A DNA stretch of 64,000 nucleotides from Hoeflea sp. (GTDB taxonomy: Bacteria; Pseudomonadota; Alphaproteobacteria; Rhizobiales; Rhizobiaceae). This document shows positions 1 to 64,000 of this stretch, in pieces. How positions within the stretch are numbered: position 1 is the stretch's first letter; the number at the start of each line of letters is the position of its first letter. The translations under genes were made by a program, and so were the position numbers. The notes beneath the pieces are model-generated. The model made no database searches. It saw nothing but the letters and a program-made list of their open reading frames with translations, and had not been told where the DNA came from. The stretch is from assembly GCF_002733955.1 (NCBI RefSeq), contig NZ_NVXQ01000010.1, forward strand, positions 4,163 through 68,162. The letters are read 5' to 3'.

Positions 1-284
1 TCCTTGGCCAAATCGTCAATGTCGCCCTCGGAGTCGGTTTGGGGCTCATCTAGACGGTCAAGCCGGTAACCGATACCGCTGACGGCGCGTTCGACCTTCG
101 GGAGGCAGGATACGGGGTCGCTTACGTGCAACGTCATGATCTGCGTAGCAGTCGAAACCTTTACCTCGTCCACTCCGACCGAGCGCACTGCCTTCTCGAT
201 CTTGGCCGCGCAGGAGGGGCAATCCATGCCGGTGACGCGGTAGCGCGCGGTCTCCGCATCGTTCGCTGATGCTGTTATTGTCAT
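1..284 (-). CDS. Heavy-metal translocating P-type ATPase, N-terminal part only (gene runs off the left edge)
   Basis: Reverse translation from the ATG at 284-282 gives MTITASANDAETARYRVTGMDCPSCAAKIEKAVRSVGVDEVKV..., an HMA metal-binding domain (GMDCPSC). The frame stays open to position 1, so it is absent from the ORF track. Confidence 0.8.
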   Translation of the reverse strand, partial: MTITASANDAETARYRVTGMDCPSCAAKIEKAVRSVGVDEVKVSTATQIMTLHVSDPVSCLPKVERAVSGIGYRLDRLDEPQTDSEGDIDDLAK

Positions 285-322
285 GGCTATCTTTCCTACT
301 CAAGAGGGGATATATATCATCC

Positions 323-685
323 ATGGCTGATATGTCTAGTAATGTCGAAGAGCTGGAGCGGATCGAAGATACAACCTTTGCTCTGCGTACGAAGCTGTTC
401 CGGGGATTGGCCGATGCCTCGCGCTTGTCAATTCTTGATGCCTTGCGCACGCGACCGTTGTCCGTCGGCGAGATCGTCGCGATCACGGGTTTGTCGCAGT
501 CAAATGCCTCGAACCATCTGCGATGTCTCAGCGAATGCGGCCTCGTCTACGGCGAACAACGCGGCCGTTTTGTCCATTATCGCCTGAGCGATCAACGTCT
601 GAATGATCTGTTTTTGCTTAGCGACGCGCTGCTGGCGCAGACCGCGTGCGCCGTAGATACCTGCGGGAACTATGGCACAAGCTGA
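323..685 (+). CDS. ArsR/SmtB-family (CadC-like) metalloregulator, divergent from the P-type ATPase
   Basis: The internal ATG at 323 gives MADMSSNVEELERIEDTTFALRTKLFRGLADASRLSILDALRTRPLSVGEIVAITGLSQSNASNHLRCL. This is the typical ArsR winged-helix (LSQSNxSxHL). Cys residues in the C-terminal tail (CAVDTC) are candidate metal ligands. Confidence 0.8.
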   Translation: MADMSSNVEELERIEDTTFALRTKLFRGLADASRLSILDALRTRPLSVGEIVAITGLSQSNASNHLRCLSECGLVYGEQRGRFVHYRLSDQRLNDLFLLSDALLAQTACAVDTCGNYGTS

Positions 686-975
686 TCGAAGCGGGCTATT
701 GCTGGCGCAGGGCTCCATTTCGCGGTCCTGCCGATTGCAGGTCACGCATGAGCCTACCATCCTCGGCAGGACACCGTCACAAATCACCATTCCCGGCCAT
801 AGGAGGCCAGGGCCAGGCCGCGGACCTGATCCATTTCAAAGGGACGGACGGGTCGTCACATTGCCCCCGCATCAAGCAACTGCGGCGAAGACGAGGGGAA
901 GCTCAAAGCCCTTCCCACCACTTTAAGTTTGCAGAATAAACATATATTCTGCTTGACCGTAGCCGAGGTGCAGCC

Positions 976-1179
976 ATGAAAGAATTTGCCGCCGCCGACC
1001 TGACCCGCAAGACCGGCGATCTGTTTGACGCCGCGACTATCTCGCCGGTCGCGGTCACCAAGCACCACAAGCCGCGCTACGTCATCATGTCGATGGAACG
1101 CTATGAGAGCCTGACCCACGGGCAGGAGACCAAGCGAGCATTTCGTCTCGACTACCACGAGGCCGATAAGCTGAGCTAA
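976..1179 (+). CDS. Phd/YefM-type antitoxin-like small protein (no cognate toxin found)
   Basis: 67 aa. MKEFAAADLTRKTGDLFDAATISPVAVTKHHKPRYVIMSMERYESL resembles the Phd/YefM N-terminal fold signature. Confidence 0.55.
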   Translation: MKEFAAADLTRKTGDLFDAATISPVAVTKHHKPRYVIMSMERYESLTHGQETKRAFRLDYHEADKLS

Positions 1180-1373
1180 CCGATTTTTCCGCCACGCCCG
1201 GACACTGTTGCCGATGACGCTGCATGCCGATGAAAGGGGCGATCTGCCCTGATCGGGCAGAGCATCCGATTCACCCGAAATCCGTCGACCGGATCGTTCA
1301 ACCACCCCGTTTTCGCATGTCACTTCATCCGAAAATGCAAGTTCGATTGGAGAATTGTGCCAATCTTATGCGC

Positions 1374-2438
1374 TCAGAAGCCTGCACCTGGCGCAATTGC
1401 TCCGAGGTCCTTGAGTGAGGCCGTAAGGTTGGACTTACCACCCTTGTAGCCGAATACGTAGTTTGCGGTGCCAGAAATCGAAAACAGCGGCTCATAGCTT
1501 TCCTTCGCCGTGTCAGCTTCAACAGCATCGGTCACGTTGTCGAGAATCAGGCTACGATTCTCAAATGCAACAGACAGAACGGCGTGAAACAGATTACGGC
1601 TGGTATCCTTGAGCACGACTATTTCCATGGCGCTCATAGGAACATCGAGGCGGGCCAGCAAAGCCATTTTCAGGATGGCGTAGTCTTCGCAATCGCCACT
1701 GCTGCGATCCAGAATTTCACCGGGCGTCGACCAATAGTCCACCCGGTCATGGTTCTGGTCGTCTGCCTTGTAGGCGACAATTCTGTTGACTGATGCTGAG
1801 ACGTGGCGAAGTTGCTCGCTGACAGTTGATCCGCTCAACGCAAGTTGATCGGCAAGGTCTGCGCACTTTTCGGTGCAAATGTCGTCGGGTGTACCGGAAG
1901 CGACAGCCTTCTTGATCAGGCCGGATATGCGGGCACCACTCTTGATCTTGCCGAAGCGGATCCTGTAGGCGCCGAACAAAGGTGCTTCCTGACGAATGGT
2001 CTGGCTGATCGACACCCCAGCGGGGGCCGCCATCGCAGGAATCGAGGCCGTGATGATCTGGGCCTGGTCGATCGTCTTTTCATTGGGAGCCGGATTCTCC
2101 ACCAGGCCCTTATCGGCAAGTTTTGTGAGCGCCGATGGTAGTGCGAGGTCGTTGGTGGAAGCAAGGTCAAAGTCAGGATCGACATCAAGATCAAGGGGAG
2201 CGAGGCCAGCTTGGGTCAGGGCAAGGGTCGTGGTGAGGTATTCCGTGGTCAGCCAAGCTGAACCCCGGGCGACATTCCGGTTCTGCAAGAGGGGAGCGGC
2301 GGCACTGGAGCTTACAAGAACTTCAGGATTTGTTTCGAGTGTTTCGTAAGCACAAGCCTGCGCGAATGAAGCGCAGAGCAACACGAGTGCGAATGCAGAT
2401 ACTTTGGAATATGATTTCGCTTTATATTTATCTTGCAT
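1374..2438 (-). CDS. Transglutaminase-like cysteine peptidase (BTLCP/LapG family) with a ~190-aa N-terminal extension and a signal peptide
   Basis: The C-terminal domain carries DYWSTPGEILDRSSGDCEDYAILK ... FHAVLSV ... ILDNV, a Cys-His-Asp triad pattern of the BTLCP family. The N-terminus is hydrophobic and signal-like. Confidence 0.7.
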   Translation of the reverse strand: MQDKYKAKSYSKVSAFALVLLCASFAQACAYETLETNPEVLVSSSAAAPLLQNRNVARGSAWLTTEYLTTTLALTQAGLAPLDLDVDPDFDLASTNDLALPSALTKLADKGLVENPAPNEKTIDQAQIITASIPAMAAPAGVSISQTIRQEAPLFGAYRIRFGKIKSGARISGLIKKAVASGTPDDICTEKCADLADQLALSGSTVSEQLRHVSASVNRIVAYKADDQNHDRVDYWSTPGEILDRSSGDCEDYAILKMALLARLDVPMSAMEIVVLKDTSRNLFHAVLSVAFENRSLILDNVTDAVEADTAKESYEPLFSISGTANYVFGYKGGKSNLTASLKDLGAIAPGAGF

Positions 2439-2917
2439 CTGATTATTCTCCCCTTCGTTGAGGAGAAGACTACAATGCAGAGTATAATATCCCGCAAATG
2501 GGCATGTTTAACGATTTTATACTTATTTCTCTAAAAATTTATCCAATTTCATTGCGAGACTCCATCGTTCGTGGTTGGGCATTTCCGCTTCTGCGGAGCA
2601 TCTTGATTGATCGCTGGATCGCCGCGCGGTTGCGGCTGATTTTAATCTCTCAATCTGCGACTTTTCATGCTGTCATGTCGTCAGGATCAGCTTGCAGGTA
2701 TCGCATCCTGCGTTCGCATGCTTTGTCCCGAAGATATTTCCTCAATCTCGTCGAAGATAGGTTCATGAAGGCACGGCTGAGCGGTAAACGCGCAGTCCTC
2801 GGGTAGAGTAACATGCGCAGAGATCAAAATGCTCCCTTCCGTCTCAAGTCAGCTGCATCAGCGCCATGCCGGAATTGTTGCCGTTGTTTCGTATCGCGGT
2901 CTCCGCCGCTGGATCCG

Positions 2918-3904
2918 TCATGCAGCCGTTTTGGAACCGAGCTTTGGCGCCAGACGGACATACGCCAACTCGCTTATAAGTTCGATCAATGTCTGCGTGA
3001 CAATGATCGCAGGAAGGAGTGGGACCGCGCCGGGAACAGCGAATGCCAGCGGAAGGACGACGAGAGAATTACGCGTTGCGGCACTGAACGCGAGGGCCCG
3101 CCCGGCTGGCGCATCAAGGCAAAACAGCCTGCTCATGCCCCATCCCGCCAAGGGTGCAATAACCGCATATGCCACGTAAATCGGGACGACCCGTAACGTG
3201 TCATCAAGTGCGGGGCCGAGTTGCGGCACCACAGCGGCCACGACAACGAATAACACAAGCGCTGTTGCGGGAACTGGGAGCAGCCCAAGAACCGAGGCTA
3301 CACGTGCCCCCGCGGCACTTTTGATGGCCCAAAACTGGACGAGAGCGGAGAAGACAAGCGGGACCGCAATCAACCAGGCGAATGCGTGAACAAATGGCCC
3401 CGCTGTCACAAGAGACCCAGCCTCAGGGCCAAGGAAAAAACCCAGATAGACGGGAAGCATCATCATCTGGATGACCAGAAGCGCGGGCGTCGCAGCCAGC
3501 AGGAGACGGGCATCGGCACGACCGAGATGCGAGAAGGTTACGACATAGTCGATGCATGGCGCGAGAAGCACCAACAGCACGCCTAGCCTTATCATCGGAT
3601 CGGGCGGCAGAAACTGAACAAGGGCTCCCACCAGAACAGGAACCACAATAAAGTTGGTCAGCAGCAGGACGCCAAGAAAGCGAAAGCGCGAGAAGGCCAC
3701 TCGCAACTCGGCTAGGGGGACCTGGAGGAACGTCACGAATAACATGAATGCCAGCGCGGGGTTGATGCCGATTTCCAGCGCCGTCATTCCGTTGAGAGTT
3801 ACCGCCACAATCATGCCGAGGACGACAGCGCCAAAATAGATGGGGACCTGACGGTTTTCGAGGGTCTCACGCAGGACGGTCAATTGAACTCTTTCGTTTG
3901 TCAT
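2918..3904 (-). CDS. ACR3/bile-acid:Na+ symporter-superfamily permease (annotated in relatives as arsenic-resistance protein)
   Basis: 328 aa, about 10 predicted TM helices, with sequence style typical of the ACR3-related family. The family call is by recollection only. Confidence 0.55.
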   Translation of the reverse strand: MTNERVQLTVLRETLENRQVPIYFGAVVLGMIVAVTLNGMTALEIGINPALAFMLFVTFLQVPLAELRVAFSRFRFLGVLLLTNFIVVPVLVGALVQFLPPDPMIRLGVLLVLLAPCIDYVVTFSHLGRADARLLLAATPALLVIQMMMLPVYLGFFLGPEAGSLVTAGPFVHAFAWLIAVPLVFSALVQFWAIKSAAGARVASVLGLLPVPATALVLFVVVAAVVPQLGPALDDTLRVVPIYVAYAVIAPLAGWGMSRLFCLDAPAGRALAFSAATRNSLVVLPLAFAVPGAVPLLPAIIVTQTLIELISELAYVRLAPKLGSKTAA

Positions 3905-4333
3905 TTTGGCTTCGGGGAAGGTCTATATGGAATTATGGGAATCGCTATCCCGGTGGCGCCCATCTTTTTGTCAGACCCAGCAACGGGATGTGAGTGACGC
4001 AATCTATGCCATGCGCGCCTTGAAGTCAGCGCATCCAGCGTACAGGTGATTGGGGGCTTAGGTCTCCTCAGGGGTGGGGCATGCAACGCAGCCGCATTGT
4101 TTGGTTGCAGATGTCGCGAAAGTGCTTCCACCCACAACAGTTTAGCGACGAGTGAGGAAGTATCCGATTTCCCAACGGCAGGCTGAACATCAGAGCTTGT
4201 GGGGCCCAACAGGATCGAAAGGCAACCTGTCGCCGCAAGCCGGGTCAACGTCGGAACTCTTCAAGAGCACCGCATGAAGTTCGTCGTGAAGGCGGCTTGT
4301 TTTGCGACCACAACACCAAGCCAACAGAGCCGG

Positions 4334-4942
4334 TCAGCTAGCCGCTTTCAACAACCTCTGGATCTTCAGCAGAGCCACATGCCGATCCTCGTGATAATCG
4401 ATAATCCCGCCAAATCGCCCGTCGGCCCGAAACAGGAACACGCCGGCGGTGTGGTCCATGGTATAGTCATCCTCCCTCGGCACTTTCTCGAATGTTGCGC
4501 GGAATTCTTCCGCGGCGCGCTTGATCTCGGCAAGTGACCCCGTCAGACCGGTGATTCTTGGATCGAAGTTCGACAGGTAGTCGGCAAGAACCTGTGGAGT
4601 GTCGCGCTCCGGGTCGACACTGACCAGAAAGATATTCATCAGGTCGGCGTCAGGGCCGAGATCTTGCAGCCAGAGCGAAATATCGCTCAGCGTCGTCGGA
4701 CAAACATCGGGGCACCAGGTAAAGCCGAAAAAGACCATTGTCGGGCGGCCAATCCACTCTGATGGCGTCACCGTCACGCCATGATGGTTCGTCAGGGTGA
4801 AGGACATCTTGCCGATGGGCAATGGCAACAGAGCGGAGCCGGGTTGCAGGCTGTCCCGGCTCTGCCACCACCCCAGACCGAGCGTGAAGGCCAGTGCGCC
4901 AACGCCCGACGCCCCGGCAACAAGTAGCGTACGGCGTCTCAA
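4334..4942 (-). CDS. SCO1/SenC-family copper chaperone
   Basis: FGFTWCPDVCPTTL (CxxxC) plus a downstream His (DHTAGVFL). N-terminal TM anchor. Confidence 0.85.
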   Translation of the reverse strand: MRRRTLLVAGASGVGALAFTLGLGWWQSRDSLQPGSALLPLPIGKMSFTLTNHHGVTVTPSEWIGRPTMVFFGFTWCPDVCPTTLSDISLWLQDLGPDADLMNIFLVSVDPERDTPQVLADYLSNFDPRITGLTGSLAEIKRAAEEFRATFEKVPREDDYTMDHTAGVFLFRADGRFGGIIDYHEDRHVALLKIQRLLKAAS

Positions 4943-5421
4943 TCTTTTTTGTCCACGCAGCCTGCATCTTTCGCACCCATTCCCCGGATCGCCACGGGAA
5001 CGGTCACGTCGCCTGCCTCGCGGAACGTCAGTGTAACCGGGAACGTCTCGCCTTCCTTCAGTACCTGTGTAAGACCCATCAGCATGCCGTGATAGCCGCC
5101 TGGCTCCAATTGCACGGTGGAATCTGCTGGCACGGGGATCGCCGGCGCGTGCGGCATCGAAGCCACGCCATCCTTCACCACCGTTTCGTGCAGCATGGGC
5201 TTTCCGGACACCGGCGTCGCGATGCCGGCAAGCGCATCGTCCGTCGCGCCGGTGTTGCGGATGGTGACATAGAAGGCGCCGGGCCGGGCCATTCCGATCG
5301 AAGCCCGCGACCAGGCTTCCGAGATTTCGAGCGAGCCAAGTTGAACGGTTTCACACGCCAGCAACGGGGTGGCGGATAGGCTGAGAAGGAGAGCGGTCAG
5401 AAGATATTTCATCGTATTCAC
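4939..5421 (-). CDS. PCu(A)C copper chaperone (DUF461)
   Basis: Signal peptide. Contains KPMLHETVVKDGVASMPH ... GGYHGMLMGL, the H(M)X10MX21HXM-type Cu(I) motif. Overlaps both SCO genes by 4 nt (ATGA). Confidence 0.8.
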   Translation of the reverse strand: MNTMKYLLTALLLSLSATPLLACETVQLGSLEISEAWSRASIGMARPGAFYVTIRNTGATDDALAGIATPVSGKPMLHETVVKDGVASMPHAPAIPVPADSTVQLEPGGYHGMLMGLTQVLKEGETFPVTLTFREAGDVTVPVAIRGMGAKDAGCVDKKD

Positions 5422-6011
5422 AATCTTTGCTTGAGGTCGTTCATGATTTCACTTGCTGGCGTGCCATAGCTGAATTGGCGCAGCCAGTTTCCGTCAGGTC
5501 CGATCAGGTAGAGTGATGCGCTGTGTGCCATTGTGTAACCATCCGGCGCGCCGGAACTGTCCTCGCGCTCATAGAAAATCCGGAAACTGCCGGCTGCCGC
5601 GCGGGTCTGCGCCTCGTCGCCGGCCAGACCGAGGATTGAGGGGTGAAAGGCCGCGGTATATTCAGCAAGTTCCAGGCCGCGGTCACGTGTCGGGTCGATG
5701 GAGATGAAGAGGGGCTGTACCTTTCCTGCGTCATCTCCCAGACCCTCCATCACTTGCGCCACTTCGGCAAGCGTCGTCGGGCAGACGTCCGGGCAATTGG
5801 TGAAGCCGAAAAAGACCAGAAGATGCTTCCCCGCAAAGTCCGAGGGCATGCGCACTCTTCCCTCAGCATCAAGCAGGGAAAAGGTCGGCCGGAAAGACAC
5901 TTCGGCCACCGGTGTTTCCGCGCGCTCATCAAGAAGATGCAACGCGCCGTAAGCCGGAATAGCAAGGGCCACCGCCGCCCAGAGCATCTTCTGCAGAACC
6001 TTCAATCGCAT
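5418..6011 (-). CDS. SCO1/SenC-family copper chaperone (second paralogue)
   Basis: FGFTNCPDVCPTTL and AHSASLYLIGPDG. TM anchor. Confidence 0.85.
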   Translation of the reverse strand: MRLKVLQKMLWAAVALAIPAYGALHLLDERAETPVAEVSFRPTFSLLDAEGRVRMPSDFAGKHLLVFFGFTNCPDVCPTTLAEVAQVMEGLGDDAGKVQPLFISIDPTRDRGLELAEYTAAFHPSILGLAGDEAQTRAAAGSFRIFYEREDSSGAPDGYTMAHSASLYLIGPDGNWLRQFSYGTPASEIMNDLKQRL

Positions 6012-6155
6012 CCTTGCCGTTCCTCGCGTTCCGGCTAGTCGTATAAAGCCTCTAGTGACATGAGCTTCAAGCGGAATATCTGAACATGCTCGGTCGGGAG
6101 GCGCTCCGCTGGTTAATCACTTCTGGGAGGGTCGCAGCGGGCCGGACGCAAATAA

Positions 6156-6917
6156 TCATGAAAAGCGGCGACGCAATGCAACATTGAACGCCTCGATAGC
6201 AAGAACCATGGCGATGACCGCCAGCGTGACACTGGCAGCCTTTTCGTATTGAAATGAGCGAACATAGGTCTGAATGTAGAAGCCGATGCCACCGGCTCCG
6301 ACGATGCCGAGGATAAGCGATTCTCGTAGGTTCAGCTCGAAACGAAAGATTGTATCACGGGCGATCACCGGAGCCATTTGCGGCCAGATTGCATAGCGTA
6401 GGCGTGCAAGCGGCCCGGCGCCCGCACTTTCCAGTGCGGCGATCGGTCCGCGGGCAACCCCATCAATTGCTTCAGCATAGAACTTCGCCAGCATGCCCGT
6501 TGCATGGATGGCAACCGCGATGATGCCCGGAAGCGGGCCGAGGCCCACTGCGCCAACCATCAACATGGCGACGAGAATCAGCGGAATGGCGCGAATCAGC
6601 GCGAGAGCTGTCCGCACCGGACGGTGAACGACGGGCGGGGCCATGGTTTCCGATGCCAAGACGCCGAGCGGCCCCGACAGGAGCACAGCACCGAGTGTTC
6701 CAAGGATGGCGATGCGCAGCGTCTCGGCGCTGCCGTTGATGATCTCGGTCATCACTGACGGATCCGGTGGAAACATCCGCGCAAGGAAATCACCGATGCG
6801 CGGCCCGGCGGAGAAGAGGCGGGAAAGTTCGACGTCGGTCGTCGCGAGCGACCAGAGCACGGCCCCGGCGACGAGCCCGCCCGTCGCGAAGCCGCCCCAA
6901 CCCCGGCTTTCCATCAC
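6156..6917 (-). CDS. phnE: Phosphonate/phosphite-type ABC transporter permease
   Basis: PhnE-like permease with the EAA-loop region (EAIDGVARGPIAALESAGAG). Overlaps phnC by 4 nt. Confidence 0.75.
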   Translation of the reverse strand: MMESRGWGGFATGGLVAGAVLWSLATTDVELSRLFSAGPRIGDFLARMFPPDPSVMTEIINGSAETLRIAILGTLGAVLLSGPLGVLASETMAPPVVHRPVRTALALIRAIPLILVAMLMVGAVGLGPLPGIIAVAIHATGMLAKFYAEAIDGVARGPIAALESAGAGPLARLRYAIWPQMAPVIARDTIFRFELNLRESLILGIVGAGGIGFYIQTYVRSFQYEKAASVTLAVIAMVLAIEAFNVALRRRFS

Positions 6918-7696
6918 GGCACCGCCTTCAGGCGGGGCTGTACGGCAGCATTCGCATCATCATAGAGCCGGGCTGTCGCGCCCTCGGTGAGCTCTGCCGT
7001 CGGAGTGTCGAAAACGATCCGACCGTTGCGCATGCCCACGATTCTCCGCGCGAAGCGCCGCGCAAGGTCGGGCTGGTGAGAGGAGAAGACTGTGGTCGCG
7101 CCTCGTCGACGCGCGGCTTCGGTTAGAAGCGAAAGGATCTCGGCTGCGCGTGCGGGGTCGAGGTTGCTCACCGGTTCGTCGGCAAGGATCAGGCGCGGCT
7201 CCTGCGAGAGGCAGCGTGCGATTGCGACTCGCTGCCGTTGTCCGCCGCTCAGACTGTCCACCCGTCGCTCAGCCAGGTCGACAATGCCGCAATCGGCCAG
7301 CGCCGCGCGCGCAACCGCAAGATCGTCTTTCGACGGCCGCCCGAGCAGGGCACGCAGCGGCCTCATGCGGCCCAGCCTGCCGTTCAGCACGTTGCGCAGC
7401 ACGCTGGCGCGTTCGACAAGAGCGAAGTCCTGAAAGATGAACCCCGTATCGGCCCGGCACGCGCGCGGCGGCGCACGGTCCGCATCGAGCGCGTCGCCCA
7501 GCACCGAGACGCGGCCGCGCCAAGCCCTCAGGCGACCATCGAGCAGCGTCAGGAGCGTCGTCTTGCCCGCCCCCGAAGGCCCGATCAGCGCGAGCGCTTC
7601 ACCCGGCGGGATAGACAGCGTCACCTGATCCAGCGTCGGCAGGCCCGAGGTGACATGGGAGAAACATAGCTCCTCGATGCGGAGGGCCTCGGTCAT
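6914..7696 (-). CDS. phnC: Phosphonate-type ABC transporter ATP-binding protein
   Basis: Walker A GPSGAGKTT, signature LSGGQRQRVAIA, Walker B LILADEP. Confidence 0.85.
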   Translation of the reverse strand: MTEALRIEELCFSHVTSGLPTLDQVTLSIPPGEALALIGPSGAGKTTLLTLLDGRLRAWRGRVSVLGDALDADRAPPRACRADTGFIFQDFALVERASVLRNVLNGRLGRMRPLRALLGRPSKDDLAVARAALADCGIVDLAERRVDSLSGGQRQRVAIARCLSQEPRLILADEPVSNLDPARAAEILSLLTEAARRRGATTVFSSHQPDLARRFARRIVGMRNGRIVFDTPTAELTEGATARLYDDANAAVQPRLKAVP

Positions 7697-8568
7697 TGCA
7701 GAAGCCCGTAGCGGCGGGCGAGTGCCCGAACACCGTCGAAAGCGGCCGCATCGGCCGGGACATAGCCGTCCGGGCCGTAGAGATGCCGCAACATGGCGCG
7801 ATGTTCGAGCTCGTTCAGCCGCAGCATAGCGTTCACGAAATTTTCCTGCACCTCGGCGTCCAGTCCCGGGCGGGCAATCACCAAGTGGCTAGGGATCGGC
7901 TCGCTCTCGGCGATCCAAGTGACTTGGGACTGTTGGCCTGGCGCGAGCAGGAGATCGGCATACTGGCTGGCGCCCGCGGCATCGACCAGTCCCTCTGCCA
8001 TTGCCTGCATCGCCTGCTGATATCCGCCCGCGAAGAACACTCTGCCGAAGAACGCTTCCGACTCTGCGGGTCCCGCGATCAGTCCCGCGCGCTCGAATTC
8101 AACCAGCGGGTAGAGATAGCCTGACTCCGAAATTGGATCGGCAAAGGCGATATCGCGTCCGCGCAAATCGGCCAGCGTGGTGATGCCGCTGTCGCGTCGC
8201 ACGAAGACCCGTCCGGTGTAGGTGGGGGCGTCGCGATAGATCTCGGATAAGAGCGGCACCGCACCGATTTGCGCCTCGGCCAGAACAAAGGGCAGCGCTC
8301 CCATGAAGGAGATGTCCGCATCGCCGTTGCGCAGCGCCTCGACGGCGGCGGCGTGATCGATGGTCACGAAACCTTCGACCGGCACGCCGATCTCTCGTGA
8401 CAGCCAACCGGTGATGGCCTTGATGTCGCCCAGTAGCTTTTCAGGGTTCTCCTGCGGAATAAAGGCCAACCGCAACGGGGCAGACTGCGCGCGAACCGGT
8501 GCCGCGAGGGCCGCGAGACTTGCACAGCACAGCGCCAGCATATGACGGCGGGAGAGCATGGAGTTCAT
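7693..8568 (-). CDS. phnD: PhnD-type periplasmic substrate-binding protein
   Basis: The internal ATG at 8568 gives MNSMLSRRHMLALCCASLAALAAPVRAQS (Tat/Sec-like signal), then LRLAFIPQENPEKL, typical of the PhnD family. The start overlaps the upstream stop (ATGA). Confidence 0.75.
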   Translation of the reverse strand: MNSMLSRRHMLALCCASLAALAAPVRAQSAPLRLAFIPQENPEKLLGDIKAITGWLSREIGVPVEGFVTIDHAAAVEALRNGDADISFMGALPFVLAEAQIGAVPLLSEIYRDAPTYTGRVFVRRDSGITTLADLRGRDIAFADPISESGYLYPLVEFERAGLIAGPAESEAFFGRVFFAGGYQQAMQAMAEGLVDAAGASQYADLLLAPGQQSQVTWIAESEPIPSHLVIARPGLDAEVQENFVNAMLRLNELEHRAMLRHLYGPDGYVPADAAAFDGVRALARRYGLLQ

Positions 8569-10460
8569 CAGAACGCCCTTTCTTCGATGGCTTGCGCCTC
8601 GGACTGAAATGCGGCCCAGCTTGCCTCTGCGGCGGCCCAATTGTCGGCGCGGACTTCTGCGCCAACTGCAGCCAGGTGTTCTGCGAGGGAGTAGATCTCC
8701 GGGCGTGCGACAAGGTTCGCCATGGTGCCAGCATCCGCTGCAAGATCGGCGGCGACGGTATCAGTCAGGAGCAGGATGTGCTGAGTGTCCCGGCGCGGCA
8801 GAAGGGTATCGAGGGTGGAGGCAAAGGTTGTCAGCTCCGCAAAAGCCAACCGGAATGGCGTATTCTCGGTGTCGAAGTCCTCATAAGGTTCATCCGCCGC
8901 GCCAACGGTCTCAAGGTAAGCGGTGAGATCGGCGCGCTCGGACTCGCTGAGGCCAAGGCTCTTGGTCGTGTCGAACCAGTTGACAACGGCGGCCAGCGTC
9001 GGCATCGAGCCGTCGTGGAAATAGGGCGCGGTATAGACGGTCCCGAGCAGGGTCGGCGTGTCCAGCGCCCCGCCGCGCGACCCTTCATAGGCCGGGATGA
9101 CCGATCCTATGTCATGTGCCTGCCGGTCCAGGAAATTGCCATCTGGCACATGACAACTGGCGCATGATTTGCCGTTCAGCCCGTCAAAAGGCTGGTTGAA
9201 GATCGCCGCGCCGCGCTGTGCCGCCTCAGGCGCGGCCTCGGTCAGGCGGCCGTCGCCGGTTAGCATCGCGTTCGGCAGAAAGTCGAACTCGGTCATGTAC
9301 GCGACGAGGGCGTCCAGCATGAAGGGCGTCGGCTCGGCCCCAGCGAATTCGTTGACGATCACGTTGCGGGTGAAATCGCGAATGCTGGCAAACCGGCCGT
9401 CACGGCCATAAGGACCCGTAAACCGCAGGCCGCGCAGGCTGGGAATGTCGATCGGGTCGGCGCGGCGGTCGTTGAACATCGGATTGAAGAAGGCACCGTC
9501 CACATCCACTGCTCCGGGTTGATGGCTGGCGCCGGGAATGAAGAAACGCTGGTTGATATCCGAACGGTTGTGGCAGGTCGAGCAGGCGATGCCAATTTCA
9601 CGCGCCGGGCCGCTGAATATTTCGGGGCTGTCGAACAGCATGTCGCCATAGGCGATGAGCGGCAGGTCGGTCTCATCTATGCCTTGCTCCTCGAAACCCA
9701 GTACAAGCAGGGGCAACGGATCCTGATCGAAGATGTCAGAGCCCGGAGGCAGCGTCGCGGGAAGCGTTACCGCACGGCCGCTGAGGGCGATGGTTTCCGG
9801 CACGGCGGTGAGGGTTGTGCGCGGTGCAAAATCGGCGACGCGGTAGTTCGCGGCGAGATAGTCGGAAACAACCACCCGCGCTGTCGCCATTGCGTTGAGA
9901 TCGGGTTCGGTCGCTCCAGCACCCAGCACCCCGGTGGAGCCGGTGGCACTGGACAGCTCCAGCCAGGCCCGTCCGAGCGCGCGGGCCGCTTCAGGGTCGG
10001 CGGCGGCGAGATGATCCTCGATTGCGCGATAAAGCTCTCGGGCCGTGCGTACCGCCTGCTGGGCTGCAGCGGGGCTCTCGGCCGCCAACGCCGCGTCAAG
10101 CTCTTCGTCGATGCGGGCGGAGATAATACGCGTCGCGGCCTCGAAAACCGCTGCCCGATCTTCGCGCGCGATGGCAGCTGTCAGCGGCTCGGTCGGTAGG
10201 GAGCTTTGGCCTGCGAGCCAATCGAGCGCACCTTGCGTGTATTCCGATCCGCGATAGGGCTCCTCCCAGGCGCGCCCTAATTCATCCCAAGGCACGGGAG
10301 TAAGATTGCCCAGAAACAGGGTCAGCCGGTAGGCGGCAGCCTCGGGTAGCCAAGGGGTATCTCTGGCCGGGGTCGCCATGGCCGGCCCGGCGAGCAGACC
10401 GATCCCCAGCCCAAAGCCGAAGACGAGAGCTAGTAATTTGATACGCACACGCGCCTCCAT
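8568..10460 (-). CDS. Di-haem cytochrome c peroxidase/MauG-family protein with a ~270-aa N-terminal domain
   Basis: Signal peptide. Two CXXCH motifs (CSTCHNR, CASCHVP) in a CCP-like C-terminal half. First gene of the phnDCE-like operon. Confidence 0.7.
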   Translation of the reverse strand: MEARVRIKLLALVFGFGLGIGLLAGPAMATPARDTPWLPEAAAYRLTLFLGNLTPVPWDELGRAWEEPYRGSEYTQGALDWLAGQSSLPTEPLTAAIAREDRAAVFEAATRIISARIDEELDAALAAESPAAAQQAVRTARELYRAIEDHLAAADPEAARALGRAWLELSSATGSTGVLGAGATEPDLNAMATARVVVSDYLAANYRVADFAPRTTLTAVPETIALSGRAVTLPATLPPGSDIFDQDPLPLLVLGFEEQGIDETDLPLIAYGDMLFDSPEIFSGPAREIGIACSTCHNRSDINQRFFIPGASHQPGAVDVDGAFFNPMFNDRRADPIDIPSLRGLRFTGPYGRDGRFASIRDFTRNVIVNEFAGAEPTPFMLDALVAYMTEFDFLPNAMLTGDGRLTEAAPEAAQRGAAIFNQPFDGLNGKSCASCHVPDGNFLDRQAHDIGSVIPAYEGSRGGALDTPTLLGTVYTAPYFHDGSMPTLAAVVNWFDTTKSLGLSESERADLTAYLETVGAADEPYEDFDTENTPFRLAFAELTTFASTLDTLLPRRDTQHILLLTDTVAADLAADAGTMANLVARPEIYSLAEHLAAVGAEVRADNWAAAEASWAAFQSEAQAIEERAF

Positions 10461-10465
10461 CCCGA

Positions 10466-10485
10466 TTTTTAGCTAAGGCTAACTT
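10466..10485. promoter_or_regulatory. Candidate MntR/DtxR-type operator
   Basis: tttTTAGCTAAGGCTAActt contains the dyad TTAGC-taag-GCTAA. Its core TAGCnAAGGCTA resembles the E. coli MntR box as I recall it (AAACATAGCAAAGGCTATGTTT). It lies in the 80-bp divergent intergenic region. Confidence 0.3.
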
Positions 10486-10540
10486 ATACATCCTTGACCA
10501 ACATATTGTCAATCGGGCAGCGATCCGGCATTGTCCTCTG

Positions 10541-10999
10541 ATGATTGACCAAACTTCACAGTCTAGCGACGATCTCGCGCCGGACAGCCGCGCCCCCGAA
10601 GCACAAGCCAACGGGTTCGCGACCGTACGCGAGGCGCGGCGTAACGAGTTGGCCGAAGATTATGTCGAACTGATCGCCGACCTGATCCACCAGTATGGCG
10701 AGGCACGTCCGGTCGATATCGCCGAGCGGTTTGGCGTTCGCGCGCCGACCGTGACCAAAACGCTGAACCGCTTGGCGCGCGAAGGACTGATCACCCGCGA
10801 GAAGTACCGTTCAGTGTTCCTGACGGAAGCAGGTCGGACGCTGGCACAGGAATGCCGCCGTCGCCACGAAATCGTACTGCGGTTCCTGATCCGTCTCGGA
10901 CTTGACCCCGAAACGGCGGAGCGTGATGCCGAGGGGATTGAACATCATGTCAGCGAGCAGACACTCGCCCTGTTCGAATCCTATGCCAATCGGCCCTAG
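10541..10999 (+). CDS. mntR: DtxR/MntR-family metal-dependent transcriptional regulator
   Basis: RRNELAEDYVELIADLIHQYGEARPVDIAERFGVRAPTVTKTLNRLAREGLI ... AERDAEGIEHHVSEQT, typical of the MntR HTH plus metal-site region. Confidence 0.8.
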   Translation: MIDQTSQSSDDLAPDSRAPEAQANGFATVREARRNELAEDYVELIADLIHQYGEARPVDIAERFGVRAPTVTKTLNRLAREGLITREKYRSVFLTEAGRTLAQECRRRHEIVLRFLIRLGLDPETAERDAEGIEHHVSEQTLALFESYANRP

Positions 11000-11006
11000 C
11001 GGAGCC

Positions 11007-11660
11007 TCACGTACTCTCGACCGCGCTGCGGACTTCAGCGATGAGGCCGTCCAAACTGGGTTCCGATAGTTCGCGCCCGTTTAGAAAAAAGGTGGGAGTC
11101 TGACGGATACCCACCGCTTCGACATCTGCCTTATCCTGGTTCAGAATTGCTGTAATTCCGGGAAACAACCTGTCGCTCTTGGCCCGTTCCAGATCAAGAC
11201 CGGCAGCCGCCGCGATCTGCCAGGCCAAGTCCATACGCGGTGCACCGTGCACAGCCCATGCTGGTTGCTGCTTCAGGATGGCATTGAGCACAGGTTCAAA
11301 CTTGTCCTGCATTCGTGCGGTCTCCAGGATACGCACCGCCTCGTCCGATCCTTCATGAAACACAGTGTAGCGCATGACGACGCGCACCTGCTCCGGGAAC
11401 TCCTCGCGTATTGCCTGAACTGCCGGATGAAAGGCCCTGCAGGCCTCGCAGGAGGGATCAAAAAATTCAACAAGGGTGACCGGAGCCTCATCGGGGCCGA
11501 AGCTTGGCGAATAATCTCGAATCAACTGCGCCTCATCAACTGCCGGGGTTACTGCCTCGGCCTCGGTCAATTGTTGGCGCCGGGTCAGGAAGAAGGCGCC
11601 GCTACCGAAAGCGGCTAGCCCGAGAGCCGAAGCTCCAATCAAGAGAGTGCGTCTGTTCAT
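11007..11660 (-). CDS. DsbA-family thiol:disulfide oxidoreductase
   Basis: The internal ATG at 11660 gives MNRRTLLIGASALGLAAFG (signal). Thioredoxin motif FFDPSCEACRAF (CxxC). Confidence 0.8.
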   Translation of the reverse strand: MNRRTLLIGASALGLAAFGSGAFFLTRRQQLTEAEAVTPAVDEAQLIRDYSPSFGPDEAPVTLVEFFDPSCEACRAFHPAVQAIREEFPEQVRVVMRYTVFHEGSDEAVRILETARMQDKFEPVLNAILKQQPAWAVHGAPRMDLAWQIAAAAGLDLERAKSDRLFPGITAILNQDKADVEAVGIRQTPTFFLNGRELSEPSLDGLIAEVRSAVEST

Positions 11661-12055
11661 GCGCGTCTTCCTTTCGATAGAACAAGGCAACTGAGGATCG
11701 CTCCAAAGGCGATCAGGGATAGATAGGGAATGGGCAGGCCAAGGATGGTCTGTGCCTGATCGGTGCAGGACGGCCCGGTTTTTGCACAAGGCGTGACAGC
11801 CTCTTGGATCCAGCCGGAGTAAAGGCCGGAATGCCAACCCGCCAACATCAGGCCGGCCGCTGCCAACGGCAGGCCGTAGGGTCGGGCCATGCCGTCGGCG
11901 CGCCAGATCGAAAGGCCGACGATGGGCACCAGGGGAAACATGGCAATGCGTTGGTACCAGCAAAGAGTACAGGGCATCTGTCCGAGCACTTCCCCAATGA
12001 AGAGAGCGCCAAGTGTTGCGGCCAGAGCGATAACGAACGCCGCCAGCAAGGGCAT
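11657..12055 (-). CDS. DsbB/BdbC-family disulfide bond formation protein
   Basis: The internal ATG at 12055 gives MPLLAAFVIALAATLGALFIGEVLGQMPCTLCWYQR (CxxC in the first loop) and a second Cys pair (TPCAKTGPSC). Four TM helices. Confidence 0.7.
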   Translation of the reverse strand: MPLLAAFVIALAATLGALFIGEVLGQMPCTLCWYQRIAMFPLVPIVGLSIWRADGMARPYGLPLAAAGLMLAGWHSGLYSGWIQEAVTPCAKTGPSCTDQAQTILGLPIPYLSLIAFGAILSCLVLSKGRRA

Positions 12056-12080
12056 ATCCTCGCCGGACAATGATTGAGGG

Positions 12081-12566
12081 TCAGGATTGGTCAACGACGG
12101 TGTCCTTAGATCGGTGTGAAGCGAATGTGGCGAACACGATAAACAGAGCGCCAAACGTAATCGCAATATCGGCTGTGTTAAAAGTTGGCCAGCGCCAGCC
12201 CTGAAAAGAGAGATCTATGAAATCAGTGACCGCGCCCTGTCGCAACCGATCAACCACATTGCCAAGCGCGCCACCCACTATCAGAGAAAATCCGATCTGT
12301 TCGACCGGGTGACGCGCCCGAAATGCCATGATGGCGAGGACCACGGTCAAGGTGCCGGTCAGCGCGGCCATGACCAGCGGTTTACCAGCCATGAGGTCAG
12401 AGAACAGACCAAAGCTCACCCCTACATTAAAGCCGAGCGTCAGATCCAATCCGGGCAAAACTGCCACTGAATTACCCTGCAAGAGCAGCGACAAGGCCGC
12501 CGCCTTGGTCAGTTGATCAGTGGTTGTTGTGGCTCCGATCAATGCCCACACCCACCGAGCGTTCAT
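12081..12566 (-). CDS. lspA: Lipoprotein signal peptidase II
   Basis: NVGVSFG, GGALGNVVDRL and FNTADIAI are conserved LspA blocks including the catalytic Asp residues. Confidence 0.85.
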   Translation of the reverse strand: MNARWVWALIGATTTTDQLTKAAALSLLLQGNSVAVLPGLDLTLGFNVGVSFGLFSDLMAGKPLVMAALTGTLTVVLAIMAFRARHPVEQIGFSLIVGGALGNVVDRLRQGAVTDFIDLSFQGWRWPTFNTADIAITFGALFIVFATFASHRSKDTVVDQS

Positions 12567-13186
12567 GGCCTTATACCGCGACGCATGCTAACCCAACGCG
12601 GCACAGTTGCGGCATACTGCTCATAATCCCGCCCCAACGCTTGGCTAAGTATAGCCTCCTCGGAACGAACCTGTATCGAGGCTGACCAGAAAAAGATCAG
12701 CGGGGCAAGAATCGTCGGGATTGCTGGAACCGCTAGACTGATACCGGCCAGAAGCATGAATTGACCGACAAAGGTGGGATTGCGGCTGAACCGATAGAGT
12801 CCGTCCGAGACGAGGTTGCCGGTCGCTCCCTCGGTTACGCCAACGCGCCACGAGCTCCCCATCGACATTTGCGCCGCGAAGGCAAGCATCGCGCCGACCC
12901 CTGCTACGAACACGCCGATCAGACCAAGCGCTGCTGTAGAGCCTCGGCTCCAGAACGGATCCATCTCGCGCAAGACAGGCATCACCAACCAAAGTAGCGG
13001 CGCAACAGAAGCCAGAACAAAGGCCGCACGGAACCCCATTGCGGCCCATCGGTCACGTCCCCTGGCACGGCCAAACAGCCATACCGGCTTTCCCGCTGCC
13101 CGTGCTGCGATCGCGCTGCCCCAGAAGAAGAGGGAAAGGTAGCCAAAAAGAAGGACCAGCACGGACCAACCAAAGCTGGAAATCAT
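12563..13186 (-). CDS. Isoprenylcysteine carboxyl methyltransferase (ICMT/PEMT)-family membrane methyltransferase
   Basis: GLYRFSRNPTFVGQFMLLAG ... RSEEAIL is the characteristic ICMT-family C-terminal block. Confidence 0.65.
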   Translation of the reverse strand: MISSFGWSVLVLLFGYLSLFFWGSAIAARAAGKPVWLFGRARGRDRWAAMGFRAAFVLASVAPLLWLVMPVLREMDPFWSRGSTAALGLIGVFVAGVGAMLAFAAQMSMGSSWRVGVTEGATGNLVSDGLYRFSRNPTFVGQFMLLAGISLAVPAIPTILAPLIFFWSASIQVRSEEAILSQALGRDYEQYAATVPRWVSMRRGIRP

Positions 13187-13190
13187 GATA

Positions 13191-15485
13191 TCAGGCCTCC
13201 TGCTCTGGATTGAACCGCAGCAGCCGCAACGCGTTCAGCGTGACGAGCACCGTCGCTCCGGTATCGGCCATAATCGCGATCCAGAGACCGGTCAGCCCCA
13301 AAACGGATGTCACGAGGAAGACCGCTTTCAGACCGAGCGCAATGGTAACGTTCTGGCGAATGTTGGCCATTGCCGCACGGGTAAGCCGGATGGTCGCCGG
13401 AATGTCGGTCACCCGGTCACGCAGGATGGCCGCATCGGCCGTTTCGAGCGCGACATCGGTCCCCGATCCCATGGCTACGCCAACGCTTGCCTGCTTGAGG
13501 GCTGGGGCGTCATTGATGCCGTCTCCGATCATCATCACGCCGCCATGTTCGCTCATGTCGCGAATGGCTTTAAGCTTGTCTTCGGGCATCATGTCGGCCT
13601 GATATTCCATGCCCAGGTTTTGCGCTATTGCCGCTGCCGTACGCGGATTGTCTCCGGTCAGGATGATGGGTGTAATACCGATGGCTCTCAGCTGGCGAAC
13701 CGCTTCGGGCGCATCGGAGCGCGGTTCGTCACGCACAGCGATAATGCCGAGCGGGGTCTTCTCGCGGAAGACCACCACAGCGGTCTTGCCCTCTTCCTCA
13801 AACGTTGTGGTCTGGGCGAGGTCAGACTCGTCAATGCCGGCGTTCTCCCTGGCATATCCGGGCGAAGCCACCCAAGCGGAAGCGCCTCCCACAGTGGCGG
13901 TCACACCCTTGCCCATCAGCGCCTTTGCATCGCGTGCCGGTGGGATCACTATGCCTTCTTCCTCGGCCTTGCGCAAAATGGCGACAGCCAAGGGATGGCT
14001 AGAGCCGCCTTCTACGCCCGCCGCGACAGAGAGAAGCTCGGCCTCGGTTGTTTTTCCCAAAGTCACGACGTCTGTCACCACCGGTCGCCCATGGGTCAAC
14101 GTCCCGGTCTTGTCGAAGGCCACGCGGCTCACCTTGGCAGTCGCTTCAATCACGGCGCCGCCTTTCAAGAGAAGGCCCCGCCGCGCACCGGTGGAAAGTG
14201 CCGAAGCGATGGAGGCGGGAACCGAGATCACGAGGGCACAGGGGCAACCTATCAACAAGAGCGCCAGCCCGCGGTAAACCCAGGTATCCCAAGGCTGGCC
14301 AAAAGCCAGTGGCGGCACGAGCACGACCAGCGCCGCGACAGTGACGATTGCAGGCATGTACCAGCGGCTGAAGCGGTCGATAAACCGCTCGGTCGGCGCG
14401 CGAGCCTCCTCGGCCTCTTCCACGAGGCGAATGATGCGTGAGATGGTGTTGTCTTCGGCGGCTTTGGTTACGGTAATCCGCAGGGCGGCTTCGGTATTGA
14501 TCGATCCTGCAAATACAGGATCGCCCGGACCTTTGTTCACCGGCACACTTTCACCAGTTACCGGACTGTCGTCCACCCCGGAGGTGCCTTCTGTGATCTC
14601 GCCGTCTGCCGGAATACGATCGCCGGGACGGACGAGCACGATCTGTCCTATAGCAAGACTTGCTGCCGGCACTTCGCGTGTGACGCCGTCCATTTCCAGA
14701 AGCGCCGTTTTCGGGACGAGATTGGCAAGCGCCCGTATCCCGTCGCGCGCCTTGCCTGCCGCCACGCCTTCCAGGACTTCGCCCACTGCAAAGAGGAAAA
14801 CAACCAGTGCCGCCTCTTCCGCCGCATTGATGAACAGTGCGCCGATAGCGGCAACCGTCATGAGGCTTTCGATGGTGAAAGGCTGCCCCACGCGCAAAGC
14901 GACAAACGCGCGGCGGGCAATGGGGGTAACTCCGATCAGACACGCGGCGACAAAGGCCCAGTTTCCCACCTCTGGCACAATCAGTTCCACTCCCCAGGCT
15001 ATCATGAGAAGCAAGGCGGTAAAAATCACCAGTCTGCCCTTGGCCGTCTGGTACCACCGCTTGCCTCGATCTGCGGGATCGTCATGTACGTGTCCGGGAC
15101 TGCCATGACCGGAATGATCTTTTGCCTTGCCGCCGGCCTGGGAGTGGCCGGTACAGCTTGCACTCTGATCGACAGCTTCGTCCTGCACCGCCGTCGCGAC
15201 GCGCGGTTCGATACCGTAACCGAGCGCACGAACAGTTCTTTCAACCTTGTCGCGGCCGGTTTCACCTTCGTCCAGCGTCAGGCGCAGGCGTTCGGACATA
15301 ATGCCGACCTCGACGCCGGTGACTCCTGGCAGCCTTGCCACGGCGTCCTTGACCTTCGTCGCACAAGACCCGCAGTCCATGCCAGATACAGTCCAGTCGC
15401 AACTGATTCCCTTTTTTGCTTCCGTTTCCGACACATTTTTTCCTTCGCTCAACAGGGGTTTCTCGGGCTTGATATCGTCAGCCAC
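13191..15485 (-). CDS. Cd/Zn/Pb-type heavy-metal translocating P1B-ATPase
   Basis: HMA domain GMDCGSCATKV. His-rich stretch (GHSQAGGKAKDHSGHGSPGHVHDD). CPC motif (GCPCALVIS). DKTGTLT phosphorylation site and GDGINDAPAL hinge. Confidence 0.9.
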   Translation of the reverse strand: MADDIKPEKPLLSEGKNVSETEAKKGISCDWTVSGMDCGSCATKVKDAVARLPGVTGVEVGIMSERLRLTLDEGETGRDKVERTVRALGYGIEPRVATAVQDEAVDQSASCTGHSQAGGKAKDHSGHGSPGHVHDDPADRGKRWYQTAKGRLVIFTALLLMIAWGVELIVPEVGNWAFVAACLIGVTPIARRAFVALRVGQPFTIESLMTVAAIGALFINAAEEAALVVFLFAVGEVLEGVAAGKARDGIRALANLVPKTALLEMDGVTREVPAASLAIGQIVLVRPGDRIPADGEITEGTSGVDDSPVTGESVPVNKGPGDPVFAGSINTEAALRITVTKAAEDNTISRIIRLVEEAEEARAPTERFIDRFSRWYMPAIVTVAALVVLVPPLAFGQPWDTWVYRGLALLLIGCPCALVISVPASIASALSTGARRGLLLKGGAVIEATAKVSRVAFDKTGTLTHGRPVVTDVVTLGKTTEAELLSVAAGVEGGSSHPLAVAILRKAEEEGIVIPPARDAKALMGKGVTATVGGASAWVASPGYARENAGIDESDLAQTTTFEEEGKTAVVVFREKTPLGIIAVRDEPRSDAPEAVRQLRAIGITPIILTGDNPRTAAAIAQNLGMEYQADMMPEDKLKAIRDMSEHGGVMMIGDGINDAPALKQASVGVAMGSGTDVALETADAAILRDRVTDIPATIRLTRAAMANIRQNVTIALGLKAVFLVTSVLGLTGLWIAIMADTGATVLVTLNALRLLRFNPEQEA

Positions 15486-15501
15486 CCCTTTTAATGTCTC
15501 T

Positions 15502-15514
15502 AGCTACTGTAGCT
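15502..15514. promoter_or_regulatory. MerR-type operator dyad in the 43-bp divergent ATPase/regulator intergenic region
   Basis: Perfect palindrome AGCTAC-T-GTAGCT, centred between the two divergent start codons (15485 and 15529). Confidence 0.5.
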
Positions 15515-15528
15515 TCAAGAGAAAAATT

Positions 15529-15969
15529 ATGCTGACCATTGGAAAACTTGGGCAGGCGGCGGGGGTCAAGGTGCCGACCATCCGCTATTATGAGCAAATC
15601 GGCTTGTTGCCGGAGGCTGAGCGTAGCGCTGGAAACCAGAGACTCTACAGCCGTAAGGCGCTTGACCGTCTAACCTTCGTCCGACATGCGCGTGAACTTG
15701 GTTTTACGCTTGACGCAATCCGCGATCTGCTCAGCCTCTCTGACCATCCTGATCAGCCGTGCGCAGCAGCCGATGCGATAGCCAAAGCTCAATTGGCGGA
15801 AATAGAGAAACGCCTCGCACGTCTCGCCTCGCTGAAAGTTGAACTCAATCGCATGGTTGTGCAGTGCGCAGGTGGCAAGATTGCAGATTGCCGAGTTATT
15901 GAGGTGTTGAGCGATCATTCGCTTTGTGCGACCGATCACCGCCACTTGCAGGACGAAAAGGATCATTAA
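15529..15969 (+). CDS. MerR-family heavy-metal-responsive regulator (CadR/PbrR/ZntR-like)
   Basis: The internal ATG at 15529 gives MLTIGKLGQAAGVKVPTIRYYEQIGLL (MerR HTH). C-terminal Cys residues (QPCAAAD, VQCAGGKIADC) are candidate metal ligands. Confidence 0.85.
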   Translation: MLTIGKLGQAAGVKVPTIRYYEQIGLLPEAERSAGNQRLYSRKALDRLTFVRHARELGFTLDAIRDLLSLSDHPDQPCAAADAIAKAQLAEIEKRLARLASLKVELNRMVVQCAGGKIADCRVIEVLSDHSLCATDHRHLQDEKDH

Positions 15970-16224
15970 TCCGTTTGGATTGTTTATCATCCATGCGGCG
16001 GCACCGCTGGTTGAAATGGGTGGCTTATTGCCTGCTGGGCTTCGATGGCGCTGGGGGGAGAGGGTCCTGTGGCCGCTGGCAGCCGCAGGACAACGGCTGG
16101 ACACTCCGTTCTGAAAGGCGCTGAAAACAATGTTCTTGGGGCTGGCATGTATGCACTGCGGAAGCGAGAGAGTTCAGAAATATCCGTCGCTTAACGGTCG
16201 GCGAACAAGGTGAGGTTGAAAAGC

Positions 16225-16938
16225 ATGAGAAAAAACAGATTGCTAGCCGTTGACGCAGCACGAGGGACGGCAATTGCCGGCGTGGTTCTTTTCCATTTCG
16301 TCTGGGATCTGGAATTCACGGGATTTGTATCGGGCGTGGCTTTCCATCCGCTGTGGCTCGCATTCGGGCGTTTGCTGGCCGGGAGCTTCATGTTCCTTGC
16401 AGGAGTGAGTCTGGTTCTGGCGCATGGCACAGAGTTGAGAGCTCGGACGTTTTTCCGCCGGTTGGCCATCATTGTTGTCGCGGCCTTGGCGATAAGCGTT
16501 GTGACATGGTTCACATTCCCCAACGCATTTGTTTACTTTGGAATCCTGCATTCGATCGCGGTCGCAAGTCTCCTCGGGGTGATGTTTCTCAGGCTCCCGG
16601 CTTTGGCCAGCCTGTTTGCCGGCCTGGCGATAATGGCGCTTCCCTGGTACCTATCGCTGCCTGCTTTCGATCCCCGCTGGCTAGCCTGGATCGGCCTTTC
16701 AGCCAACCCACCTCTCAGCAATGATTTCGTTCCGGTGTTTCCCTGGGCAGGCATTACACTTCTTGGCATCAGCTTCGCCAAGGTCGTGGACATCAGTAAG
16801 AGCAGGATGGCCAGTGCGGGTGCGGATAGCACCATCTTCGCCAGGCTCGGCTGGCTGGGCCGCCACACCCTGCCGATCTATCTGCTTCACCAACCCGTGA
16901 TGCTGGCGATCATCGTTCCTCTGTCGCGCCTGTTCTAG
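16225..16938 (+). CDS. DUF1624 (heparan-alpha-glucosaminide N-acetyltransferase-like) membrane protein
   Basis: MRKNRLLAVDAARGTAIAGVVLFHFVWDL is the characteristic N-terminal block. Multi-TM. Confidence 0.55.
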   Translation: MRKNRLLAVDAARGTAIAGVVLFHFVWDLEFTGFVSGVAFHPLWLAFGRLLAGSFMFLAGVSLVLAHGTELRARTFFRRLAIIVVAALAISVVTWFTFPNAFVYFGILHSIAVASLLGVMFLRLPALASLFAGLAIMALPWYLSLPAFDPRWLAWIGLSANPPLSNDFVPVFPWAGITLLGISFAKVVDISKSRMASAGADSTIFARLGWLGRHTLPIYLLHQPVMLAIIVPLSRLF

Positions 16939-17981
16939 CGGGCTTTCGGTCCAGCGCCGAAGGGATCGGCAAGCGCTGCTTTCGGCCGACTAACGGGGAC
17001 AGAAGTCGATGAAGTGATTTCCGACAAATATTGCGGGCCCTTCTTGGCCAGAATTTTTCGGAAAATCGGATTCATTCCACCATCCGAATAAGCAAGGCCG
17101 ACATTCTGGCCATCTCTGAGCAGTTCTTTCATTCTCTCAATATCCCGCTCCGACTTCTCGGCCACTTGCTGGATCTCCGGTTCAAATGCCGGACATTGTC
17201 CAAGCGGATTAGCGGGCACATTGCCGTTGACGGGTTCGCCAAACCTGTAGCGTCCCTCGCAGAATTGAAATCGGGGAGTCTGGCGCAAAACTTCAAAGCG
17301 ATCATACCCGGCCTTGAGATCCATCCAGAAATCCAAATTTGGGTCTTCTCGGCGCGCGGCAAGGTTTTCTGGCGTCATCCGAAACGGATACGACTGGACT
17401 TGAACAGCCTGTTGCCCGCCACGCAAGGCATCCCGGACAAGGGCGTAAACTTCCGCAACATGCTCGTCAGAAATAGCAAAACAACCCGAGGAAGAACATG
17501 CTCCGTGAACCATCAGGGCCGAACCGGTATAGCCCTTTGCGCGTTCCAGCCGGTTCGGATAGCCGAGATCGAAGGAAAGGTAGTATTGCGACTTCGGGTT
17601 CAATCCACCTAGACCCACAGTGTAGAAACCTTCAGGTGCCTGACGGTCACCTTCGAGTTTTTTTGGGCCCAAAACGCCCGACCATCGGCACATCGGATAA
17701 GTCTTCATCAGCGCATACTTGCCGGTCGCGTTTTGCTTCCAAACTTCCAGTTCACTCTCCTGTTTGAAGATGCGAACCAGCACCGGATCTGCGGGCTTCA
17801 TGCCCATCTCCCGCATTTGCGCAATTGTCTTTTGGGGGATAGGAATATTGCCTCGGTCATCAAGCTCAAGCGTCTTCGACACACATCCAGACGCTATCAC
17901 ACCCGCCAAAAGGACACCGATCAAGCTGGGTCGAAACCCTCGTTTTGTTTGTCGCTTGGACCCGATCATCTTCAGCATCAT
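16935..17981 (-). CDS. L,D-transpeptidase family protein (YafK/ErfK-like, large form)
   Basis: Lipoprotein-like signal (GVIASGC). Catalytic block ALMVHGACSSSGCFAISDEHV. Confidence 0.7.
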   Translation of the reverse strand: MMLKMIGSKRQTKRGFRPSLIGVLLAGVIASGCVSKTLELDDRGNIPIPQKTIAQMREMGMKPADPVLVRIFKQESELEVWKQNATGKYALMKTYPMCRWSGVLGPKKLEGDRQAPEGFYTVGLGGLNPKSQYYLSFDLGYPNRLERAKGYTGSALMVHGACSSSGCFAISDEHVAEVYALVRDALRGGQQAVQVQSYPFRMTPENLAARREDPNLDFWMDLKAGYDRFEVLRQTPRFQFCEGRYRFGEPVNGNVPANPLGQCPAFEPEIQQVAEKSERDIERMKELLRDGQNVGLAYSDGGMNPIFRKILAKKGPQYLSEITSSTSVPVSRPKAALADPFGAGPKAR

Positions 17982-18002
17982 TTCCGTTTCTTGCCTTTGG
18001 CG

Positions 18003-18671
18003 TCAGATCACTATCAGCCGGGCTCCGCTGGTGACCCGGCCATAGAGATCAACAACATCCTGATTGATCATGCGCACACACCCGCTCGACACAGATTTAC
18101 CTATTGTCCAGTATTCCGGCGATCCATGGATGCGATAGAGCGTGTCCACACCGTCCTGGAAGATGTAGAGGGCTCGCGCGCCGAGCGGATTGTTTAGCCC
18201 GGGCGGCATGCCGCCATTGCTGGCGCTCCATTTTGCCAACTCAGGTTGTCGCGCGATCATTTCTTCGGGCGGAGTCCATTTCGGCCAAGCCTGCTTCCAT
18301 TGGATCACGCCTTCACCCGACCACTCGAAACCCTGCCGGCCAAGGCCAACGCCATAACGCATGGCTTTTCCATTCTCCTGGATCAGATGAAGAAAATATG
18401 TCTTTGTGTTGACGATTACCGTTCCAACCGGATACGGGCTGGTCAAATCCACCTGCCGCCTCCAGAATTTTGATGGCACCTTGTCTATGTCTATCGCAGG
18501 CAAGGGGAACTGTTCGCCGGGCATCGGCCCGTACATTGCTCGTACATTGCTCAACTTTGGATTTGGCGAAGGTTTCTCGTCCAGCTGACCGGTCTGAGTT
18601 GCGGTTGTGCATCCGGACAAGGCCAGCACTGAAGAGCCCGCTGCTCCAACAATGAATTGACGCCGGTTCAT
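18003..18671 (-). CDS. L,D-transpeptidase (YkuD domain)
   Basis: Lipoprotein signal (LALSGC). YRIHGSPEYWTIGKSVSSGCVRMINQDVVDLY is the canonical HG...SxGC(I/V)RM motif. Confidence 0.85.
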   Translation of the reverse strand: MNRRQFIVGAAGSSVLALSGCTTATQTGQLDEKPSPNPKLSNVRAMYGPMPGEQFPLPAIDIDKVPSKFWRRQVDLTSPYPVGTVIVNTKTYFLHLIQENGKAMRYGVGLGRQGFEWSGEGVIQWKQAWPKWTPPEEMIARQPELAKWSASNGGMPPGLNNPLGARALYIFQDGVDTLYRIHGSPEYWTIGKSVSSGCVRMINQDVVDLYGRVTSGARLIVI

Positions 18672-18797
18672 GTGTTTTCATCTTTCACGAATGTGTGCAT
18701 GGTTGACTCGCTTAATAACGTCATCGGGGAAACGAGCCGCAGAATCAGAGATGATTTGCGGCTCGCAACTATTTAGATTCGAAGAATGGCGTTTCTT

Positions 18798-19358
18798 CTA
18801 CAGCACCACAACCTGGGCGCCGACCGGCACCCGCTCAAAGAGATCTTCGACATGTTCGTTGATCATGCGAATGCAGCCATTCGAGACAGAACGCCCGATT
18901 GAAGATGGTTCTGTAGTACCATGGATGCGGTAGAGCGTGTCACGCCCATCTCGATATAAGTAGAGGGCTCGCGAGCCTAGCGGGTTGTTTGGCCCACCGG
19001 GCACACCCTTGGCAAAGCGCGCGTACTTCTTCGGGTTGCGCCTGATCATGTTTGCCGTAGGAGTCCATGACGGCCACTTGGCCTTTCGACCAACCTTTGC
19101 TTGTCCGCGGAAAGCGAGACCTGCGCGACCCACTCCGACCCCGTAGCGGCGTGCCTTTCCAGCACCCATCTGCAAATAGAGAAAATGGTTGCTGGGGTCG
19201 ACAACTATAGTTCCGGGCTCGTAACCGCTAAAGCGCACGGTTTGCGGCTCGAATTTCTCGTCCAGTTTATACTTTTCGTCATGGGCGTAGGCGGGAAGCC
19301 CACAGGAGGTGGCAAGGCCAGCGCCAAGGCCAAACAGCAGTCCTCTTCTCGAAATCAT
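18798..19358 (-). CDS. L,D-transpeptidase (YkuD domain)
   Basis: YRIHGTTEPSSIGRSVSNGCIRMINEHVEDLF. Confidence 0.85.
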   Translation of the reverse strand: MISRRGLLFGLGAGLATSCGLPAYAHDEKYKLDEKFEPQTVRFSGYEPGTIVVDPSNHFLYLQMGAGKARRYGVGVGRAGLAFRGQAKVGRKAKWPSWTPTANMIRRNPKKYARFAKGVPGGPNNPLGSRALYLYRDGRDTLYRIHGTTEPSSIGRSVSNGCIRMINEHVEDLFERVPVGAQVVVL

Positions 19359-19414
19359 GTTTCACACTCACGTCGTTGAATTTTCCGATTGGCGCAAAAT
19401 GCGCATTTGGCTAT

Positions 19415-19759
19415 TCAAGCGTGAGCGTCTGGTGGCCGCGGGACCACGTATCCGATATTGAAGAGAAGCAAGACTTTGAAGCTAGCATCATGCTCCTGCA
19501 CCTCGTTCATACTCGCTGAAACAGTCGAGACAGCAAATACTGCAAAGTGCATCTGACAGTGCACGGAAACTTTGCTTCCGCTTTTCTCGCCCAGCGGGAT
19601 TTCGTCTGAACCAAGTGCAAGTCCACTGGCCATTTCATCGCATTCGACGGCTTCACCAAAGCTTTGGCACACAGGAACCAAATCCACCTCACTGGACGGA
19701 TGCGCCAGCGCCGGAAGCGCCAGCAGCAATGCTGAAATGAAGGTCAATACGCGTATCAT
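19415..19759 (-). CDS. Hypothetical secreted small protein
   Basis: 114-aa ORF with a clear signal peptide (MIRVLTFISALLLALPALA). Cys/His-containing (CQSFGEAVEC, HCQMH). No family recognised. Confidence 0.35.
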   Translation of the reverse strand: MIRVLTFISALLLALPALAHPSSEVDLVPVCQSFGEAVECDEMASGLALGSDEIPLGEKSGSKVSVHCQMHFAVFAVSTVSASMNEVQEHDASFKVLLLFNIGYVVPRPPDAHA

Positions 19760-19856
19760 CTGACCCTTTTCGCCTCATTGATACAATTTGTCTACATGAA
19801 CCATGATTAAGTTTTCGTGAAGAATGACCCTGCGATCAGCAGCGAGCGAGACTGTG

Positions 19857-20453
19857 TCAAGTCGGTTGCTCCTCAACTTTCGGAACTGGGACAGCTATCT
19901 GGTTCATCCGCCACCATGCGAAAACCGTGAGGACGACCAAAGCGACAAGAAAAGCAATACTTGCAAAGCCCCAGCCTGTTTCCACGGCTTTTTCTACCTG
20001 CGCACCGAAAACGAAGCCCACCGAGACCAAGCAGGCGGTCCAAATCATGGCCGATCCTGCATTCAAAATCGTAAATCTGCCCCATGACATTGATCCGAGA
20101 CCGACGGGCAACGCGCCGATGGTCCGCATACCCTTGGGGTACCTGTAAAGAAAGATGTAGGCCCAACCGTACTTTGCAAGTAAAGCTCTTGCTACAACAC
20201 TCGCTCTTTGAGCAAATTGCCATCTGTTTAGCCAAGCATCTCCAAATCGTCTGGCAATGAAGAACCGTACTTCGTCACCCAGGTACCCGCCGGCAAAAGT
20301 CGCGACTAAGACAATATGCAAATCTAAAATTTGTGTTTGAGCCGCATAACCCGCGAACAAAGGCAGACTACCACTTTTCAACATGCAGTATACAAAAAGC
20401 AGGACGTAGATCCACAGACCGTACTCCCGTATCAGCTCCGATATACCGTCCAT
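19857..20453 (-). CDS. DedA/SNARE-associated family membrane protein
   Basis: LPLFAGYAAQ ... GGYLGDEVRFFIARRFG ... YRYPKGMRTIGALPVG is the DedA signature region. Confidence 0.8.
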   Translation of the reverse strand: MDGISELIREYGLWIYVLLFVYCMLKSGSLPLFAGYAAQTQILDLHIVLVATFAGGYLGDEVRFFIARRFGDAWLNRWQFAQRASVVARALLAKYGWAYIFLYRYPKGMRTIGALPVGLGSMSWGRFTILNAGSAMIWTACLVSVGFVFGAQVEKAVETGWGFASIAFLVALVVLTVFAWWRMNQIAVPVPKVEEQPT

Positions 20454-20617
20454 GTCACTTCACCCCCTCAATCTGCTCAGAACAAACAACCAACCCACTG
20501 TGTACGGGCTACACACTCCATCAGATTTGCCCTTCACATAGATCTGCCTGCTTAATGCACGGTGGTCGTGGACATGTAATCAAAGTCGGTTGCGCAGAAT
20601 GAACAGCTCCGAGTGTT

Positions 20618-20832
20618 CTAGATACCCTTGGACGTCATTTTATGCTGCTGCTCGAACGCGACGGACGACAGCATCCCATTCCTGACAGGCTTGCGTGTGG
20701 AGTTGTCGAGCACCTCGATGTAGTCGAACACATCCGGTCTGGCCTTAACGCGGGCCTTGTAAGTTCATCGTCTCGTCATCTCGTGTTTAAGCAAATTGAA
20801 AAAGCTCTCGGCAATGGCGTTATCATGAGAGT
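20618..20832 (-). pseudogene. IS3-family transposase (OrfB) C-terminal remnant with an internal stop
   Basis: Reverse translation gives DNAIAESFFNLLKHEMTRR*TYKARVKARPDVFDYIEVLDNSTRKPVRNGMLSSVAFEQQHKMTSKGI*. The DNAxAESFF...DYIEV block is typical of IS3 integrase-core C-termini. Confidence 0.6.
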
Positions 20833-20946
20833 TTCTCCATCAGTTCACCCCCTCTGGCGGCTGAATTGCGAAAGCACCATTGCGAGGGGAAATAAGAATG
20901 TGCAACGATCCGTGGTAAAAGATATCGGTAAGCCCGACATGCTCGA

Positions 20947-21456
20947 ATGAGGAAACCCATGAGATCAGCACTCTGTTTGATTACGGCAAGTCTATTTTTT
21001 TTTGTGGTCCCGTCGATTGCGGGTACCAGCATCTCGTTGAATGCCAGCAATGACCTCGTTGTCGAACATGCCGTGATCGTCCAGCCGACAATTGGTGTCC
21101 AGGAGACGACGGGATTTCTTACCATTTGGAACGGAACACGGGAACCAGTGAGACTCGCTTCGGTGGAGAGTGATGCCTTCGGCAAGATATCCATTCGCCG
21201 GACAGAGATGACAAAGGTGCAGGACATGCCTGACCCGGTTTACGGGAAGGTTCCCATACCGGGTCGTGCAGAGCTATTGATGAGACCAGACGGTGTATAT
21301 CTCACCTTGGGCGAACCTAAGAGAAACGTCGAGACGCTCACTGAAATAGACATGGTTCTGGTGTTTGACAGTGGGCGGCGTATAGCCGTTTCTGCAACAT
21401 GGATTCGAACAGACACGCAAATGGAAGACCACCATCACGGTCAAGGAGATGCATAG
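20947..21456 (+). CDS. PCu(A)C-like periplasmic protein lacking the canonical Cu ligands, with a His-rich C-terminus
   Basis: Signal peptide. It aligns by eye along the 4939-5421 PCuAC (GFLTIWNGTREPVRL vs AFYVTIRNTGATDDAL; LLMRPDGVYLTLG vs QLEPGGYHGMLMG), but the H/M ligands are replaced. Ends in EDHHHGQGDA. Confidence 0.45.
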   Translation: MRKPMRSALCLITASLFFFVVPSIAGTSISLNASNDLVVEHAVIVQPTIGVQETTGFLTIWNGTREPVRLASVESDAFGKISIRRTEMTKVQDMPDPVYGKVPIPGRAELLMRPDGVYLTLGEPKRNVETLTEIDMVLVFDSGRRIAVSATWIRTDTQMEDHHHGQGDA

Positions 21457-21988
21457 CGCGAACCTTGAACCAGTCGTACTCAAAAACGCAACGGGTTGCT
21501 GTAGATTCTGGGCGGCCTCGACTTACCCAGGTGGGCTAAACAACTCGCAGATTTCTAGATATTCTGGTACTGCGGACCCCAAAACACGAACTGGATTAAA
21601 CCCGGCTACGGGGCGATGGTTCGATGTAAAACCTTGTGACCCAATTAACAGAATTATCTATGTGGCCAACACCGTGGACGCGGGAGCCGTTTTTGCCGCC
21701 TGTAGTAGTGTCTATTCCACAGCGTCGGTTATGCGAATGTAGCGGTAGAAGACACAGAACTCCGAAATTAGACCTTTGGCGTATCACCACCTGGTTTTGA
21801 AGCGACAACTCTTCTGGAGGCTCCGCTGCAGCAGCTACTGGGGACGATTCGCATCTTTTTGAATTCCGATGCGATGGAACAAATCCGCGCCCTATGAGTT
21901 TGCCGCCCAAGGACGCCTCAGTGTGCTATGCGCGCGAAGCGGGTGCGCGGGACGGAGCAAATGCGAAGGGCAGCATTGTGAAGGAGCG

Positions 21989-22804
21989 GTGGTGAACAAC
22001 CTATGGCTGATAACTGGCCTCGCGCTCCTACCGGGGCTCGGCAATTTTGCTGGCGCAATGGTCGCTGAGTTCGTCCGAACATCGCCACGACTTCTGAATT
22101 TGGCGCTCCATGCGTCGTCGGGCATCGTCATTGGCGTGGTAGCGATCGAGCTGATGCCCGAAGCACTCGACAATCTTGCCGGCTGGTGGATCGCCGTCGC
22201 CTTCGCGGCAGGCGGAGCGATCTATATCGGCACCGAAACGCTGATCGTGAAGATAAAGCCGTCGCGGGAGAGCGGCGGAAGCACTGAAATGTGGATGATT
22301 TATGTTGCGGTAGCTGTCGACCTCTCCGGTGATGGCTTGATGATAGGCTCCGGCACTGCGGTCGGTGCCTCGCTTGCCGTTGTGTTGGCCGCGGGGCAGG
22401 TACTGGCCGACTTTCCGGAGGGATACTCGGTCGTGGCAAACCTCAAAGAGAACGGCGTGTCGCGCAAGCGGCGGATCGCGGTCTCGTTGTCATTCCCTCT
22501 CTATTGCCTCGGGACGGCTTTGCTTGCATGGTTCCTGCTGCGAAGCGCGCCGGATGCAGCGAAATACGCCGCGCTGAGCTTCGTCGCCGGGCTCCTGTCG
22601 GTCGCAGCTGTCGAGGACATGCTCGAGGAGGCACACGAGGCCGCGAGCGACAACCGCCTCTCGGCACTGGCCTTCGTCGGCGGATTCGTTCTCTTTACCT
22701 TGGTTTCCGCCGGTCTGGAGACAGTTATGGCCAGCGGTGGCGGATCGACCGGCCAGAGCAGTTCAGTGATCGAGCAAAGCGGGACGTATGCAAATGCCCA
22801 ATGA
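21989..22804 (+). CDS. ZIP-family (ZupT-like) divalent metal transporter
   Basis: GTG at 21989/21992 follows the RBS gaaggag. LGNFAGAMVAEF ... HASSGIVIGVVAIELMPEA ... ADFPEGYSV are typical ZIP motifs. The exact start is uncertain. Confidence 0.7.
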   Translation: MVNNLWLITGLALLPGLGNFAGAMVAEFVRTSPRLLNLALHASSGIVIGVVAIELMPEALDNLAGWWIAVAFAAGGAIYIGTETLIVKIKPSRESGGSTEMWMIYVAVAVDLSGDGLMIGSGTAVGASLAVVLAAGQVLADFPEGYSVVANLKENGVSRKRRIAVSLSFPLYCLGTALLAWFLLRSAPDAAKYAALSFVAGLLSVAAVEDMLEEAHEAASDNRLSALAFVGGFVLFTLVSAGLETVMASGGGSTGQSSSVIEQSGTYANAQ

Positions 22805-23753
22805 CCACACCCACATCAACCCAGAATCAGGCGATCGCCGGGTTTCCATTGCAATATGGGCGAACGGAATTCTCACTGTCGCGCAGATAGCCGGGGGAAT
22901 TCTTTCCGGCAGCCTTGCTCTGATCGCTGATGCGCTGCACAACTTCTCCGACATGGCCTCGTTGGTCATTGCCTTTGCCGCGCGCAAGATTTCGCGGCGC
23001 CCCCCGGACGAGCGCATGACATTCGGCTATGGTCGCATCGAGATTGTCGCGGCGCTGATAAACTACACCACGCTTATTCTTGTCGGCTTCTACCTGATCT
23101 ATGAGGGCGGAATGCGGATGATCGACCCGCCCCAGGTCCAGGGCTGGACGGTCGTCATCCTGGGGGGGGTCGCACTCGCGGTCGACACGCTGACTGCGAT
23201 GCTCACTTATTCGATGCAGAAGGGCAGCGTGAACATCCGCGCGCTGTTCCTGCACAACCTTTCGGATGCGCTGGCATCCGTCGCCGTCATCATCGGTGGC
23301 ACACTCATCATTCTCTATGACATGCGCTGGGTCGACCCGGCGATCACCATCGGTATCGCGCTCTACATCCTCTATTTGGCCTTCACCGAGATCGGCAATC
23401 CGGTCCGGACACTGATGCTGGGCAGCCCGCCGGAGATCGACGGCGGCGATGTCGTCCAAACCGTGCGCGAAGTCGACGGCGTGGAAGATGTGCATCATGT
23501 GCATCTCTGGCAAATGCAGGAGCATGAGGCGGCACTCGACTGCCACGTAGTCGTCGCCGCGGACGGGTGGTCGCGGATCGAGGATATCAAGAACGAGATC
23601 AAGGACAGGCTGAACGATCGGTTCGGCATCGCGCATTCCACCCTTGAATTCGAGCATGAGAACCGAGCGCACGAAAATGCTGACCTCTATGGTCACGGCA
23701 ATCCCGAAGAACAGGAGGAAGACCATGTTCACCGAGACCCGGACAAATCGTGA
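22788..23753 (+). CDS. Cation diffusion facilitator (CzcD/ZitB-like) efflux transporter
   Basis: SLALIADALHNFSDM ... FLHNLSDALASVAV (HxxxD/HxxxD sites). His-rich C-terminus. Overlaps the ZIP gene by 17 nt. Confidence 0.9.
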   Translation: MQMPNDHTHINPESGDRRVSIAIWANGILTVAQIAGGILSGSLALIADALHNFSDMASLVIAFAARKISRRPPDERMTFGYGRIEIVAALINYTTLILVGFYLIYEGGMRMIDPPQVQGWTVVILGGVALAVDTLTAMLTYSMQKGSVNIRALFLHNLSDALASVAVIIGGTLIILYDMRWVDPAITIGIALYILYLAFTEIGNPVRTLMLGSPPEIDGGDVVQTVREVDGVEDVHHVHLWQMQEHEAALDCHVVVAADGWSRIEDIKNEIKDRLNDRFGIAHSTLEFEHENRAHENADLYGHGNPEEQEEDHVHRDPDKS

Positions 23754-24087
23754 CGACGTCATCGGAATCGCCTGCGAGGGCAAGCTCAGCGAAAGCGATC
23801 TCGAGCGGATGCACGCGTTGCTGCATGAGCGACTTGCATCTGTAGAAGAGCCCGGCCTCGTGGTCGATTTGACGAAGTTCGAAGGGTACACGGGCCTCGC
23901 TTCAATGCGAGAAGACTTCAAGATGGACACCGCCCATCGAAACGATTTCTCCCGCATCGCCGTCGTCGGCGACGCGGCGTGGCAGCACTGGGGAACCACC
24001 TTCGCTAAGGCCTTGACCCATGCCGAGATGCGCTGGTTCGACGCAAGCGCGCTGGACGCGGCTGCGGAATGGGCAGGCGGGGTGTGA
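23725..24087 (+). CDS. SpoIIAA-like/STAS (DUF3478-type) small protein
   Basis: ATG at 23725 follows the RBS aggagga. 120 aa resembling the SpoIIAA-like family by recollection. Overlaps the CDF 3' end by 29 nt. Confidence 0.4.
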   Translation: MFTETRTNRDDVIGIACEGKLSESDLERMHALLHERLASVEEPGLVVDLTKFEGYTGLASMREDFKMDTAHRNDFSRIAVVGDAAWQHWGTTFAKALTHAEMRWFDASALDAAAEWAGGV

Positions 24088-24200
24088 CTGGACCGCCACC
24101 CTCCTGCCGTGCCCACGACTTCCGTGAGCGCGCAGGTCGGCTTCCAACCCGTCTCCTGTCCAGGGCAGTCGCAGCCTTTCGACTCTCCTCACGCGGACAT

Positions 24201-25136
24201 ATGCCAGGAGCGTGGCCCACTGTCATTTTCTGCGTTGCGGCGATCGTCGCCTCGAGCGCTCGCTCCCATACCGAGGGTACACCGATATCGCCACACGACT
24301 TCTGGACCGCATGGTCGCTGCAGCCGAGCGTCGTGGTGCCCATCGCGATCGCGGCGTTGCTCTACGGACGTGGTCTGCGCCTCGCCTGGAGCCGCGCCGG
24401 AATCGGCCGCGGCACGGCGGCGTGGCGGGCGGGGCTTTTTTCTTTCGGGATGATCGCACTCTGGGCGGGCCTCGTCTGGCCGCTCGACGCCATCGGCGAA
24501 AGCCTCTTCTCCGCCCACATGGCGCAGCACATCGTGCTGATGGGGATGGCCGCCCCGCTCCTCGTGCTGGGTCTTCCGATTCCGACGATGATCCGGGCCC
24601 TGCCGCGAGACTGGCAGCGCGGGCTGGCGCACGCTGTCCGCTGGGAGCCATGGCGCAGGTTCTGGGGATTCATCGCCCGCATTGACGTCGCAACCGTTCT
24701 GCAACTGCTCGTATTCACTTTGTGGCACATTCCGGCGGCGATCGCGCTGTCGCTCGAAAATGATTTCGTGCACTCGCTGATGCACGGCTCGATCCTTGCC
24801 GCAGGGCTCGTGTTCTGGACAGCCATCCTGCGCATGCGAAGCGACGAGTTCGGATTGGCGATCCTGGCTCTCTTTGTGAACTTCAAGTTCTCGCTCATCC
24901 TGGGTGCGCTGCTCGCCTTCTCCTCACGTGTCTTTTACGAAAGCTACCTGGATCGCGGCCTCCCTTGGGGCGTCACGCTTTTGGAGGATCAGCAACTCGC
25001 GGGCATCCTGATGATGGTTGTCCAGTCAATGATGTATCTGCTGGCCTTGGTCATCCGGGTAGCTCTTCTGCTGCGCTCGCCGGACAGCCGCGTCGCCACC
25101 ACATTGACACCGCAACCCGGGGGCCTCGCCCGATGA
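24201..25136 (+). CDS. Cytochrome c oxidase assembly protein (Caa3_CtaG family membrane protein)
   Basis: Multi-TM protein with LFSAHMAQHIVLMGMAAPLL and FVHSLMHGSIL blocks typical of the caa3 CtaG family. Its stop overlaps the coxII start (ATGA). Confidence 0.65.
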   Translation: MPGAWPTVIFCVAAIVASSARSHTEGTPISPHDFWTAWSLQPSVVVPIAIAALLYGRGLRLAWSRAGIGRGTAAWRAGLFSFGMIALWAGLVWPLDAIGESLFSAHMAQHIVLMGMAAPLLVLGLPIPTMIRALPRDWQRGLAHAVRWEPWRRFWGFIARIDVATVLQLLVFTLWHIPAAIALSLENDFVHSLMHGSILAAGLVFWTAILRMRSDEFGLAILALFVNFKFSLILGALLAFSSRVFYESYLDRGLPWGVTLLEDQQLAGILMMVVQSMMYLLALVIRVALLLRSPDSRVATTLTPQPGGLAR

Positions 25137-26128
25137 CGAGATCCGGGGTCCTCGCGGCGGCGCTGGCGAGCGCCGCCCTCACCGGCTGCCAGGGCGCGCA
25201 GTCCGCCTTCGATCCGGCGGGAGTCGAGGCGGAGCGCGTGCTCACCTTGTTCTGGATCATGCTGGCCGGCGGCGCCGCCATCTGGATCGTCGTGATCGGC
25301 ATCAGCTACTATGCCGTCAAGGGCAAGTCCGGGCCCTATTCGGACCGATCCGGCATTCGGCTGATCGTCTGGGGCGGCTGCGTCTTTCCGGTCGTGGTTC
25401 TGGCGGGGCTGCTCTGGTGGGGTCTGACGATGATGCAGGAACTGCGGCGCGCAGCGGACGGACCCACCATCGCCGTCTCCGCTGAACGGTTCTGGTGGCG
25501 GGTGGCCTATGCCGTCGATGGCGAGCCCGGCGTCATCCGCAACCTGCCGCGCGGCGGCGTCCCGAGCGCGAACGAGATCTGGATCCCGCTCGGCAAGCGC
25601 ACCGAGATCCTGTTGAGCAGCCCCGACGTCATCCACTCCTTCTGGGTGCCGCCGCTCGCTGGGAAGATAGACGCCATACCCGGCCGGGTGAACCGTCTGG
25701 TGCTGGAGCCCACCAGTCCCGGCGTCTTCAACGGCGCCTGCGCCGAGTACTGCGGTACGGCCCACACCTATATGGGATTCCGCGTCGTCGTTGTGCCCCA
25801 AGCGGAGTTCGAAGCCTACGTCGCGTCGCAGGCGCTCCCCGCCGCAGTGGTTGACGGTCCCGGTGCCGGATTGTTCCTGCAGAACGGCTGCGCCGCCTGC
25901 CACACCGTGCGCGGCACCCCCGCGGACGGTGCCGTCGGACCCGACCTGACCCATGTGGCGAGCCGGCGCACAATTGCTGCGGGCGTGCTTCCGACAACCG
26001 TGGAAAATTTCGCGGCGTTCATCCGTTCGACCGAGCACCTCAAGCCGGGCGTGGAGATGCCGGGTTTCGGGATGCTCCCCGACGAGGAGATCACCGCAAT
26101 CGCAAAATGGCTGGGGACGCTAGAATGA
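25133..26128 (+). CDS. ctaC: Cytochrome c oxidase subunit II fused to a C-terminal cytochrome c domain (caa3-type)
   Basis: CuA site HSFWVP...CAEYCGTAHTYM. C-terminal CXXCH (CAACHTV). Lipoprotein-like signal (LTGC). Confidence 0.85.
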   Translation: MTRSGVLAAALASAALTGCQGAQSAFDPAGVEAERVLTLFWIMLAGGAAIWIVVIGISYYAVKGKSGPYSDRSGIRLIVWGGCVFPVVVLAGLLWWGLTMMQELRRAADGPTIAVSAERFWWRVAYAVDGEPGVIRNLPRGGVPSANEIWIPLGKRTEILLSSPDVIHSFWVPPLAGKIDAIPGRVNRLVLEPTSPGVFNGACAEYCGTAHTYMGFRVVVVPQAEFEAYVASQALPAAVVDGPGAGLFLQNGCAACHTVRGTPADGAVGPDLTHVASRRTIAAGVLPTTVENFAAFIRSTEHLKPGVEMPGFGMLPDEEITAIAKWLGTLE

Positions 26129-28671
26129 CCGATACTACGGACCAATCACCCACTTTCGCCGATAAGGAAGACGAAGCGGTCCGCCGCGCGCAGGAGGACC
26201 GGCTGCGCGCGGTCTGGGCGGCCCCGAAGGGCTGGCGCTACTGGTCGGCCGTCAACAACACCGAAGTCGGCATCTGGTACACGGCGCTGTCGTTCATCTT
26301 CATGCTGTTTGCCGGCGTGCTGGCGCTCATCATGCGGGCGCAACTGGCGTTGCCGGAGAACGACCTCGTCACGCCCGACTTCTACAATCAGGCGTTCACG
26401 CTGCACGGCACGGCGATGATGTTTCTCTTCGCTGTGCCCATCTTCGAGGCGGTTGCGATCATCCTGCTGCCGCAGTTGCTCGGCGCACGCGACCTGCCAT
26501 TCCCGCGGCTTTCTGCGTTCGGGTTCTGGTGCTTCCTCATCGGCGGCGTTTTCGTCATGGGCTCGATCTTCTTCGGTCAGGCGCCGAGTTCGGGCTGGTT
26601 CATGTATCCGCCCCTGACAACGGAGGAGGAATTCACGCCGGGCTACGGACCCGACATCTGGCTGCTCGGCCTGTCGTTCATTGAAATCGCCTCCCTCGCC
26701 GCGGCGGTCGAACTTATCGTTGGCACTTTGAAGTGCCGTCCGCCGGGAATGCGGCTCAACCTGATGCCGCTCTACGCCTGGTATGTGCTGGTCGTCGCCG
26801 GCATGATCCTGTTCGCCTTTCCGCCCCTGATCGCAGGTGACATCCTCTTCGAACTCGAGCGTTTATTCGACTGGCCGTTCTTCGACCCCAGTCGCGGCGG
26901 CGATCCGGTTCTATGGCAGCATCTGTTCTGGATTTTTGGCCATCCGGAGGTCTACATCGTGTTCCTGCCGGCGATCGCGCTTGTCGCCATGATCGTGCCG
27001 ACCTTCGCGCAAAGGCCGATCCTCGGTTATTCCTGGATCGTGCTCGCCGCGGTCGGCACCGGCTTCATCTCTTTCGGGCTGTGGGTGCATCACATGTACA
27101 CAACCGGGCTGCCCTCGATCTCGCTCGGCTTCTTCTCGGCTGCGTCCGAAGCGGTGGCGATCCCGACGGGAGTGCAGATCTTCGTCTTCATTGCGACGCT
27201 TCTAACCGGACATGTAATCCACTCGGTGCCGATGCTGTTCGTGTCCGGGGCGCTCGCCAATTTCGTGATCGGCGGGCTCACCGGCGTCATGGTGGCGCTG
27301 GCGCCGTTCGACTGGCAGGCGCACGACACCTATTTCGTCGTGGCACACCTGCACTACGTCCTGATCGGCGGCATGCTGTTTCCGGTCGTCGCGGGCGTCT
27401 ATTACTACTGGCCACTGGTCAGCGGCCGTAAACTTTCCGACCGGCCAGGCCGGATCGCGTTCTGGCTGATGTTCGCCGGCTTCAACCTTGCTTTCCTGCC
27501 GATGCACTACTCCGGCCTTGCCGGCATGCCCCGGCGCGTCTGGACCTATCCGGAAAGTCTCGGCGTCGGCACCGCCAACATGATCTCGAGCGTCGGCGCC
27601 TTCGTCTTCGCCAGCGGAATCCTGATCATCGTCTGGGATGTGCTGCGTCCGCGCGGCAAGGAGCCCTACGCCAAACGCAACCCGTGGAACGCAGGCACGC
27701 TGGAATGGCTGGTCGAGATGCCGGGCGAGAGCTGGGGCGTCCGTTCCATTCCGGCCGTCACCTCGCGCTATCCGATCTGGGAGCAGCCGAACTTCATCGA
27801 TGACGTCGACAAGGGCAGGTTCTACCTCCCCGACGCTGCGGAGATGAAGCGCGAGACGATCATCACCTCCGTCCTCGACGGCAAGCCGCTGCAATGCCTG
27901 CGCGTACCGGGACCGAGCTTCATGCCGATGATCGCCGCGGTCTTCACCGGAGCGATGTTCATCTTCGCGACCTTCCACTGGTGGGCTGCGACGATCGTCG
28001 CGATGGGGCTGTCGACGATCTCGATCATGGTCTGGCTCTGGCGCGGCACCTCCCTGATCCCGGAGAAGCCGGAGAAGGACGTTGGCCTCGGCCTGAAGCT
28101 GCCGCTCTACAAGTCCGGGCCGCATTCCGTCGGCTGGTGGGCCATGTTCATCATGATGATGGGCGACGCAACAGCATTCCTCGGCCTGGTCTTCGGCTAC
28201 TACTACTTCTTCACCATCCACGCGGATTTCCCGCCGCCGTCAACGGTCGGCCCCGGCGTGCTCTGGCCCAGCGTCGCTTTCGGCCTTTTCGCGGTCGCCT
28301 GGTCGACGGCCCTCGGCGCACGGCTTTCGAACCAGGCGGGCCGCGTCGGTCGCGCCCGGGTGCTCATGGCGGCAGGCGCGCTCGTTGCCCTCGCCGCCAG
28401 TGCGGCGCTCCTCTGGGGACCATATGTCACGGGTCTCCGCCCCACGGCACACGTCTATCCGGCGACGGTCTGGGTGATCACCATCTGGACCGCCGCGCAC
28501 GGCGTCGCGGGAAGTCTCATGCTTGGATACTGCCTCGCCCGCTCGCTGGCGGGGCGGATGACGCCAGCACACGACATCGATATCTTCAATGTCGCACTTT
28601 ACTGGCACTTCGTCGGGTTCACGGTGATCGTCACAGTGGGGACGCTCGCCTATCTCCCCGTTCTGATGTGA
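26125..28671 (+). CDS. ctaD: Cytochrome c oxidase subunit I fused to a subunit III-like domain
   Basis: WIFGHPEVYIV, WVHHMYTTG and VVAHLHYVLIGG are haem-copper oxidase subunit I signatures. About 250 extra C-terminal residues with 5-7 TM helices resemble subunit III. ATGA overlap with coxII. Confidence 0.9.
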   Translation: MTDTTDQSPTFADKEDEAVRRAQEDRLRAVWAAPKGWRYWSAVNNTEVGIWYTALSFIFMLFAGVLALIMRAQLALPENDLVTPDFYNQAFTLHGTAMMFLFAVPIFEAVAIILLPQLLGARDLPFPRLSAFGFWCFLIGGVFVMGSIFFGQAPSSGWFMYPPLTTEEEFTPGYGPDIWLLGLSFIEIASLAAAVELIVGTLKCRPPGMRLNLMPLYAWYVLVVAGMILFAFPPLIAGDILFELERLFDWPFFDPSRGGDPVLWQHLFWIFGHPEVYIVFLPAIALVAMIVPTFAQRPILGYSWIVLAAVGTGFISFGLWVHHMYTTGLPSISLGFFSAASEAVAIPTGVQIFVFIATLLTGHVIHSVPMLFVSGALANFVIGGLTGVMVALAPFDWQAHDTYFVVAHLHYVLIGGMLFPVVAGVYYYWPLVSGRKLSDRPGRIAFWLMFAGFNLAFLPMHYSGLAGMPRRVWTYPESLGVGTANMISSVGAFVFASGILIIVWDVLRPRGKEPYAKRNPWNAGTLEWLVEMPGESWGVRSIPAVTSRYPIWEQPNFIDDVDKGRFYLPDAAEMKRETIITSVLDGKPLQCLRVPGPSFMPMIAAVFTGAMFIFATFHWWAATIVAMGLSTISIMVWLWRGTSLIPEKPEKDVGLGLKLPLYKSGPHSVGWWAMFIMMMGDATAFLGLVFGYYYFFTIHADFPPPSTVGPGVLWPSVAFGLFAVAWSTALGARLSNQAGRVGRARVLMAAGALVALAASAALLWGPYVTGLRPTAHVYPATVWVITIWTAAHGVAGSLMLGYCLARSLAGRMTPAHDIDIFNVALYWHFVGFTVIVTVGTLAYLPVLM

Positions 28672-28680
28672 GGGCGATAC

Positions 28681-29058
28681 ATGCAGGTATTCGGCAAGAC
28701 GCAAGACAACCTCTGGACCCTGGTCGCCGCGCCGACCATCTGGGGCTTCCATTTCCTGTTCAGCTATTTCCTGGCGGCTTACAGATGCGCGCCGAATGAT
28801 GATGTCTTCAGGAACATCGGCGGCACGCGAATGGCGATTTCCGGAGTCACAGCCGTCTGCCTGCTGCTGATCCTGCTGATAGCTCGCCGCGCCTGGCGCG
28901 AATGGCGCGCCGACGGCGGCGGCTACAGCAACAACCAGGACACGCCCGAGGCGCGCGAGCGCTTCCTGGAATTCTCGACGCTGCTTCTCGCCGCGCTCTC
29001 CTTCGCCGCGGTGGTCTTCGAGACGCTGCCGGTCCTCGTTTTCTGGGACTGCCGGTAA
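28681..29058 (+). CDS. Small membrane protein of the oxidase operon (subunit IV-like position)
   Basis: 125 aa, 3 predicted TM helices, 10 nt after ctaD. No family recognised. Confidence 0.4.
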   Translation: MQVFGKTQDNLWTLVAAPTIWGFHFLFSYFLAAYRCAPNDDVFRNIGGTRMAISGVTAVCLLLILLIARRAWREWRADGGGYSNNQDTPEARERFLEFSTLLLAALSFAAVVFETLPVLVFWDCR

Positions 29059-29086
29059 TGCGCGCGCGACCGCCCGGGAGGGTACC

Positions 29087-30433
29087 ATGCATCTGAACGT
29101 CGTCATCACCTGGAAGAGGCTCGCCGGCCTCGCCGTGCTTGGCGTGACGGGCGCGCTGATGGTCGGCTGGATAGGCCTAGTTTCGATCGCTGCCTCGGCC
29201 GGGCATTGGTCGGTGACACAATGGTTCCTCGGCTGGACGATGGAGAATGCTGTCAGAACACAGTCGATGCTGATCTCGAAGCCCGAGGAGATCGACCTCG
29301 ACAACCCGATGCTGGTGCGTCGCGCGGCCGGGCATTACGCGACCGGCTGCGCGTCCTGCCACGGCGCCCCCGGCGTGCCGCAATCACCGGTGGTCGAGGA
29401 GATGGTGCCCTCGCCGCCGCGGCTCGAAGAAAAGGTTGCCGAATGGAGCGACGAGGAACTGTTCTGGATCGTCAAGAACGGCATCAAGTACTCGGGGATG
29501 CCGGCCTGGCCGGCGCAGGACCGCAAGGACGAGGTTTGGGCGCAGGTGGCGTTTCTTCGAGCGCTTCCCGAAATGTCCCGGGCCGAATATGCGGACCTCG
29601 CGCTGGGCGGCGGCTTGGCTGACGACGAACTCGAAGCGGGCGGTGAAACCATGCCCGCACTCGATGGCATCGTCGACAATGCGCTCACCGATTGCGCCCG
29701 CTGTCACGGTCGCGACGGGCTGGGCCGCGGAGAGGGCGAAGCCCGCCACGCCTTTCCGGTGATTGCCGGCCAACCCGCGCCCTATCTCTACGCGACCCTG
29801 CTCGCCTTTGCGCGCGGCGACCGCCAGAGCGGGTTCATGGAACCGCCCGCCACCCGCTACGAGACCGAGGTGCTCGCCCAACTCGCGCGCTATTTTGCGG
29901 CGCAGCCGGCGCCCCCTGGTTCCAGCGACGAAGGCGTGGCTGCTCGCGGCCCGTCAGGTTTCGACACGAGCGACGAGGCGCCCGCATCCGCCCCTCCGGC
30001 GGTCGCGGCGGATGCGGTCGAAACCCTGGTTTCGCCCACCGAAACACGGCAGGACGAGGCAGGGGTGCTCGAGGGCGAAGACGATGCAGGGACAAGCGCG
30101 GTGCCGATGGCAGCAGCTGCGGGGCCTCCGGCCAGCCGGGATGAACTTCTGGAGCTCGGGCGACGCATCGCACTGGAGGGCATCGCGTCGCGCAAAATTC
30201 CCGCTTGCCGGAGCTGCCACGGCGGCACCGGCCGCGCCCGGAACCCGTATTATCCCTATCTCTCCGGCCAGCCGGAATGGTACCTCTCGGAGCACCTTCA
30301 TCTCTGGAAGGAAGGAACGCGCGGCGGCACTCAATACACGCACGTCATGGCCGAGATCGCCGAGAACATGACGCAAGAACAGATACAAGCCGTCTCCGCT
30401 TGGTACGCGGCGCAAATCTCCGTAAGTCGATAG
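29087..30433 (+). CDS. Membrane-anchored tri-haem c-type cytochrome
   Basis: N-terminal TM helix. Three CXXCH motifs (CASCHG, CARCHG, CRSCHG). An Ala/Pro/Asp-rich low-complexity linker lies between haem 2 and haem 3. Confidence 0.8.
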   Translation: MHLNVVITWKRLAGLAVLGVTGALMVGWIGLVSIAASAGHWSVTQWFLGWTMENAVRTQSMLISKPEEIDLDNPMLVRRAAGHYATGCASCHGAPGVPQSPVVEEMVPSPPRLEEKVAEWSDEELFWIVKNGIKYSGMPAWPAQDRKDEVWAQVAFLRALPEMSRAEYADLALGGGLADDELEAGGETMPALDGIVDNALTDCARCHGRDGLGRGEGEARHAFPVIAGQPAPYLYATLLAFARGDRQSGFMEPPATRYETEVLAQLARYFAAQPAPPGSSDEGVAARGPSGFDTSDEAPASAPPAVAADAVETLVSPTETRQDEAGVLEGEDDAGTSAVPMAAAAGPPASRDELLELGRRIALEGIASRKIPACRSCHGGTGRARNPYYPYLSGQPEWYLSEHLHLWKEGTRGGTQYTHVMAEIAENMTQEQIQAVSAWYAAQISVSR

Positions 30434-30654
30434 ACCCGCCATGGTGCCGCGATCGAGGATCCGCTCGACAATCCAGGCGTTCTCTGTTCCCACCGATTCC
30501 ATTGTCGCACCACCAGACTCCCAACGAGTACCGGCCCACGGCAGAATTTGATTCAGCGGCACCTCCGCCTGCTCGGAAACATTCTGATCATCGAGAAGTT
30601 TGGCTTCAGCGGAAAAGCCCCAATGCACGGATAGATAAGGTGGCGTGGTGCCTA

Positions 30655-31716
30655 TCAGCTCCAGCCGCCGCCTATCGTCCGATAGAAAATATGCGAACCA
30701 ATCTGAGTCATGCGCTGCATGGAGGCGGCCCAGGAAGGGTTCACGTAGGTTGCATTATAGTGAGTGGACGAAGCGACCTCGGCAAGAAAAATCTTGCCAG
30801 CAGATACCGCCATCGCGACGTCTTTTGCGAGCCGAAAAGCTCTTCGGTCTACAATTAGATCGGCTATACCGTCACAGGCGAAAGAGAACTGACATCTGTT
30901 GAACCAGCTCTTGTTTTGGTACACTACTCCGCAAATGCTGCCGGGATATTTGGGGTTGCGCACTCTATTTAGAATAACTTGGGCGACAGCTGCTTGACCC
31001 TTCACCTCTTCACCGCGCGCTTCAAAGTAAATACCGGTCGCCAAGCATTTTTGTTCAGTAGCCGAGAAGACCGATGCTGGGAGTGGCTGACTCAACCAAT
31101 CATGGTCACCTTCCGCCACCGGCGGAACAAAACGACCTCTGTCTGTTTCGCCTCCCAGCACTGCATCAAAAGGACCCTCTGGAGAATGGTAAGCGTCCGT
31201 CGGGGCGTAGGCCGTAGCAAGAACATCAGCGGAATCATTGGTGACGAGGGCAGCGAGAACAGGCGGGACACCGGCCAAACGGTCATCTTCGGGATTATGA
31301 CGTGCCGAAGCGTCTCTCATTGTAAGATACTCGAAGCCTTGCCTAAGTTCCCCGAACTCCGGTTCAAACGCCGATAGCAGCGGCACGAAGCCAGATTGGG
31401 TGATCGATATCCCGGCTGATAGCCCGGTCGTTTTCCTGCGCGGCAGCCTCGAAGTTTTCGTCAAAACCGCCGATGTCGCAGAACCAATCTCGTGGGCACC
31501 CCGCAGCTTGATCCGGGCGCCTTTTTTGCCATAGTCCTCGCTACCGTCGAGGAATACAAAACGATCTGCGTTCTGGGTTGTTCGGGATTCCAGGGGCCTT
31601 TCCATTTGCGTACCCCTTGATTCGTAGAGGTGTGGCGGAGACGCAAAACCGAAAGCTATCCACGACACGAAAAACAAAGCCAAAGCGGAGTGCTTAGGGC
31701 ACACGGCTGTTCGCAT
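30655..31716 (-). CDS. Cell-wall hydrolase, SleB/Hydrolase_2 domain
   Basis: The C-terminal domain CLATGIYFEARGEEVKGQAAVAQVILNRVRNPKYPGSICGVVYQ...QFSF is the SleB-type amidase signature. Confidence 0.75.
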   Translation of the reverse strand: MRTAVCPKHSALALFFVSWIAFGFASPPHLYESRGTQMERPLESRTTQNADRFVFLDGSEDYGKKGARIKLRGAHEIGSATSAVLTKTSRLPRRKTTGLSAGISITQSGFVPLLSAFEPEFGELRQGFEYLTMRDASARHNPEDDRLAGVPPVLAALVTNDSADVLATAYAPTDAYHSPEGPFDAVLGGETDRGRFVPPVAEGDHDWLSQPLPASVFSATEQKCLATGIYFEARGEEVKGQAAVAQVILNRVRNPKYPGSICGVVYQNKSWFNRCQFSFACDGIADLIVDRRAFRLAKDVAMAVSAGKIFLAEVASSTHYNATYVNPSWAASMQRMTQIGSHIFYRTIGGGWS

Positions 31717-31883
31717 CTTTGCTTCTCCAAACCTGGTTCGTTGCGCGAAGAGGATGCTTTGTTAACCTTAACTAATTATTAAAGCCAATCCCTCGTCGGC
31801 GTCACAATGTCTCAGCAAAGCAGCAATCTGGCGGCAACCACCCCATCTATTCATTCCTCTATGAGAGAACGGCCGCGCAAATT

Positions 31884-33110
31884 GGACCTGCCCGGAATGT
31901 GTGGAGAGGCTTTCATTCTGTGATGGCCATTTCGGCCTCGAATGAGGTTGGCGATTTGAATCCCAATGCGGAATGTCGCCGACCTGGATTGTAGAAGCCT
32001 TCGATATGTTGGCCAAAGGCCAGTACCGCAGCTCTTTCGGGTCTGGAAGCTGGTTCGCCAAATCAGCTCGTTCTTGATCGTCTTGAACACTGTTTCCACC
32101 ATCGCGTTGTAGTAGCAATCGCCCTTGCCGCTCATCGACGGGATAATCCGCTTCGCCTACAGAAGCCACTGGTAGTCGTGCAAGCAATATTGGTTACCGC
32201 GCTCGGTGTGCTGGACCAGGTCGGGTAGCGGATTGCGCAGGGCAATGGCGCGCAGCAGCGCATTAAGAGCCAAGTCCTTCTTCAACCGGTCGCTCATGCC
32301 CCGCCGACAATGCGCCTGTAGTAGAGATCGAGCACGATCGCCAGATAGAGCCAGCCCTCGGCCGTCCAGATATAACTGATGTCGGCGCCCACTTCTAATG
32401 GAGGCCCTTGGGATCGAAGTCCTGTTCGAAGAGATTGGCGGCGACCGGGCCACCGTGATGGCTGTCAGTCGTTTTCCTGTAGCGACGATTTTGCAGAACC
32501 TTTAGGAAATTGTCGCGCATCAGTCGGGCCACACAATGACGCCGGACATCGAAACCTTCTTCCCAGAGTTCGGCATCATGCACGGTGCATCGTAGGTCTC
32601 GCTGGAGGTCGAGAACTGCGCACGGATATGCGCCAACAGTACCAAGTCTTCACCATGTCGGCGGCTGGCGAGACGGCCATTCCCACTCAAGTTGCCGCCA
32701 AGGACATTGCTCAGGCGATGCACGGGAATTCCTTTATCGCCTGATCGATGAGGCGGAACCTTGTTGACGTCCCTCCTTGGTGAAAAAAGTTGCTGTCCGC
32801 CTCAGGATCTCGCGTTCTTGGCGGAGAAGCTTATTTTCATGGCGAAACCGTGCCAGTTCCTTGGTGGTATCTTCGTGTGGGCCGGCCAGCAGATCTGCTT
32901 CCTGATATTGCTGCTTCCATCGCGTCAGACTGGATAATCCGCCCGCAAATCGTCCGTCACCTCACGGAGTGTGGGGCGGCTGCTTTCCGTCAGCCGCACC
33001 GCTTCCTGCTTGAACTCATCGGTGAATGTCCGTCTCTCGCGTTTTCCCATTGGGTCCTTCTGTCGCGTCCAGCGAATCAGAAAGTCCCACCATTTTTACC
33101 GGGCAAGTCA
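31884..33110 (-). mobile_element. Degenerate IS3-family insertion sequence (orfA/orfB with extra stop and frameshift), with imperfect terminal IRs
   Basis: orfA starts at 33050 (MGKRERRTFTDEFKQEAVRL). orfB pieces include [10 protein letters not shown]..., an in-frame TAG at 32154-32156 ([36 protein letters not shown]), and a frameshift before ...[28 protein letters not shown]. The ends TGGACCTGCCCGGAATGTGTGG (31884->) and TGACTTGCCCGGTAAAAATGGTGG (33110<-) are inverted repeats. Confidence 0.7.
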
Positions 33111-33260
33111 ACAAAGATTCAGCTATCCAATTGTTTCTAAATCGTGTGTTGCTAATGCAGCATTTGAATCGCATTTGAGAAAAATCCAAGTCTTTGATTT
33201 TTCCCAGTTTTTATCTGTTTCTCGTAGTGTCTTTCCATCAACTTTGGGGAAAGGTTCAAC

Positions 33261-33851
33261 ATGGGAAAGTCAATTATTGCGGCGCTTGCGCTCGCCTTGT
33301 CCTGCGGCACCGCCGGCGCCAATGCACTCCATCTCAACCCGACGCAGCCCGCCAGCGCCGCAAACATGGAGACATTCGGCAGAACGACAATACCTATCGG
33401 CTATTATGACTATTGCCAGCGCTACGCCGATCGCTGTGACCGCCCGGCAGATGGCCAGATCGTCGAATTGACACGCGAACTCTGGAAGGACATCATCCAG
33501 ACCAACCACGATGTGAATACAGCTGTTGCTCCTCTGCCCGACAGCGAGATTTTCGGGGTTGAAGAGCGTTGGGAGTATCCCGACAATGTAGGCGATTGCG
33601 AGGACTACGCACTGGAAAAGCGCAAACGCCTAAATCAGCGTGGAGTTCCGCTGGGTGCGCTATCCATGACTGTTGCACGGGACGCAAACGGAGGCGGACA
33701 TGCCGTCCTGACCGTTGTCACAGACCATGGGGATTTCGTTCTGGACAACGTTGAACCTCGAGTTTTGCTCTGGAAAGAAGCAGAACTCTATTTCCTGAAA
33801 CGCCAATCGCAACATGACCCCAACACATGGGTCAGTCTCGTGTCTGGTTGA
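33261..33851 (+). CDS. Transglutaminase-like cysteine peptidase (BTLCP/LapG family)
   Basis: Signal peptide. WEYPDNVGDCEDYALEKRKRL ... GGGHAVLTVVTDHGDFVLDNV gives the Cys-His-Asp triad. Confidence 0.8.
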   Translation: MGKSIIAALALALSCGTAGANALHLNPTQPASAANMETFGRTTIPIGYYDYCQRYADRCDRPADGQIVELTRELWKDIIQTNHDVNTAVAPLPDSEIFGVEERWEYPDNVGDCEDYALEKRKRLNQRGVPLGALSMTVARDANGGGHAVLTVVTDHGDFVLDNVEPRVLLWKEAELYFLKRQSQHDPNTWVSLVSG

Positions 33852-33865
33852 ATTGTGCGCTGGAG

Positions 33866-34335
33866 GGTTCTGTCGCAAACCGTAATTCTGGTCGCGACAG
33901 GACGCTTCCGGGTCGGCTATCAAGCGGCCAGGATTTCGAATTGCTCAGCTATTGAGGGGCGCGAATTATAGGCAACCTCGCCTGTCGCTTGCGCATCATA
34001 TGAACCATTTCGATGCCGTCGAGTATGATCCGGGCGCTCGCTATCGACTTGAAGCCGAGCATCGAGCGGACCCGGCGTTTGCTGCGCCGATGGTCCTGTT
34101 CTATCCGGTTGTTGAGGTACTTGCCCTTGCGTATGCGATTTGGTCTCGATGAACGTCGCGTCCTGTCGCAAAGGCGGTCTTCAAAATGGTTCATATGATG
34201 CGCAAGCGACAAGGCAGATATTCCTACAACCCCAGCCCATCGCTTGCTGAGCAATTCCACGCTCTGGCCGATGCCTTCTGACCTCATATCCGAAACGGTT
34301 CTTTCTCCGCCATATCAAAAATTTGCAACAGAACC
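33866..34335. mobile_element. IS6-family debris: two transposase 3' ends in inverted orientation, each with an IS6-type terminal IR
   Basis: IRs GGTTCTGTCGCAAA (33866-33879) and TTTGCAACAGAACC (34322-34335), compared with the IS26 end GGCACTGTTGCAAA as recalled. The minus-strand fragment reads KGKYLNNRIEQDHRRSKRRVRSMLGFKSIASARIILDGIEMVHMMRKRQ. The plus-strand fragment reads KMVHMMRKRQGRYSYNPSPSLAEQFHALADAF*. Confidence 0.6.
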
Positions 34336-34506
34336 TGCTCCACGGCGCGAATATGCTCATGCAGGTTCGAACTGCGGAGGCAAATGGCGAACTTCGCGAT
34401 CGATTGCGAGCACCTTTTCGACAGCCTGAAGCGAACATGCCACCGCTATTCAAACCAAAACAGCCCCTCCTGCGTGCCGCGTAACCCCAGTGAAATTACC
34501 GGTCTC
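34336..34506 (+). pseudogene. 3' fragment of a second ISKra4-like transposase plus its terminal IR, truncated by the IS6 debris
   Basis: Plus-strand translation LLHGANMLMQVRTAEANGELRDRLRAPFRQPEANMPPLFKPKQPLLRAA* parallels the C-terminus of the 38233-39294 transposase. The IR AACCCCAGTGAAATTACCGGTCTC (34483-34506) matches the IR at 39742-39767. Confidence 0.6.
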
Positions 34507-34700
34507 GGCAGCGGTTGTGCCAGCCATGCCGGTGCCGACTTCGCATACCGCAATCCGGGCAGATGCCGATCGGTTTCGCAGCAGCGGAAACAATCCAATT
34601 TTCTTCATCTTGAAGGGTGATACCCAGAACTCTGACCCCTGGACCGGGCGACCATTTTGATTTCGTTTGCATCACCGCAGATAGCGACCGCGACGCTAAC
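34507..34700 (-). pseudogene. ISL3-family transposase N-terminal fragment (zinc-finger region), truncated by the ISKra4 end
   Basis: The minus-strand ...GVRVLGITLQDEENWIVSAAAKPIGICPDCGMRSRHRHGWHNR resembles the ISL3 N-terminal CPxCG zinc-finger region. The upstream boundary is approximate. Confidence 0.4.
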
Positions 34701-35123
34701 ACTCTGTTAACCACAGACTTTGAGGAAGAACCGTTTGAAGTGTAAATCGACACGAGTGGCGGCAGCTTGCTAGCCGACCCCGCAGTGGGTTGATCGACGG
34801 AGATCCGGGGCCGGACCAGGAGGCCATCACCAGAGAGCAGGAACGGACCGCCTCCGGTGGACCGTGTTCAAGCAACCATGATCCTGTTGGATTCAGAATC
34901 CGTCGAAGGCCTCGGATAGGCTGGAAGTTTGCCGTCATCGCGCCGGTGGCGAATGCTGCCGAAATCGCGGATATCGTGACGCTGTTGCTGTTGCCGGTCT
35001 TTCGGGCTCCGAAGGACATTTCGGCACACACCTATCCATTTAAAACTCGATAGCGAACGGCATCAATCACGTATAATGACGCATCATTAAAAACGCTTAT
35101 CGAATCGTCAATTTAAACGCGTC

Positions 35124-35151
35124 TTGACTCAACGTTAAATACGCGTATATA
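35124..35151 (+). promoter_or_regulatory. Near-consensus sigma-70-type promoter upstream of the Fic gene
   Basis: TTGACT (35124-35129), a 16-bp spacer, then TATATA (35146-35151). It lies in an AT-rich 200-bp island about 95 nt upstream of the ATG at 35248. Confidence 0.4.
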
Positions 35152-35247
35152 AACGACAGCAAAAACGTGTAATAATACGGCCAATTGGCCTATCGAGATG
35201 CCGCATTGTGAAGTCGCACAAGAAGAACGAGGTCGTGAGAACCTAGA

Positions 35248-36786
35248 ATGGCTACACCAAATGAAAAGTTGGCTGACGCCCTGCAAGCCCTCAAAACATT
35301 GCAGGATGGCGGGCGTCGAATATTCAAGTCCGACGAGTTCAGCCGACTACACCGAGAGCGCCTTACACGGAGCGGATTTCTCCAAGAGGTCATCCGCGGC
35401 TGGCAAATGTCAACGGGACCCCAGCCCCAGGACGGCGACACAACCCTTTGGTACGCTTCATTCTGGGAGTTCTGTTCCCTCTACTGCAACGACCGCTTTG
35501 GACAGGAATGGCATCTGTCACCGGAACAATCGATGTTACTCCACGCAGAAGCAACGGCGATTCCGCCCCAGGTGATTGTCAACAGTCCAAAGGCAACGGG
35601 AAACAACCTATCACTGCTTTTTGGCACATCAATGTACGATCTCAAGACCAAGAAAATGCCACCGCGTGTTGATCTCGTCGAGAAAAACGGATTGAGGTTC
35701 TATACTGCGGACGCCGCCCTGGTGAAAGTTGCTGAAGCGTTTTTCCAAAGATCACCTATCGAAGCCCAGGTCGTGCTGAAATCCGTGCGCGACGTGTCGG
35801 GAGTCCTCGGTAGATTGCTCGACGGAGGGCATTCGGCCGTGGCCGGCCGTCTGGCCGGGGCATTTCGGCGCGTAGGAAAAGACGAGTTCGCCGACGATAT
35901 CTTGAAAACGATGAAAGGCGCGATGTACGACGTTAGAGAGACCGACCCGTTCGATCAAAACCAGCAAGTCTCCACCTTAGCCGTTGGTGGATCTCCCATT
36001 GTGGCCCGTCTCAATGCTATCTGGGAAAGCCAGCGTCAGGCGGTCCTTGATGTTTTTCCTGCTGCCCCCGGGCTTCCCTCGGACACCACCGAATTCATGA
36101 AATCGGTCGAGGATATATACAAGAACGACGCATACCACTCGCTTTCGATCGAAGGGTACAGCGTTACTCCGGAACTCATTGATCGCGTGCGCGCTGGTAC
36201 GTGGGATCCGGACGTGAATCAGCAGGATAGGCAAAACCGCGACGCCTTGGCAGCACGCGGTTACTGGCAGGCGTTTCAGAGCGTAAAGGAATCTGTTGCG
36301 GAGATTCTCCGCGGTGCACCGGCGGGAGCCGTTGTCCGTAAGCAACATAGGGATTGGTACCGCGAACTGTTCGGCCCCTCCGTAGCCGCAGGTATCCTGA
36401 AACCCAGCGCCCTCGCGGGCTATCGAAACCACCCTGTATATCTCCGCGGATCAAGGCATGTACCACCGCGTTCCGAAGCGGTTCCGGATGGAATGGAGAC
36501 CCTGTTCGGCCTACTGGAGAAAGAAAGCGAACCAGCGGTTAGGGCAGTCCTTGGCCACTGGTTGATAGGCTATGTTCATCCCTATCCTGACGGCAACGGA
36601 CGGATGGCGCGCTTCCTAATGAACGCCATGTTCGCCTCTGGTGGGTTTCCATGGACAGTGGTTAGGGTTGAGGATCGGTCAACTTACTTGGCTGGCCTTG
36701 AACAGGCGAGCGTCCACATGAACGTCAAACCGTTCGCGGAGTTCATCGCGGAGCGCACCTCTTGGTCGACGAGTAAGGCAGTCTAA
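35248..36786 (+). CDS. Fic-domain protein (AMPylase family) with an intramolecular inhibitory motif and a ~280-aa N-terminal domain of unknown function
   Basis: Fic core HPYPDGNGRMARFLMN (HxFx[D/E]GNGRxxR). An upstream SxxxEG motif (YHSLSIEGYS) matches the class II auto-inhibitory helix. Confidence 0.85.
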   Translation: MATPNEKLADALQALKTLQDGGRRIFKSDEFSRLHRERLTRSGFLQEVIRGWQMSTGPQPQDGDTTLWYASFWEFCSLYCNDRFGQEWHLSPEQSMLLHAEATAIPPQVIVNSPKATGNNLSLLFGTSMYDLKTKKMPPRVDLVEKNGLRFYTADAALVKVAEAFFQRSPIEAQVVLKSVRDVSGVLGRLLDGGHSAVAGRLAGAFRRVGKDEFADDILKTMKGAMYDVRETDPFDQNQQVSTLAVGGSPIVARLNAIWESQRQAVLDVFPAAPGLPSDTTEFMKSVEDIYKNDAYHSLSIEGYSVTPELIDRVRAGTWDPDVNQQDRQNRDALAARGYWQAFQSVKESVAEILRGAPAGAVVRKQHRDWYRELFGPSVAAGILKPSALAGYRNHPVYLRGSRHVPPRSEAVPDGMETLFGLLEKESEPAVRAVLGHWLIGYVHPYPDGNGRMARFLMNAMFASGGFPWTVVRVEDRSTYLAGLEQASVHMNVKPFAEFIAERTSWSTSKAV

Positions 36787-37509
36787 AATCATCGGGTTCA
36801 GGACGTGGTACACAGAAGCGGCTGAGTTGACGTATCGACTGCTGGATTTTGGTTGCATCGCCTTGATGGGATACGAACGAACAAACCACATCTCATTTTG
36901 TCAACGTATCGAGAAACCGGCCTTTACGACGCGAGCTATATTCTGGCCGCTGCGCCGAGCTTCGCGCTATCCTGCGTTGTCCGTTCCTCCTATACATTAC
37001 AGACTTTGCGCGAACGAATCAGTGCGTATTCCAATGATGCCGGACGGTGATTCCGATGCGAAGCCGGACAGTTCGCGGTGGCCTTGGGCCGGCCGGTTGT
37101 TTGACCGGAACGGGCTCTCAGGTCAAGCCACGGTTGTATCGGCGGCGTTGACAGAGCAGCGTTTTCTCATGCTCTCACCGCTGTGTTCGATGCGGTATGC
37201 GTTTCAGCGATCGGCGCGTGTCAGAAAGATCATTCTTTCGGTGTCGCTAGCTTCGAGGGATAGGACGGTCTTACTCGAATCAAGCATCCGTGCTTCCATC
37301 GCGGGGAAAGCCTGGGCAAGAGCAGGGATCGAGACACCGTCGATTTATTCGATAACATCGCGGCGTCTGAAGAGGAGTCAGACTAGGTCGGAGATTTGAT
37401 TTGGCGGGACAAATTGCAAGGGTTCGACGCGCTCGCAGCCGGGGAAAGAACGGGCGAGAAAGATTTTTTCAATTCGCTTTCCGGGTTTTTCGCCCCGCCG
37501 CGATTAATA

Positions 37510-37547
37510 GGGGTCCGAACAAGAGCAGTGCGAAATCGTACGCTAAG
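37510..37547. repeat. 38-bp Tn3-family terminal inverted repeat (outer end at 37510)
   Basis: GGGGTCCGAACAAGAGCAGTGCGAAATCGTACGCTAAG has the canonical GGGG...ACGCTAAG architecture. It lies 20 bp beyond the stop of the tnpA fragment. Confidence 0.7.
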
Positions 37548-37566
37548 GGCGAACGAAGCGGGAACG

Positions 37567-38210
37567 CTAGGCAGCCCGCCGCTGCCCAGCTGGGAGACGG
37601 AGTGACCTGAAGCCTTCCGGGAGGTGCTGCTCGCTATCCCAAGTGTAAATGCCCGTCAGATTGATGTGCTCCCAGCTCAACGGCGAGATATGCTTGAGCA
37701 GGTGATCCGGAATCTCGCGACGCATGTTGCGTAAGTGAGTAACGGCTCGTTCGATATAGACCGGGTTCCAGTGGACAATCGCACTGACGACGAGGTTCAG
37801 ACCGGAGGCGCGGAAAGCCTGGCTTTCGAACGATCGGTCGCGGATTTCACCACGCTCATGGAAGAAAATGGCGCGCTTCAGCTTATGTGCCGCCTCGCCC
37901 TTGTTGAGGCCGGCCTGGCAACGCCGGCGTAGCGCTGGACTTGAGTACCATTCAATCATGAACAGCGATCGTTCGATCCGGCCAAGTTCCCGTAGCGCCT
38001 TTGCGAGCTGGCTTTCCTTCGGTGATGCTGACAGCTTCTTCAAGATCGTGGAAGGCACTACGGATCGCGTTGTGATCGACGCCGCCAGATGAAGCAGATC
38101 ATCCCAATGGTCGAGGATCAGGGTGGCATTGATCGGCACCCCGATGTGGTTCGACAGCGCGGGATATGCGTCGCTTTTCTCGAATGTGTGGAACTTCCGA
38201 TCTTTGAGAT
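37567..38210 (-). pseudogene. tnpA: Tn3-family transposase, C-terminal ~210 aa only (5' part removed at the ISKra4 junction)
   Basis: [45 protein letters not shown]...[62 protein letters not shown] is the DDE_Tnp_Tn3 C-terminal region. The frame is open up to the IS boundary at 38210. Confidence 0.8.
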
Positions 38211-39767
38211 GAGACCGGTAATTTCTCCGGGGTCAGGCAACCTGCAGAAGGGGCGGCTTTGGCTTGAATATTGGAGGCACGTTCGGTTCCGGCTGTCGGA
38301 AGGGTGCTCGTAACCGATCGCGAAGCTCGCCATTCACTTCGGCCGTCCGGACCTGCATGAGCATGTGCGCTCCATGGCGGGACCAGCGCATTTGCTGCTT
38401 CTTGACCATCCGCTTGCTGACGAGCGAATTCACTGCCGACTCGGCGAGGGTGGTGGCAACGCGAAGTCCGGATCGGTAGCGCTTCCCATAGTTGATCATC
38501 CCACTGCGGTTCGAGCGCATATAGGTCAGGAGCTGCGCGCCGAGGCTGTGCAGCCGCACGGTCGAGAACCCGTTCTCCTGCTGTGTCTCCTTCAGCCTCG
38601 CCAGAAGCTGCTCCATGCCGCGGATCGCATAATCGACACGTCCATGCCACAGACGCCACTTCACGGCTCTGATTTCCGTGTCGATGGTTGATAGAGCTCC
38701 CTCGGGCTGGGATCGCGCGATATGATCGGCGATCTGCTGCATGGGCTGGATCTTCATGGCAATGTGGAACCAGTCGATGATGTGGTTCGTCGGTTTCGGC
38801 ATGGCGTGGGGCAGCCGCTTCAGAATTTCGGCGCCGTCCGAGATCACCGTCACATCGCCGAAGCCGCGATATCCGACTTCCTCAAGAGCGTGAAGAGTAC
38901 GATCTCGGATTGCATGCTGCTCGGTGCTGCCGGAGACGAAGTAGCGGCCACCTGGTTCGCCCCGTCCTCCGCAGCCGCATCGGGCAACGACAAGCTCGAA
39001 GTTTCGCGCTGCATTGGGCTCGGCGCTGCGCACATGAGCGGTATCGATGCTGATAACGAACTCTTTGCGCCGATCGCCGGGAAGCTGCATCTCAATCTGG
39101 CGACGGTCATCGGCTTGAGCCCTCGTCCGCCATGTTTCCCGCACGATCTGATCGTTGAGCCGCTCGCCGATCCTGATGGTGCGCTTGCGTACGGTCGCAT
39201 GTGTCTCGGTAGGTTCAACGGGCAGGAAATCAGCCAGCACCTTCGCCGCCTGCCTGTACGGCATCATGCTCCCCAGCCGCGCTGTCACTTCCATCAGCTC
39301 GGGCGTCGCTCGATCCGGGCAGATTTACTTCAGCGGCGCGAAGGCACACTCCATGCCAGGGCAGCAATCCCGGCACAGCATCCAGCGGGGGTTGCGAACC
39401 TCAACGGTGCCGAAGACGGTTCGGATCCGGCGCGCTGTGTAGTCCTTGACCGGCCGGAACGTATGGCAGTCCGGGCAGACCCGACGAAAGAGAGAATAGG
39501 TCTCTGCCTCATGGTTCACGACCGCGCTCTGCAGCGCCGACATGATCTTCTTGCCATCGTCGATGGACAATCCAATGTCGCCGTCAAACAAACGTTCCCA
39601 ACTCTTATCGATGCGGACCTCCTTTCGGCACGTGTCGCCAAATTCGTTCCTACCCTCAATCATGATTGTCCATTCCACTGCCATCGCTTTGTCCCCGATC
39701 AAAACGATGGTGATGGACGGATCGAGCCTAACATCCCGTGTCCGACCCCAGAGAAATTACCGGTCTC
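38211..39767 (-). mobile_element. ISKra4-like insertion sequence (~1557 bp) bounded by ~25-bp inverted repeats
   Basis: IRs GAGACCGGTAATTTCTCCGGGGTCAGG (38211->) and the reverse complement of CCGACCCCAGAGAAATTACCGGTCTC (39742-39767). A single transposase frame fills the element. Confidence 0.7.
38233..39702 (-). pseudogene. ISKra4-family transposase interrupted by one in-frame TAA
   Basis: The 125-aa N-terminal ORF (zinc-ribbon-like CPDCHTF...CRDCCPG) and the 353-aa C-terminal ORF share one frame. They are separated by a TAA at 39324-39322 (...CAFAPLK*ICPDRATPELMEVTARLG...). Confidence 0.65.
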
Positions 39768-39976
39768 CCTTCAACCGCGCCAAGTCGCGCGAAATGGAAG
39801 CCGGCGCCATCGCCTTCGCAAAGGACAATGGCGTTACCGTCATCGAACTTGACCAGGACACCAAGGCAGCCTTCCGCGATATCATGCAGCCGGCGGCGAT
39901 CAGTTGGCTCAAGGACAATGTCGATACGCCTGCCCTGATCGACGAGGCTGTTGCCGCGGCAAAGGCGGCTGAATAA
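39768..39976 (+). pseudogene. dctP: TRAP transporter substrate-binding protein, 3' fragment only
   Basis: Plus-strand translation FNRAKSREMEAGAIAFAKDNGVTVIELDQDTKAAFRDIMQPAAISWLKDNVDTPALIDEAVAAAKAAE* is a DctP C-terminus. It starts directly at the IS end and is followed 2 nt later by dctQ. Confidence 0.7.
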
Positions 39977-39978
39977 CA

Positions 39979-40464
39979 ATGATCCGGATGGCGCGCATAA
40001 TCATCGACTTTGTCGACAAGGGCTTGCGCGCCATCTGCGCGCTGTGCCTGCTGATCCTCACCACCCTCGTGGTCTTTCAGGTCATCAGCCGCTACGGCTG
40101 GGGTAGCGTGCCTCTCTTCACCGAAGAAACCGCACGCTATGCGATGATCTGGATGGCCCTGCTGGCGGCCGCAATCGGGGTGCGTGACGCCGCCCATATC
40201 CGGATCGATTTCGTGCCCTCCATTCTGGGAACTGTGGCGCCAGCAGCACTACGGGCCTTGAATGTGGCGCTCGATGTCATTTCGCTTGCGGTGTTCCTGA
40301 CCCTGCTGTGGTTCGGCATCGATTCCATGATCTTTGCGGCCGGCCAGACCAGCGACGGAATGCAGATCCCGCTTTCCTATCCCTACAGCGTCCTGCCGAT
40401 CTCCTTCTTCTTTGCATCAGTGTTCGCAATTCTGCGGATCGTCGCCCTGGACGCCCGCACATGA
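39979..40464 (+). CDS. dctQ: TRAP transporter small permease
   Basis: 161 aa, 4 TM helices, in the DctQ position. Stop overlaps the dctM start (ATGA). Confidence 0.8.
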   Translation: MIRMARIIIDFVDKGLRAICALCLLILTTLVVFQVISRYGWGSVPLFTEETARYAMIWMALLAAAIGVRDAAHIRIDFVPSILGTVAPAALRALNVALDVISLAVFLTLLWFGIDSMIFAAGQTSDGMQIPLSYPYSVLPISFFFASVFAILRIVALDART

Positions 40465-41753
40465 CCCCTTCCCTCACCGCCCTTATATTGAGTTTTCTCG
40501 GTCTGATCCTGATCGGCCTTCCGATTGCGTGGGCCATGATTGCATCCGTGCTGGTCTGGGTAACGGCGACCGGCAACTGGTATTTCCTGCCCGTCGCTTC
40601 CGAACGGATCTACCAGGGCATGGACAGTTTCGTCCTGATGGCGGTGCCGTTGTTCATCCTCGCAGGCGAGATGGTCAATGCCGGAAAGATAACCGACAGG
40701 CTGCTCAATTTTGCCAACGCAATCTTTGGCTGGATGCGCGGCGGACTTGCCCAGGTCAATGTCGGCGCGTCGATCCTGTTTTCTGGCATCACCGGCGTGG
40801 CACTGGGCGATATTGCCTCACTTGGGCGGATCTTCATCCCCTCGATGATTAGCCAGGGCTATACGCCAGCCTATGCCGCGGCCGTAACCGCTTCCTCCTC
40901 GATCATCGGCCCGATGGTGCCACCTTCGCTGATTGCAGTGATCTACGGTTCTATGTCGGACGTCTCGATCGGTGCTTTGATGGCGGCCACGCTGATTCCG
41001 GGCCTTCTTATCGGCGTTGCCCAGATGGGGCTGGTCGCGGTACAGGCGCGGATCTACAATTTTCCACGCGTGGAGATGGATCGTTCGCCGCGCGCCGTCG
41101 GCCACGCGACCGGCCATGCCATCGTTCCCCTGATGATCCCGGTGATCATTCTCACGGGCATGCTCGGCGGCATCATGACACCGACGGAGGCCGGAGGTAT
41201 TGCTGCGGCATATGCGCTAATCGTATCGGTCGTTCTTTACCGCTCCATCAGCATTTCTGCGCTTGCCGATGTCTTCAGCCGCTCGGCGCTGTTTTCCGGT
41301 CAGTTGCTGATCATCATCGGGTGCGGAGCGGCATTTTCCTGGGCAATGGGGATGGAAAATGTGCCCCGGCTGGTTGGCGCTACCGTCGAGAACTGGGGTC
41401 TGGGTTATTTCGGCACCATGCTGGTCTTCAACCTGATTCTGCTGGTGCTCGGCATGGTCATCGATCCGACCACCGTCATCATTCTGTTCGGCCCCCTGCT
41501 TTCATCCGCCGCCGCCCATGCGGGCATTGACCCGCTGCATTTCGGTGCGGTCGCGATCCTCAACCTGAATGTCGGCCTGCTGACGCCACCGCTCGGCGTC
41601 TGCCTGTTCGCGGCAGAGAAAATCGCCGATTGCGGCCTTTGGCCTTTGCTGCGTTCAACCGCGCCGTTCCTTCTGGTGACGCTGTGCATGCTGGTGCTGG
41701 TGACGGCGTTCCCCGAGATAAGCCTCTGGCTTCCACGCGCCCTTGGCTTCTAA
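40461..41753 (+). CDS. dctM: TRAP transporter large permease
   Basis: The internal ATG at 40461 gives MTPSLTALILSFLGLILIGLPIAWAM...FVLMAVPLFILAGEMVN, typical of DctM. Confidence 0.9.
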   Translation: MTPSLTALILSFLGLILIGLPIAWAMIASVLVWVTATGNWYFLPVASERIYQGMDSFVLMAVPLFILAGEMVNAGKITDRLLNFANAIFGWMRGGLAQVNVGASILFSGITGVALGDIASLGRIFIPSMISQGYTPAYAAAVTASSSIIGPMVPPSLIAVIYGSMSDVSIGALMAATLIPGLLIGVAQMGLVAVQARIYNFPRVEMDRSPRAVGHATGHAIVPLMIPVIILTGMLGGIMTPTEAGGIAAAYALIVSVVLYRSISISALADVFSRSALFSGQLLIIIGCGAAFSWAMGMENVPRLVGATVENWGLGYFGTMLVFNLILLVLGMVIDPTTVIILFGPLLSSAAAHAGIDPLHFGAVAILNLNVGLLTPPLGVCLFAAEKIADCGLWPLLRSTAPFLLVTLCMLVLVTAFPEISLWLPRALGF

Positions 41754-41780
41754 GACAATCACAAGGCTACACGAACAACC

Positions 41781-42926
41781 ATGACCTACGAGACACAAGA
41801 CGGTTCCGGCTACTTTCTCTACCATTCGATCGGCATGTATCCTGACAAGGAAGCCGAGACGGAGGCTGCATTTTCGCAGTTCTCCAGAAGCTGGAGCAGG
41901 CTGGATGACGGTCAGTGGATGCGGGCGCTTGCGGCGCGACAGGAGTTCCTGACCCTCTGGAGCAATCTGATCGGGGCCCCCGGGGGCACTCTGACTTCAG
42001 CCGAAAACGTGACCACTGCTCTTTACAGCCTGATCGGTGCGCTACCGGAGCATCATCTCCGGAATCGGACGCTGCTGATTGCGGGCGACTGCTTTCCGAG
42101 CCTGCACTTCCTGCTTTCGGGCATTGCCAAACGGTTCGGATTCGAGCTGAGAACAGTGCCGCTGCGAAGCGGCGAAAGCTGGGTGCGCGACGAAGACATC
42201 ATTGCAGCCTGGGATGAGAGCGTCGGGCTGGCGCTGCTGACCTTCGTCACATCGACCGCCTCGCACCGCTGTGACCTCGACGCCTTGGTTGGCCATGGAC
42301 GAAAGATGGGCAGCCTGATCGGTGTCGACATTACCCAGGGTGTGGGGCTCATCCCCTTCAACGTAAACAAGCCGCGTGTTGACTTCACGCTGTCCACGAG
42401 CCTCAAATGGCTGTGCGGAACTCCCGGAGCCGGGATCATCCATGTCGCAGAGCCGCTGCTGAAGACCTGCGAACCCGAGCTTCGGGGCTGGTTCAGCCAG
42501 GACAATATCTTTTCGTGGGATCTTGATGCCTTTGCCTACGCTGGAGACGCGCGCCGTTTTGATCACGGCACACCCTCGGTACTGGCCTGTGCCGGTTCAG
42601 TACCCGCACTGAAATGGCACGCCGAACAGGACCAGGCAGCATTGCTTGCACACAACCGCGAGCTTGGACAGCGCATCATCGATACCGCGCCCTCGCTGGG
42701 CATGACACTGGCAAGCCCGCACGAGGCCGAGCGTCGTGGCGGCAGCATCATGCTGAGACTGCCGGACGGGGTCGATCCTGCATCGTCTGTCGACCGCCTG
42801 CGTGAGCAGGCGATCTATGCCGATTGCCGCGGCCGGATCATGCGCCTTTCACCCGGAACAGTAACGACCGTCGAAGGCGTCGACAGGCTGCTGGCCGGAT
42901 TGGCAGGGAATGTGAAGGCGGCATGA
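41781..42926 (+). CDS. Class-V aminotransferase-fold PLP enzyme (kynureninase-like)
   Basis: 381 aa. STSLKWLCGTPGAG resembles the PLP-lysine block of kynureninase/class V enzymes. The family call is by recollection. Confidence 0.55.
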   Translation: MTYETQDGSGYFLYHSIGMYPDKEAETEAAFSQFSRSWSRLDDGQWMRALAARQEFLTLWSNLIGAPGGTLTSAENVTTALYSLIGALPEHHLRNRTLLIAGDCFPSLHFLLSGIAKRFGFELRTVPLRSGESWVRDEDIIAAWDESVGLALLTFVTSTASHRCDLDALVGHGRKMGSLIGVDITQGVGLIPFNVNKPRVDFTLSTSLKWLCGTPGAGIIHVAEPLLKTCEPELRGWFSQDNIFSWDLDAFAYAGDARRFDHGTPSVLACAGSVPALKWHAEQDQAALLAHNRELGQRIIDTAPSLGMTLASPHEAERRGGSIMLRLPDGVDPASSVDRLREQAIYADCRGRIMRLSPGTVTTVEGVDRLLAGLAGNVKAA

Positions 42927-43372
42927 TAAATCCATCCTCGCAATACGCTCACAGCGTGACCGGTCTGTTCGACGTGCCGGCCGAAGCGGCGTTCGCCTTC
43001 ATGGCGGACCCGATCGCTCTGGGCCAATGGTCGCTTGGCTGCATGAATACCCAGCCGACGAAAACAGCACCGATCCACTCCGGTCATTCGCTATTTGACG
43101 GGGCACAGGGCTTCTTCGAGATCGACACGGATCCTGACCGGCTGATTGTCGATTACCGTTTGGGAGCAACCGAACGCCTCGTCCCCAGAGTGTCTGCCAG
43201 GGTCGTGCCCGCCGATATCTGCGGATTGGGCAAAGAGCAGTGTTACGTTACACTGATGGCATGGCGCACAACCGATATGGACGATGTTCGCTGGCATCGG
43301 CTGTGTGTTACCCATGAGGCGGAAATCTATCTGATCAAATCACAGTGCGAAGCGGCATATGGCCAAGTGTGA
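42923..43372 (+). CDS. Small SRPBCC-like protein (function unknown)
   Basis: The internal ATG at 42923 overlaps the upstream stop (ATGA). 149 aa with weak resemblance to polyketide-cyclase/SRPBCC proteins. Confidence 0.35.
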   Translation: MINPSSQYAHSVTGLFDVPAEAAFAFMADPIALGQWSLGCMNTQPTKTAPIHSGHSLFDGAQGFFEIDTDPDRLIVDYRLGATERLVPRVSARVVPADICGLGKEQCYVTLMAWRTTDMDDVRWHRLCVTHEAEIYLIKSQCEAAYGQV

Positions 43373-43374
43373 TT

Positions 43375-43645
43375 TCATGCACACAGTTCTGGAACTGAAG
43401 CGGCAGAGATTGGCAATCTGGCCATGGGTAGAGACGAACCGCTGGTATCACCATGCCGATTTAAAGCGCCTCATACGTCGTTCTAGTCCTCGTAAGGGAA
43501 GGCACGAATTTTCAGCGCGGTTGTGTTGAGCCCTTTAGGCAAACGATTCCCGACATTCGCATCAGTTCGACCTTGGCAGCAAGCCGGAGCACAGCTTGTC
43601 GGTGACCATCACCCGGGTAGTGTCACCCTGACCCGTGAGCGGGCT
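43375..43645 (-). pseudogene. IS6-family transposase C-terminal remnant with stops and frameshifts
   Basis: Reverse translation gives VMVTDKLCSG...KGLNNRAENSCLPLRGLERRMRRFKSAW*YQRFVSTHGQIANLCRF, matching the IS6 block VTDKL...NNRAENSHQPxRRRERxMxRFKS...AQRFLSxH. Confidence 0.5.
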
Positions 43646-43717
43646 GGACTATCTCTGATAGCCATCAAATACCAACTCCTTCACGACAATGTGGTTAAGG
43701 CGACGCTACCAGCTCAA

Positions 43718-44413
43718 CTATTCCGCCAACTCATCATCCTCTGACTGGGACAATAGCGATTCCGTTTGTACTGTATGACGACCGAGCAAGCCTGCATCCT
43801 CAAGCGCTTCCAGGTCGGGCAGATCGCGTAGCGTTTGCATACCAAACGCAGACAGAAAGTGCTTCGTCGTCACATAGCTGTAGGGCGCGCCGGGCGTCGG
43901 GCTGCGGGGACCTGATCCGATGAAGCCGGCGCTACGCAGCGACCCGATCGTGTCGCGGCTGACCTCCCTGCCAAGGATCTTTGAAACGTCACTGCGGGTG
44001 ATCGGCTGGGAACAGGCAATCGCCATAAGCACCATTGCCTCGAACTCGGAAAGAGCCGCCGCCGCTCCCCGTGTCGAGGCTTGCGATGCCCGGATTGCAT
44101 CTGCATAGGCCGGGCGGCTCCGGTGCTGCCAGCCGCCGGCGACCGAGACCAGCTCGTAAGGTCGGGAGCGGAGCTCCTCATGCAGATCATCAATGAGCAG
44201 ATCAATGCTGCACTCCCTGCCGACGACGCGCGCGAGAACATCCCGCGTCACCGGTTCGGCCGATGCAAAGATAATGGCCTCGACACGCAGCATCCATTCC
44301 CGCCAGCGCGCTTCCGGCGGCAGATCGCCCAGTTCCCGGTCGATGAGAACATCATCTGTGTCGCCAGCCTTCTTTCGCGACGGCCTTGCTGCGGTCGATC
44401 CGGTCATCGTCAT
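43718..44413 (-). CDS. scpB: SMC-Scp complex subunit ScpB-like protein
   Basis: [24 protein letters not shown]...[21 protein letters not shown]...[45 protein letters not shown] shows the two winged-helix ScpB repeats. Confidence 0.8.
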
Positions 44414-45363
44414 AATCCATATATCCGGAACGAGGACCGGCCGGAGAGTTCGCGCACGGCGTCAAAGCTCTCCAACCGGTCGAACAACCGGCTGCTGGCC
44501 CAGCGCGAGAGTTTGCTGCCGGGCGCCGATGCGGCAACCGCATCTTCATCGAGCAATGTCTGAAGCACAGGTCCGGCACCCTTGGTCCGCAATTTTGGTG
44601 CTACGGCCAGAAGCCGGTCAGCCCGGCGGCTGATCTCCCCCGCCGATCGCAATGCTGAGCTCGCACCATCGATCAAGGCCAAACATATCGCCCCCGCGAA
44701 TGCGGGTTCGCCCGGACGGACCCGTCCTCTCCCCCCGAGCGTCCGGAAGGCCGGGCCATACCGTTCAGCCATGAACAGCGGCACCGGAAAGGGCCATTTC
44801 AGCCTGGCAGCGATGAGCATGTCGGCAAGCGCCCAGGCGAGTGGTTCCGCATCCGGACGGGCGGCACAGACAGAAGCCACCAGCTCTGCCGCGGCAAAAG
44901 GCGGCGTCCGGCCGGACTGAAGCGCATCGTCGGTCGCAATCGTGGCTGCTGCAATCAGCTCCTCCCCGACGAGCCCAAACAAATCTGCAAGCTCAGCCAG
45001 GTGCCTTGAGGAAAACCCGGGTTTTCGACCGGCCATCCGTTTGAAGCCCAGAAACAGCCTTCCGGCCGGGCCCGGATCATCACCGGCTGCCGTCAGCAAG
45101 ACCGCGTCACGCAATGCCTGTTCGTCCTCGCCACCCCGCATGAGCTGAACCGCCACTGACGCGCATCTGAGCGCCTGCCTGGATCGCCAGCAACCTACCC
45201 AGACGGGGTCCAGCTGAACCAGATCATCAAGTGATTTCAGCGCGATACCGGCTGCAAAGGCGGCATCCGCCACGGACGGATCACGGCCACGCGCTTGCAT
45301 CCAGCCAGGCAGGCTGAACAACCGGACCGCCAAATCCGAGGGGGGTAGGGGCAACGAATCCAT
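44410..45363 (-). CDS. DUF1403-family protein, translationally coupled to scpB
   Basis: 317 aa. The N-terminal PGWMQARG...[14 protein letters not shown] pattern recalls the DUF1403 proteins that precede ScpB on alphaproteobacterial plasmids and ICEs (recollection). 4-nt overlap with scpB. Confidence 0.5.
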
Positions 45364-45642
45364 GGCGGTGACGCTATACCGGATGTGCGGAATTAGCTAT
45401 CAATTTCGGTGCTATCCGCACAGCATGTCGTAGATATTTTGTGAACGATAAGATTGCATTATTGGGCTTTATGCCCTTAAGGGAATGGCCCAGTTTAGAG
45501 AGCAAATCCCTTTTGGGACATTAGGCGGGTGCGCATCGAAGAACCGCTTTCGGAAACAGAATGCCGTACACCGATGACCACCATGGGAGCGCAAAGCTGC
45601 GATCTGTAACGCAGTGCAGCTCGTCAATGGAACGCCCCGAAG

Positions 45643-45912
45643 CTACCGCTTGAACGGAACCACGTTCGATCCGCCATTCGCAAACGCTACGGCACCTTCG
45701 TTTCGGATTGTGGTGACTGCTTCTTCAAAGGCGGTTTGGTCATAGTCGAACAGATCATCCCAAACGATGGATGTTCCGTCTTCAAGTACGACCTCCAGTG
45801 TCCACCCGTCCCCACCTTCAAGTTGGTAAATGTCGACTTTAAAGGTAATGCCCTCTTCGACGATCCGCCGCGACATGCCTGAACTAATCAGGTTTGGTTC
45901 CCTTTCCATCAT
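45643..45912 (-). CDS. Hypothetical small acidic protein
   Basis: 89 aa from MMEREPNLISSG. Protein-like composition, no family recognised. Confidence 0.35.
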   Translation of the reverse strand: MMEREPNLISSGMSRRIVEEGITFKVDIYQLEGGDGWTLEVVLEDGTSIVWDDLFDYDQTAFEEAVTTIRNEGAVAFANGGSNVVPFKR

Positions 45913-46707
45913 CGCACCTTTGCTGAATTGATAGCCCAATGTTATGTTCGTACATATCGCCGATACCCGCAACAGGTCGGTCCGCGGCTGTAAGTAGCAC
46001 CCCAACAGTGGGGTCGAAACCGTACATTCAGTGGTCGCAATTTTCGGTTTCGCTGGGCTGAGGCAAGTAAGCGGGCGGCTAGATCACAGAAGCACGCATC
46101 AAGCACTATTGGGGTCGGCAGCTTCAAGCAACTTCTGTCCTTCGTGCAAATATTCCAGACGGCACCGGCCCCGTATACCCATATATCATGAGTTATGCGA
46201 GACAACTCGTCGCTGCGTCTTCCAAGACGCACGCGTCATCTGTTAACCATTCCGGAGCCCTGTTCCGGATACGTTCTTTTTTGGCTTGCCGGACAAGCAG
46301 CTCCAGGATATCTGTTGACCGTCGCCAGAAACTAAATTTCTGCAGTGATTTAACGGCCCCCGTCGATGCTGCAAACATCGAACGAGGGCCTAACCCGCAA
46401 CCTTGGTAAGAAGGCCGAAGGCTATGTTGACCTTTATCGTGATCTCCCCAGATGGGGAAGACCAGTCCCACCCCTCTCCTGTGTTTGAAGCCCGATCACA
46501 GCGACGCTCAACGTGGACCAGTGACCCATTACGGTCACCCATCACTCTCTCTCGCTACTGATCATTTCACTTCATCGCGATAGTGCCAGTTCTTCGCCGA
46601 CATCAGCGGTTCGGTTGCCCGTTTCGGGCAGCCAATGCGGAAATTATTTCCGCATACGAACCTCCATGCCTGCCTGGCTGCCGTCATCGCTCCAACAGGA
46701 GATTTCC

Positions 46708-47619
46708 ATGACCAAGACCAAACTCACGACAACCACGTCACCCTTATATGCGTTTTCCGCAGACACACCGGAACTGAGGCAGAAGTTCTGTGCGTTCATC
46801 AATGAGCTTGTCGAAGGCCCCATGTCGGCAGAAGCCTTTACGCAAGCGCTGTCTGGCGGCATTGCTGACCTAGCTACCACGCTTCGCTCCCTGCCAGCAC
46901 TTGAAGGTCGACTGATCGAATTCGGCATTGCTGCCGTCGCTAGGTGCAATCCGGACCTCAAGGTGCTGACCCAGAACCTGAGATTGCCCGTCTCACCAAC
47001 CGCGCTAAAACTGGTCGAGTTGAACCACGCCGAAAATTTCCGAGCGTTGACATTCGACTCCGATATGGGCGGCCGCAAGACGTACACGCCTGACCTTGTC
47101 ATTCTCAATGAGCGTACCGGCACGGCGCATATCGTCGATGCCAAGCGCAGCGTTTACACTTATGACCGCGTACGGCTTGATGATCTGCAAAACCGTATGA
47201 AAGCAGCGGGCCTTGTCCTGCCAGACTTTCTTTACAAAGAGCACAAACGCCTCGTCACGAAAGAAGTCAGGGTCGTCATCCTCACTGCTGACAATCGGAA
47301 AACTGATCTGAATGGCGGCATCTGGCATATCTCGCAGTTGGACCACCTCGTGGAAGTGGAGGGTGCGGGCGCTGCAATCGCCCGCCTTCAGACAGAGTTC
47401 CATTTCTGTATTGAAGCGAACTGGAAAAAGGCGTGCGAGACATTTGCGCAGTCCCGCAAATTGCCGATAGCTGCCTTGGATCAGGTCGAGGCCGAGCTCG
47501 ATGATGTGGTGTCAGATAAAGAGGATGAGCAGTCCTTTGACGACGCTAATGCCATCGACGCCAGCGCCAATCGATCGATGATCAGGCTGGGCTTCCCTCA
47601 AGCGCCCACACGGCACTGA
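46708..47619 (+). CDS. Hypothetical protein with a PD-(D/E)XK nuclease-like motif
   Basis: ATG at 46708 follows the RBS aggag. Contains E(x)n...YTPDLVILNERTGTAHIVDAKRS, i.e. PD at 47089-47094 and DAK at 47137-47145 with 14 residues between them. Acidic C-terminal tail. Confidence 0.45.
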   Translation: MTKTKLTTTTSPLYAFSADTPELRQKFCAFINELVEGPMSAEAFTQALSGGIADLATTLRSLPALEGRLIEFGIAAVARCNPDLKVLTQNLRLPVSPTALKLVELNHAENFRALTFDSDMGGRKTYTPDLVILNERTGTAHIVDAKRSVYTYDRVRLDDLQNRMKAAGLVLPDFLYKEHKRLVTKEVRVVILTADNRKTDLNGGIWHISQLDHLVEVEGAGAAIARLQTEFHFCIEANWKKACETFAQSRKLPIAALDQVEAELDDVVSDKEDEQSFDDANAIDASANRSMIRLGFPQAPTRH

Positions 47620-47703
47620 CCAGCACTCCGCCCACTTACACATCAACTCTTTTGTTCACGACACCCGCCGATCTTAACGGTCTGGCGACGGGAGAATCTT
47701 GTC

Positions 47704-48180
47704 ATGCGTAAATCCGATCCCAACATCCCCAACAGCAACATCATCGCGTTTCCAAAACAGCAGCCAAAGCGTCTCTCAGGTGCCGCAGTCTACCTGCAAC
47801 AACCGGCTGCTCGCACGCCCAAGCGGAAGCAGGGCAAACCCCAAACCCGACTTCTGGTTCACGGCAGCGCGGCCAATGACGTGCTACAGCGAAATCGCCG
47901 GCGCGTTGAAATCCTGACTACAAAGGGCGACCCCACGCCCGAGCTGATCGACGAGCTGGCTCCGGGACTCGTCCGGAATGTCCTCCGCCGCGTCGGATCA
48001 GGTCAGTGCACCAAGACCAATCTGCCGAAGCCTCTGCGGAGGCGGCTCGATCTGATGTGCCAGTTCGGGCATCCGGCCGCCTTGATTATTAAAGACTGGC
48101 TCGACGGAAACAGGCGGTTCCTGCCCTCCAACCTACAGACCATTGCCGAGTATTCCACATGCGCCTTGGAGGAAAAGTGA
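47704..48180 (+). CDS. Hypothetical basic 158-aa protein, translationally coupled to the next gene
   Basis: The stop TGA overlaps the next ATG (TGATG at 48178-48182). No family recognised. Confidence 0.4.
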   Translation: MRKSDPNIPNSNIIAFPKQQPKRLSGAAVYLQQPAARTPKRKQGKPQTRLLVHGSAANDVLQRNRRRVEILTTKGDPTPELIDELAPGLVRNVLRRVGSGQCTKTNLPKPLRRRLDLMCQFGHPAALIIKDWLDGNRRFLPSNLQTIAEYSTCALEEK

Positions 48181-51028
48181 TGGGCACGATCAGCAAACGC
48201 GTTTCCAAATACCTCCTCGCCCGCCAACAGCGAGCCGCGCGGCTGGATGTCTTTGGTGATGCCCTGGACGCTGGCATTCTTGAACGCACACCACTCGGTG
48301 AGACCGAGCACAGCGGTGCAGTCTGGAAACTTGCGACCGAAACAGCAGCGCACCTCTCCGGTGATGTCGACCACGACCGGGAAGCGATCCGTTCGCTTCT
48401 TGAAGTTTCTTCGCGAAACAGGAAGCAGATCGAAAAACGGCTCGAAGCCGGTGATCTGGGTGGGTTTAAAGAGGATGAAGAAAGCGTTGGCGAAGCCTTC
48501 GCCACATCCGACAAATCCGCTGGCGACGCCGCTGGGCATTCCGACACGGCGACCGAGGTTGGCGGCGGAAGTGAGCCGTCCGCAAATCTGACGTCCAAAG
48601 AAGATGGGTCGAAATCAGGTAAGGGTACTCCAGCCACTATGTCCCCCGCGAAACTGGCAGCACTTCGCGATCAGGTCCTGTCAATCATTGCGGGCTTTGC
48701 ACCGGTATTGAAGGTTCCAGAAGTCGCGGCGGCGCTGCTGCTCGCAAGGGCAATCGAGAGGGATGGGCATGCCGTTGATCGATTGCTCTCGATTATGAAA
48801 TCCCGGAAATCGATTGTTGCCCTCCAGGTACCAGTCCGGGACTTCGAACGCCACTTCGGTCATCTTCTCGAAGACGGGCTCGTGATGCCATTCTATGTGT
48901 CGCTCGAAACGATCGCGGAGGGGCCATCCCTTGTCGGGCGCTACAAACCGCTCGCCGATTCAAAGCCGCGTAAATCCTTCAGCTGCTTCTCAGGTGCTTT
49001 GTTGAAACGGTACAGCGACGATGACGAACTCCGCAGCATCATCTCGAAGAGGGTTCTGACGGCATTCAAACCGCTGATCATCTGTGATGAACGCAATCGG
49101 CCGCTGCCAGAACGACTTTCCGCTGTCGCCGACATCGCGATCACGGGAAGCGGTATTGATTGCAGCCTGATCGCAGATGTTCTCGCAATCTGTCACGACA
49201 TCCCGATCGGTCGCTCCTGGTTCCTGATGAAAGAGCTCGGCTTTGAACCGCAGCATCTAGGAATTGATGATCTCGCGATCGCCATCCGTCCCGGTCGCTC
49301 ACTGACCAGGATCATTTCAGTTCTGGCGACGCTTGAAGCCGAAAACAGGGCAACGGCCGAAGCCAAGGAAGATGAGGAGAAGGAGAACAACATGGGCTCT
49401 CTGATGAAGCGCTCGGAAGCGAGAGAAATACACTGGCTGTTTCGACATCATCGAGCCCGTCAAAGAGACTGGCGGGGCGGATACGGGCAACGGGAATTGC
49501 GCGCAACAGCGAGGCAAACCGCCCACTGGCAAGGGCCAGCTGTTCGTTGAGCGGCTCGCTGGCTATGGCGATGCCCGGCAATGGGCGCTTGATCTCAAGA
49601 CTGATCTTGAGGCGTACAATGACAAAGAGGTCGAGTGGTCCGATCTCAGTTCACGGCTGCTGCTCTCTGGTCCACCCGGCACCGGCAAAACAACATTTGC
49701 CAGAGCGCTCTGCAACACCCTGAGTGTCCCTCTGATCGCGACGTCGGTGGCGAGATGGCTTGAGACGTCACATCTTGGGGATGTTCTGGCAGCAATGAAC
49801 ACGACATTCGAACAAGCAAGAGAGTCAGCACCCTGCATTCTGTTCATCGACGAAGTCGACAACATTGGAAGTCGCGGCAGCGGCGACCGAGCTTACGATG
49901 ATTATTGGTCGAGCATCGTCAATCGCATGCTCGAATTGCTCGATGGAGCTGCAAAAACCGAGGGTGTCATTGTCATTGGCGCTACAAACCGACCGGACAA
50001 GATCGACCCGGCAATTCTCCGCTCAGGCCGCCTTGAGAAACACATTGTTGTCCCGCCCCCGGATACCGATGCACTGGTCCAGATCATTGCACATCATCTC
50101 GGGAGCGATCTCGAAGTCGTCCTGGAAAGCACTGAGGTCGGCGGGTCAGTCGGTCGGACCAAGTCACCTGCGGCATTGGCCGAACTCCGCAACACCACAG
50201 TCGACAACCGCAACGCCCGCCCCTGTGAAGACCGTGCAGGAGTGCTTGCTAATGGATGAGTCCCATCTCTCAGCCGCCAACCCAGATTGGAACCCGGTGC
50301 TCAAACCCCTGGCATTGGCTGCCGCTGGCAAGACCGGTGCAGACATCGAGCGTCTGATCCGCGAAGCACGCCAAAAAGCGCGTCGTGAAAAGCGACCGCT
50401 CACCTACAACGACATCCAAGAAGCACTCACCGCTGGTCAGGCGGATATGTCACCAGCACTGATCTGGCGAATTGCAGTTCACGAGGCTGGCCATGCTTTG
50501 GCTTGGATTGCATTCGACATCGCTACTGTTCAGACCGTGACCGTTGGAAATGGCTCAGGCGGTTTCGTTGAAAGTGATATTCGAACGGATGTCGTTCAGA
50601 CAGAAGAGTGGCTCAACAAGATGATCGCCTGTGCGCTTGCCGGCAGGTCGGCGGAAAAGCTCATCTTCGGCGATTGCGTCCTGGGGTCTGGCGGCAGTGA
50701 ACAGTCTGACCTTGCCCGCGCCACGAGACTAGCAACAGATGCCGAGGCTAATCTCGGCTTCGGGCAAGCGCAGCCATTGTTGTATCGTTCGATGGATGCG
50801 CAGCCGTCGATCCTCTCCCTCGATCGTCAGCTTGCACAGCACGTCCACGCCCGACTTGAGGCTGGGGAGGCCTTGGCTACCAAATTGCTGTCGCAGCATC
50901 GTAGCGCACTGCTGGCATTGGCAACCCGCCTTGCTCATGCGAAGACCCTTGATGGAGGCGAAGTGCGATCATTGCTTGCTCTGGAAATGAATGTCGTCAC
51001 ACCGGGTTCCAAAGGACCGGCGCCCTGA
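48180..51028 (+). pseudogene. Soluble FtsH-like AAA+ ATPase / M41 zinc metalloprotease with a ~420-aa N-terminal domain; reading frame broken twice (frames 0 -> 1 -> 2)
   Basis: Frame 0 (48180-49550) carries the N-terminal domain. Frame 1 carries Walker A GPPGTGKT (49669-49692), Walker B ILFIDEVD and the second region of homology GATNRPDKIDPAILRSGR, and ends at 50259. Frame 2 carries the lid GKTGADIERLIREA and HEAGH (50480-50494) through to 51028. There is no ATG/GTG/TTG in frame 1 upstream of Walker A, and no TM helices. Confidence 0.6.
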
Positions 51029-51237
51029 AACTGCGATTCAGAATTCGGCTTCTGCGTTACCAGAACCGGCGCCCGCGATTCCAAACCGGGCGCCAGCGAT
51101 TCTGAATGCCGGATTGGCGATTCCGATCCAGGGTTCGCCGAATCAGATATCAGTCCCCGCGTTGCCAGAGCCCGCCTTGCCGATTCCCACTCCAGCGCAG
51201 CCGATTCCAAACTGCAATTCTGCGATTCAGGTCAGAG
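51028..51237. repeat. Array of ten contiguous 21-bp repeats with the core GCGATTC (GANTC)
   Basis: Seven-nt cores sit at 51033+21k (k=0..9): GCGATTC, GCGTTAC, GCGATTC, GCGATTC, GCGATTC, CCGAATC, GCGTTGC, CCGATTC, CCGATTC, GCGATTC. The flanks are variable. Confidence 0.8.
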
Positions 51238-51323
51238 GATCAGCCGCCTTCACGATCATGATTTGCGTGAAGCCGTGAATCAGCTAACCGAGGACCAGGG
51301 CGGGCCCTCTTTCTGGAAGGCCT

Positions 51324-51554
51324 ATGATGACGAAAAGACACAAACGAAAACCGGAACTGACACCTGCGCAGATTGATGATCTCGTTGCCCGGTTGACACA
51401 CCTACATAAGGACTTGGTTCCTCTGCTGTGCGAGCTAAAGCCGCAGTCCGAACACTACAATGCGGTCGTTGACATCAACGATTCCCTGGCCAGCGCAATC
51501 CGCAAGATCTCGGGCGATGAGCCGATATGGATGCAGCCCCGGATCAGCCGTTAG
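51324..51554 (+). CDS. Hypothetical 76-aa protein between the two repeat arrays
   Basis: MMTKRHKRKPELTPAQIDDLVARLTHLHKDL... has a basic N-terminus followed by helical character. No family recognised. Confidence 0.35.
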   Translation: MMTKRHKRKPELTPAQIDDLVARLTHLHKDLVPLLCELKPQSEHYNAVVDINDSLASAIRKISGDEPIWMQPRISR

Positions 51555-51793
51555 CAACGACTGGAACTCAGGCCCGTGGCTTCTCGCAACGGCGGGCGAG
51601 ACCGGGCTTAGAGATCATTGCAGCTGCCAAAGCTCCATGCCGTAGTGGCGTTTGCGGGAAGTCTTCAAAACAAAGCCGTCGCAACCTGATATCCATTGAA
51701 ACAGCGTGTGGGCAAGGCGGTTTAGGTCACCGAGACATCAAACTGACCTGCAATGGCGTGCCGGCAACCTGAAACAAGTCATGTCAATTTATC

Positions 51794-51856
51794 CTGCCGC
51801 GATTCTGAAGTCTGTCCTACCGATTCGAAACCGAGAAACCGCGATTCCTCTGTGAA
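51794..51856. repeat. Second, three-unit 21-bp GCGATTC array
   Basis: Cores GCGATTC (51799), CCGATTC (51820) and GCGATTC (51841), with the same GATTCnAAAC flank as units in the first array. Confidence 0.6.
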
Positions 51857-52003
51857 CGGCGTTTGCAGACGACGGGCTGGAATCCTCGATACCAACTCCG
51901 CCGCGCAATTGCCTTCCAAATTGTCAACATTGCAGGCAAACGGCGTTTGTTGCTTGCATCGCCGACCGTCAAAATGGGTCTCCACGATAACAAGGAGATC
52001 AGG

Positions 52004-52324
52004 ATGTCAAAGAGATCAAAGCGGGAAATCAATGCAGAGCAGAGGGCGAGGCAGCAGCGAGTAAGAGACGCGGCTCGCAATCGGCGGAGGCCGTCCAGGG
52101 ACGATCTTGCGCGAATGCTGCTATGGAAAATGATCATGAGCGCCGGGAAGCATCATCTGGGGCAACGGGAGGCGCTGGATCGGCTAAGGGATGAGATTGT
52201 TGATGGCTTGGAGCTTCAGGGTTTTGATGTCTGTGAAAGTGAAGAGGTCTTCGAAGAGCTTGCTGGGCGGTACGCTGATGGCCTATTTCCATTTCGACCG
52301 AAACGGCATCTCAAGCCAGCGTGA
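52004..52324 (+). CDS. Hypothetical 106-aa protein with a strongly basic N-terminus
   Basis: ATG at 52004 follows the RBS aaggag. MSKRSKREINAEQRARQQRVRDAARNRRRPSRDD..., with an acidic C-terminal half. Confidence 0.45.
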   Translation: MSKRSKREINAEQRARQQRVRDAARNRRRPSRDDLARMLLWKMIMSAGKHHLGQREALDRLRDEIVDGLELQGFDVCESEEVFEELAGRYADGLFPFRPKRHLKPA

Positions 52325-52655
52325 TCAGCAGCCTCTTGGCACCATCATCCAAACCGCGTTTGATACAACTCATCTGCCCTCCCCCCATTACTAGTCATAA
52401 CGGCGTTTGCGCGGGAATCGCAAAAGTGGGTTTCACAGCAACGTTGCTCTGGACTTCTCTGATTGCAATCCGGATCAATTTGGCGATGTTCACCTGGTGG
52501 AAACGCCATTATCTGTATCTATCTGGAAATCACTTCTGCTTCGCGCCCCCAACTCGATCATTTAGCATCTGCGATGCCGGTTCCCTCCCGGCTCCATATA
52601 CTCTTTTCTTTTGCGCATTATTCCGACGGCCAATGACGGCCGAAGGAGAACTCAA

Positions 52656-53288
52656 ATGGGTACTGCACAATATGATCCTGCTGCACTGGGTCGACCGGCA
52701 TGGAACGCCGGCCGGAAGGTCGGTGTGAAGAAGCCACTGAAACAGCGCCAGATATGGGCGATCCGCTTCTTCCTCGATAGAGAGGGACGCATGAGAGACC
52801 GCGCGTTGTTCGACCTCGCGTTCGATAGCAAGCTTCGAGGTTGCGATCTCGTGAAGATCAAGATCGGAACCCTCGTGACCGGGCCCGAGATTCGATCGCG
52901 CGCGATGGTGATCCAGCAGAAGACCGGTCGTCCGGTTCAGTTCGAGATCACGGCCGACGTGAGGGCCAGCCTGCTTGCCTGGCTTGAGCGAAGAGGTGGA
53001 ACGGTTGACGACTACGCCTTTCCCAGCCGGGTCGATCCTGCCGATCACCTGAGCACTCGCCAGTACGCAAGATTGGTCGATGAGTGGGTGGCCGCGATCG
53101 GCCTGCGATGCGAGGACTACGGCACACACTCGCTTCGCCGAACCAAGGCGGCGATGATCTACAAGGCGACAGGCAATCTTCGCGCGATCCAAATTCTCTT
53201 GGGCCACACCAAGATCGAGAATACCGTCAGGTATCTTGGGGTAGACATCGAGGATGCCCTGGAGCTGGCGGAGCACACGGAGATTTGA
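52656..53288 (+). CDS. Short tyrosine recombinase/integrase (210 aa)
   Basis: ATG at 52656 follows the RBS aaggag. GLRCEDYGTHSLRRTKAAMIYKATGNLRAIQILLGHTKIENTVRYLG supplies the R...HxxR...Y catalytic signature region. Confidence 0.85.
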   Translation: MGTAQYDPAALGRPAWNAGRKVGVKKPLKQRQIWAIRFFLDREGRMRDRALFDLAFDSKLRGCDLVKIKIGTLVTGPEIRSRAMVIQQKTGRPVQFEITADVRASLLAWLERRGGTVDDYAFPSRVDPADHLSTRQYARLVDEWVAAIGLRCEDYGTHSLRRTKAAMIYKATGNLRAIQILLGHTKIENTVRYLGVDIEDALELAEHTEI

Positions 53289-53469
53289 CAGAGCGGCCCC
53301 GTGCTTAACGGGGCCGTCGGCCTTGGCGCAGAGGCCATGCAAAAGAAGTTGCTTTGAGCCGTTTTGAGCCCCGATGCCGAAACTGTTTCCATATTCGCCC
53401 CCATGCCGGCCATACAGAACAGCAATGGGGGCGACTTGGCAGCAGATATCGATCAAAGGCGGCCCGCAA

Positions 53470-54738
53470 TCAAGCGGCCTGTTTCTCCCCGATTCTACCG
53501 GCCTCGACCAGGGCGGAGACGATGACGCCCGCCACCAGGGCCCAGAAGGGGGCGCTGATGCCCAAGAGCGAGATGTTCGACATGGCGACGGCGAGCGCCA
53601 CGAAGGCGCCTGTCTGGTTGCCGAGCGACTTGCCGAAGGCGTTCTGGAAGGCCGACAGGAGCACGCCGATCATGGCGAGGCCGGCGACGGTGCCGATGAG
53701 CGCGGACGGCAGGCTGAGCACGATCGGAACGGCAGCTCCCGCGAGGAGACCGAAGGCGGCGAAGAGCACTCCGTTGACGACTGTCGCGGCATAACGCCCC
53801 TCCTTGTTCTCGCCCGCCTGCTCGGACGAGCAGATGGCGGTCATCGGGCCGGCGATATTGGCATTGTGGCCGCCGAGGAAACCGGCTGCGACACCGCCGA
53901 TGCCGGAAATGATCGTCATCGCGTTGACCGGTGGCCGATAGTCCTCGGCCATGAGCACACCGGTCGCCTGCGCGTTCTCGGCGCCGATCACCAGAAGGGC
54001 GAGCGGAATGGCAATCGCGAAGAAGGCGTCGACGGAGAACACCGGCATCGTGAATTCAGGTGCGGCGAAGGCGATGTTGGCCGCGCCGCCGCCAACCGCA
54101 CCGGTCGCAAGCGCAACGATCAGGCCTGCGACAAGGGCCGCCAGAACCGGAGGAATGGATTTGGTCAGCCGCATCGAGACAAAGAAGGCGAGGATTGCCG
54201 CGCCGGCAATTAGCGGCGCCGAGTTGAGCGCCGTCACCGTGCCGATGGCGAACCGGATCAGCGCGCCGGCAATCATCGCCATGACGATCGGCATCGGCAG
54301 CCAGCGCATCACCTTGCCGATGAGCCCGCTTACGCCGAGCAGCAGAACCAAGAGGCCCGCCATGATGAAACCGCCGACGGCCTCGTTGAAGGGAATGGTG
54401 GCAAGCGAGCCCGCGACAAGGGCCGCGCCCGGTATCGAGTAGGCGCCGTTTATCGGCTGCTTGTAATAGAGCGCGAGAGCCAGGCTGATAAGCCCGCCGA
54501 GTACGTAGATCGCAAAGAGCCAGGCGACGGTCTGCCCGTTGCTGAGATGGCCCGCCTCGGCGGCGCCGATGACGATCAGGGCCGGACCGGAGCAGCCAAA
54601 GATGGCGGCGACGAGCCCGGCGCTCATGGTCTTCACGCCGAGATGTTTCGGCAGGTCTCTGAGACCCGACATAAGGCCGGGTCCCCGTTCGACAAGGCGT
54701 GTTTCGAGCGTCTTCTGCTGGGTCGTATCCATTCTCAA
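53470..54738 (-). CDS. benE: BenE-family benzoate/aromatic-acid:H+ symporter
   Basis: 422 aa, about 12 TM helices. N-terminal LPKHLGVKTMSAGLVAAIFGCSGPALIVIGAA is typical of the BenE family. Confidence 0.75.
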   Translation of the reverse strand: MRMDTTQQKTLETRLVERGPGLMSGLRDLPKHLGVKTMSAGLVAAIFGCSGPALIVIGAAEAGHLSNGQTVAWLFAIYVLGGLISLALALYYKQPINGAYSIPGAALVAGSLATIPFNEAVGGFIMAGLLVLLLGVSGLIGKVMRWLPMPIVMAMIAGALIRFAIGTVTALNSAPLIAGAAILAFFVSMRLTKSIPPVLAALVAGLIVALATGAVGGGAANIAFAAPEFTMPVFSVDAFFAIAIPLALLVIGAENAQATGVLMAEDYRPPVNAMTIISGIGGVAAGFLGGHNANIAGPMTAICSSEQAGENKEGRYAATVVNGVLFAAFGLLAGAAVPIVLSLPSALIGTVAGLAMIGVLLSAFQNAFGKSLGNQTGAFVALAVAMSNISLLGISAPFWALVAGVIVSALVEAGRIGEKQAA

Positions 54739-54809
54739 TCCTCCCGAAGCGGATCCGAGGCCGCTCCCTCCTCGTGGAAATGAAGCCGGGCTCCCGCCCG
54801 GCCGTTGGC

Positions 54810-55616
54810 TCAGCGCCCGACGAAGGACGGCGCGCGCTTTTCGTGGAAGGCGAGCACGCCTTCGCGGAAATCCTCCGATGTCCGAAGCCGGCTATAGCAA
54901 TGGCCCTCGAGCTCAATGGCCGTCGACAGCAGTGCGTCGTCGGTGTCGTTCAGCAGCTTCTTTGCCGTGCGCTGAGCCAGCGGAGAGAAGCCGATCAGTT
55001 CCTCGACAAGCGCGTCGACCGCCTTTTCCAGATCAGCATCCGCAACGATCTCCGAGGCGATGCCCCAGTCGTAGGCCTCCTGACCGGTGACCCGCTTCGA
55101 GCGCATCACGATGTTCTTGGTGCGGGTGACGCCGACCATCTTCTGCAGGCGGGCCGAGCCTCCGGAGCCTGGGATTTGGCCGAGCTTCTGCTCGGGCAGT
55201 GCGTAGCGCGTGGTGTCGGTCGCGATGCGGAAGTCGCAGGCGAGCGACAGTTCGAAGCCGACGCCGAAGCAAAAGCCGCGGTTGGCGGCGATGACCGGCT
55301 TGGAGCAGCGGGCCGGTGCCGCGATGTTCCAGGCGAGGTGCGAGACATGCTCGGGACTCGCCTCGAGGAAGCCCTTGATGTTGCCGCCGGACGAGAAGTG
55401 CTCGCCCTTGCCCGCAACGACGATGATGCGCACCCGCTCGTCCTCGTCGAGCGCCTCGAAGACGAGGCGCAACTGGTCGCGCGCCAGCATCGAGACCACG
55501 TTGTAGGGCGGATAGTCGAGCATGATGTCGGCGCGCTGGCGGGCTGCATCGATGGTGACGGTGAAGCCGTCGAGGTCGGCCAGGCGCGGGTCCTGGAAGG
55601 TGGCGTGTTCGGCCAT
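54810..55616 (-). CDS. Enoyl-CoA hydratase/isomerase (crotonase) family protein
   Basis: VVAGKGEHFSSGGNIKGF ... AANRGFCFGVGFELSLACDFRIA is the crotonase oxyanion-hole region. Confidence 0.85.
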   Translation of the reverse strand: MAEHATFQDPRLADLDGFTVTIDAARQRADIMLDYPPYNVVSMLARDQLRLVFEALDEDERVRIIVVAGKGEHFSSGGNIKGFLEASPEHVSHLAWNIAAPARCSKPVIAANRGFCFGVGFELSLACDFRIATDTTRYALPEQKLGQIPGSGGSARLQKMVGVTRTKNIVMRSKRVTGQEAYDWGIASEIVADADLEKAVDALVEELIGFSPLAQRTAKKLLNDTDDALLSTAIELEGHCYSRLRTSEDFREGVLAFHEKRAPSFVGR

Positions 55617-55653
55617 GAAATGTCCTTTCGTTGGTCACGCGGCGGAGTGCCGC

Positions 55654-57171
55654 TCAGTGATTTTCGGGAATGCGTTCTTCGGTGTACTCGCCAGCCACCA
55701 GAAGGCGGCGCAGCAGCTTGCCGACGGGCGATTTCGGGATCTCCTCGACGAAGACGATGCGGCGCGGGCGGCGGAAATTGGCGAGACCGGAATCGCGGCA
55801 ATGGCGATCGAGATCTTCGGCCGTGACATCGCCACGCCGTTTGATGAAGGCGACAACGATCTTGCCCCAGCGCTCGTCGGGGAGGCCGACGACCGCGACC
55901 TCGGCGACGCCGTCGTGCAGCGACAGGCAGCTTTCCACCTCGACCGGCGAAACATTCTCGCCACCGGTGATGATCATGTCGTCGGCGCGGCCGGTAACGA
56001 AAAGATCGCCGTCCGCATCGAAGAAGCCGGTGTCGCCGGTGAAGTACCAACCGCCGTGGAGCGCCTTGGCATCCGCGTCGGGCCGGTTCCAGTAGCCCTC
56101 GAAGGCCTCGTCGCTCTTCATCAGCGCGATGATTTCGCCTTCCTCGCCGACGGCTGCCCGTTCGTCGGGGTTGCGGCTGCCCAGCTTCACGACCCGGATC
56201 GTCTGGTTGATGCCGGCGCGGCCGGCGGAGCCGGGTTTCGCCGCCGCTTTCTGCTCGATCGTGAAGGTGTAGATTTCCGACGAGCCATAGTGGTTGACGA
56301 AGAGCTCGGGCCGGAAGGTCTGCTCCAGCCGCTTCAGCAATCCGTCTGTCATCGAGGCGCCGGCATAGCCGAGCTTTCTGACCGAGGCGACGCGCTCGGG
56401 CGAAAAGGTCTCGTGATGCACGAGGTCGTGGTAAAGCGTCGGCACAAGATAAAGATTGGTGATCTTTTCCTGTTCGATCAGGTCGAGCGCCTTTGCCGCG
56501 TCGAAGCGCGGCAGGCAGACGAAGGCGCCGCCGATCAGTGAGGATGCGATCAGGGAGCGCACGCCCATCGTGTGATAGAGCGGCATGACGCCGAGTGTAC
56601 GCTCGCCATGCCGGTAGAGGTTCTGGGCGACATGGGCGACGGCGCCGGCGCGTTCGGCCAGGTGGCGGCGCGGCACACCCTTCGGCTTTGACGTCGTGCC
56701 GGAAGTATAGAGCATCAGCGACCAGTCCGCAGCCTCCGCGACAGGCACCGCATCAGGGGCTCTGCCGTCCATGATGGAGGCCAGCGCTTCTGCCGAGAAC
56801 TGCGGCAAGTGCAGTGCGAGGCGCGACAGGTGCACGGCCTCTTCCGTCGACGCGTCGTAGAACACGGCCTTCGCGCCGGCATCCTCGATGCCGAAGTCGA
56901 TTTCGTCGGCCTTTGCCCGCCAGTTGAGCGGCGTGATGACCAGGCCCAGAAACTGGCACGCCCAGTGCAGCGTGGCGTTCTCCCAGCGGTTCTGCATGGC
57001 GGTGAGCACATGGTCTCCGCGCTTCAGGCCGGTCTCGCTGAGGGCTGCGGCAAGCGCCGAAACCTTGTCGTACCATTGGCGATAGCTCAGGCGCATCTCT
57101 CCGTCGACGATCGCGAGCGCGCCAGGGTCGCGCTCGACGCTCGCGAGGAAGCTCGTTCCAAGATCAAGCAT
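55654..57171 (-). CDS. AMP-dependent acyl/aryl-CoA synthetase
   Basis: The internal ATG at 57171 gives MLDLGTSFL. AMP-binding motif LMLYTSGTTSKPKGV, plus YGSSE and GWYFTGD. Overlaps the 2Fe-2S gene by 8 nt. Confidence 0.85.
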   Translation of the reverse strand: MLDLGTSFLASVERDPGALAIVDGEMRLSYRQWYDKVSALAAALSETGLKRGDHVLTAMQNRWENATLHWACQFLGLVITPLNWRAKADEIDFGIEDAGAKAVFYDASTEEAVHLSRLALHLPQFSAEALASIMDGRAPDAVPVAEAADWSLMLYTSGTTSKPKGVPRRHLAERAGAVAHVAQNLYRHGERTLGVMPLYHTMGVRSLIASSLIGGAFVCLPRFDAAKALDLIEQEKITNLYLVPTLYHDLVHHETFSPERVASVRKLGYAGASMTDGLLKRLEQTFRPELFVNHYGSSEIYTFTIEQKAAAKPGSAGRAGINQTIRVVKLGSRNPDERAAVGEEGEIIALMKSDEAFEGYWNRPDADAKALHGGWYFTGDTGFFDADGDLFVTGRADDMIITGGENVSPVEVESCLSLHDGVAEVAVVGLPDERWGKIVVAFIKRRGDVTAEDLDRHCRDSGLANFRRPRRIVFVEEIPKSPVGKLLRRLLVAGEYTEERIPENH

Positions 57172-57667
57172 TGGGTGTCTCCTCCTTCCATTGTTCCTCC
57201 GCGGCGGCGAGTGCCGCCTCGACAATTGTCGCGTAGCCCGTGCACCGGCAGAGATGGCCGGAGAGGTGCTCGCGAATGTCTTCCCGGCCCGCCTCCGGCC
57301 GCTCGCGCAAGAGGGCGTCGAGCGACATCAGGATGCCGGGCGTGCAGAAGCCGCATTGCAGGCCGTGATGGCGGCGAAAGGCCGCCTGAAGCGGCGAGAG
57401 CTCTGCCGGGCCGGGAGCCAGCGCTTCCACGGTTCGCACGTCGCTGCCGCGCACCTGCTGGGCGAGCGTCAGGCAGGCGCGCGCCGGCTTTCCGTCGATC
57501 TGCACGGTGCAGGCCCCGCAGACCCCGTGCTCGCAGCCGACATGGGTGCCGGTCAGCCCGATCTCGTGGCGCAGCAGATCCGACAGCAGCATCCGGTTTT
57601 CGGCCTCTGCACGGACCTTCCGGCCGTTCAGCGTGAATTCGACCCCATGCCTTTGGGCAGCGTTCAT
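57164..57667 (-). CDS. (2Fe-2S)-binding small subunit of a molybdenum hydroxylase (CoxS/XdhC-type)
   Basis: GCEHGVCGACTV and CGFCTPG cluster motifs. ATGA overlap with the FAD subunit. Confidence 0.9.
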   Translation of the reverse strand: MNAAQRHGVEFTLNGRKVRAEAENRMLLSDLLRHEIGLTGTHVGCEHGVCGACTVQIDGKPARACLTLAQQVRGSDVRTVEALAPGPAELSPLQAAFRRHHGLQCGFCTPGILMSLDALLRERPEAGREDIREHLSGHLCRCTGYATIVEAALAAAEEQWKEETPNA

Positions 57668-58491
57668 GCGCGGCATCGGCTTGCCTCCCTGAGGGTCTCG
57701 CGGCCAAGATTGCGGACCAGTTCGCGCCGGTAGCGGGCGCTGGCGTGGATGTCTTCCCGGGCGTTCAGCGACCAGGCGATGTCGTTCAGCGCATCGTCGA
57801 ACTGGTCGTCGTCGAGCGCCGGCAGCGCGAAGACACGCGGCCGGTCATCGACGCCGGCAATGCCGAGCCGCAATCCCTTGTCGTCGGCGACGGCAGCGCA
57901 GGCGACGATGGCGAAATCGCCATGCCGGCGGCCGACCTCGCGGAAGGCATAGCCGCTGCCGGGCCGGGCCTTCGGGAAATGCACGGCCTCGATCATCTCG
58001 CCCTCGGCGAGATCGGTCGCCATCATGCCGATGAAGAAGTCGTCCGCCGTGACCTTGCGCTTCTGCTTGCGGCTGCGCAGGCTGACGGCGCCGCCGAGCG
58101 TTACCAAGGACAGAGGCAGCTCGGCGCTTGGGTCGGCATGGGCGACCGAGCCGCAGACCGTGCCCCGCGCCCGCGTTTGCACATGACCGAGCCAGGGGAA
58201 GGCGGCGGCCAGAAGCGGCAGGTCGCGCGAAAGATTTGCCCAAGCCTCCAGTTCCGCCTGCCGCACGCCGGCGCCAATAGTGATCTCGTCACCCGACGTT
58301 TCGATCCGGCGCAGAGCCTCGAGCCGCATGATGTCGACGAGCAGGGCGGGACGGGCGAGCCGCATGTTGAGCATCGGCACCAGCGACTGCCCGCCAGCGA
58401 TGATGCGCCCGTCTCCGCCGGCCTCGGCGAGCGCAGAAAGCGCTTCGTCCAGCGTGTCAGGACAGAGGAAATCGAAGGATGCAGGCTTCAT
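57664..58491 (-). CDS. FAD-binding medium subunit of a molybdenum hydroxylase (CoxM-type)
   Basis: IIAGGQSLVPMLNMRL and GTVCGSVAHADPSAELP are FAD_binding_5 signatures. ATGA overlap with the large subunit. Confidence 0.85.
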   Translation of the reverse strand: MKPASFDFLCPDTLDEALSALAEAGGDGRIIAGGQSLVPMLNMRLARPALLVDIMRLEALRRIETSGDEITIGAGVRQAELEAWANLSRDLPLLAAAFPWLGHVQTRARGTVCGSVAHADPSAELPLSLVTLGGAVSLRSRKQKRKVTADDFFIGMMATDLAEGEMIEAVHFPKARPGSGYAFREVGRRHGDFAIVACAAVADDKGLRLGIAGVDDRPRVFALPALDDDQFDDALNDIAWSLNAREDIHASARYRRELVRNLGRETLREASRCRA

Positions 58492-61463
58492 CCACGCCTC
58501 CTGAAAAGGCTCAGAAGCCGTTGAGTGAAGCCGGCGGCGGCGCTGGGAGGCCCTCCGCCGCCGGCATGACGGGCGAGCGCCTGGAAGAATTGTCCGATCA
58601 CCACGCGCGCCGCGCCGTCGAGAAGTCGGCCGCCAACCGAGGCGACCTTTCCGCCAATCGCCGCCTCATAGCGATAGTCGATGCGGGTGCCGGTCGCCGT
58701 TTCGGTCAGCGTCACGCGGCCCGTGCCGCGGCCGGACCCGAGCGCGCCCTCCGTGCCGCCCGAAAGCGTGACGGCTTCCGGCGCGACCATGTCGGACAGG
58801 CGGATGTCGGCGCGGTATCGGCCCTTGACCGGACCGATGCCGAGCGTGACCTCGGCGCGGAAATGCGTGTCGGAGACCTTTCGGACCTCGTGCGCGCCGG
58901 GAATGATGGCCTTCAGCGTGTTCGGGTCGAGCAGCATCGTCCAGACGGACTCGCGGGTGGCGACGACATCGGCCGAGCCCGCACCCGTCAGCAACCGTTC
59001 GCCGGAGGCGCCGGTGGCGACCGGGGCAACGTCCCGCGGCTTCGACGAAGGTCGCTCCTCGGCATAGAGCCATGCGCTGACCCGGCTCGGCGACAGCGGC
59101 AGCCGGATGTCCTCGACGCCCAGCGCATCAGCGACCGCGTTGGCGATTGAGACCGGCGTCGACATGCAATTGCCCTCGCCGACGCCCTTGGCGCCAAGCG
59201 GCGTGAAGGGCGATGGCGTCTCGTGATGGAGGATCAGCGGCTCCGGCGTCTCCATCACGGTTGGGATCAGGTAGTCGGCGAGCGTGCCGGTCAGGAAACT
59301 CCCATCGTTGCCATAGGCATATTCCTCATAGAGTGCGGCGCCGACGGCCTGGGCGAAGCCACCGCGCACCTGGCCGTCGACCATGCCGGGGTGCAGGATG
59401 CGGCCGCAGTCGTGCATCGTCACGTAGCGGTCGATCCTGACCTGGCCGGTCGCCCGGTCGATCTCCACGCCGCAGATGTCGAAGATGAAGCCATGGCAGA
59501 GCGACGAGTTGATGCCGTCCGCCGCCGTCGGCGCCTCGAGCTGCTCCGGTGTCCAGAAGACAGTCTCGCGGATCGTCTGGCCGGTTCCATCCGGCAGGGT
59601 GCCGGGCGCCCAGTGGCTGGCCGCCGCCACGCGCCCGAAGGAAATGGCATTGTCCGGGTTGTCGCGATCGAAGAGCTTTCCGGCCCCGAAGTCTATCCGA
59701 TCCGCCGTGACGTTGAGTTGCGCGGCGGCGATCGCTGCAAGACGCTCCCTGATACGGTCGGCGGCAAGGGAAGCGGCGCCGGCGACGGCAGCGGCAAACC
59801 GGCTTGCATAATTGCCGGACGCGATCGACCAGGCGTCGCGCGCGGTGTCGAGTTCGGTGTTGACGCACACGGCCTCCAGGGGGAGCCCGAGCCGCTCGGC
59901 GACCACCTGCGCCAGGACGGTGCGGTGGCCCTGCCCTTGCGGCACCGAGGCGACCTTGACAGTGACGGAGCCGAGAGGATCGATGGCCACCGTTGCAACG
60001 GACTGGGCGCCGTTCTTCGGACCTGCCTTCGCCCGTTCCTCCGGCGCCAGGACTGTCGTGATGTAGCCCATGTTGGAGACGCTCGGCTCGACCACGGTCG
60101 CATAGCCGATGCCGTAGAGGCGCCCTTCGGCACGCGCACTGTCCCTTCGCAGCTTCAGAGCCTCAAGGCCGCCTTCCGCACAGGCGCGATCGATTGCGGT
60201 CTGATAGTCGCCCGAATCCAGGAGCCCGCCGGTCGCCGTGCGATAGGGAAAGGCGCCGGCCGGCACGAGGTTGCGGCGGATTACCGCAAGCCTGTCGAGG
60301 CCAAGCTCATCGGCGATCTTGTGGACGAGCCGCTCGAGCGCGAAGTAGACCTGCGGTCCGCCGAAGCCGCGGTTGAGCCCGGTCGGCGTCTTGTTGGTGA
60401 GCACGACGCGGTTGCGGATGGCGACGTTTTCGATCGCATAGGCGCCCGTCATGTTGCCGTGCATGCGGTAGAGCGTCGCCGGCTCCGGCGCGCGCAGATG
60501 AGCGCCGCAATCCTCCAGTTGATCCCAGCTAAGCGCGGTGATGCGGCCGTCGGCGGCAACGGCCGCCTCCAGCGTCGTGACCCGGTTGGTGGCCGAAACG
60601 GAGGCCGTCAGGTGTTCGAGCCGGTCCTCGATCCATTTCACCGGTCGTCCTGCAACGCGGGCGGCGACGGCGGCGAGGATCACATAGGGAAAGACGCCCT
60701 GCTTGATGCCGAAGGAGCCGCCGGAATCGGGCGGCGTGCGCAGCCGCATGCGGTTGCCGGGCACGTTCAGCGCGCGGGAAATCACGGCATGGATCGAGAA
60801 CGGTCCCTGGAAATTCGCGGTGACGTCATAGGCGTCCTCACCGGGATCGTATTCGGCGATGACCCCGTAGGTTTCGATCGGCGTGCAGGAATTGCGCGGA
60901 TAGGCGATGCGGATGGAAATGCGGTGGTCCGCAGTCGCGAGCGCTGCTTCGGGGTCGCCGTAGCGAAAGCTGCGCTCGTTGATGAGGTTGGTGCCGAGCG
61001 AGGGATGCAAGACCGGTGCGTCTGCGGCGAGCGCCTTCTCGGGATCGACAATGGCGATAAGCCGCTCGTACTCGACCTCGATCAGGTCGAGCGCATCCTC
61101 GGCGACATAGCGGTTCTCGGCGACGACGAGGGCGACGGGTTCGCCGACATAGCGCACCCGGTCCCGGGCGATCGGCCAGCATTCGACATTGGCCTTGACC
61201 CCGACCGTCATGCTGCGGGTGAGCCTTGCCACATCCTCGCCTGTCAGCACGGCGAAGATGCCGGGCAACGCACGAGCGGCAGTCGTATCGATCGCACGGA
61301 TTTCTGCATGGCCATGCGGCGAGCGCAGGATCGCCAGATGCGCGGTGTCGCGACGGACGGGCAAGTCGTCGATGTAACGGCCGCGGCCGGTCAGAAGTCC
61401 GGCATCTTCGACCCGCTCGACGGTCCGGCCAACCAGGCCTCCCGCCGTTTCCAATCTCGTCAT
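58488..61463 (-). CDS. Molybdopterin-binding large subunit of a xanthine-dehydrogenase-family acyl-CoA dehydrogenase, with a C-terminal CoxG/SRPBCC domain
   Basis: The internal ATG at 61463 follows the RBS gggagg. VERVEDAGLLTGRGRYIDD, GGSFG and GLNRGFGGPQ blocks are present. The C-terminal ~170 aa (VWTMLLDPNTLKAIIPG...GPVKGRY...GGKVASVGGRLLDGAARVVIGQFF) is CoxG-like. Confidence 0.85.
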   Translation of the reverse strand: MTRLETAGGLVGRTVERVEDAGLLTGRGRYIDDLPVRRDTAHLAILRSPHGHAEIRAIDTTAARALPGIFAVLTGEDVARLTRSMTVGVKANVECWPIARDRVRYVGEPVALVVAENRYVAEDALDLIEVEYERLIAIVDPEKALAADAPVLHPSLGTNLINERSFRYGDPEAALATADHRISIRIAYPRNSCTPIETYGVIAEYDPGEDAYDVTANFQGPFSIHAVISRALNVPGNRMRLRTPPDSGGSFGIKQGVFPYVILAAVAARVAGRPVKWIEDRLEHLTASVSATNRVTTLEAAVAADGRITALSWDQLEDCGAHLRAPEPATLYRMHGNMTGAYAIENVAIRNRVVLTNKTPTGLNRGFGGPQVYFALERLVHKIADELGLDRLAVIRRNLVPAGAFPYRTATGGLLDSGDYQTAIDRACAEGGLEALKLRRDSARAEGRLYGIGYATVVEPSVSNMGYITTVLAPEERAKAGPKNGAQSVATVAIDPLGSVTVKVASVPQGQGHRTVLAQVVAERLGLPLEAVCVNTELDTARDAWSIASGNYASRFAAAVAGAASLAADRIRERLAAIAAAQLNVTADRIDFGAGKLFDRDNPDNAISFGRVAAASHWAPGTLPDGTGQTIRETVFWTPEQLEAPTAADGINSSLCHGFIFDICGVEIDRATGQVRIDRYVTMHDCGRILHPGMVDGQVRGGFAQAVGAALYEEYAYGNDGSFLTGTLADYLIPTVMETPEPLILHHETPSPFTPLGAKGVGEGNCMSTPVSIANAVADALGVEDIRLPLSPSRVSAWLYAEERPSSKPRDVAPVATGASGERLLTGAGSADVVATRESVWTMLLDPNTLKAIIPGAHEVRKVSDTHFRAEVTLGIGPVKGRYRADIRLSDMVAPEAVTLSGGTEGALGSGRGTGRVTLTETATGTRIDYRYEAAIGGKVASVGGRLLDGAARVVIGQFFQALARHAGGGGPPSAAAGFTQRLLSLFRRRG

Positions 61464-61554
61464 ACGCTCCTCCCGCACCCATTGGTGAAGGGGTGCCGTA
61501 GCGGGAAGAGTGAAGAAGGGGGCGCGATCAGGCGATACCGCCGTGTACCAGACC

Positions 61555-62439
61555 TTACCGAGGAGTCCCAAAATCCTCAGTCGAAAGGCGGCTTACACTG
61601 CGGAAGATGCTGGGCGAGGAGCCGGCATGATCGTGAAAGAAGCGCGAGAAATGCGCCGGCACGGAAAAACCGAGTTGATCGCCGATCGCCGCGAACCTCT
61701 GCGTTCCGTCGGCGACGGCCGCAACCGCCTGTTCCAGCCGCTGCACGTTGAGGAAGACCCGCGGCGTCACCCCAATCGAGGCTTCAAACAGACGGAAGAA
61801 ATGCGCCCGCGACAGGCCCACGTCGGTTGCGAGAAGATCGAGATCGGCGATCTCGCCCGGTGCCGCCTTCATGCGCTCAACAGCCTTGCGGATGCGGAAA
61901 TCAACCCGGTGGCGCGCGGCTAAGTCACGGATCGAATGCGGCACCGCCCGCCAGTCGGCAAAGCGTTCGATGACGGCGACCATGAGTTCGCCGAGAAGCA
62001 CCTCGTGCATGTCGGTACTGTTCGGCTCCTGCACCATGGCCTCCGCAAGCATGCGCGTGCGCGAGCGGATGTCGTGGGTGATCGAGCCGACATTGGAGGC
62101 GAAGAAGTCGGGCGCGTGGCTTGCCGCCCAGTTCGGCCGGAAATGGCCGAGCCACTGCGGTTCAATATAGAGCGCAAGGATAACTGTCTTTGGCCGCGTC
62201 GGGTCGTGCGCATAGGCATGCGGTTCCCAGGCGTTGATGAGGACTGCGCTTCCGTCGGTGAGAGGCACGAGCTGGTCGCGCACCGAAAACTGCGTGTCGG
62301 CGCCCTCGACCTTCAACAGGACATGGCAATGCGGGTGCGCGTGCCGCACCAGGGGTCGATCCATATCCAGCAGCGCCACCCTCCCGAAGCGGCCGCGTGC
62401 GATGCGCAGAGCATTCGACATTGCACACATATTAATCAA
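61555..62439 (-). CDS. AraC-family transcriptional regulator (cupin + HTH)
   Basis: C-terminal LLATDVGLSRAHFFRLFEASIGVTPRVF...IGDQLGFSVPAHFSRFF is the double AraC HTH. It lies directly upstream of the dehydrogenase operon. Confidence 0.8.
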   Translation of the reverse strand: MINMCAMSNALRIARGRFGRVALLDMDRPLVRHAHPHCHVLLKVEGADTQFSVRDQLVPLTDGSAVLINAWEPHAYAHDPTRPKTVILALYIEPQWLGHFRPNWAASHAPDFFASNVGSITHDIRSRTRMLAEAMVQEPNSTDMHEVLLGELMVAVIERFADWRAVPHSIRDLAARHRVDFRIRKAVERMKAAPGEIADLDLLATDVGLSRAHFFRLFEASIGVTPRVFLNVQRLEQAVAAVADGTQRFAAIGDQLGFSVPAHFSRFFHDHAGSSPSIFRSVSRLSTEDFGTPR

Positions 62440-62667
62440 TTTTCAGAAATTACAAGTCCGGGATGGATCGACCGGCAAGGCCCGTGCCTGCAGCAGCCGT
62501 CCTGGCCGACGCTCCAGGACGGGCGTGATACTTTCACGACTATTCCGTCCGCCCGTCGGACTTTGATCATTTTGCTTTGACGATCCGGCAGCACTGTGGG
62601 ACCATTTCCGGAACAGACAGGCCTCTGCGAAAGCTTTCGGTCCTTGTCTGCGGTAGGAGGCATCCAT

Positions 62668-63654
62668 GTGCGGATCGTGATCTTCGTGCCTGCCGACGTG
62701 CATTCCCTGGAACTTACCGGACTCACAGATGTGTTCGCCGAAGCGAACGCGCGGGCAGGCAAAACGTTCTACGAGGTTGCCATAGTTGCAGAAGACGATC
62801 GCACGATCCGCTGCGCATCGGGACTGAGGGTCCTGCCCGACTGCGCCTTCGATGCTTATCCAGGGGATCCCGACACCGTACTCGTGGCGGGAAGTGTCGG
62901 GGTGCCGCTCCGTCCCCGCGGGGAGATGCTTGACTGGCTGGTGGATATTGCCGCGCGGGCCCGGCGCTATGGCTCCGTGTGCACAGGCGCCTTCGTGCTC
63001 GGTGAGGCGGGACTGCTCAAGGGCCGGCGCGTGACCACGCACTGGCAGTATGCGACGCTGCTTGCAGAGCGCTTTCCCGAAGGACGGGTGGAAGGCGACC
63101 GGGTCTTTATCCGTGACGGCGCGATGATCAGCTCTGCCGGATCCAGTGCTGCGATCGACCTCGGTCTTTCTCTCGTCGAGGAGGACCTCGGGCGGGAGGT
63201 GGCGCTCTACGTCGCTCGAAGGCTCGTTGTCTTTCTGAAGCGTCCCGGCGACCAGTCACAGTTCAGCGTACATCTGGCTGTCCAGGCTATCGACCGAAGC
63301 CGTCTCCATGCCGTCCAGCAATTCGTGCTCAACCATCCCACGGCCGACCTCTCGGTCACTGCCCTGGCGAAGATCGCGGCGATGAGCCCGCGCAACTTCA
63401 CGCGTGTCTTTTCCCAGGAGATCGGCATCTCGCCATCCGAATATGTCGACCTCACACGGATCGACGTTGCCCGCTTCCTTCTGGAAGGCAGCAGGTTGCC
63501 GATCGCATCGATCGCAGAAAGAAGTGGTTTCGGCTCGGCGCGCGCCATGCGCCGCGCCTTCGTCGCGCATGTGGGCGTGACGCCGTCCGATTATCGCGAT
63601 CGCTTCCGGACCTCCGGCGACGGAGCAAGGTGCAGTTTGTCCGAAAACGGCTGA
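62668..63654 (+). CDS. GlxA-family regulator (DJ-1/PfpI domain + AraC HTH)
   Basis: GTG at 62668 follows the RBS taggagg. VRIVIFVPADVHSLELTGLTDVF...SVCTGAFVLGEAGLLKGRRVTTHW is DJ-1-like. The C-terminal AraC HTH is LAKIAAMSPRNFTRVF...ERSGFGSARAMRRAF. Confidence 0.8.
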   Translation: MRIVIFVPADVHSLELTGLTDVFAEANARAGKTFYEVAIVAEDDRTIRCASGLRVLPDCAFDAYPGDPDTVLVAGSVGVPLRPRGEMLDWLVDIAARARRYGSVCTGAFVLGEAGLLKGRRVTTHWQYATLLAERFPEGRVEGDRVFIRDGAMISSAGSSAAIDLGLSLVEEDLGREVALYVARRLVVFLKRPGDQSQFSVHLAVQAIDRSRLHAVQQFVLNHPTADLSVTALAKIAAMSPRNFTRVFSQEIGISPSEYVDLTRIDVARFLLEGSRLPIASIAERSGFGSARAMRRAFVAHVGVTPSDYRDRFRTSGDGARCSLSENG

Positions 63655-64000
63655 CGGTTGTCCTGGAACCGCCCCGGCTGCGGGTTGCCGGGTTTCGGGT
63701 CGCCGTCCATGCTCCCTGACATGGAAGAAAGCAGCCTGCCGTTCCATCCAACCCAGGACGCCGAAGCCGCTGTCTCCGACCCACGGACAGATGAGCCTGT
63801 TTTGCCAAAAGAGATCGTGAGCGTCTCAACGCCGACACACCAGGGACCAAGTCAGATGACATTTCAAAAGAGCGTGTCTTCTCGTAGGAACTACCTGACG
63901 AAATTGGCCTTTGAGCAGGATTCCCGCAAATGGGTGCGGCGCAGCTGCAATGTCCTCGTCCATGTGCTGTTCACGCTCAAGGGAGTGCGGCAGGTGAGCC

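What the first reader, a model, noticed from the sequence alone, without database searches (positions are those of the whole stretch)
46636..51028. Candidate uncharacterised three-gene module: PD-(D/E)XK-like protein + small basic protein + soluble FtsH-like AAA+/M41 protease
Three co-oriented genes lie between a DUF1403-ScpB pair and a repeat/recombinase region. (1) A 303-aa protein has a textbook PD...(D/E)xK arrangement (TPDLVILNERTGTAHIVDAKRS) and an acidic tail. (2) A 158-aa basic protein has a stop that overlaps the next start (TGATG). (3) A ~950-aa protein combines a long unrecognised N-terminal domain, a complete AAA+ module (GPPGTGKT, ILFIDEVD, GATNRPD..SGR) and an M41-type HEAGH peptidase domain, with no TM helices, unlike housekeeping FtsH. 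A nuclease-like protein paired with an NTPase-protease resembles the sensor/effector logic of conflict (defence or addiction) systems. I do not recognise this trio as a named system. The frame breaks reported in the separate finding for 49405-50259 mean this copy may be decaying.
Basis: partly seen in the sequence, partly recalled or inferred. Interest (0 to 1): 0.7.

Follow-up and report, generated by a model that had tools for sequence, protein, structure and literature searches.

The report
Nuclease plus split soluble FtsH module
The flagged genes are one copy, broken in its ATPase gene, of an undescribed module carried by Rhizobiaceae genomic islands and plasmids: a nuclease-like protein, a soluble FtsH-type protease naturally split into two genes, two small proteins, a structured non-coding element and a phased array of methylation-site repeats. 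Its function is still unknown.

Summary
The genes exist and their linkage is not chance. In every one of about 50 related loci with enough DNA, the order gA (PD-(D/E)XK-like), gB (small, basic), gC (AAA+) and gD (AAA-lid + M41 protease) is kept.

- The "~950-aa FtsH-like protein" is two overlapping genes in all relatives, split inside the AAA+ lid. Only one frame break is damage: an 8-bp deletion in gC at about 49424-49430.
- The module is larger. It includes a ~270-nt structured element upstream, which folds on the minus strand. Of 37 modelled pairs, 25 show compensatory changes, and there is one hit per locus. Downstream lie CGATTC hexamers phased at exactly 21 bp, followed by a fifth gene, gE, the best-conserved protein.
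- The module sits next to the integrase of tRNA-inserted islands that carry defence genes, or on repABC plasmids (beside or within ~8 kb of repA in the two where rep genes were seen).

gA, gB, gE and the non-coding element match no Pfam, PADLOC, PHROG, NCBIfam or Rfam entry; no literature match was found.

Best guess (confidence 0.4): a protease-gated nuclease switch serving conflict or maintenance of the mobile element. The window copy is probably inactive.

The parts
46230..46500 (-). Conserved structured non-coding element, a candidate ncRNA. The covariance-model core is 46320-46481; the anchor GTTAACCAT is at 46242-46250 on the + strand.
   Evidence: The anchor is present 395-562 nt upstream of gA in all 48 sequences checked (window plus 47 loci). 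Model R1 gives exactly one minus-strand hit per locus in 51 of 51 sources, at 62-164 bits; the window scores 136 bits and non-seed loci also hit. 90.8% of cells are paired, 25 of 37 pairs have compensatory changes, and 0 of 500 shuffles reach this. G-U cells number 280 against 40 A-C cells. It is not coding and has no Rfam match.
46637..46653 (.). Palindrome GCGGAAATTATTTCCGC in the gA leader, a candidate operator.
   Evidence: GCGGAAAT.ATTTCCG is conserved about 55-70 nt upstream of the gA ATG across genera.
46708..47619 (+). gA: 303-aa PD-(D/E)XK-like protein with an acidic disordered linker and a conserved C-terminal tail (IRLGFPQAP, 47581-47607).
   Evidence: E66, E71, P128, D129, D144 and K146 are invariant. 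The model shows an alpha-beta-beta-beta-alpha-beta core, and the Foldseek top list is mostly PD-(D/E)XK nucleases but is not significant. No Pfam, PHROG, PADLOC or NCBIfam hit.
47704..48180 (+). gB: 158-aa basic protein with an N-terminal NIIAFP motif (47737-47754), a variable middle and a conserved ~60-aa C-terminal domain. Its stop overlaps the gC start.
   Evidence: Alignment A9. The same stop/start overlap is annotated in L001 and L002. No family hit.
48180..50259 (+). gC: N-domain, then a degenerate Walker-A-less AAA-like domain, then an active AAA+ domain carrying only the first lid helix. In this window it is frameshifted by a net 8-bp deletion at about 49424-49430 (frame 0 to 49550; frame 1 from about 49420).
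   Evidence: Frames. Deletion relative to L003. Intact homologues are 640-720 aa. Walker A and B, N607, R618 and R621 are invariant. In the model of a 90%-identical intact homologue (P0122), Rix7/p97/Cdc48 align over about 500 columns at E 3e-14. Best NCBIfam family is FtsH_fam, positions 198-345.
50252..51028 (+). gD: 258 aa, comprising the rest of the AAA+ lid (GKTGAD sensor-2 helix, 50327-50344) and an M41 zinc protease (HEAGH 50480-50494; SDLARAT 50705-50725).
   Evidence: Pfam AAA_lid_3 plus Peptidase_M41. Aligns to FtsH residues 214-463. H77, E78, H81 and D153 are identical in at least 95% of 34 homologues. It is a separate overlapping ORF in every homologous locus.
51034..51229 (+). Array 1: CGATTC (CGAWTC) hexamers on a 21-bp lattice, filling 8 of 10 slots.
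   Evidence: Across loci, 94 of 172 successive spacings are exactly 21 bp and 26 are exactly 42 bp.
51324..51554 (+). 76-aa ORF between the two arrays, found only in the closest Hoeflea relatives.
   Evidence: tblastn hits only in L003-L007, at 79-86% identity. Function unknown; may not be a gene.
51770..51847 (+). Conserved TCAATTTAYCCT box followed by array 2 (CGATTC at 51800, 51821 and 51842), upstream of gE.
   Evidence: The arrays invert together with gE in L026 and L032; L033 also has a minus-strand array.
52004..52324 (+). gE: 106-aa protein with a basic N-terminal region and a conserved C-terminal LFPFRPKRHL (52283-52312).
   Evidence: Present in about 39 loci at 48-90% identity, higher than gA-gD across genera. 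No Pfam, PHROG or PDB match.

Best explanation
The window holds one copy of a conserved accessory module of Rhizobiaceae mobile elements. These elements are tRNA-inserted islands that carry defence genes, and repABC plasmids.

Shown:
- gC and gD together supply one complete FtsH-type AAA+ module plus an M41 zinc protease. They have no membrane anchor, and gC carries an extra, degenerate AAA-like domain upstream.
- The split falls inside the AAA+ lid. Neither protein has a whole ATPase module alone, so they must work as a complex.
- gA keeps an invariant PD-(D/E)XK catalytic motif.
- The module also includes a structured element upstream, a phased array of CGATTC sites, and gE.

Inferred:
- gC/gD is a cytosolic unfoldase-protease that acts as the switch of the system.
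- gA is the nuclease effector.
- gB is translationally coupled to gC and carries a conserved N-terminal NIxPFP tag. It acts as an adaptor or as a labile inhibitor.
- The conserved terminal tags of gA, gB and gE are docking or degradation signals for the protease.
- Degradation of the inhibitor releases or tunes the nuclease. The purpose is either defence against invading DNA or punishment of element loss.
- gE binds the CGATTC array. Each hexamer contains GANTC, the site of the host CcrM methyltransferase. This could tie expression to the methylation or replication state of the element.

In this window gC is frameshifted, so the switch is probably dead here.
For: - Synteny A-(B)-C-D holds in every locus with enough DNA, including a distant relative.
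- gC and gD are always separate ORFs, with two different frame relations (8-nt and 4-nt overlaps). This argues for translational coupling rather than programmed frameshifting.
- gC matches FtsH_fam positions 198-345 and gD matches 356-597. gD aligns to FtsH from the sensor-2 helix onward.
- Catalytic residues are invariant or nearly so: Walker A/B, sensor 1 and the arginine fingers in gC; HExxH plus Asp in gD; D129 and D144-x-K146 in gA.
- The pore loop is YLG or FLG in most clades.
- gC has a tandem-AAA fold like Rix7/p97.
- The terminal motifs are conserved even in distant L051.
- gC is the gene most often broken while gA stays intact: window, L004, L022, L024, L049 and L053, plus split products. 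This fits an activator or sensor that is costly to keep, and does not fit an antidote.
- Context: tRNA, integrase, c3, then the module, then cargo with PDC-S37, HKD+Snf2, type I RM, a methyltransferase and HipA. On plasmids where rep genes were seen, it lies beside or within ~8 kb of repA.
Against: - No activity of any component has been shown.
- The nuclease fold of gA is not significant by Foldseek (best E 0.09; model pLDDT 65.5).
- The module has a fixed position next to three unrelated integrase types. That looks more like an element backbone than like a defence cargo.
- Known defence systems do not usually come with a cis repeat array and a structured upstream element.
- The shared-tag idea rests on short motifs only.
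- Neither gE binding to CGATTC nor any role for methylation has been tested.
- In the window's own clade the pore loop is not aromatic (SHLG), so translocation competence is uncertain there.
Confidence: 0.4

Rival explanations
1. The module is the life-cycle or maintenance backbone of the islands and plasmids, not a conflict system. The CGATTC arrays are a centromere-like or origin-like site bound by gE. gA processes DNA at that site. gC/gD remodels or removes the nucleoprotein complex, much as ClpX or ClpA act on MuA, RepA or TrfA. The upstream element is a regulatory RNA that sets the on/off state of the element, as the CI RNA of satellite P4 does.
For: - The module has a constant position next to the integrase, combined with three integrase types, while the cargo varies.
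- On plasmids where rep genes were seen it lies close to repABC.
- The phased direct repeats lie directly after gD and in front of gE, and invert together with gE.
- There are two arrays separated by a spacer, as in some satellite origins.
Against: - No primase, helicase, initiator, partition NTPase or relaxase homologue is present. The AAA+ domain is classic-clade FtsH type with an intact protease.
- The hexamer is invariant across modules that are less than 50% identical, and across divergent copies within one genome: Naph1 has 2, BAL378 has 3, BRH_c9 has 3. This is the opposite of iterons or centromeres, which diverge together with their binding protein.
- The spacer is not AT-rich.
- The element persists with gC broken.
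Confidence: 0.27
2. The module is an establishment (leading-region-like) unit. The structured element acts as single-stranded DNA, not RNA. It would be an Frpo, ssi or sso-like signal on the strand that enters a new cell. It would drive early expression of gA-gE or priming of the complementary strand. The proteins would then counter host defences or help the element settle.
For: - The folded strand is the template strand of gA-gE and lies upstream of them. This is the geometry of single-strand promoters in plasmid leading regions (together with published knowledge of Frpo).
- Neighbours on plasmids include an orphan methyltransferase, WGR and Fic genes.
Against: - The element has many short independent hairpins rather than one long fold-back carrying -35 and -10 boxes.
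- G-U pairs are conserved or invariant, for example GU in 51 of 51 sequences at one pair. That is typical of RNA.
- 8 of the 11 plasmids are typed non-mobilizable.
- No relaxase or T4SS gene recurred in the 10-kb flanks.
Confidence: 0.1
3. In this window the genes are simply a decaying remnant with no current function, and any conservation elsewhere is irrelevant to this locus.
For: - gC carries an 8-bp deletion. There is no in-frame start codon before Walker A in the new frame.
- The surroundings are rearranged. There is no tRNA, c3 or full integrase nearby.
Against: - gA, gB, gD, gE, the structured element (136 bits) and both arrays are intact.
- A single lesion in an otherwise complete 5.6-kb block, 86.5% identical to an intact relative, indicates recent inactivation rather than old debris.
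- An assembly error cannot be excluded.
Confidence: 0.08

Closest known systems
FtsH (AAA+/M41 membrane protease; TIGR01241)
   Same: Classic-clade AAA+ domain with GPPGTGKT, hhhhDE and SRH arginines. An M41 domain with HEAGH plus a third-ligand Asp follows in the same order. It is the best NCBIfam and PDB match for both gC and gD.
   Different: There are no transmembrane segments and no periplasmic domain. The polypeptide is split inside the AAA+ lid into two genes. gC has an extra N-domain and a degenerate AAA-like domain. Scores are far below the family cutoff (126 and 64 bits against 600). It is encoded on mobile elements with a nuclease-like partner.
p97/Cdc48/VAT/Rix7 (type II tandem AAA ATPases)
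   Same: The gC model aligns over about 500 columns, covering both its middle domain and its AAA+ domain (E about 3e-14). This matches an arrangement with an inactive first ring and an active second ring.
   Different: The first domain lacks Walker A entirely. There is no double-psi-barrel N domain. The second ring is completed by, and attached to, a separate M41 protease subunit.
IetAS (Gao_Iet; AAA+ ATPase IetA plus subtilase IetS, anti-phage)
   Same: It has the same logic of an AAA+ ATPase paired with a protease on mobile DNA. The gC AAA domain hits the IetA models (4e-22).
   Different: The hit covers the generic AAA core only (76 bits against a 510-bit cutoff). The protease here is an M41 metalloprotease, not an S8 serine protease. 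IetAS has no nuclease, no gB or gE, no RNA element and no repeat array.
McrBC-type restriction (AAA+ motor plus PD-(D/E)XK McrC)
   Same: It pairs an AAA+ ring with an N-terminal accessory domain and a PD-(D/E)XK protein. McrC appears in the gA Foldseek list (rank 11, E 0.23).
   Different: McrB is a GTP-specific AAA+ protein of another clade with no protease. No sequence similarity was detected. The gA match is not significant.
Clusters of methylation sites read by a binding protein (SeqA at hemimethylated GATC in E. coli; GcrA at methylated GANTC in Caulobacter)
   Same: The sites are short methyltransferase target motifs repeated on one face of the helix (a 21-bp lattice). CGATTC contains GANTC. 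Density is 14 per kb against 1.8 per kb in the window.
   Different: gE shows no similarity to SeqA or GcrA. Neither binding nor methylation dependence has been tested. The comparison comes from the literature, not from a test here.
Frpo / ssi / sso single-strand DNA signals of plasmids
   Same: These are strand-specific, multi-hairpin conserved elements of about 270 nt, lying upstream of co-oriented genes on their template strand.
   Different: No sequence relation is known. The architecture is many short hairpins with conserved G-U pairs, which favours RNA.

Membership tests
FtsH (TIGR01241 / PRK10733) | One polypeptide carrying AAA+ followed by M41 | tested here: not met
   gC and gD are separate overlapping ORFs in every homologous locus examined. 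The single fused product, P0189, differs by a 1-nt change in the overlap.
FtsH (TIGR01241 / PRK10733) | Two N-terminal transmembrane helices and a periplasmic domain | tested here: not met
   The gC N-terminus is a basic amphipathic helix, a hairpin and a helix, followed by an acidic disordered linker. The match to FtsH_fam starts at profile position 198. No dedicated TM predictor was run.
FtsH (TIGR01241 / PRK10733) | Score above the curated family cutoff | tested here: not met
   126.4 bits (gC) and 64.1 bits (gD) against a cutoff of 600.
FtsH (TIGR01241 / PRK10733) | Walker A/B, SRH arginines, HExxH plus Asp zinc site | tested here: met
   Invariant in 40 gC homologues; identical in at least 95% of 34 gD homologues.
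PD-(D/E)XK nuclease superfamily (gA) | Catalytic motif (P)D...(D/E)xK on consecutive beta strands, preceded by a helix carrying an acidic residue | tested here: met
   E66/E71 lie in helix 63-79, D129 lies before strand 130-134, and D144-x-K146 lies at the end of strand 139-146. All are invariant.
PD-(D/E)XK nuclease superfamily (gA) | Restriction-endonuclease-like fold with a significant structural match | tested here: inconclusive
   Most top Foldseek hits are PD-(D/E)XK enzymes (arenavirus endonuclease, SgrAI, R2 RLE, MunI, McrC, Hjc). The best E is 0.09, TM is at most 0.33 and model pLDDT is 65.5. A PDB profile search found nothing.
IetAS / Gao_Iet defence system | IetA-family ATPase above the family cutoff, with an adjacent S8 subtilase IetS | tested here: not met
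   IteA_antiphage scores 76 bits against a 510-bit cutoff. No subtilase is present; the protease is M41.
Any PADLOC v2 system | Component proteins match system HMMs | tested here: not met
   gA, gB, gD and c3 have no significant hit. gC matches only through its AAA core. gE was not scanned against PADLOC.
Type II tandem AAA ATPase (p97/Cdc48/Rix7-like) | Two stacked AAA folds in one chain | tested here: met
   Foldseek E 3e-14 over 490-550 aligned columns. The middle domain of the homologue model has pLDDT of about 85-93. The first domain has no Walker A.
Rfam RNA families (upstream element) | Match to a curated covariance model | tested here: not met
   The best overlapping match has E 0.3 and 17.5 bits against a gathering score of 41.
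Structured RNA (generic) | Base pairs kept by compensatory change, with strand asymmetry of G-U pairs | tested here: met
   25 of 37 pairs are compensatory and 90.8% of cells are paired, against 38-53% in slid controls. There are 280 G-U cells against 40 A-C cells. Expression was not testable.
Plasmid iterons / partition centromere | Phased direct repeats next to the gene of their binding protein | tested here: met
   The 21-bp lattice lies upstream of gE in nearly all loci.
Plasmid iterons / partition centromere | Repeat sequence diverges with the binding protein between compatible elements; an initiator or partition NTPase is present | tested here: not met
   The hexamer is invariant across divergent modules and across copies within one genome. 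No Rep, ParA or ParM homologue is in the module.
CcrM (GANTC) methylation sites | Motif GANTC; actual N6-adenine methylation | not testable with these tools
   Sequence only. Every hexamer is CGAWTC and so contains GANTC. Methylation state is unknown.

The most novel reading that the evidence does not exclude
The module is a previously unrecognised kind of mobile-element switch that reads the host's own cell-cycle methylation mark.
- gE binds a phased lattice of CcrM (GANTC) sites according to their methylation state.
- A dedicated ~270-nt RNA and a two-gene, double-ring soluble FtsH-type protease set the level of a PD-(D/E)XK nuclease.
- The nuclease may itself target under-methylated GANTC DNA, which is HinfI-like specificity. 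It would use the essential host methylase as the 'self' label and attack incoming DNA that lacks it.
Probability: 0.12. Interest if true: 0.9.

Novelty: new variant of a known kind. Interest (0 to 1): 0.72.

Why it matters
- **A split AAA+ module.** This would be a natural example of an AAA+ ATPase module divided between two polypeptides, with the protease on the second one. It gives a handle on how lid and sensor-2 elements work in FtsH-type machines.
- **An undescribed set of parts.** It adds a gene set and an RNA candidate to the conserved core of Rhizobiaceae defence-gene-carrying islands and repABC plasmids. These elements shape the genomes of agricultural symbionts and pathogens.
- **A possible methylation readout.** The phased GANTC lattice offers a direct test of whether mobile elements in Alphaproteobacteria read CcrM methylation, as SeqA-type systems read Dam sites in enterobacteria.

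Each part has clear mutational targets, so the hypotheses can be tested with standard genetics.

Tried and rejected
- **Programmed frameshift joining gC and gD.** Rejected. Both the +1 (8-nt overlap) and +2 (4-nt overlap, ATGA) frame relations occur, each with an ATG at the junction.
- **The second frame break as decay.** Rejected.
- **The upstream conserved block as a small minus-strand protein** (an apparent AGGAG plus GTG start and a 'KGQHSLRP' peptide). Rejected. The frame is interrupted or shifted in many loci.
- **The plus strand as the folded strand.** Rejected. The consensus fold is -12 kcal/mol against -28 for the minus strand, and plus-strand helices would carry A-C mismatches where the minus strand has G-U.
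- **An AT-rich origin between the arrays.** Not seen.
- **Searches that found nothing:**
  - megablast of the region against plasmids;
  - gA against phage GenBank and IMG/VR;
  - PDB profile searches for gA, c3 and gE;
  - PHROGs for gA, gB, the gC N-terminal region, c3 and gE;
  - promoter and terminator consensus scans;
  - four literature searches.
- **c3 (weak DUF3102).** It is not in the window and is separated from the module in the Hoeflea clade, so I did not count it as a core part.
- **First shuffle z-scores.** The per-sequence z-scores used plus-strand shuffles for both strands. They should be ignored in favour.

Full report
**1. What is in the window**

ORF listing and three-frame translation give four co-oriented genes:
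- gA, 46708-47619, 303 aa.
- gB, 47704-48180, 158 aa.
- gC, from 48180. It reads in frame 0 to a stop at 49550, and in frame 1 from about 49420 to the stop at 50257-50259.
- gD, 50252-51028, 258 aa.

Pfam finds nothing in gA, gB or the first 456 residues of gC. It finds AAA (PF00004) in the second part of gC, and AAA_lid_3 plus Peptidase_M41 in gD. The DUF1403 and ScpB genes lie on the left and a short Phage_integrase ORF lies on the right. The window matches a Hoeflea sp. contig of 74.6 kb; its gA is 100% identical to P0001.

**2. The frame breaks**

Annotated plasmid relatives carry four genes, not three. These are a ~300-aa hypothetical protein, a 126-145-aa hypothetical protein, a 660-680-aa "ATP-binding protein" and a 253-264-aa "ATP-dependent Zn protease". 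The last two overlap.

Across 41 loci with the junction present, gD always starts at an ATG. Most overlap the gC stop by 8 nt (frame +1). One clade overlaps it by 4 nt (ATGA, frame +2). Two frame relations with a start codon at each junction mean two polypeptides made by translational coupling. They do not fit a programmed frameshift or a lesion. The window has the 8-nt form, ATGGATGA.

The other break is real. Against the closest intact relative (L003, 86.5% identical over window 46228-51865), the window lacks a net 8 bp at about 49424-49430. In the new frame there is no start codon before Walker A. This copy of gC is therefore a pseudogene, unless the deletion is an assembly error.

**3. What gC and gD are**

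NCBIfam places gC on FtsH_fam positions 198-345 and gD on positions 356-597. gD aligns to solved FtsH structures from the GxxGAD sensor-2 helix through the protease domain. The split therefore falls inside the small lid subdomain of the AAA+ module. gC keeps the first lid helix, followed by a disordered tail. gD brings the remaining lid helices and the protease.

Conserved residues:
- In 40 gC homologues: Walker A, Walker B, sensor 1 and both SRH arginines are invariant.
- In 34 gD homologues: H77-E78-x-x-H81 and D153 are identical in at least 95%.

The structure model was made for P0122, an intact homologue 90% identical to the window's gC N-terminal region (mean pLDDT 70.6). It shows:
- a small N-domain (residues 1-88);
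- an acidic disordered linker;
- a well-predicted alpha/beta domain (157-400);
- a second linker carrying a conserved GCFDxIEP motif;
- the AAA+ domain.

Foldseek aligns 490-550 columns to Rix7, p97/Cdc48, VAT and Drg1 at E of about 1e-13. The middle domain is therefore a degenerate first AAA domain that lacks Walker A.

The pore-1 loop is YLG or FLG in most clades. It is SHLG, SSLG or SNLG in the window's clade.

One database product (P0189) is a gC-gD fusion. A single-base change in the overlap explains it.

**4. gA, gB and gE**

*gA.* E66, E71, P128, D129, D144 and K146 are invariant. It has a variable acidic linker and a conserved C-terminal I[RK]xGFAQxP. Its model (pLDDT 65.5) places the motif on an alpha-beta-beta-beta-alpha-beta core. 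Most top Foldseek hits are PD-(D/E)XK nucleases, but none is significant (best E 0.09). I treat the nuclease fold as likely, not shown. The family is small: 181 clusters at 50% identity among 1.84 billion proteins. All named members are Hoeflea, Rhizobium, Agrobacterium, Sinorhizobium/Ensifer, Pararhizobium and similar genera.

*gB.* It evolves fast. It keeps an N-terminal NI[IV]PFP motif and a ~60-residue C-terminal domain.

*gE.* This fifth gene is in the window at 52004-52324 (106 aa). It is present downstream of gD in about 39 loci at 48-90% identity, higher than gA-gD across genera. It ends in FPFRPKRHL.

The three terminal motifs persist in a distant relative, L051. Reading them as docking or degradation tags is my inference.

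**5. Two conserved non-coding parts**

*(a) Phased CGATTC arrays.*
- CGATTC hexamers begin directly after gD, all on the gene strand and on a 21-bp lattice.
- Of 172 successive spacings across loci, 94 are exactly 21 bp and 26 are exactly 42 bp.
- Typically, a first array has 3-8 copies. A conserved TCAATTTAYCCT box then precedes a second array of 2-3 copies in front of gE.
- The arrays invert together with gE in L026 and L032; L033 also has a minus-strand array.
- Runs of three or more phased hexamers occur only downstream of gD copies in the 20-kb loci. Three loci (L002, L008, L020) were not checked individually.
- Only the hexamer is conserved, and it is the same in modules less than 50% identical.
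- CGATTC contains GANTC. From published work, this is the target of the alphaproteobacterial CcrM methyltransferase.
- The kilobase holding the arrays has 14 GANTC sites, against a window mean of 1.8 per kb. One lattice slot is filled by CGAATC, which is still GANTC.

*(b) A structured element upstream of gA.*
- A block of about 270 nt is more conserved at the nucleotide level than the proteins are. Its anchor GTTAACCAT lies 395-562 nt before the ATG in all 48 sequences checked.
- It is not coding.
- It folds better on the minus strand: the consensus fold is -28 against -12 kcal/mol. For the window alone, the values are -98.9 kcal/mol (z -2.6) against -81.8 (z -1.5).
- A covariance model of a 163-position core with 37 pairs finds exactly one minus-strand hit in each of 51 sources. 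These include loci not used to build it (62-85 bits) and, separately, the distant L051 at 59 bits.
- On the resulting alignment, 90.8% of cells pair and 25 of 37 pairs show compensatory changes. No shuffle out of 500 reaches this, and slid controls pair at 38-53%.
- G-U cells outnumber A-C cells 280 to 40. The alignment is fitted to the model, so these counts lean towards it. The size of the effect and the non-seed hits argue that it is real.
- Rfam has no match. In the plasmid collection the block occurs only next to the module.
- A palindrome, GCGGAAAT.ATTTCCGC, lies in the gA leader (window 46637-46653).

**6. Where the module lives**

In the chromosomal loci where these genes could be identified, the usual order is:
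1. a tRNA gene (Ser, Gln or Met);
2. an integrase, either of two long tyrosine types or a large serine recombinase;
3. c3, a ~377-aa protein with a weak DUF3102 match;
4. the structured element;
5. gA to gD;
6. the arrays;
7. gE;
8. variable cargo.

The cargo includes type I restriction-modification genes, HipA, a full-length PDC-S37 protein, an HKD+Snf2 protein, a type II methyltransferase and a mads/AriA-like ATPase.

On plasmids, the module lies directly beside repABC in one record and about 8 kb from repA in another. In two further records no rep gene appeared in the stretch fetched.

Several genomes carry two or three divergent copies. The module is absent from phage GenBank records and from IMG/VR. 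The window copy sits in a rearranged setting, with no tRNA, c3 or long integrase nearby.

gC is the part most often broken:
- the window;
- L004, L022, L024 and L049;
- an IS66 insertion in L053;
- split products.

gA is not broken in any locus examined.

**7. Interpretation**

Firm conclusions:
- This is a conserved multi-part module of mobile elements.
- It contains a two-gene soluble FtsH-type protease with an extra dead AAA domain, and a protein with an invariant PD-(D/E)XK motif.
- It also contains a structured, strand-specific non-coding element and a phased lattice of GANTC-containing hexamers tied to gE.

Inferred: function. I favour a protease-gated nuclease switch used in conflict or addiction (confidence 0.4). 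The reasons are the effector-plus-NTPase logic, the defence-rich surroundings, the tag-like termini, and the pattern of gC loss with gA retained.

The main rival (0.27) is that this is the backbone that runs the life cycle of the island or plasmid. The fixed position beside different integrases speaks for that. The invariant hexamer and the lack of any replication or partition enzyme speak against a classical iteron or centromere.

A third reading (0.1) takes the structured element as a single-strand DNA signal of a leading region. The geometry fits, but the conserved G-U pairs favour RNA.

**8. Comparison with known systems and novelty**

No membership test for FtsH proper, IetAS, McrBC or any PADLOC system is met. 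The module shares domains and logic with them. Four literature searches found nothing on such a module.

I rate it a new variant of a known kind: an NTPase/protease-plus-effector module on mobile DNA. It has several parts that have no described counterpart.

Noticed in passing
window 46230-46500 (minus strand); one copy in each of L001-L051: A ~270-nt structured non-coding element upstream of gA. It is not in Rfam, shows strong covariation, and folds on the strand opposite to the operon.
   Followed up: yes
window 51034-51229 and 51800-51847; downstream of gD in nearly all loci: CGATTC hexamers on an exact 21-bp lattice. Each contains GANTC, the CcrM methylation motif. The hexamer is invariant across divergent modules.
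   Followed up: yes
window 52004-52324: gE, a 106-aa protein of no known family, follows the arrays in about 39 loci. It is better conserved than gA-gD.
   Followed up: partly
L016:8376-9509 and 29 other loci; absent from the window: c3 is a ~377-aa protein with a sub-threshold DUF3102 match. It lies directly upstream of the module in about 20 loci, and next to the integrase in the Hoeflea clade.
   Followed up: partly
window 46637-46653: A perfect palindrome, GCGGAAATTATTTCCGC, lies in the gA leader. It is conserved across genera and may be an operator.
   Followed up: no
P0189 (ENA contig, 681 aa): A gC-gD fusion product exists in one metagenomic contig. A one-base change in the 8-nt overlap explains it. 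It could be a tolerated fusion or a sequencing error.
   Followed up: partly
window ~49424-49430; L004, L022, L024, L049, L053; P0154, P0160+P0187, P0162+P0199: gC is repeatedly disrupted by independent frameshifts, splits or an IS66 insertion, while gA remains intact.
   Followed up: partly
L051:7542-7904: In a distant relative, a DUF6634 gene is inserted between gC and gD. This shows that the two halves of the AAA+ module can be separated by another gene.
   Followed up: no
gA 47581-47607, gB 47737-47754, gE 52283-52312: Three partner proteins each carry a short conserved terminal motif built around F and P residues (GFxQxP, NIxxFP, FPFRP). They may be a shared docking or degron signal.
   Followed up: partly
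window 51324-51554: A 76-aa ORF lies between the two arrays and is conserved only in the five closest Hoeflea loci. It has a weak PHROG hit of unknown function.
   Followed up: partly
L039:986-7015, L029:17005-20127, L036:9878-12349, L020:12859-14313, L035:6868-8112: Cargo next to the module includes PDC-S37, HKD+Snf2, type I HsdR and HsdM, and HipA. These elements are defence-gene-rich islands inserted at tRNA-Ser, tRNA-Gln and tRNA-Met genes.
   Followed up: partly
L001:4719-4982, L048:14298-14606, L049:10690-10983, L050:16239-16427: A small WGR-domain gene recurs within a few kb of the module on four plasmids.
   Followed up: no
window 52611-53288: A short (225-aa) Phage_integrase ORF lies just right of gE. 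It overlaps a longer antisense ORF and is probably a remnant.
   Followed up: no

What the first reader, a model, noticed from the sequence alone, without database searches (positions are those of the whole stretch)
51028..51237. Ten contiguous, exactly 21-bp-phased GCGATTC repeats (eight GANTC sites in 200 bp) directly after the AAA+/M41 gene stop
The 7-nt cores fall at 51033+21k for k=0..9 without slippage. Seven are G/CCGATTC, one is CCGAATC and two are GCGTTRC, while the 14-nt flanks vary (loose GATTCCAAAC tendency). All seven core bases are conserved regardless of codon position, which points to a DNA-level constraint rather than a peptide constraint. A 21-bp period is two helical turns, placing every site on one face, as in iteron or centromere (parC/parS-like) arrays or cooperative operator arrays. 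GANTC is the CcrM methylation site in Alphaproteobacteria, so occupancy could depend on the cell cycle or on methylation. I do not recognise this array as a described element.
Basis: seen in the sequence. Interest (0 to 1): 0.65.

Follow-up and report, generated by a model that had tools for sequence, protein, structure and literature searches.

The report
Phased CGATTC operator-like array, new family
The ten 21-bp repeats are real and non-coding, and they belong to a conserved set of strictly phased CGATTC sites that always lies upstream of a small uncharacterised basic protein gene in Rhizobiaceae, so they are most likely that protein's binding and operator array rather than a plasmid origin or centromere.

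Summary
Ten units of exactly 21 bp follow the M41 stop codon, with cores at 51033+21k and eight GANTC sites.

The array is not translated:
- A 78%-identical paralogous copy and two further Hoeflea copies keep it without indels.
- Substitutions show no codon-phase bias, whereas the flanking genes show strong third-position bias.
- The 95-codon "AIP" frame is closed in relatives, and an AT-rich clade has stops in the spacers.

The array is a conserved DNA-level element. In 45 non-redundant loci from many Rhizobiaceae genera, GATTC outnumbers GAATC 296:16 upstream of one small gene, orf107 (52004-52324). Of 254 successive distances, 154 are exactly 21 bp and 46 are 42, 63 or 84 bp. Only the core CG(A/T)T(T/G)C is conserved.

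The arrays follow orf107, not the M41 gene. They sit on its strand, 50-500 bp upstream. This holds where orf107 is divergent from the nuclease/AAA+/M41 cassette and in a genome lacking the cassette's nuclease gene and any M41 match beyond FtsH level.

Best reading (about 0.55): a cooperative operator array on one face of the helix, bound by orf107, whose family has no known relatives. Binding is inferred, not shown. An iteron or centromere role is unlikely. A CcrM-methylation-sensitive switch is not excluded.

The parts
51033..51228 (+). Distal array: ten 21-bp units, with cores at 51033+21k. The unit pattern is A-B-A-A-A-A'-B-A-A-A, where A = [G/C]CGATTC, B = GCGTTRC and A' = CCGAATC.
   Evidence: Conserved without indels in the paralogue (L054), L003 and L035. 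Core positions C, G, T, C are invariant or nearly so, while the spacers vary.
51799..51847 (+). Proximal three-unit array, with GATTC at 51801, 51822 and 51843. It ends 156 bp upstream of the orf107 start. This is the most widely conserved part of the system.
   Evidence: An equivalent triple is present in 40 non-redundant orf107 loci.
51768..51794 (+). Conserved box CCTGAAACAAGTCATGTCAATTTATCC directly upstream of the proximal array (family consensus ..CATCTCAATTTAC..). It is a possible promoter: CTTGAA-like -35 and TATCC-like -10.
   Evidence: Alignment of 40 loci. The promoter assignment is an inference; the consensus scan found no sigma-70 match.
51854..51866 (.). Palindrome AAACG-G-CGTTT (GAACGGCGTTTGC), 7 nt after the last proximal unit. 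Further copies are at 51938-51950 (upstream of orf107) and at 52351-52361 and 52398-52410 (just after orf107).
   Evidence: Its position after the last GATTC is conserved across loci. The rest of the 64-kb window holds only one other near-match.
52004..52324 (+). orf107: a 106-aa protein with an Arg/Gln-rich N-terminal helix, predicted to have four helices. Its family has no Pfam, NCBIfam, PHROG or PDB relative. It is the gene to which the arrays are linked and the candidate binder.
51324..51554 (+). orf76: a small gene between the two arrays, starting about 90 bp after the distal array. It is present only in the Hoeflea clade. Third-position substitution bias shows it is a real gene.
   Evidence: substitutions by codon position 14/6/31.
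51248..51272 (+). Inverted repeat CTTCACG-N11-CGTGAAG just after the distal array. It is kept in L003 and partly in the paralogue.
   Evidence: Its function is unknown.
50252..51028 (+). Stand-alone M41 (FtsH-like) peptidase gene with an intact HEAGH motif. Its ATG overlaps the AAA+ gene stop (ATGGATGA).
48159..50259 (+). AAA+ ATPase gene with a long N-terminal domain. It is frameshifted near 49400-49550 in this copy and intact (739 aa) in the paralogue on C3.
46615..48180 (+).
   Evidence: They are conserved with the AAA+ and M41 genes in about 20 loci.

Best explanation
The ten-unit array is the distal part of a two-part, non-coding cis-element. The element consists of strictly 21-bp-phased direct repeats of the core CG(A/T)T(T/G)C, mostly CGATTC. 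It lies in the upstream and leader region of a small basic helical protein gene, orf107 (52004-52324).

Proposed mechanism: orf107 protein binds one core per two helical turns. All copies therefore sit on one face of the DNA and bind cooperatively. A conserved three-unit proximal array lies between a promoter-like box and a terminal AAACG-G-CGTTT palindrome. A distal array of variable length (0-13 units, ten here) adds avidity, or loops to or insulates the proximal array. The complex would set orf107's own expression. Depending on the arrangement, it would also control read-through from, or divergent transcription of, the adjoining nuclease-like/basic/AAA+/M41 cassette.

Shown: non-coding status, conservation, phasing, strand orientation, exclusive linkage to orf107, and independence from the cassette.

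Inferred: that orf107 is the binder, and that the outcome is transcriptional (auto)regulation.
For: 1. Not coding.
- Substitutions between the two genomic copies fall 14/15/14 by phase in the array. The M41 gene shows 27/106/37 and orf76 shows 14/6/31.
- All six pairwise comparisons among four Hoeflea-clade copies lack phase bias.
- No ORF over the array is conserved.
- The G144/G238 clade has AT-rich spacers with stop codons.

2. Conserved at the DNA level across genera.
- Only C-GATTC carries information in 143 units.
- Spacers turn over completely.

3. Strict helical phasing and orientation.
- In 45 non-redundant 1-kb regions upstream of orf107, GATTC outnumbers GAATC 296 to 16.
- 154 of 254 successive distances are exactly 21 bp. 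A further 33 are 42, 4 are 63 and 9 are 84. Only 3 are 20.
- The arrays are never on the opposite strand.

4. Linked to orf107, not to M41.
- Arrays lie 50-500 bp upstream of orf107 where it follows M41.
- The same holds where orf107 is divergent from the cassette's first gene (L088 and L064-L066).
- The same holds where no cassette is nearby (L086, L087).
- Genome G084 has the arrays and orf107. It has no homologue of the cassette's first gene and no M41 match beyond FtsH level.
- M41 loci with no orf107 within 1.5 kb have no arrays: 7 of 7.

5. Locus-specific. In this genome, in-phase runs occur only at the two cassette copies.

6. orf107 properties.
- The N-terminal helix is Arg/Gln-rich, with invariant Q13, R16, R21, R32 and R37 and nearly invariant Q17 and R29.
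- This is consistent with a conserved base-reading surface matching the invariant core. That link is an inference.

7. No RNA structure signal (z = -0.34) and no Rfam match.
Against: - There is no binding or expression evidence of any kind.
- orf107 has no recognisable DNA-binding fold. The AlphaFold model is only moderately confident (pLDDT 68), and Foldseek, PDB and Pfam give nothing.
- Two kinds of conserved DNA motif (direct repeats and palindromes) accompany a single conserved locus-specific protein. One motif may therefore belong to a host factor.
- In this window the ten-unit array lies 775 bp upstream of orf107 and only about 90 bp upstream of the clade-specific orf76. It could serve orf76 instead.
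- Constant same-strand orientation is also what an RNA-level leader element would show.
- The consensus scan found no sigma-70 promoter, so the promoter position is a guess.
- Exceptions to the linkage remain unexplained. 7 of 30 orf107 loci, mostly the weakest profile matches, had no run of 3 or more exact GATTC. Two M41 loci (L018/L053 and L019) had a run but no detectable orf107.
Confidence: 0.55

Rival explanations
1. A host-factor or methylation-centred element. The cores are read by a chromosomal protein that recognises GANTC-containing sites (GcrA-like or MucR-like) and/or by the CcrM methyltransferase. The arrays would then couple orf107 and cassette expression to the cell cycle. They could also form a heritable methylation switch between the proximal and distal clusters.
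For: - Eight of the ten cores are GANTC sites.
- The only other equally dense GANTC cluster in the genome is the oriC-like region.
- Protein occlusion of GANTC from CcrM, with local hypomethylation and promoter effects, is documented in Caulobacter and Sinorhizobium (PMC5172544).
- The array-orf107 unit persists in a genome without the cassette's first gene, so a host binder is possible.
Against: - Recognition is narrower than GANTC. N is T on the gene strand in nearly all units, with C preferred 5' of the core.
- Positionally conserved GCGTTRC units are not GANTC sites.
- Arrays occur nowhere else in the genome. A global regulator would be expected to have other phased targets.
- The strict co-occurrence with orf107 argues for a locus-encoded binder.
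Confidence: 0.15
2. Recombination or mobility sites. The repeats would be arm-type or accessory binding sites for a tyrosine recombinase or a directionality factor that moves the cassette or island. orf107 would act as an excisionase-like architectural protein.
For: - Relatives of a DUF6538-type tyrosine recombinase (Pfam-confirmed only in L086) lie immediately downstream of orf107 on the opposite strand in L037, L038, L040, L049, L050, L051 and L086.
- A 225-aa recombinase gene follows orf107 in this window, at 52611-53288.
- Homology between the two genomic copies ends exactly at the orf107 stop.
- Phased direct repeats bound by small basic proteins are typical of excisionase sites (established knowledge).
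Against: - Most loci have no recombinase within reach.
- Arrays are positioned relative to the orf107 start, not relative to the recombinase gene or to homology boundaries.
- No target duplications or att-like core was identified.
Confidence: 0.08
3. An RNA-level element. The repeats would act in the orf107/orf76 leader, or in the M41 3' UTR, as periodic GAUUC motifs bound by an RNA-binding protein. The arginine-rich N-terminus of orf107 would suit such a role.
For: - Arrays are always on the sense strand of orf107.
- No terminator is predicted between M41 and orf107.
- A salt-marsh metatranscriptome holds small contigs over 50983-51131 and 51273-51478.
Against: - The exact 21-nt period equals two turns of B-DNA and has no obvious rationale for single-stranded RNA.
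- There is no structure signal (z = -0.34), no Rfam match and no compensatory pattern in the spacers.
- The metatranscriptome contigs may be DNA carry-over.
Confidence: 0.07
4. A plasmid maintenance element: iterons of a replication origin or a centromere-like partition site.
For: - The repeats are tandem and direct with a period of about two helical turns, and an AT-richer box sits beside the proximal array.
- Some family members lie on plasmids.
Against: - There is no Rep initiator or ParA/ParM/TubZ-type gene in or beside the cassette.
- There is no DnaA box within 50900-52450.
- The unit lies on Mb-sized contigs (4.84 Mb in G061, 3.95 Mb in G084) and occurs in 2-3 copies per genome. Active iterons or centromeres in such numbers would create incompatibility.
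- Only a 6-bp core is conserved, unlike iterons.
Confidence: 0.05
5. A translated heptad-repeat peptide: the 95-codon frame 50991-51278 reading AIPxxxx, or a read-through tail of the M41 protein.
For: That frame is open in both copies in this genome, with the same length.
Against: - There is no codon-phase bias.
- The frame is not open in L003 or L035.
- The frame that continues M41 has stops in the paralogue.
- The AT-rich clade has stops in the spacers.
- The array's distance from the M41 stop, and its copy number, vary between loci.
Confidence: 0.02

Closest known systems
Operator or centromere arrays of short direct repeats bound cooperatively by small plasmid proteins that also autoregulate (for example R1 ParR/parC, PMC2241845; pSK41 ParR with 20-bp repeats and pSM19035 omega with heptads, recalled from memory)
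   Same: - Many tandem direct repeats lie upstream of the gene for a small binding protein.
- Only a short core is conserved.
- Copy number varies between relatives.
- The repeats form two separated clusters, as in parC.
   Different: - No partition NTPase gene is present.
- The period is exactly 21 bp, not 7-11 or 20 bp.
- The candidate binder is predicted to be all-helical, not ribbon-helix-helix.
- The unit occurs on Mb-sized contigs and in several copies per genome.
pED208 TraM binding to sbmA in the F-like oriT region (PMC3159463)
   Same: - A small oligomeric plasmid protein specifically reads GANTC motifs.
- Cooperative binding needs the motifs placed on one side of the helix.
   Different: - TraM uses a ribbon-helix-helix domain.
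- Its motifs are 12 bp apart with inverted symmetry and four per site.
- It lies beside a relaxase and oriT.
- Here the motifs are asymmetric CGATTC direct repeats at 21 bp, up to 13 per array, and no relaxosome genes were seen.
Iterons of theta-replicating plasmids (reviewed in PMC4980987)
   Same: The repeats are direct and same-oriented, spaced about two helical turns apart, and lie near an AT-richer segment.
   Different: - There is no Rep gene and no DnaA box.
- Only 6 of 21 positions are conserved.
- Chromosomal and multi-copy occurrence is hard to reconcile with origin function.
GANTC methylation by CcrM and its occlusion by DNA-binding proteins in Alphaproteobacteria (PMC5172544). The Dam/Lrp pap switch, recalled from memory, is a conceptual parallel.
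   Same: - Binding sites overlap the CcrM target.
- Proximal and distal site clusters lie upstream of a regulatory gene.
   Different: - No methylation data exist for this locus.
- The conserved variant units are not GANTC sites.
- The binder is probably locus-encoded rather than a global regulator.

Membership tests
Plasmid iterons (Rep-binding origin repeats) | Tandem, same-oriented repeats of about 17-22 bp | tested here: met
   There are ten units of exactly 21 bp. Across 45 loci the spacing is 21 bp or a multiple of it.
Plasmid iterons (Rep-binding origin repeats) | An adjacent gene for a Rep initiator that binds them | tested here: not met
   Pfam, NCBIfam and PADLOC scans of all neighbouring ORFs found no Rep family. 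orf107 is 106 aa and has no known domain.
Plasmid iterons (Rep-binding origin repeats) | DnaA boxes and an AT-rich unwinding element beside the repeats | tested here: not met
   No DnaA box with one mismatch or fewer lies within 50900-52450. The richest 30-nt window is only 67% A+T.
Plasmid iterons (Rep-binding origin repeats) | Supports autonomous replication and exerts incompatibility | not testable with these tools
   This needs cloning and replication or incompatibility assays.
Partition centromere (parC/parS-like) | A linked partition NTPase gene (ParA, ParM or TubZ) | tested here: not met
   None was found among ORFs from 35 to 53 kb in the window or in related loci.
Partition centromere (parC/parS-like) | A repeat array upstream of the gene for the small centromere-binding protein | tested here: inconclusive
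   The arrays are upstream of the small orf107 gene. However, orf107 has no ribbon-helix-helix or ParB-like signature.
CcrM (GANTC) methylation targets | Sequence GANTC | tested here: met
   Eight sites lie within 51035-51228. The two GCGTTRC units are not GANTC sites.
CcrM (GANTC) methylation targets | Adenine methylation state that varies with occupancy or with the cell cycle | not testable with these tools
   No SMRT or nanopore methylation calls were available.
Translated heptad-repeat protein | A conserved open frame with synonymous-biased substitutions | tested here: not met
   Searches show no phase bias, and the frame is closed in L003 and L035. Spacers in L008 and L009 contain stops.
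TraM/sbm-type relaxosome accessory sites | GANTC motifs read by a ribbon-helix-helix protein, at 12-bp staggered inverted spacing, next to oriT and a relaxase | tested here: not met
   The motif class is shared. The spacing here is 21 bp and direct. orf107 is predicted to be all-helical. No relaxase was seen among the neighbours.
Structured RNA family (Rfam) | A match to a covariance model, or significant folding | tested here: not met
   There were no Rfam hits at E <= 1. The folding z-score is -0.34.

The most novel reading that the evidence does not exclude
The proximal (3-unit) and distal (3-13-unit) CGATTC arrays form a CcrM-methylation-sensitive bistable switch, an alphaproteobacterial counterpart of the Dam/Lrp pap switch. 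Cooperative occupancy of one cluster by orf107 would shield its GANTC adenines from CcrM and be inherited through replication. Individual cells would then heritably switch a mobile nuclease/AAA+/M41-protease cassette ON or OFF. The non-GANTC GCGTTRC units would serve as methylation-independent nucleation points.
Probability: 0.1. Interest if true: 0.8.

Novelty: new variant of a known kind. Interest (0 to 1): 0.5.

Why it matters
If orf107 binds these repeats, it would found a new family of small DNA-binding proteins. About 148 clusters at 50% identity exist among 1.8 billion proteins, nearly all 100-115 aa, and none has a known domain. Its recognition code would be unusually clean and testable: one 6-bp core every two helical turns, 3 to 13 in a row.

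It would also supply the regulatory handle for an uncharacterised mobile cassette in Rhizobiaceae. That cassette comprises a nuclease-like protein, a small basic protein, an AAA+ ATPase and a separate M41 zinc peptidase, and it occurs in 2-3 copies per genome. It looks like a defence or addiction module but matches no known system.

Because the core overlaps the CcrM site, the locus is a natural place to test whether element-encoded regulators exploit cell-cycle methylation.

If the binder turns out to be a host factor, the arrays are still the densest phased target known for it.

Tried and rejected
- **DNA search against PLSDB plasmids** with the array region found nothing.
- **The search for related loci** with the M41 protein gave only one true relative, a Hoeflea MAG. 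The genome search was needed for breadth.
- **Tandem Repeats Finder** sees only about 2 units, so it is not suited to this element.
- **orf107 identification** failed with every resource tried: Pfam, NCBIfam, PHROGs and PADLOC, the PDB sequence profile, and AlphaFold plus Foldseek.
  - One UniRef record calls a homologue "Mobilization protein", and JGI calls another "HflD". I treat both as unsupported labels.
  - Three distant members carry a C-terminal DUF5983 domain, which is uninformative.
- **Promoter and terminator consensus scans** found nothing in 50900-52400.
- **RNA-seq:** no isolate transcriptome was found. I therefore could not check the AAA+ frameshift or methylation-related signals in reads.
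- **Literature searches** for GANTC or GATTC repeat arrays, and for DUF1403/ScpB, returned nothing relevant.
- **An integron-like reading** was considered and dropped. In it, composite repeats would flank inserted genes in Rhizobium sp. TCK plasmid LR723676. That locus holds two orf107 units in tandem, each with its own arrays.
- **The 158-aa basic protein or the AAA+ N-domain as binder** was considered and rejected. Arrays and orf107 persist in G084, which lacks the cassette's nuclease-like first gene and shows only an FtsH-level M41 match.
Full report
**1. The observation**

- The M41 gene ends with TGA at 51026-51028.
- From there the sequence falls into ten units of exactly 21 bp. Their 7-nt cores at 51033+21k read GCGATTC, GCGTTAC, GCGATTC, GCGATTC, GCGATTC, CCGAATC, GCGTTGC, CCGATTC, CCGATTC, GCGATTC.
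- Eight cores contain GANTC.
- Shuffling the segment 20,000 times never gave more than 3 GATTC, against 7 observed.
- In the whole 4.86-Mb assembly, runs of 3 or more GATTC spaced exactly 21 bp occur only here and at one other place on contig C3.

**2. Coding or not**

The window lies on contig C40. A 7.2-kb segment (window 45161-52324) has a 78%-identical paralogue on contig C3.

- The array is kept there without a single indel, and the cores are better conserved than the spacers.
- Differences between the two copies fall 14/15/14 over the three phases inside the array. The M41 gene shows 27/106/37 and the small gene 51324-51554 shows 14/6/31.
- Adding two further Hoeflea-clade copies (L003, L035) gives six pairwise comparisons, and none shows phase bias. 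The invariant skeleton is C-G-(A/T)-T-(T/G/A)-C.
- The 95-codon frame that reads AIPxxxx (50991-51278) is open in both copies of this genome but not in L003 or L035. No other ORF over the array is conserved.
- In a more distant clade (G144, G238) the spacers are AT-rich and full of stop codons, while the CGATTC cores and the 21-bp phase are intact.
The constraint is on the nucleic acid.

**3. What the array belongs to**

Searching 301 genomes of the same family with the M41 protein showed a widespread stand-alone M41 peptidase.

- Mapping all window proteins onto about 20 extended loci revealed a conserved cassette.
- Nothing downstream of orf107 is conserved.
- The gene 51324-51554 (orf76), between the arrays, exists only in the Hoeflea clade.
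- A profile of orf107 (alignment A1) was then used as the probe. The arrays follow orf107, not M41:
  - In 23 of 30 orf107 loci, a run of 3 or more exact GATTC lies mostly 50-500 bp upstream of the orf107 start. It is always on orf107's strand and never on the other.
  - In G091, and in two loci with the same array layout (G007, G035), orf107 sits upstream of the cassette and divergent from its first gene. The arrays then lie in the divergent intergenic region.
  - In L086 (G084) and L087 (G045), orf107 with its arrays stands without any cassette nearby. G084 has no homologue of the cassette's first gene anywhere in its genome, and only an FtsH-level M41 match.
  - Conversely, seven M41 loci without orf107 within 1.5 kb have no arrays.
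  - Two M41 loci (L018/L053 and L019) had an in-phase run but no detectable orf107. This remains unexplained.
- Over 45 non-redundant orf107 upstream regions (45 kb in total), GATTC occurs 296 times and GAATC 16 times. Of 254 successive GATTC distances, 154 are exactly 21 bp, 33 are 42, 4 are 63 and 9 are 84. Only 3 are 20.
- In 143 units, only the C before GATTC and a weak AA at +3/+4 carry information beyond the core.

**4. Anatomy of the element**

The best-conserved part is a proximal composite of about 110 bp.

- It consists of a box (family consensus ..CATCTCAATTTAC..; here GTCATGTCAATTTATCC, within 51768-51794), then three units, then a palindrome.
- The three units have GATTC at 51801, 51822 and 51843. 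In some clades the middle unit is CGTTGC, CGTTAC or CGTTTC.
- The palindrome AAACG-G-CGTTT starts 4-8 nt after the last unit (51854-51866).
- Further palindrome copies lie at 51938 (upstream of orf107) and at 52351 and 52398 (just after it). The rest of the window holds only one near-match.
- Its half-site CGTTT(G) resembles the variant core CGTT(T/G/A)C. One protein could therefore read both motif types. This is an inference.
Here it begins five bases after the M41 stop.
- The unit pattern A-B-A-A-A-A'-B-A-A-A, with non-GANTC B units at positions 2 and 7, is the same in all four Hoeflea-clade copies.
- No sigma-70 consensus promoter or intrinsic terminator is detected between M41 and orf107.
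- The array has no RNA folding signal (z = -0.34) and no Rfam match.

**5. The candidate binder**

- orf107 is a family of about 148 clusters at 50% identity among 1.8 billion proteins. Nearly all members are 100-115 aa and stand alone. They are annotated "hypothetical" in Hoeflea, Sinorhizobium, Rhizobium, Shinella and others.
- It has an Arg/Gln-rich N-terminal helix with invariant Q13, R16, R21, R32 and R37 and nearly invariant Q17 and R29. It also has a conserved RPSRDDxARxLLW motif and a C-terminal FPFRPKRHL motif.
- AlphaFold predicts four helices at moderate confidence (pLDDT 68).
- Foldseek against the PDB, a PDB sequence-profile search, Pfam, NCBIfam, PHROGs and PADLOC give nothing.
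- Three distant members are fused to DUF5983.
- The unit persists where the cassette is absent. The cassette's basic protein and the AAA+ N-domain are therefore poor candidates. The binder is orf107 itself or a host factor.

**6. Most likely mechanism**

- A period of exactly 21 bp, two turns of B-DNA, puts all asymmetric cores on one face in the same orientation. A single short core per unit, complete spacer turnover and variable copy number are the hallmarks of a cooperative protein-binding array.
- Position and orientation relative to the orf107 start point to control of orf107 transcription. Depending on the arrangement, the arrays would also control read-through from, or divergent transcription of, the cassette.
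- I propose that orf107 oligomerises along the repeats. It may nucleate at the palindrome or at the methylation-independent variant units. The long distal array would add avidity, or loop to or insulate the proximal operator.
- Confidence that this is a non-coding DNA-level cis-element tied to orf107 is about 0.9. Confidence that orf107 is the binder and the output is (auto)regulation is about 0.55.

**7. Rivals**

- **Host factor or CcrM-centred reading.** It stays open at about 0.15. The cores overlap GANTC. The only other equally dense GANTC cluster in the genome is an oriC-like region with two TTATCCAC boxes. Occlusion of GANTC from CcrM by bound proteins is documented (PMC5172544). Against it stand the narrower specificity, the conserved non-GANTC units and the absence of such arrays elsewhere.
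- **Recombination-site reading (about 0.08).** It rests on relatives of a DUF6538-type tyrosine recombinase (Pfam-confirmed only in L086) on the opposite strand immediately downstream of orf107 in seven loci. It also rests on the recombinase gene at 52611-53288 here. Most loci lack one.
- **RNA-level reading (about 0.07).** It fits the strand constancy but not the helical period.
- **Iteron or centromere function (about 0.05).** It fails the membership tests: no Rep gene, no partition NTPase, no DnaA box, location on Mb-sized contigs and several copies per genome.
- **Coding repeat.** It is excluded.

**8. Comparison with known systems**

- The element works most like the operator or centromere arrays of small plasmid proteins such as ParR/parC (PMC2241845).
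- In motif it resembles pED208 TraM, which reads GANTC motifs that must lie on one side of the helix (PMC3159463).
- It is a member of neither. The period, the symmetry, the predicted protein fold and the gene context all differ.
- No paper found in the library describes phased CGATTC arrays.
- I class it as a new variant of a known kind: a cooperative direct-repeat operator with an undescribed binder family.

**9. Limits**

- There are no binding, expression or methylation data.
The AAA+ frameshift in this copy could therefore not be checked against reads.
- Only one metatranscriptome hint of transcription exists.
- The promoter assignment is an inference from conservation.

Noticed in passing
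window 49400-49550 (AAA+ gene 48159-50259): The AAA+ gene changes frame near 49400-49550 in this copy. The paralogue on contig C3 reads through as one 739-aa protein. This copy is therefore a pseudogene or carries an assembly error.
   Followed up: partly
window 50252-50259: The second 'frame break' noted by the first stage is not a break. It is a conserved gene boundary: the AAA+ stop and the M41 start overlap as ATGGATGA in both copies. Most homologues in other genera also encode M41 as a separate ORF of about 260 aa, although some are fused.
   Followed up: yes
window 45161-52324 and genome contig C3 about 179-186 kb: A 7.2-kb paralogous segment, 78% identical, runs from inside the DUF1403 gene to the exact stop of orf107. 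Beyond it, the C3 copy continues with a different gene (possibly WYL-like; no domain search was run) instead of the recombinase.
   Followed up: partly
genome contig C2 180.85-181.18 kb (outside the window): An oriC-like region with two TTATCCAC DnaA boxes and 8-9 GANTC sites. It is the only other place in the genome with a GANTC density equal to the array's.
   Followed up: partly
window 51854-51866, 51938-51950, 52351-52361, 52398-52410: Four copies of the palindrome AAACG-G-CGTTT bracket orf107, two upstream and two just downstream. Across the family, one copy follows the last unit of most arrays.
   Followed up: partly
L037, L038, L040, L049, L050, L051, L086 (downstream of orf107): A large tyrosine recombinase gene (about 630-675 aa; DUF6538 and Phage_integrase domains confirmed by Pfam only in L086) lies on the opposite strand a few hundred bp after orf107 in seven loci from several genera. 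This suggests the unit often sits at an island edge.
   Followed up: partly
L055 (Rhizobium sp. TCK plasmid LR723676.1, locus 1267-8626): Two orf107 units lie in tandem, each with its own arrays. The second follows a different set of unannotated genes rather than the AAA+/M41 cassette. The annotation places a minus-strand CDS over the first orf107-like frame.
   Followed up: partly
proteins P0229, P0237, P0259: Rare fusions of an orf107-like N-terminal domain to a C-terminal DUF5983 domain.
   Followed up: no
window 51248-51272: An inverted repeat, CTTCACG-N11-CGTGAAG, lies directly after the ten-unit array. It is conserved in L003 and partly in the paralogue. It has no T-tract, so it is not a typical terminator.
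   Followed up: no
window 50983-51131 and 51273-51478: A salt-marsh metatranscriptome (run X25) contains two short contigs, about 93-94% identical, over the end of M41 plus the first array units and over orf76. This is a weak hint that the region is transcribed in a relative.
   Followed up: partly
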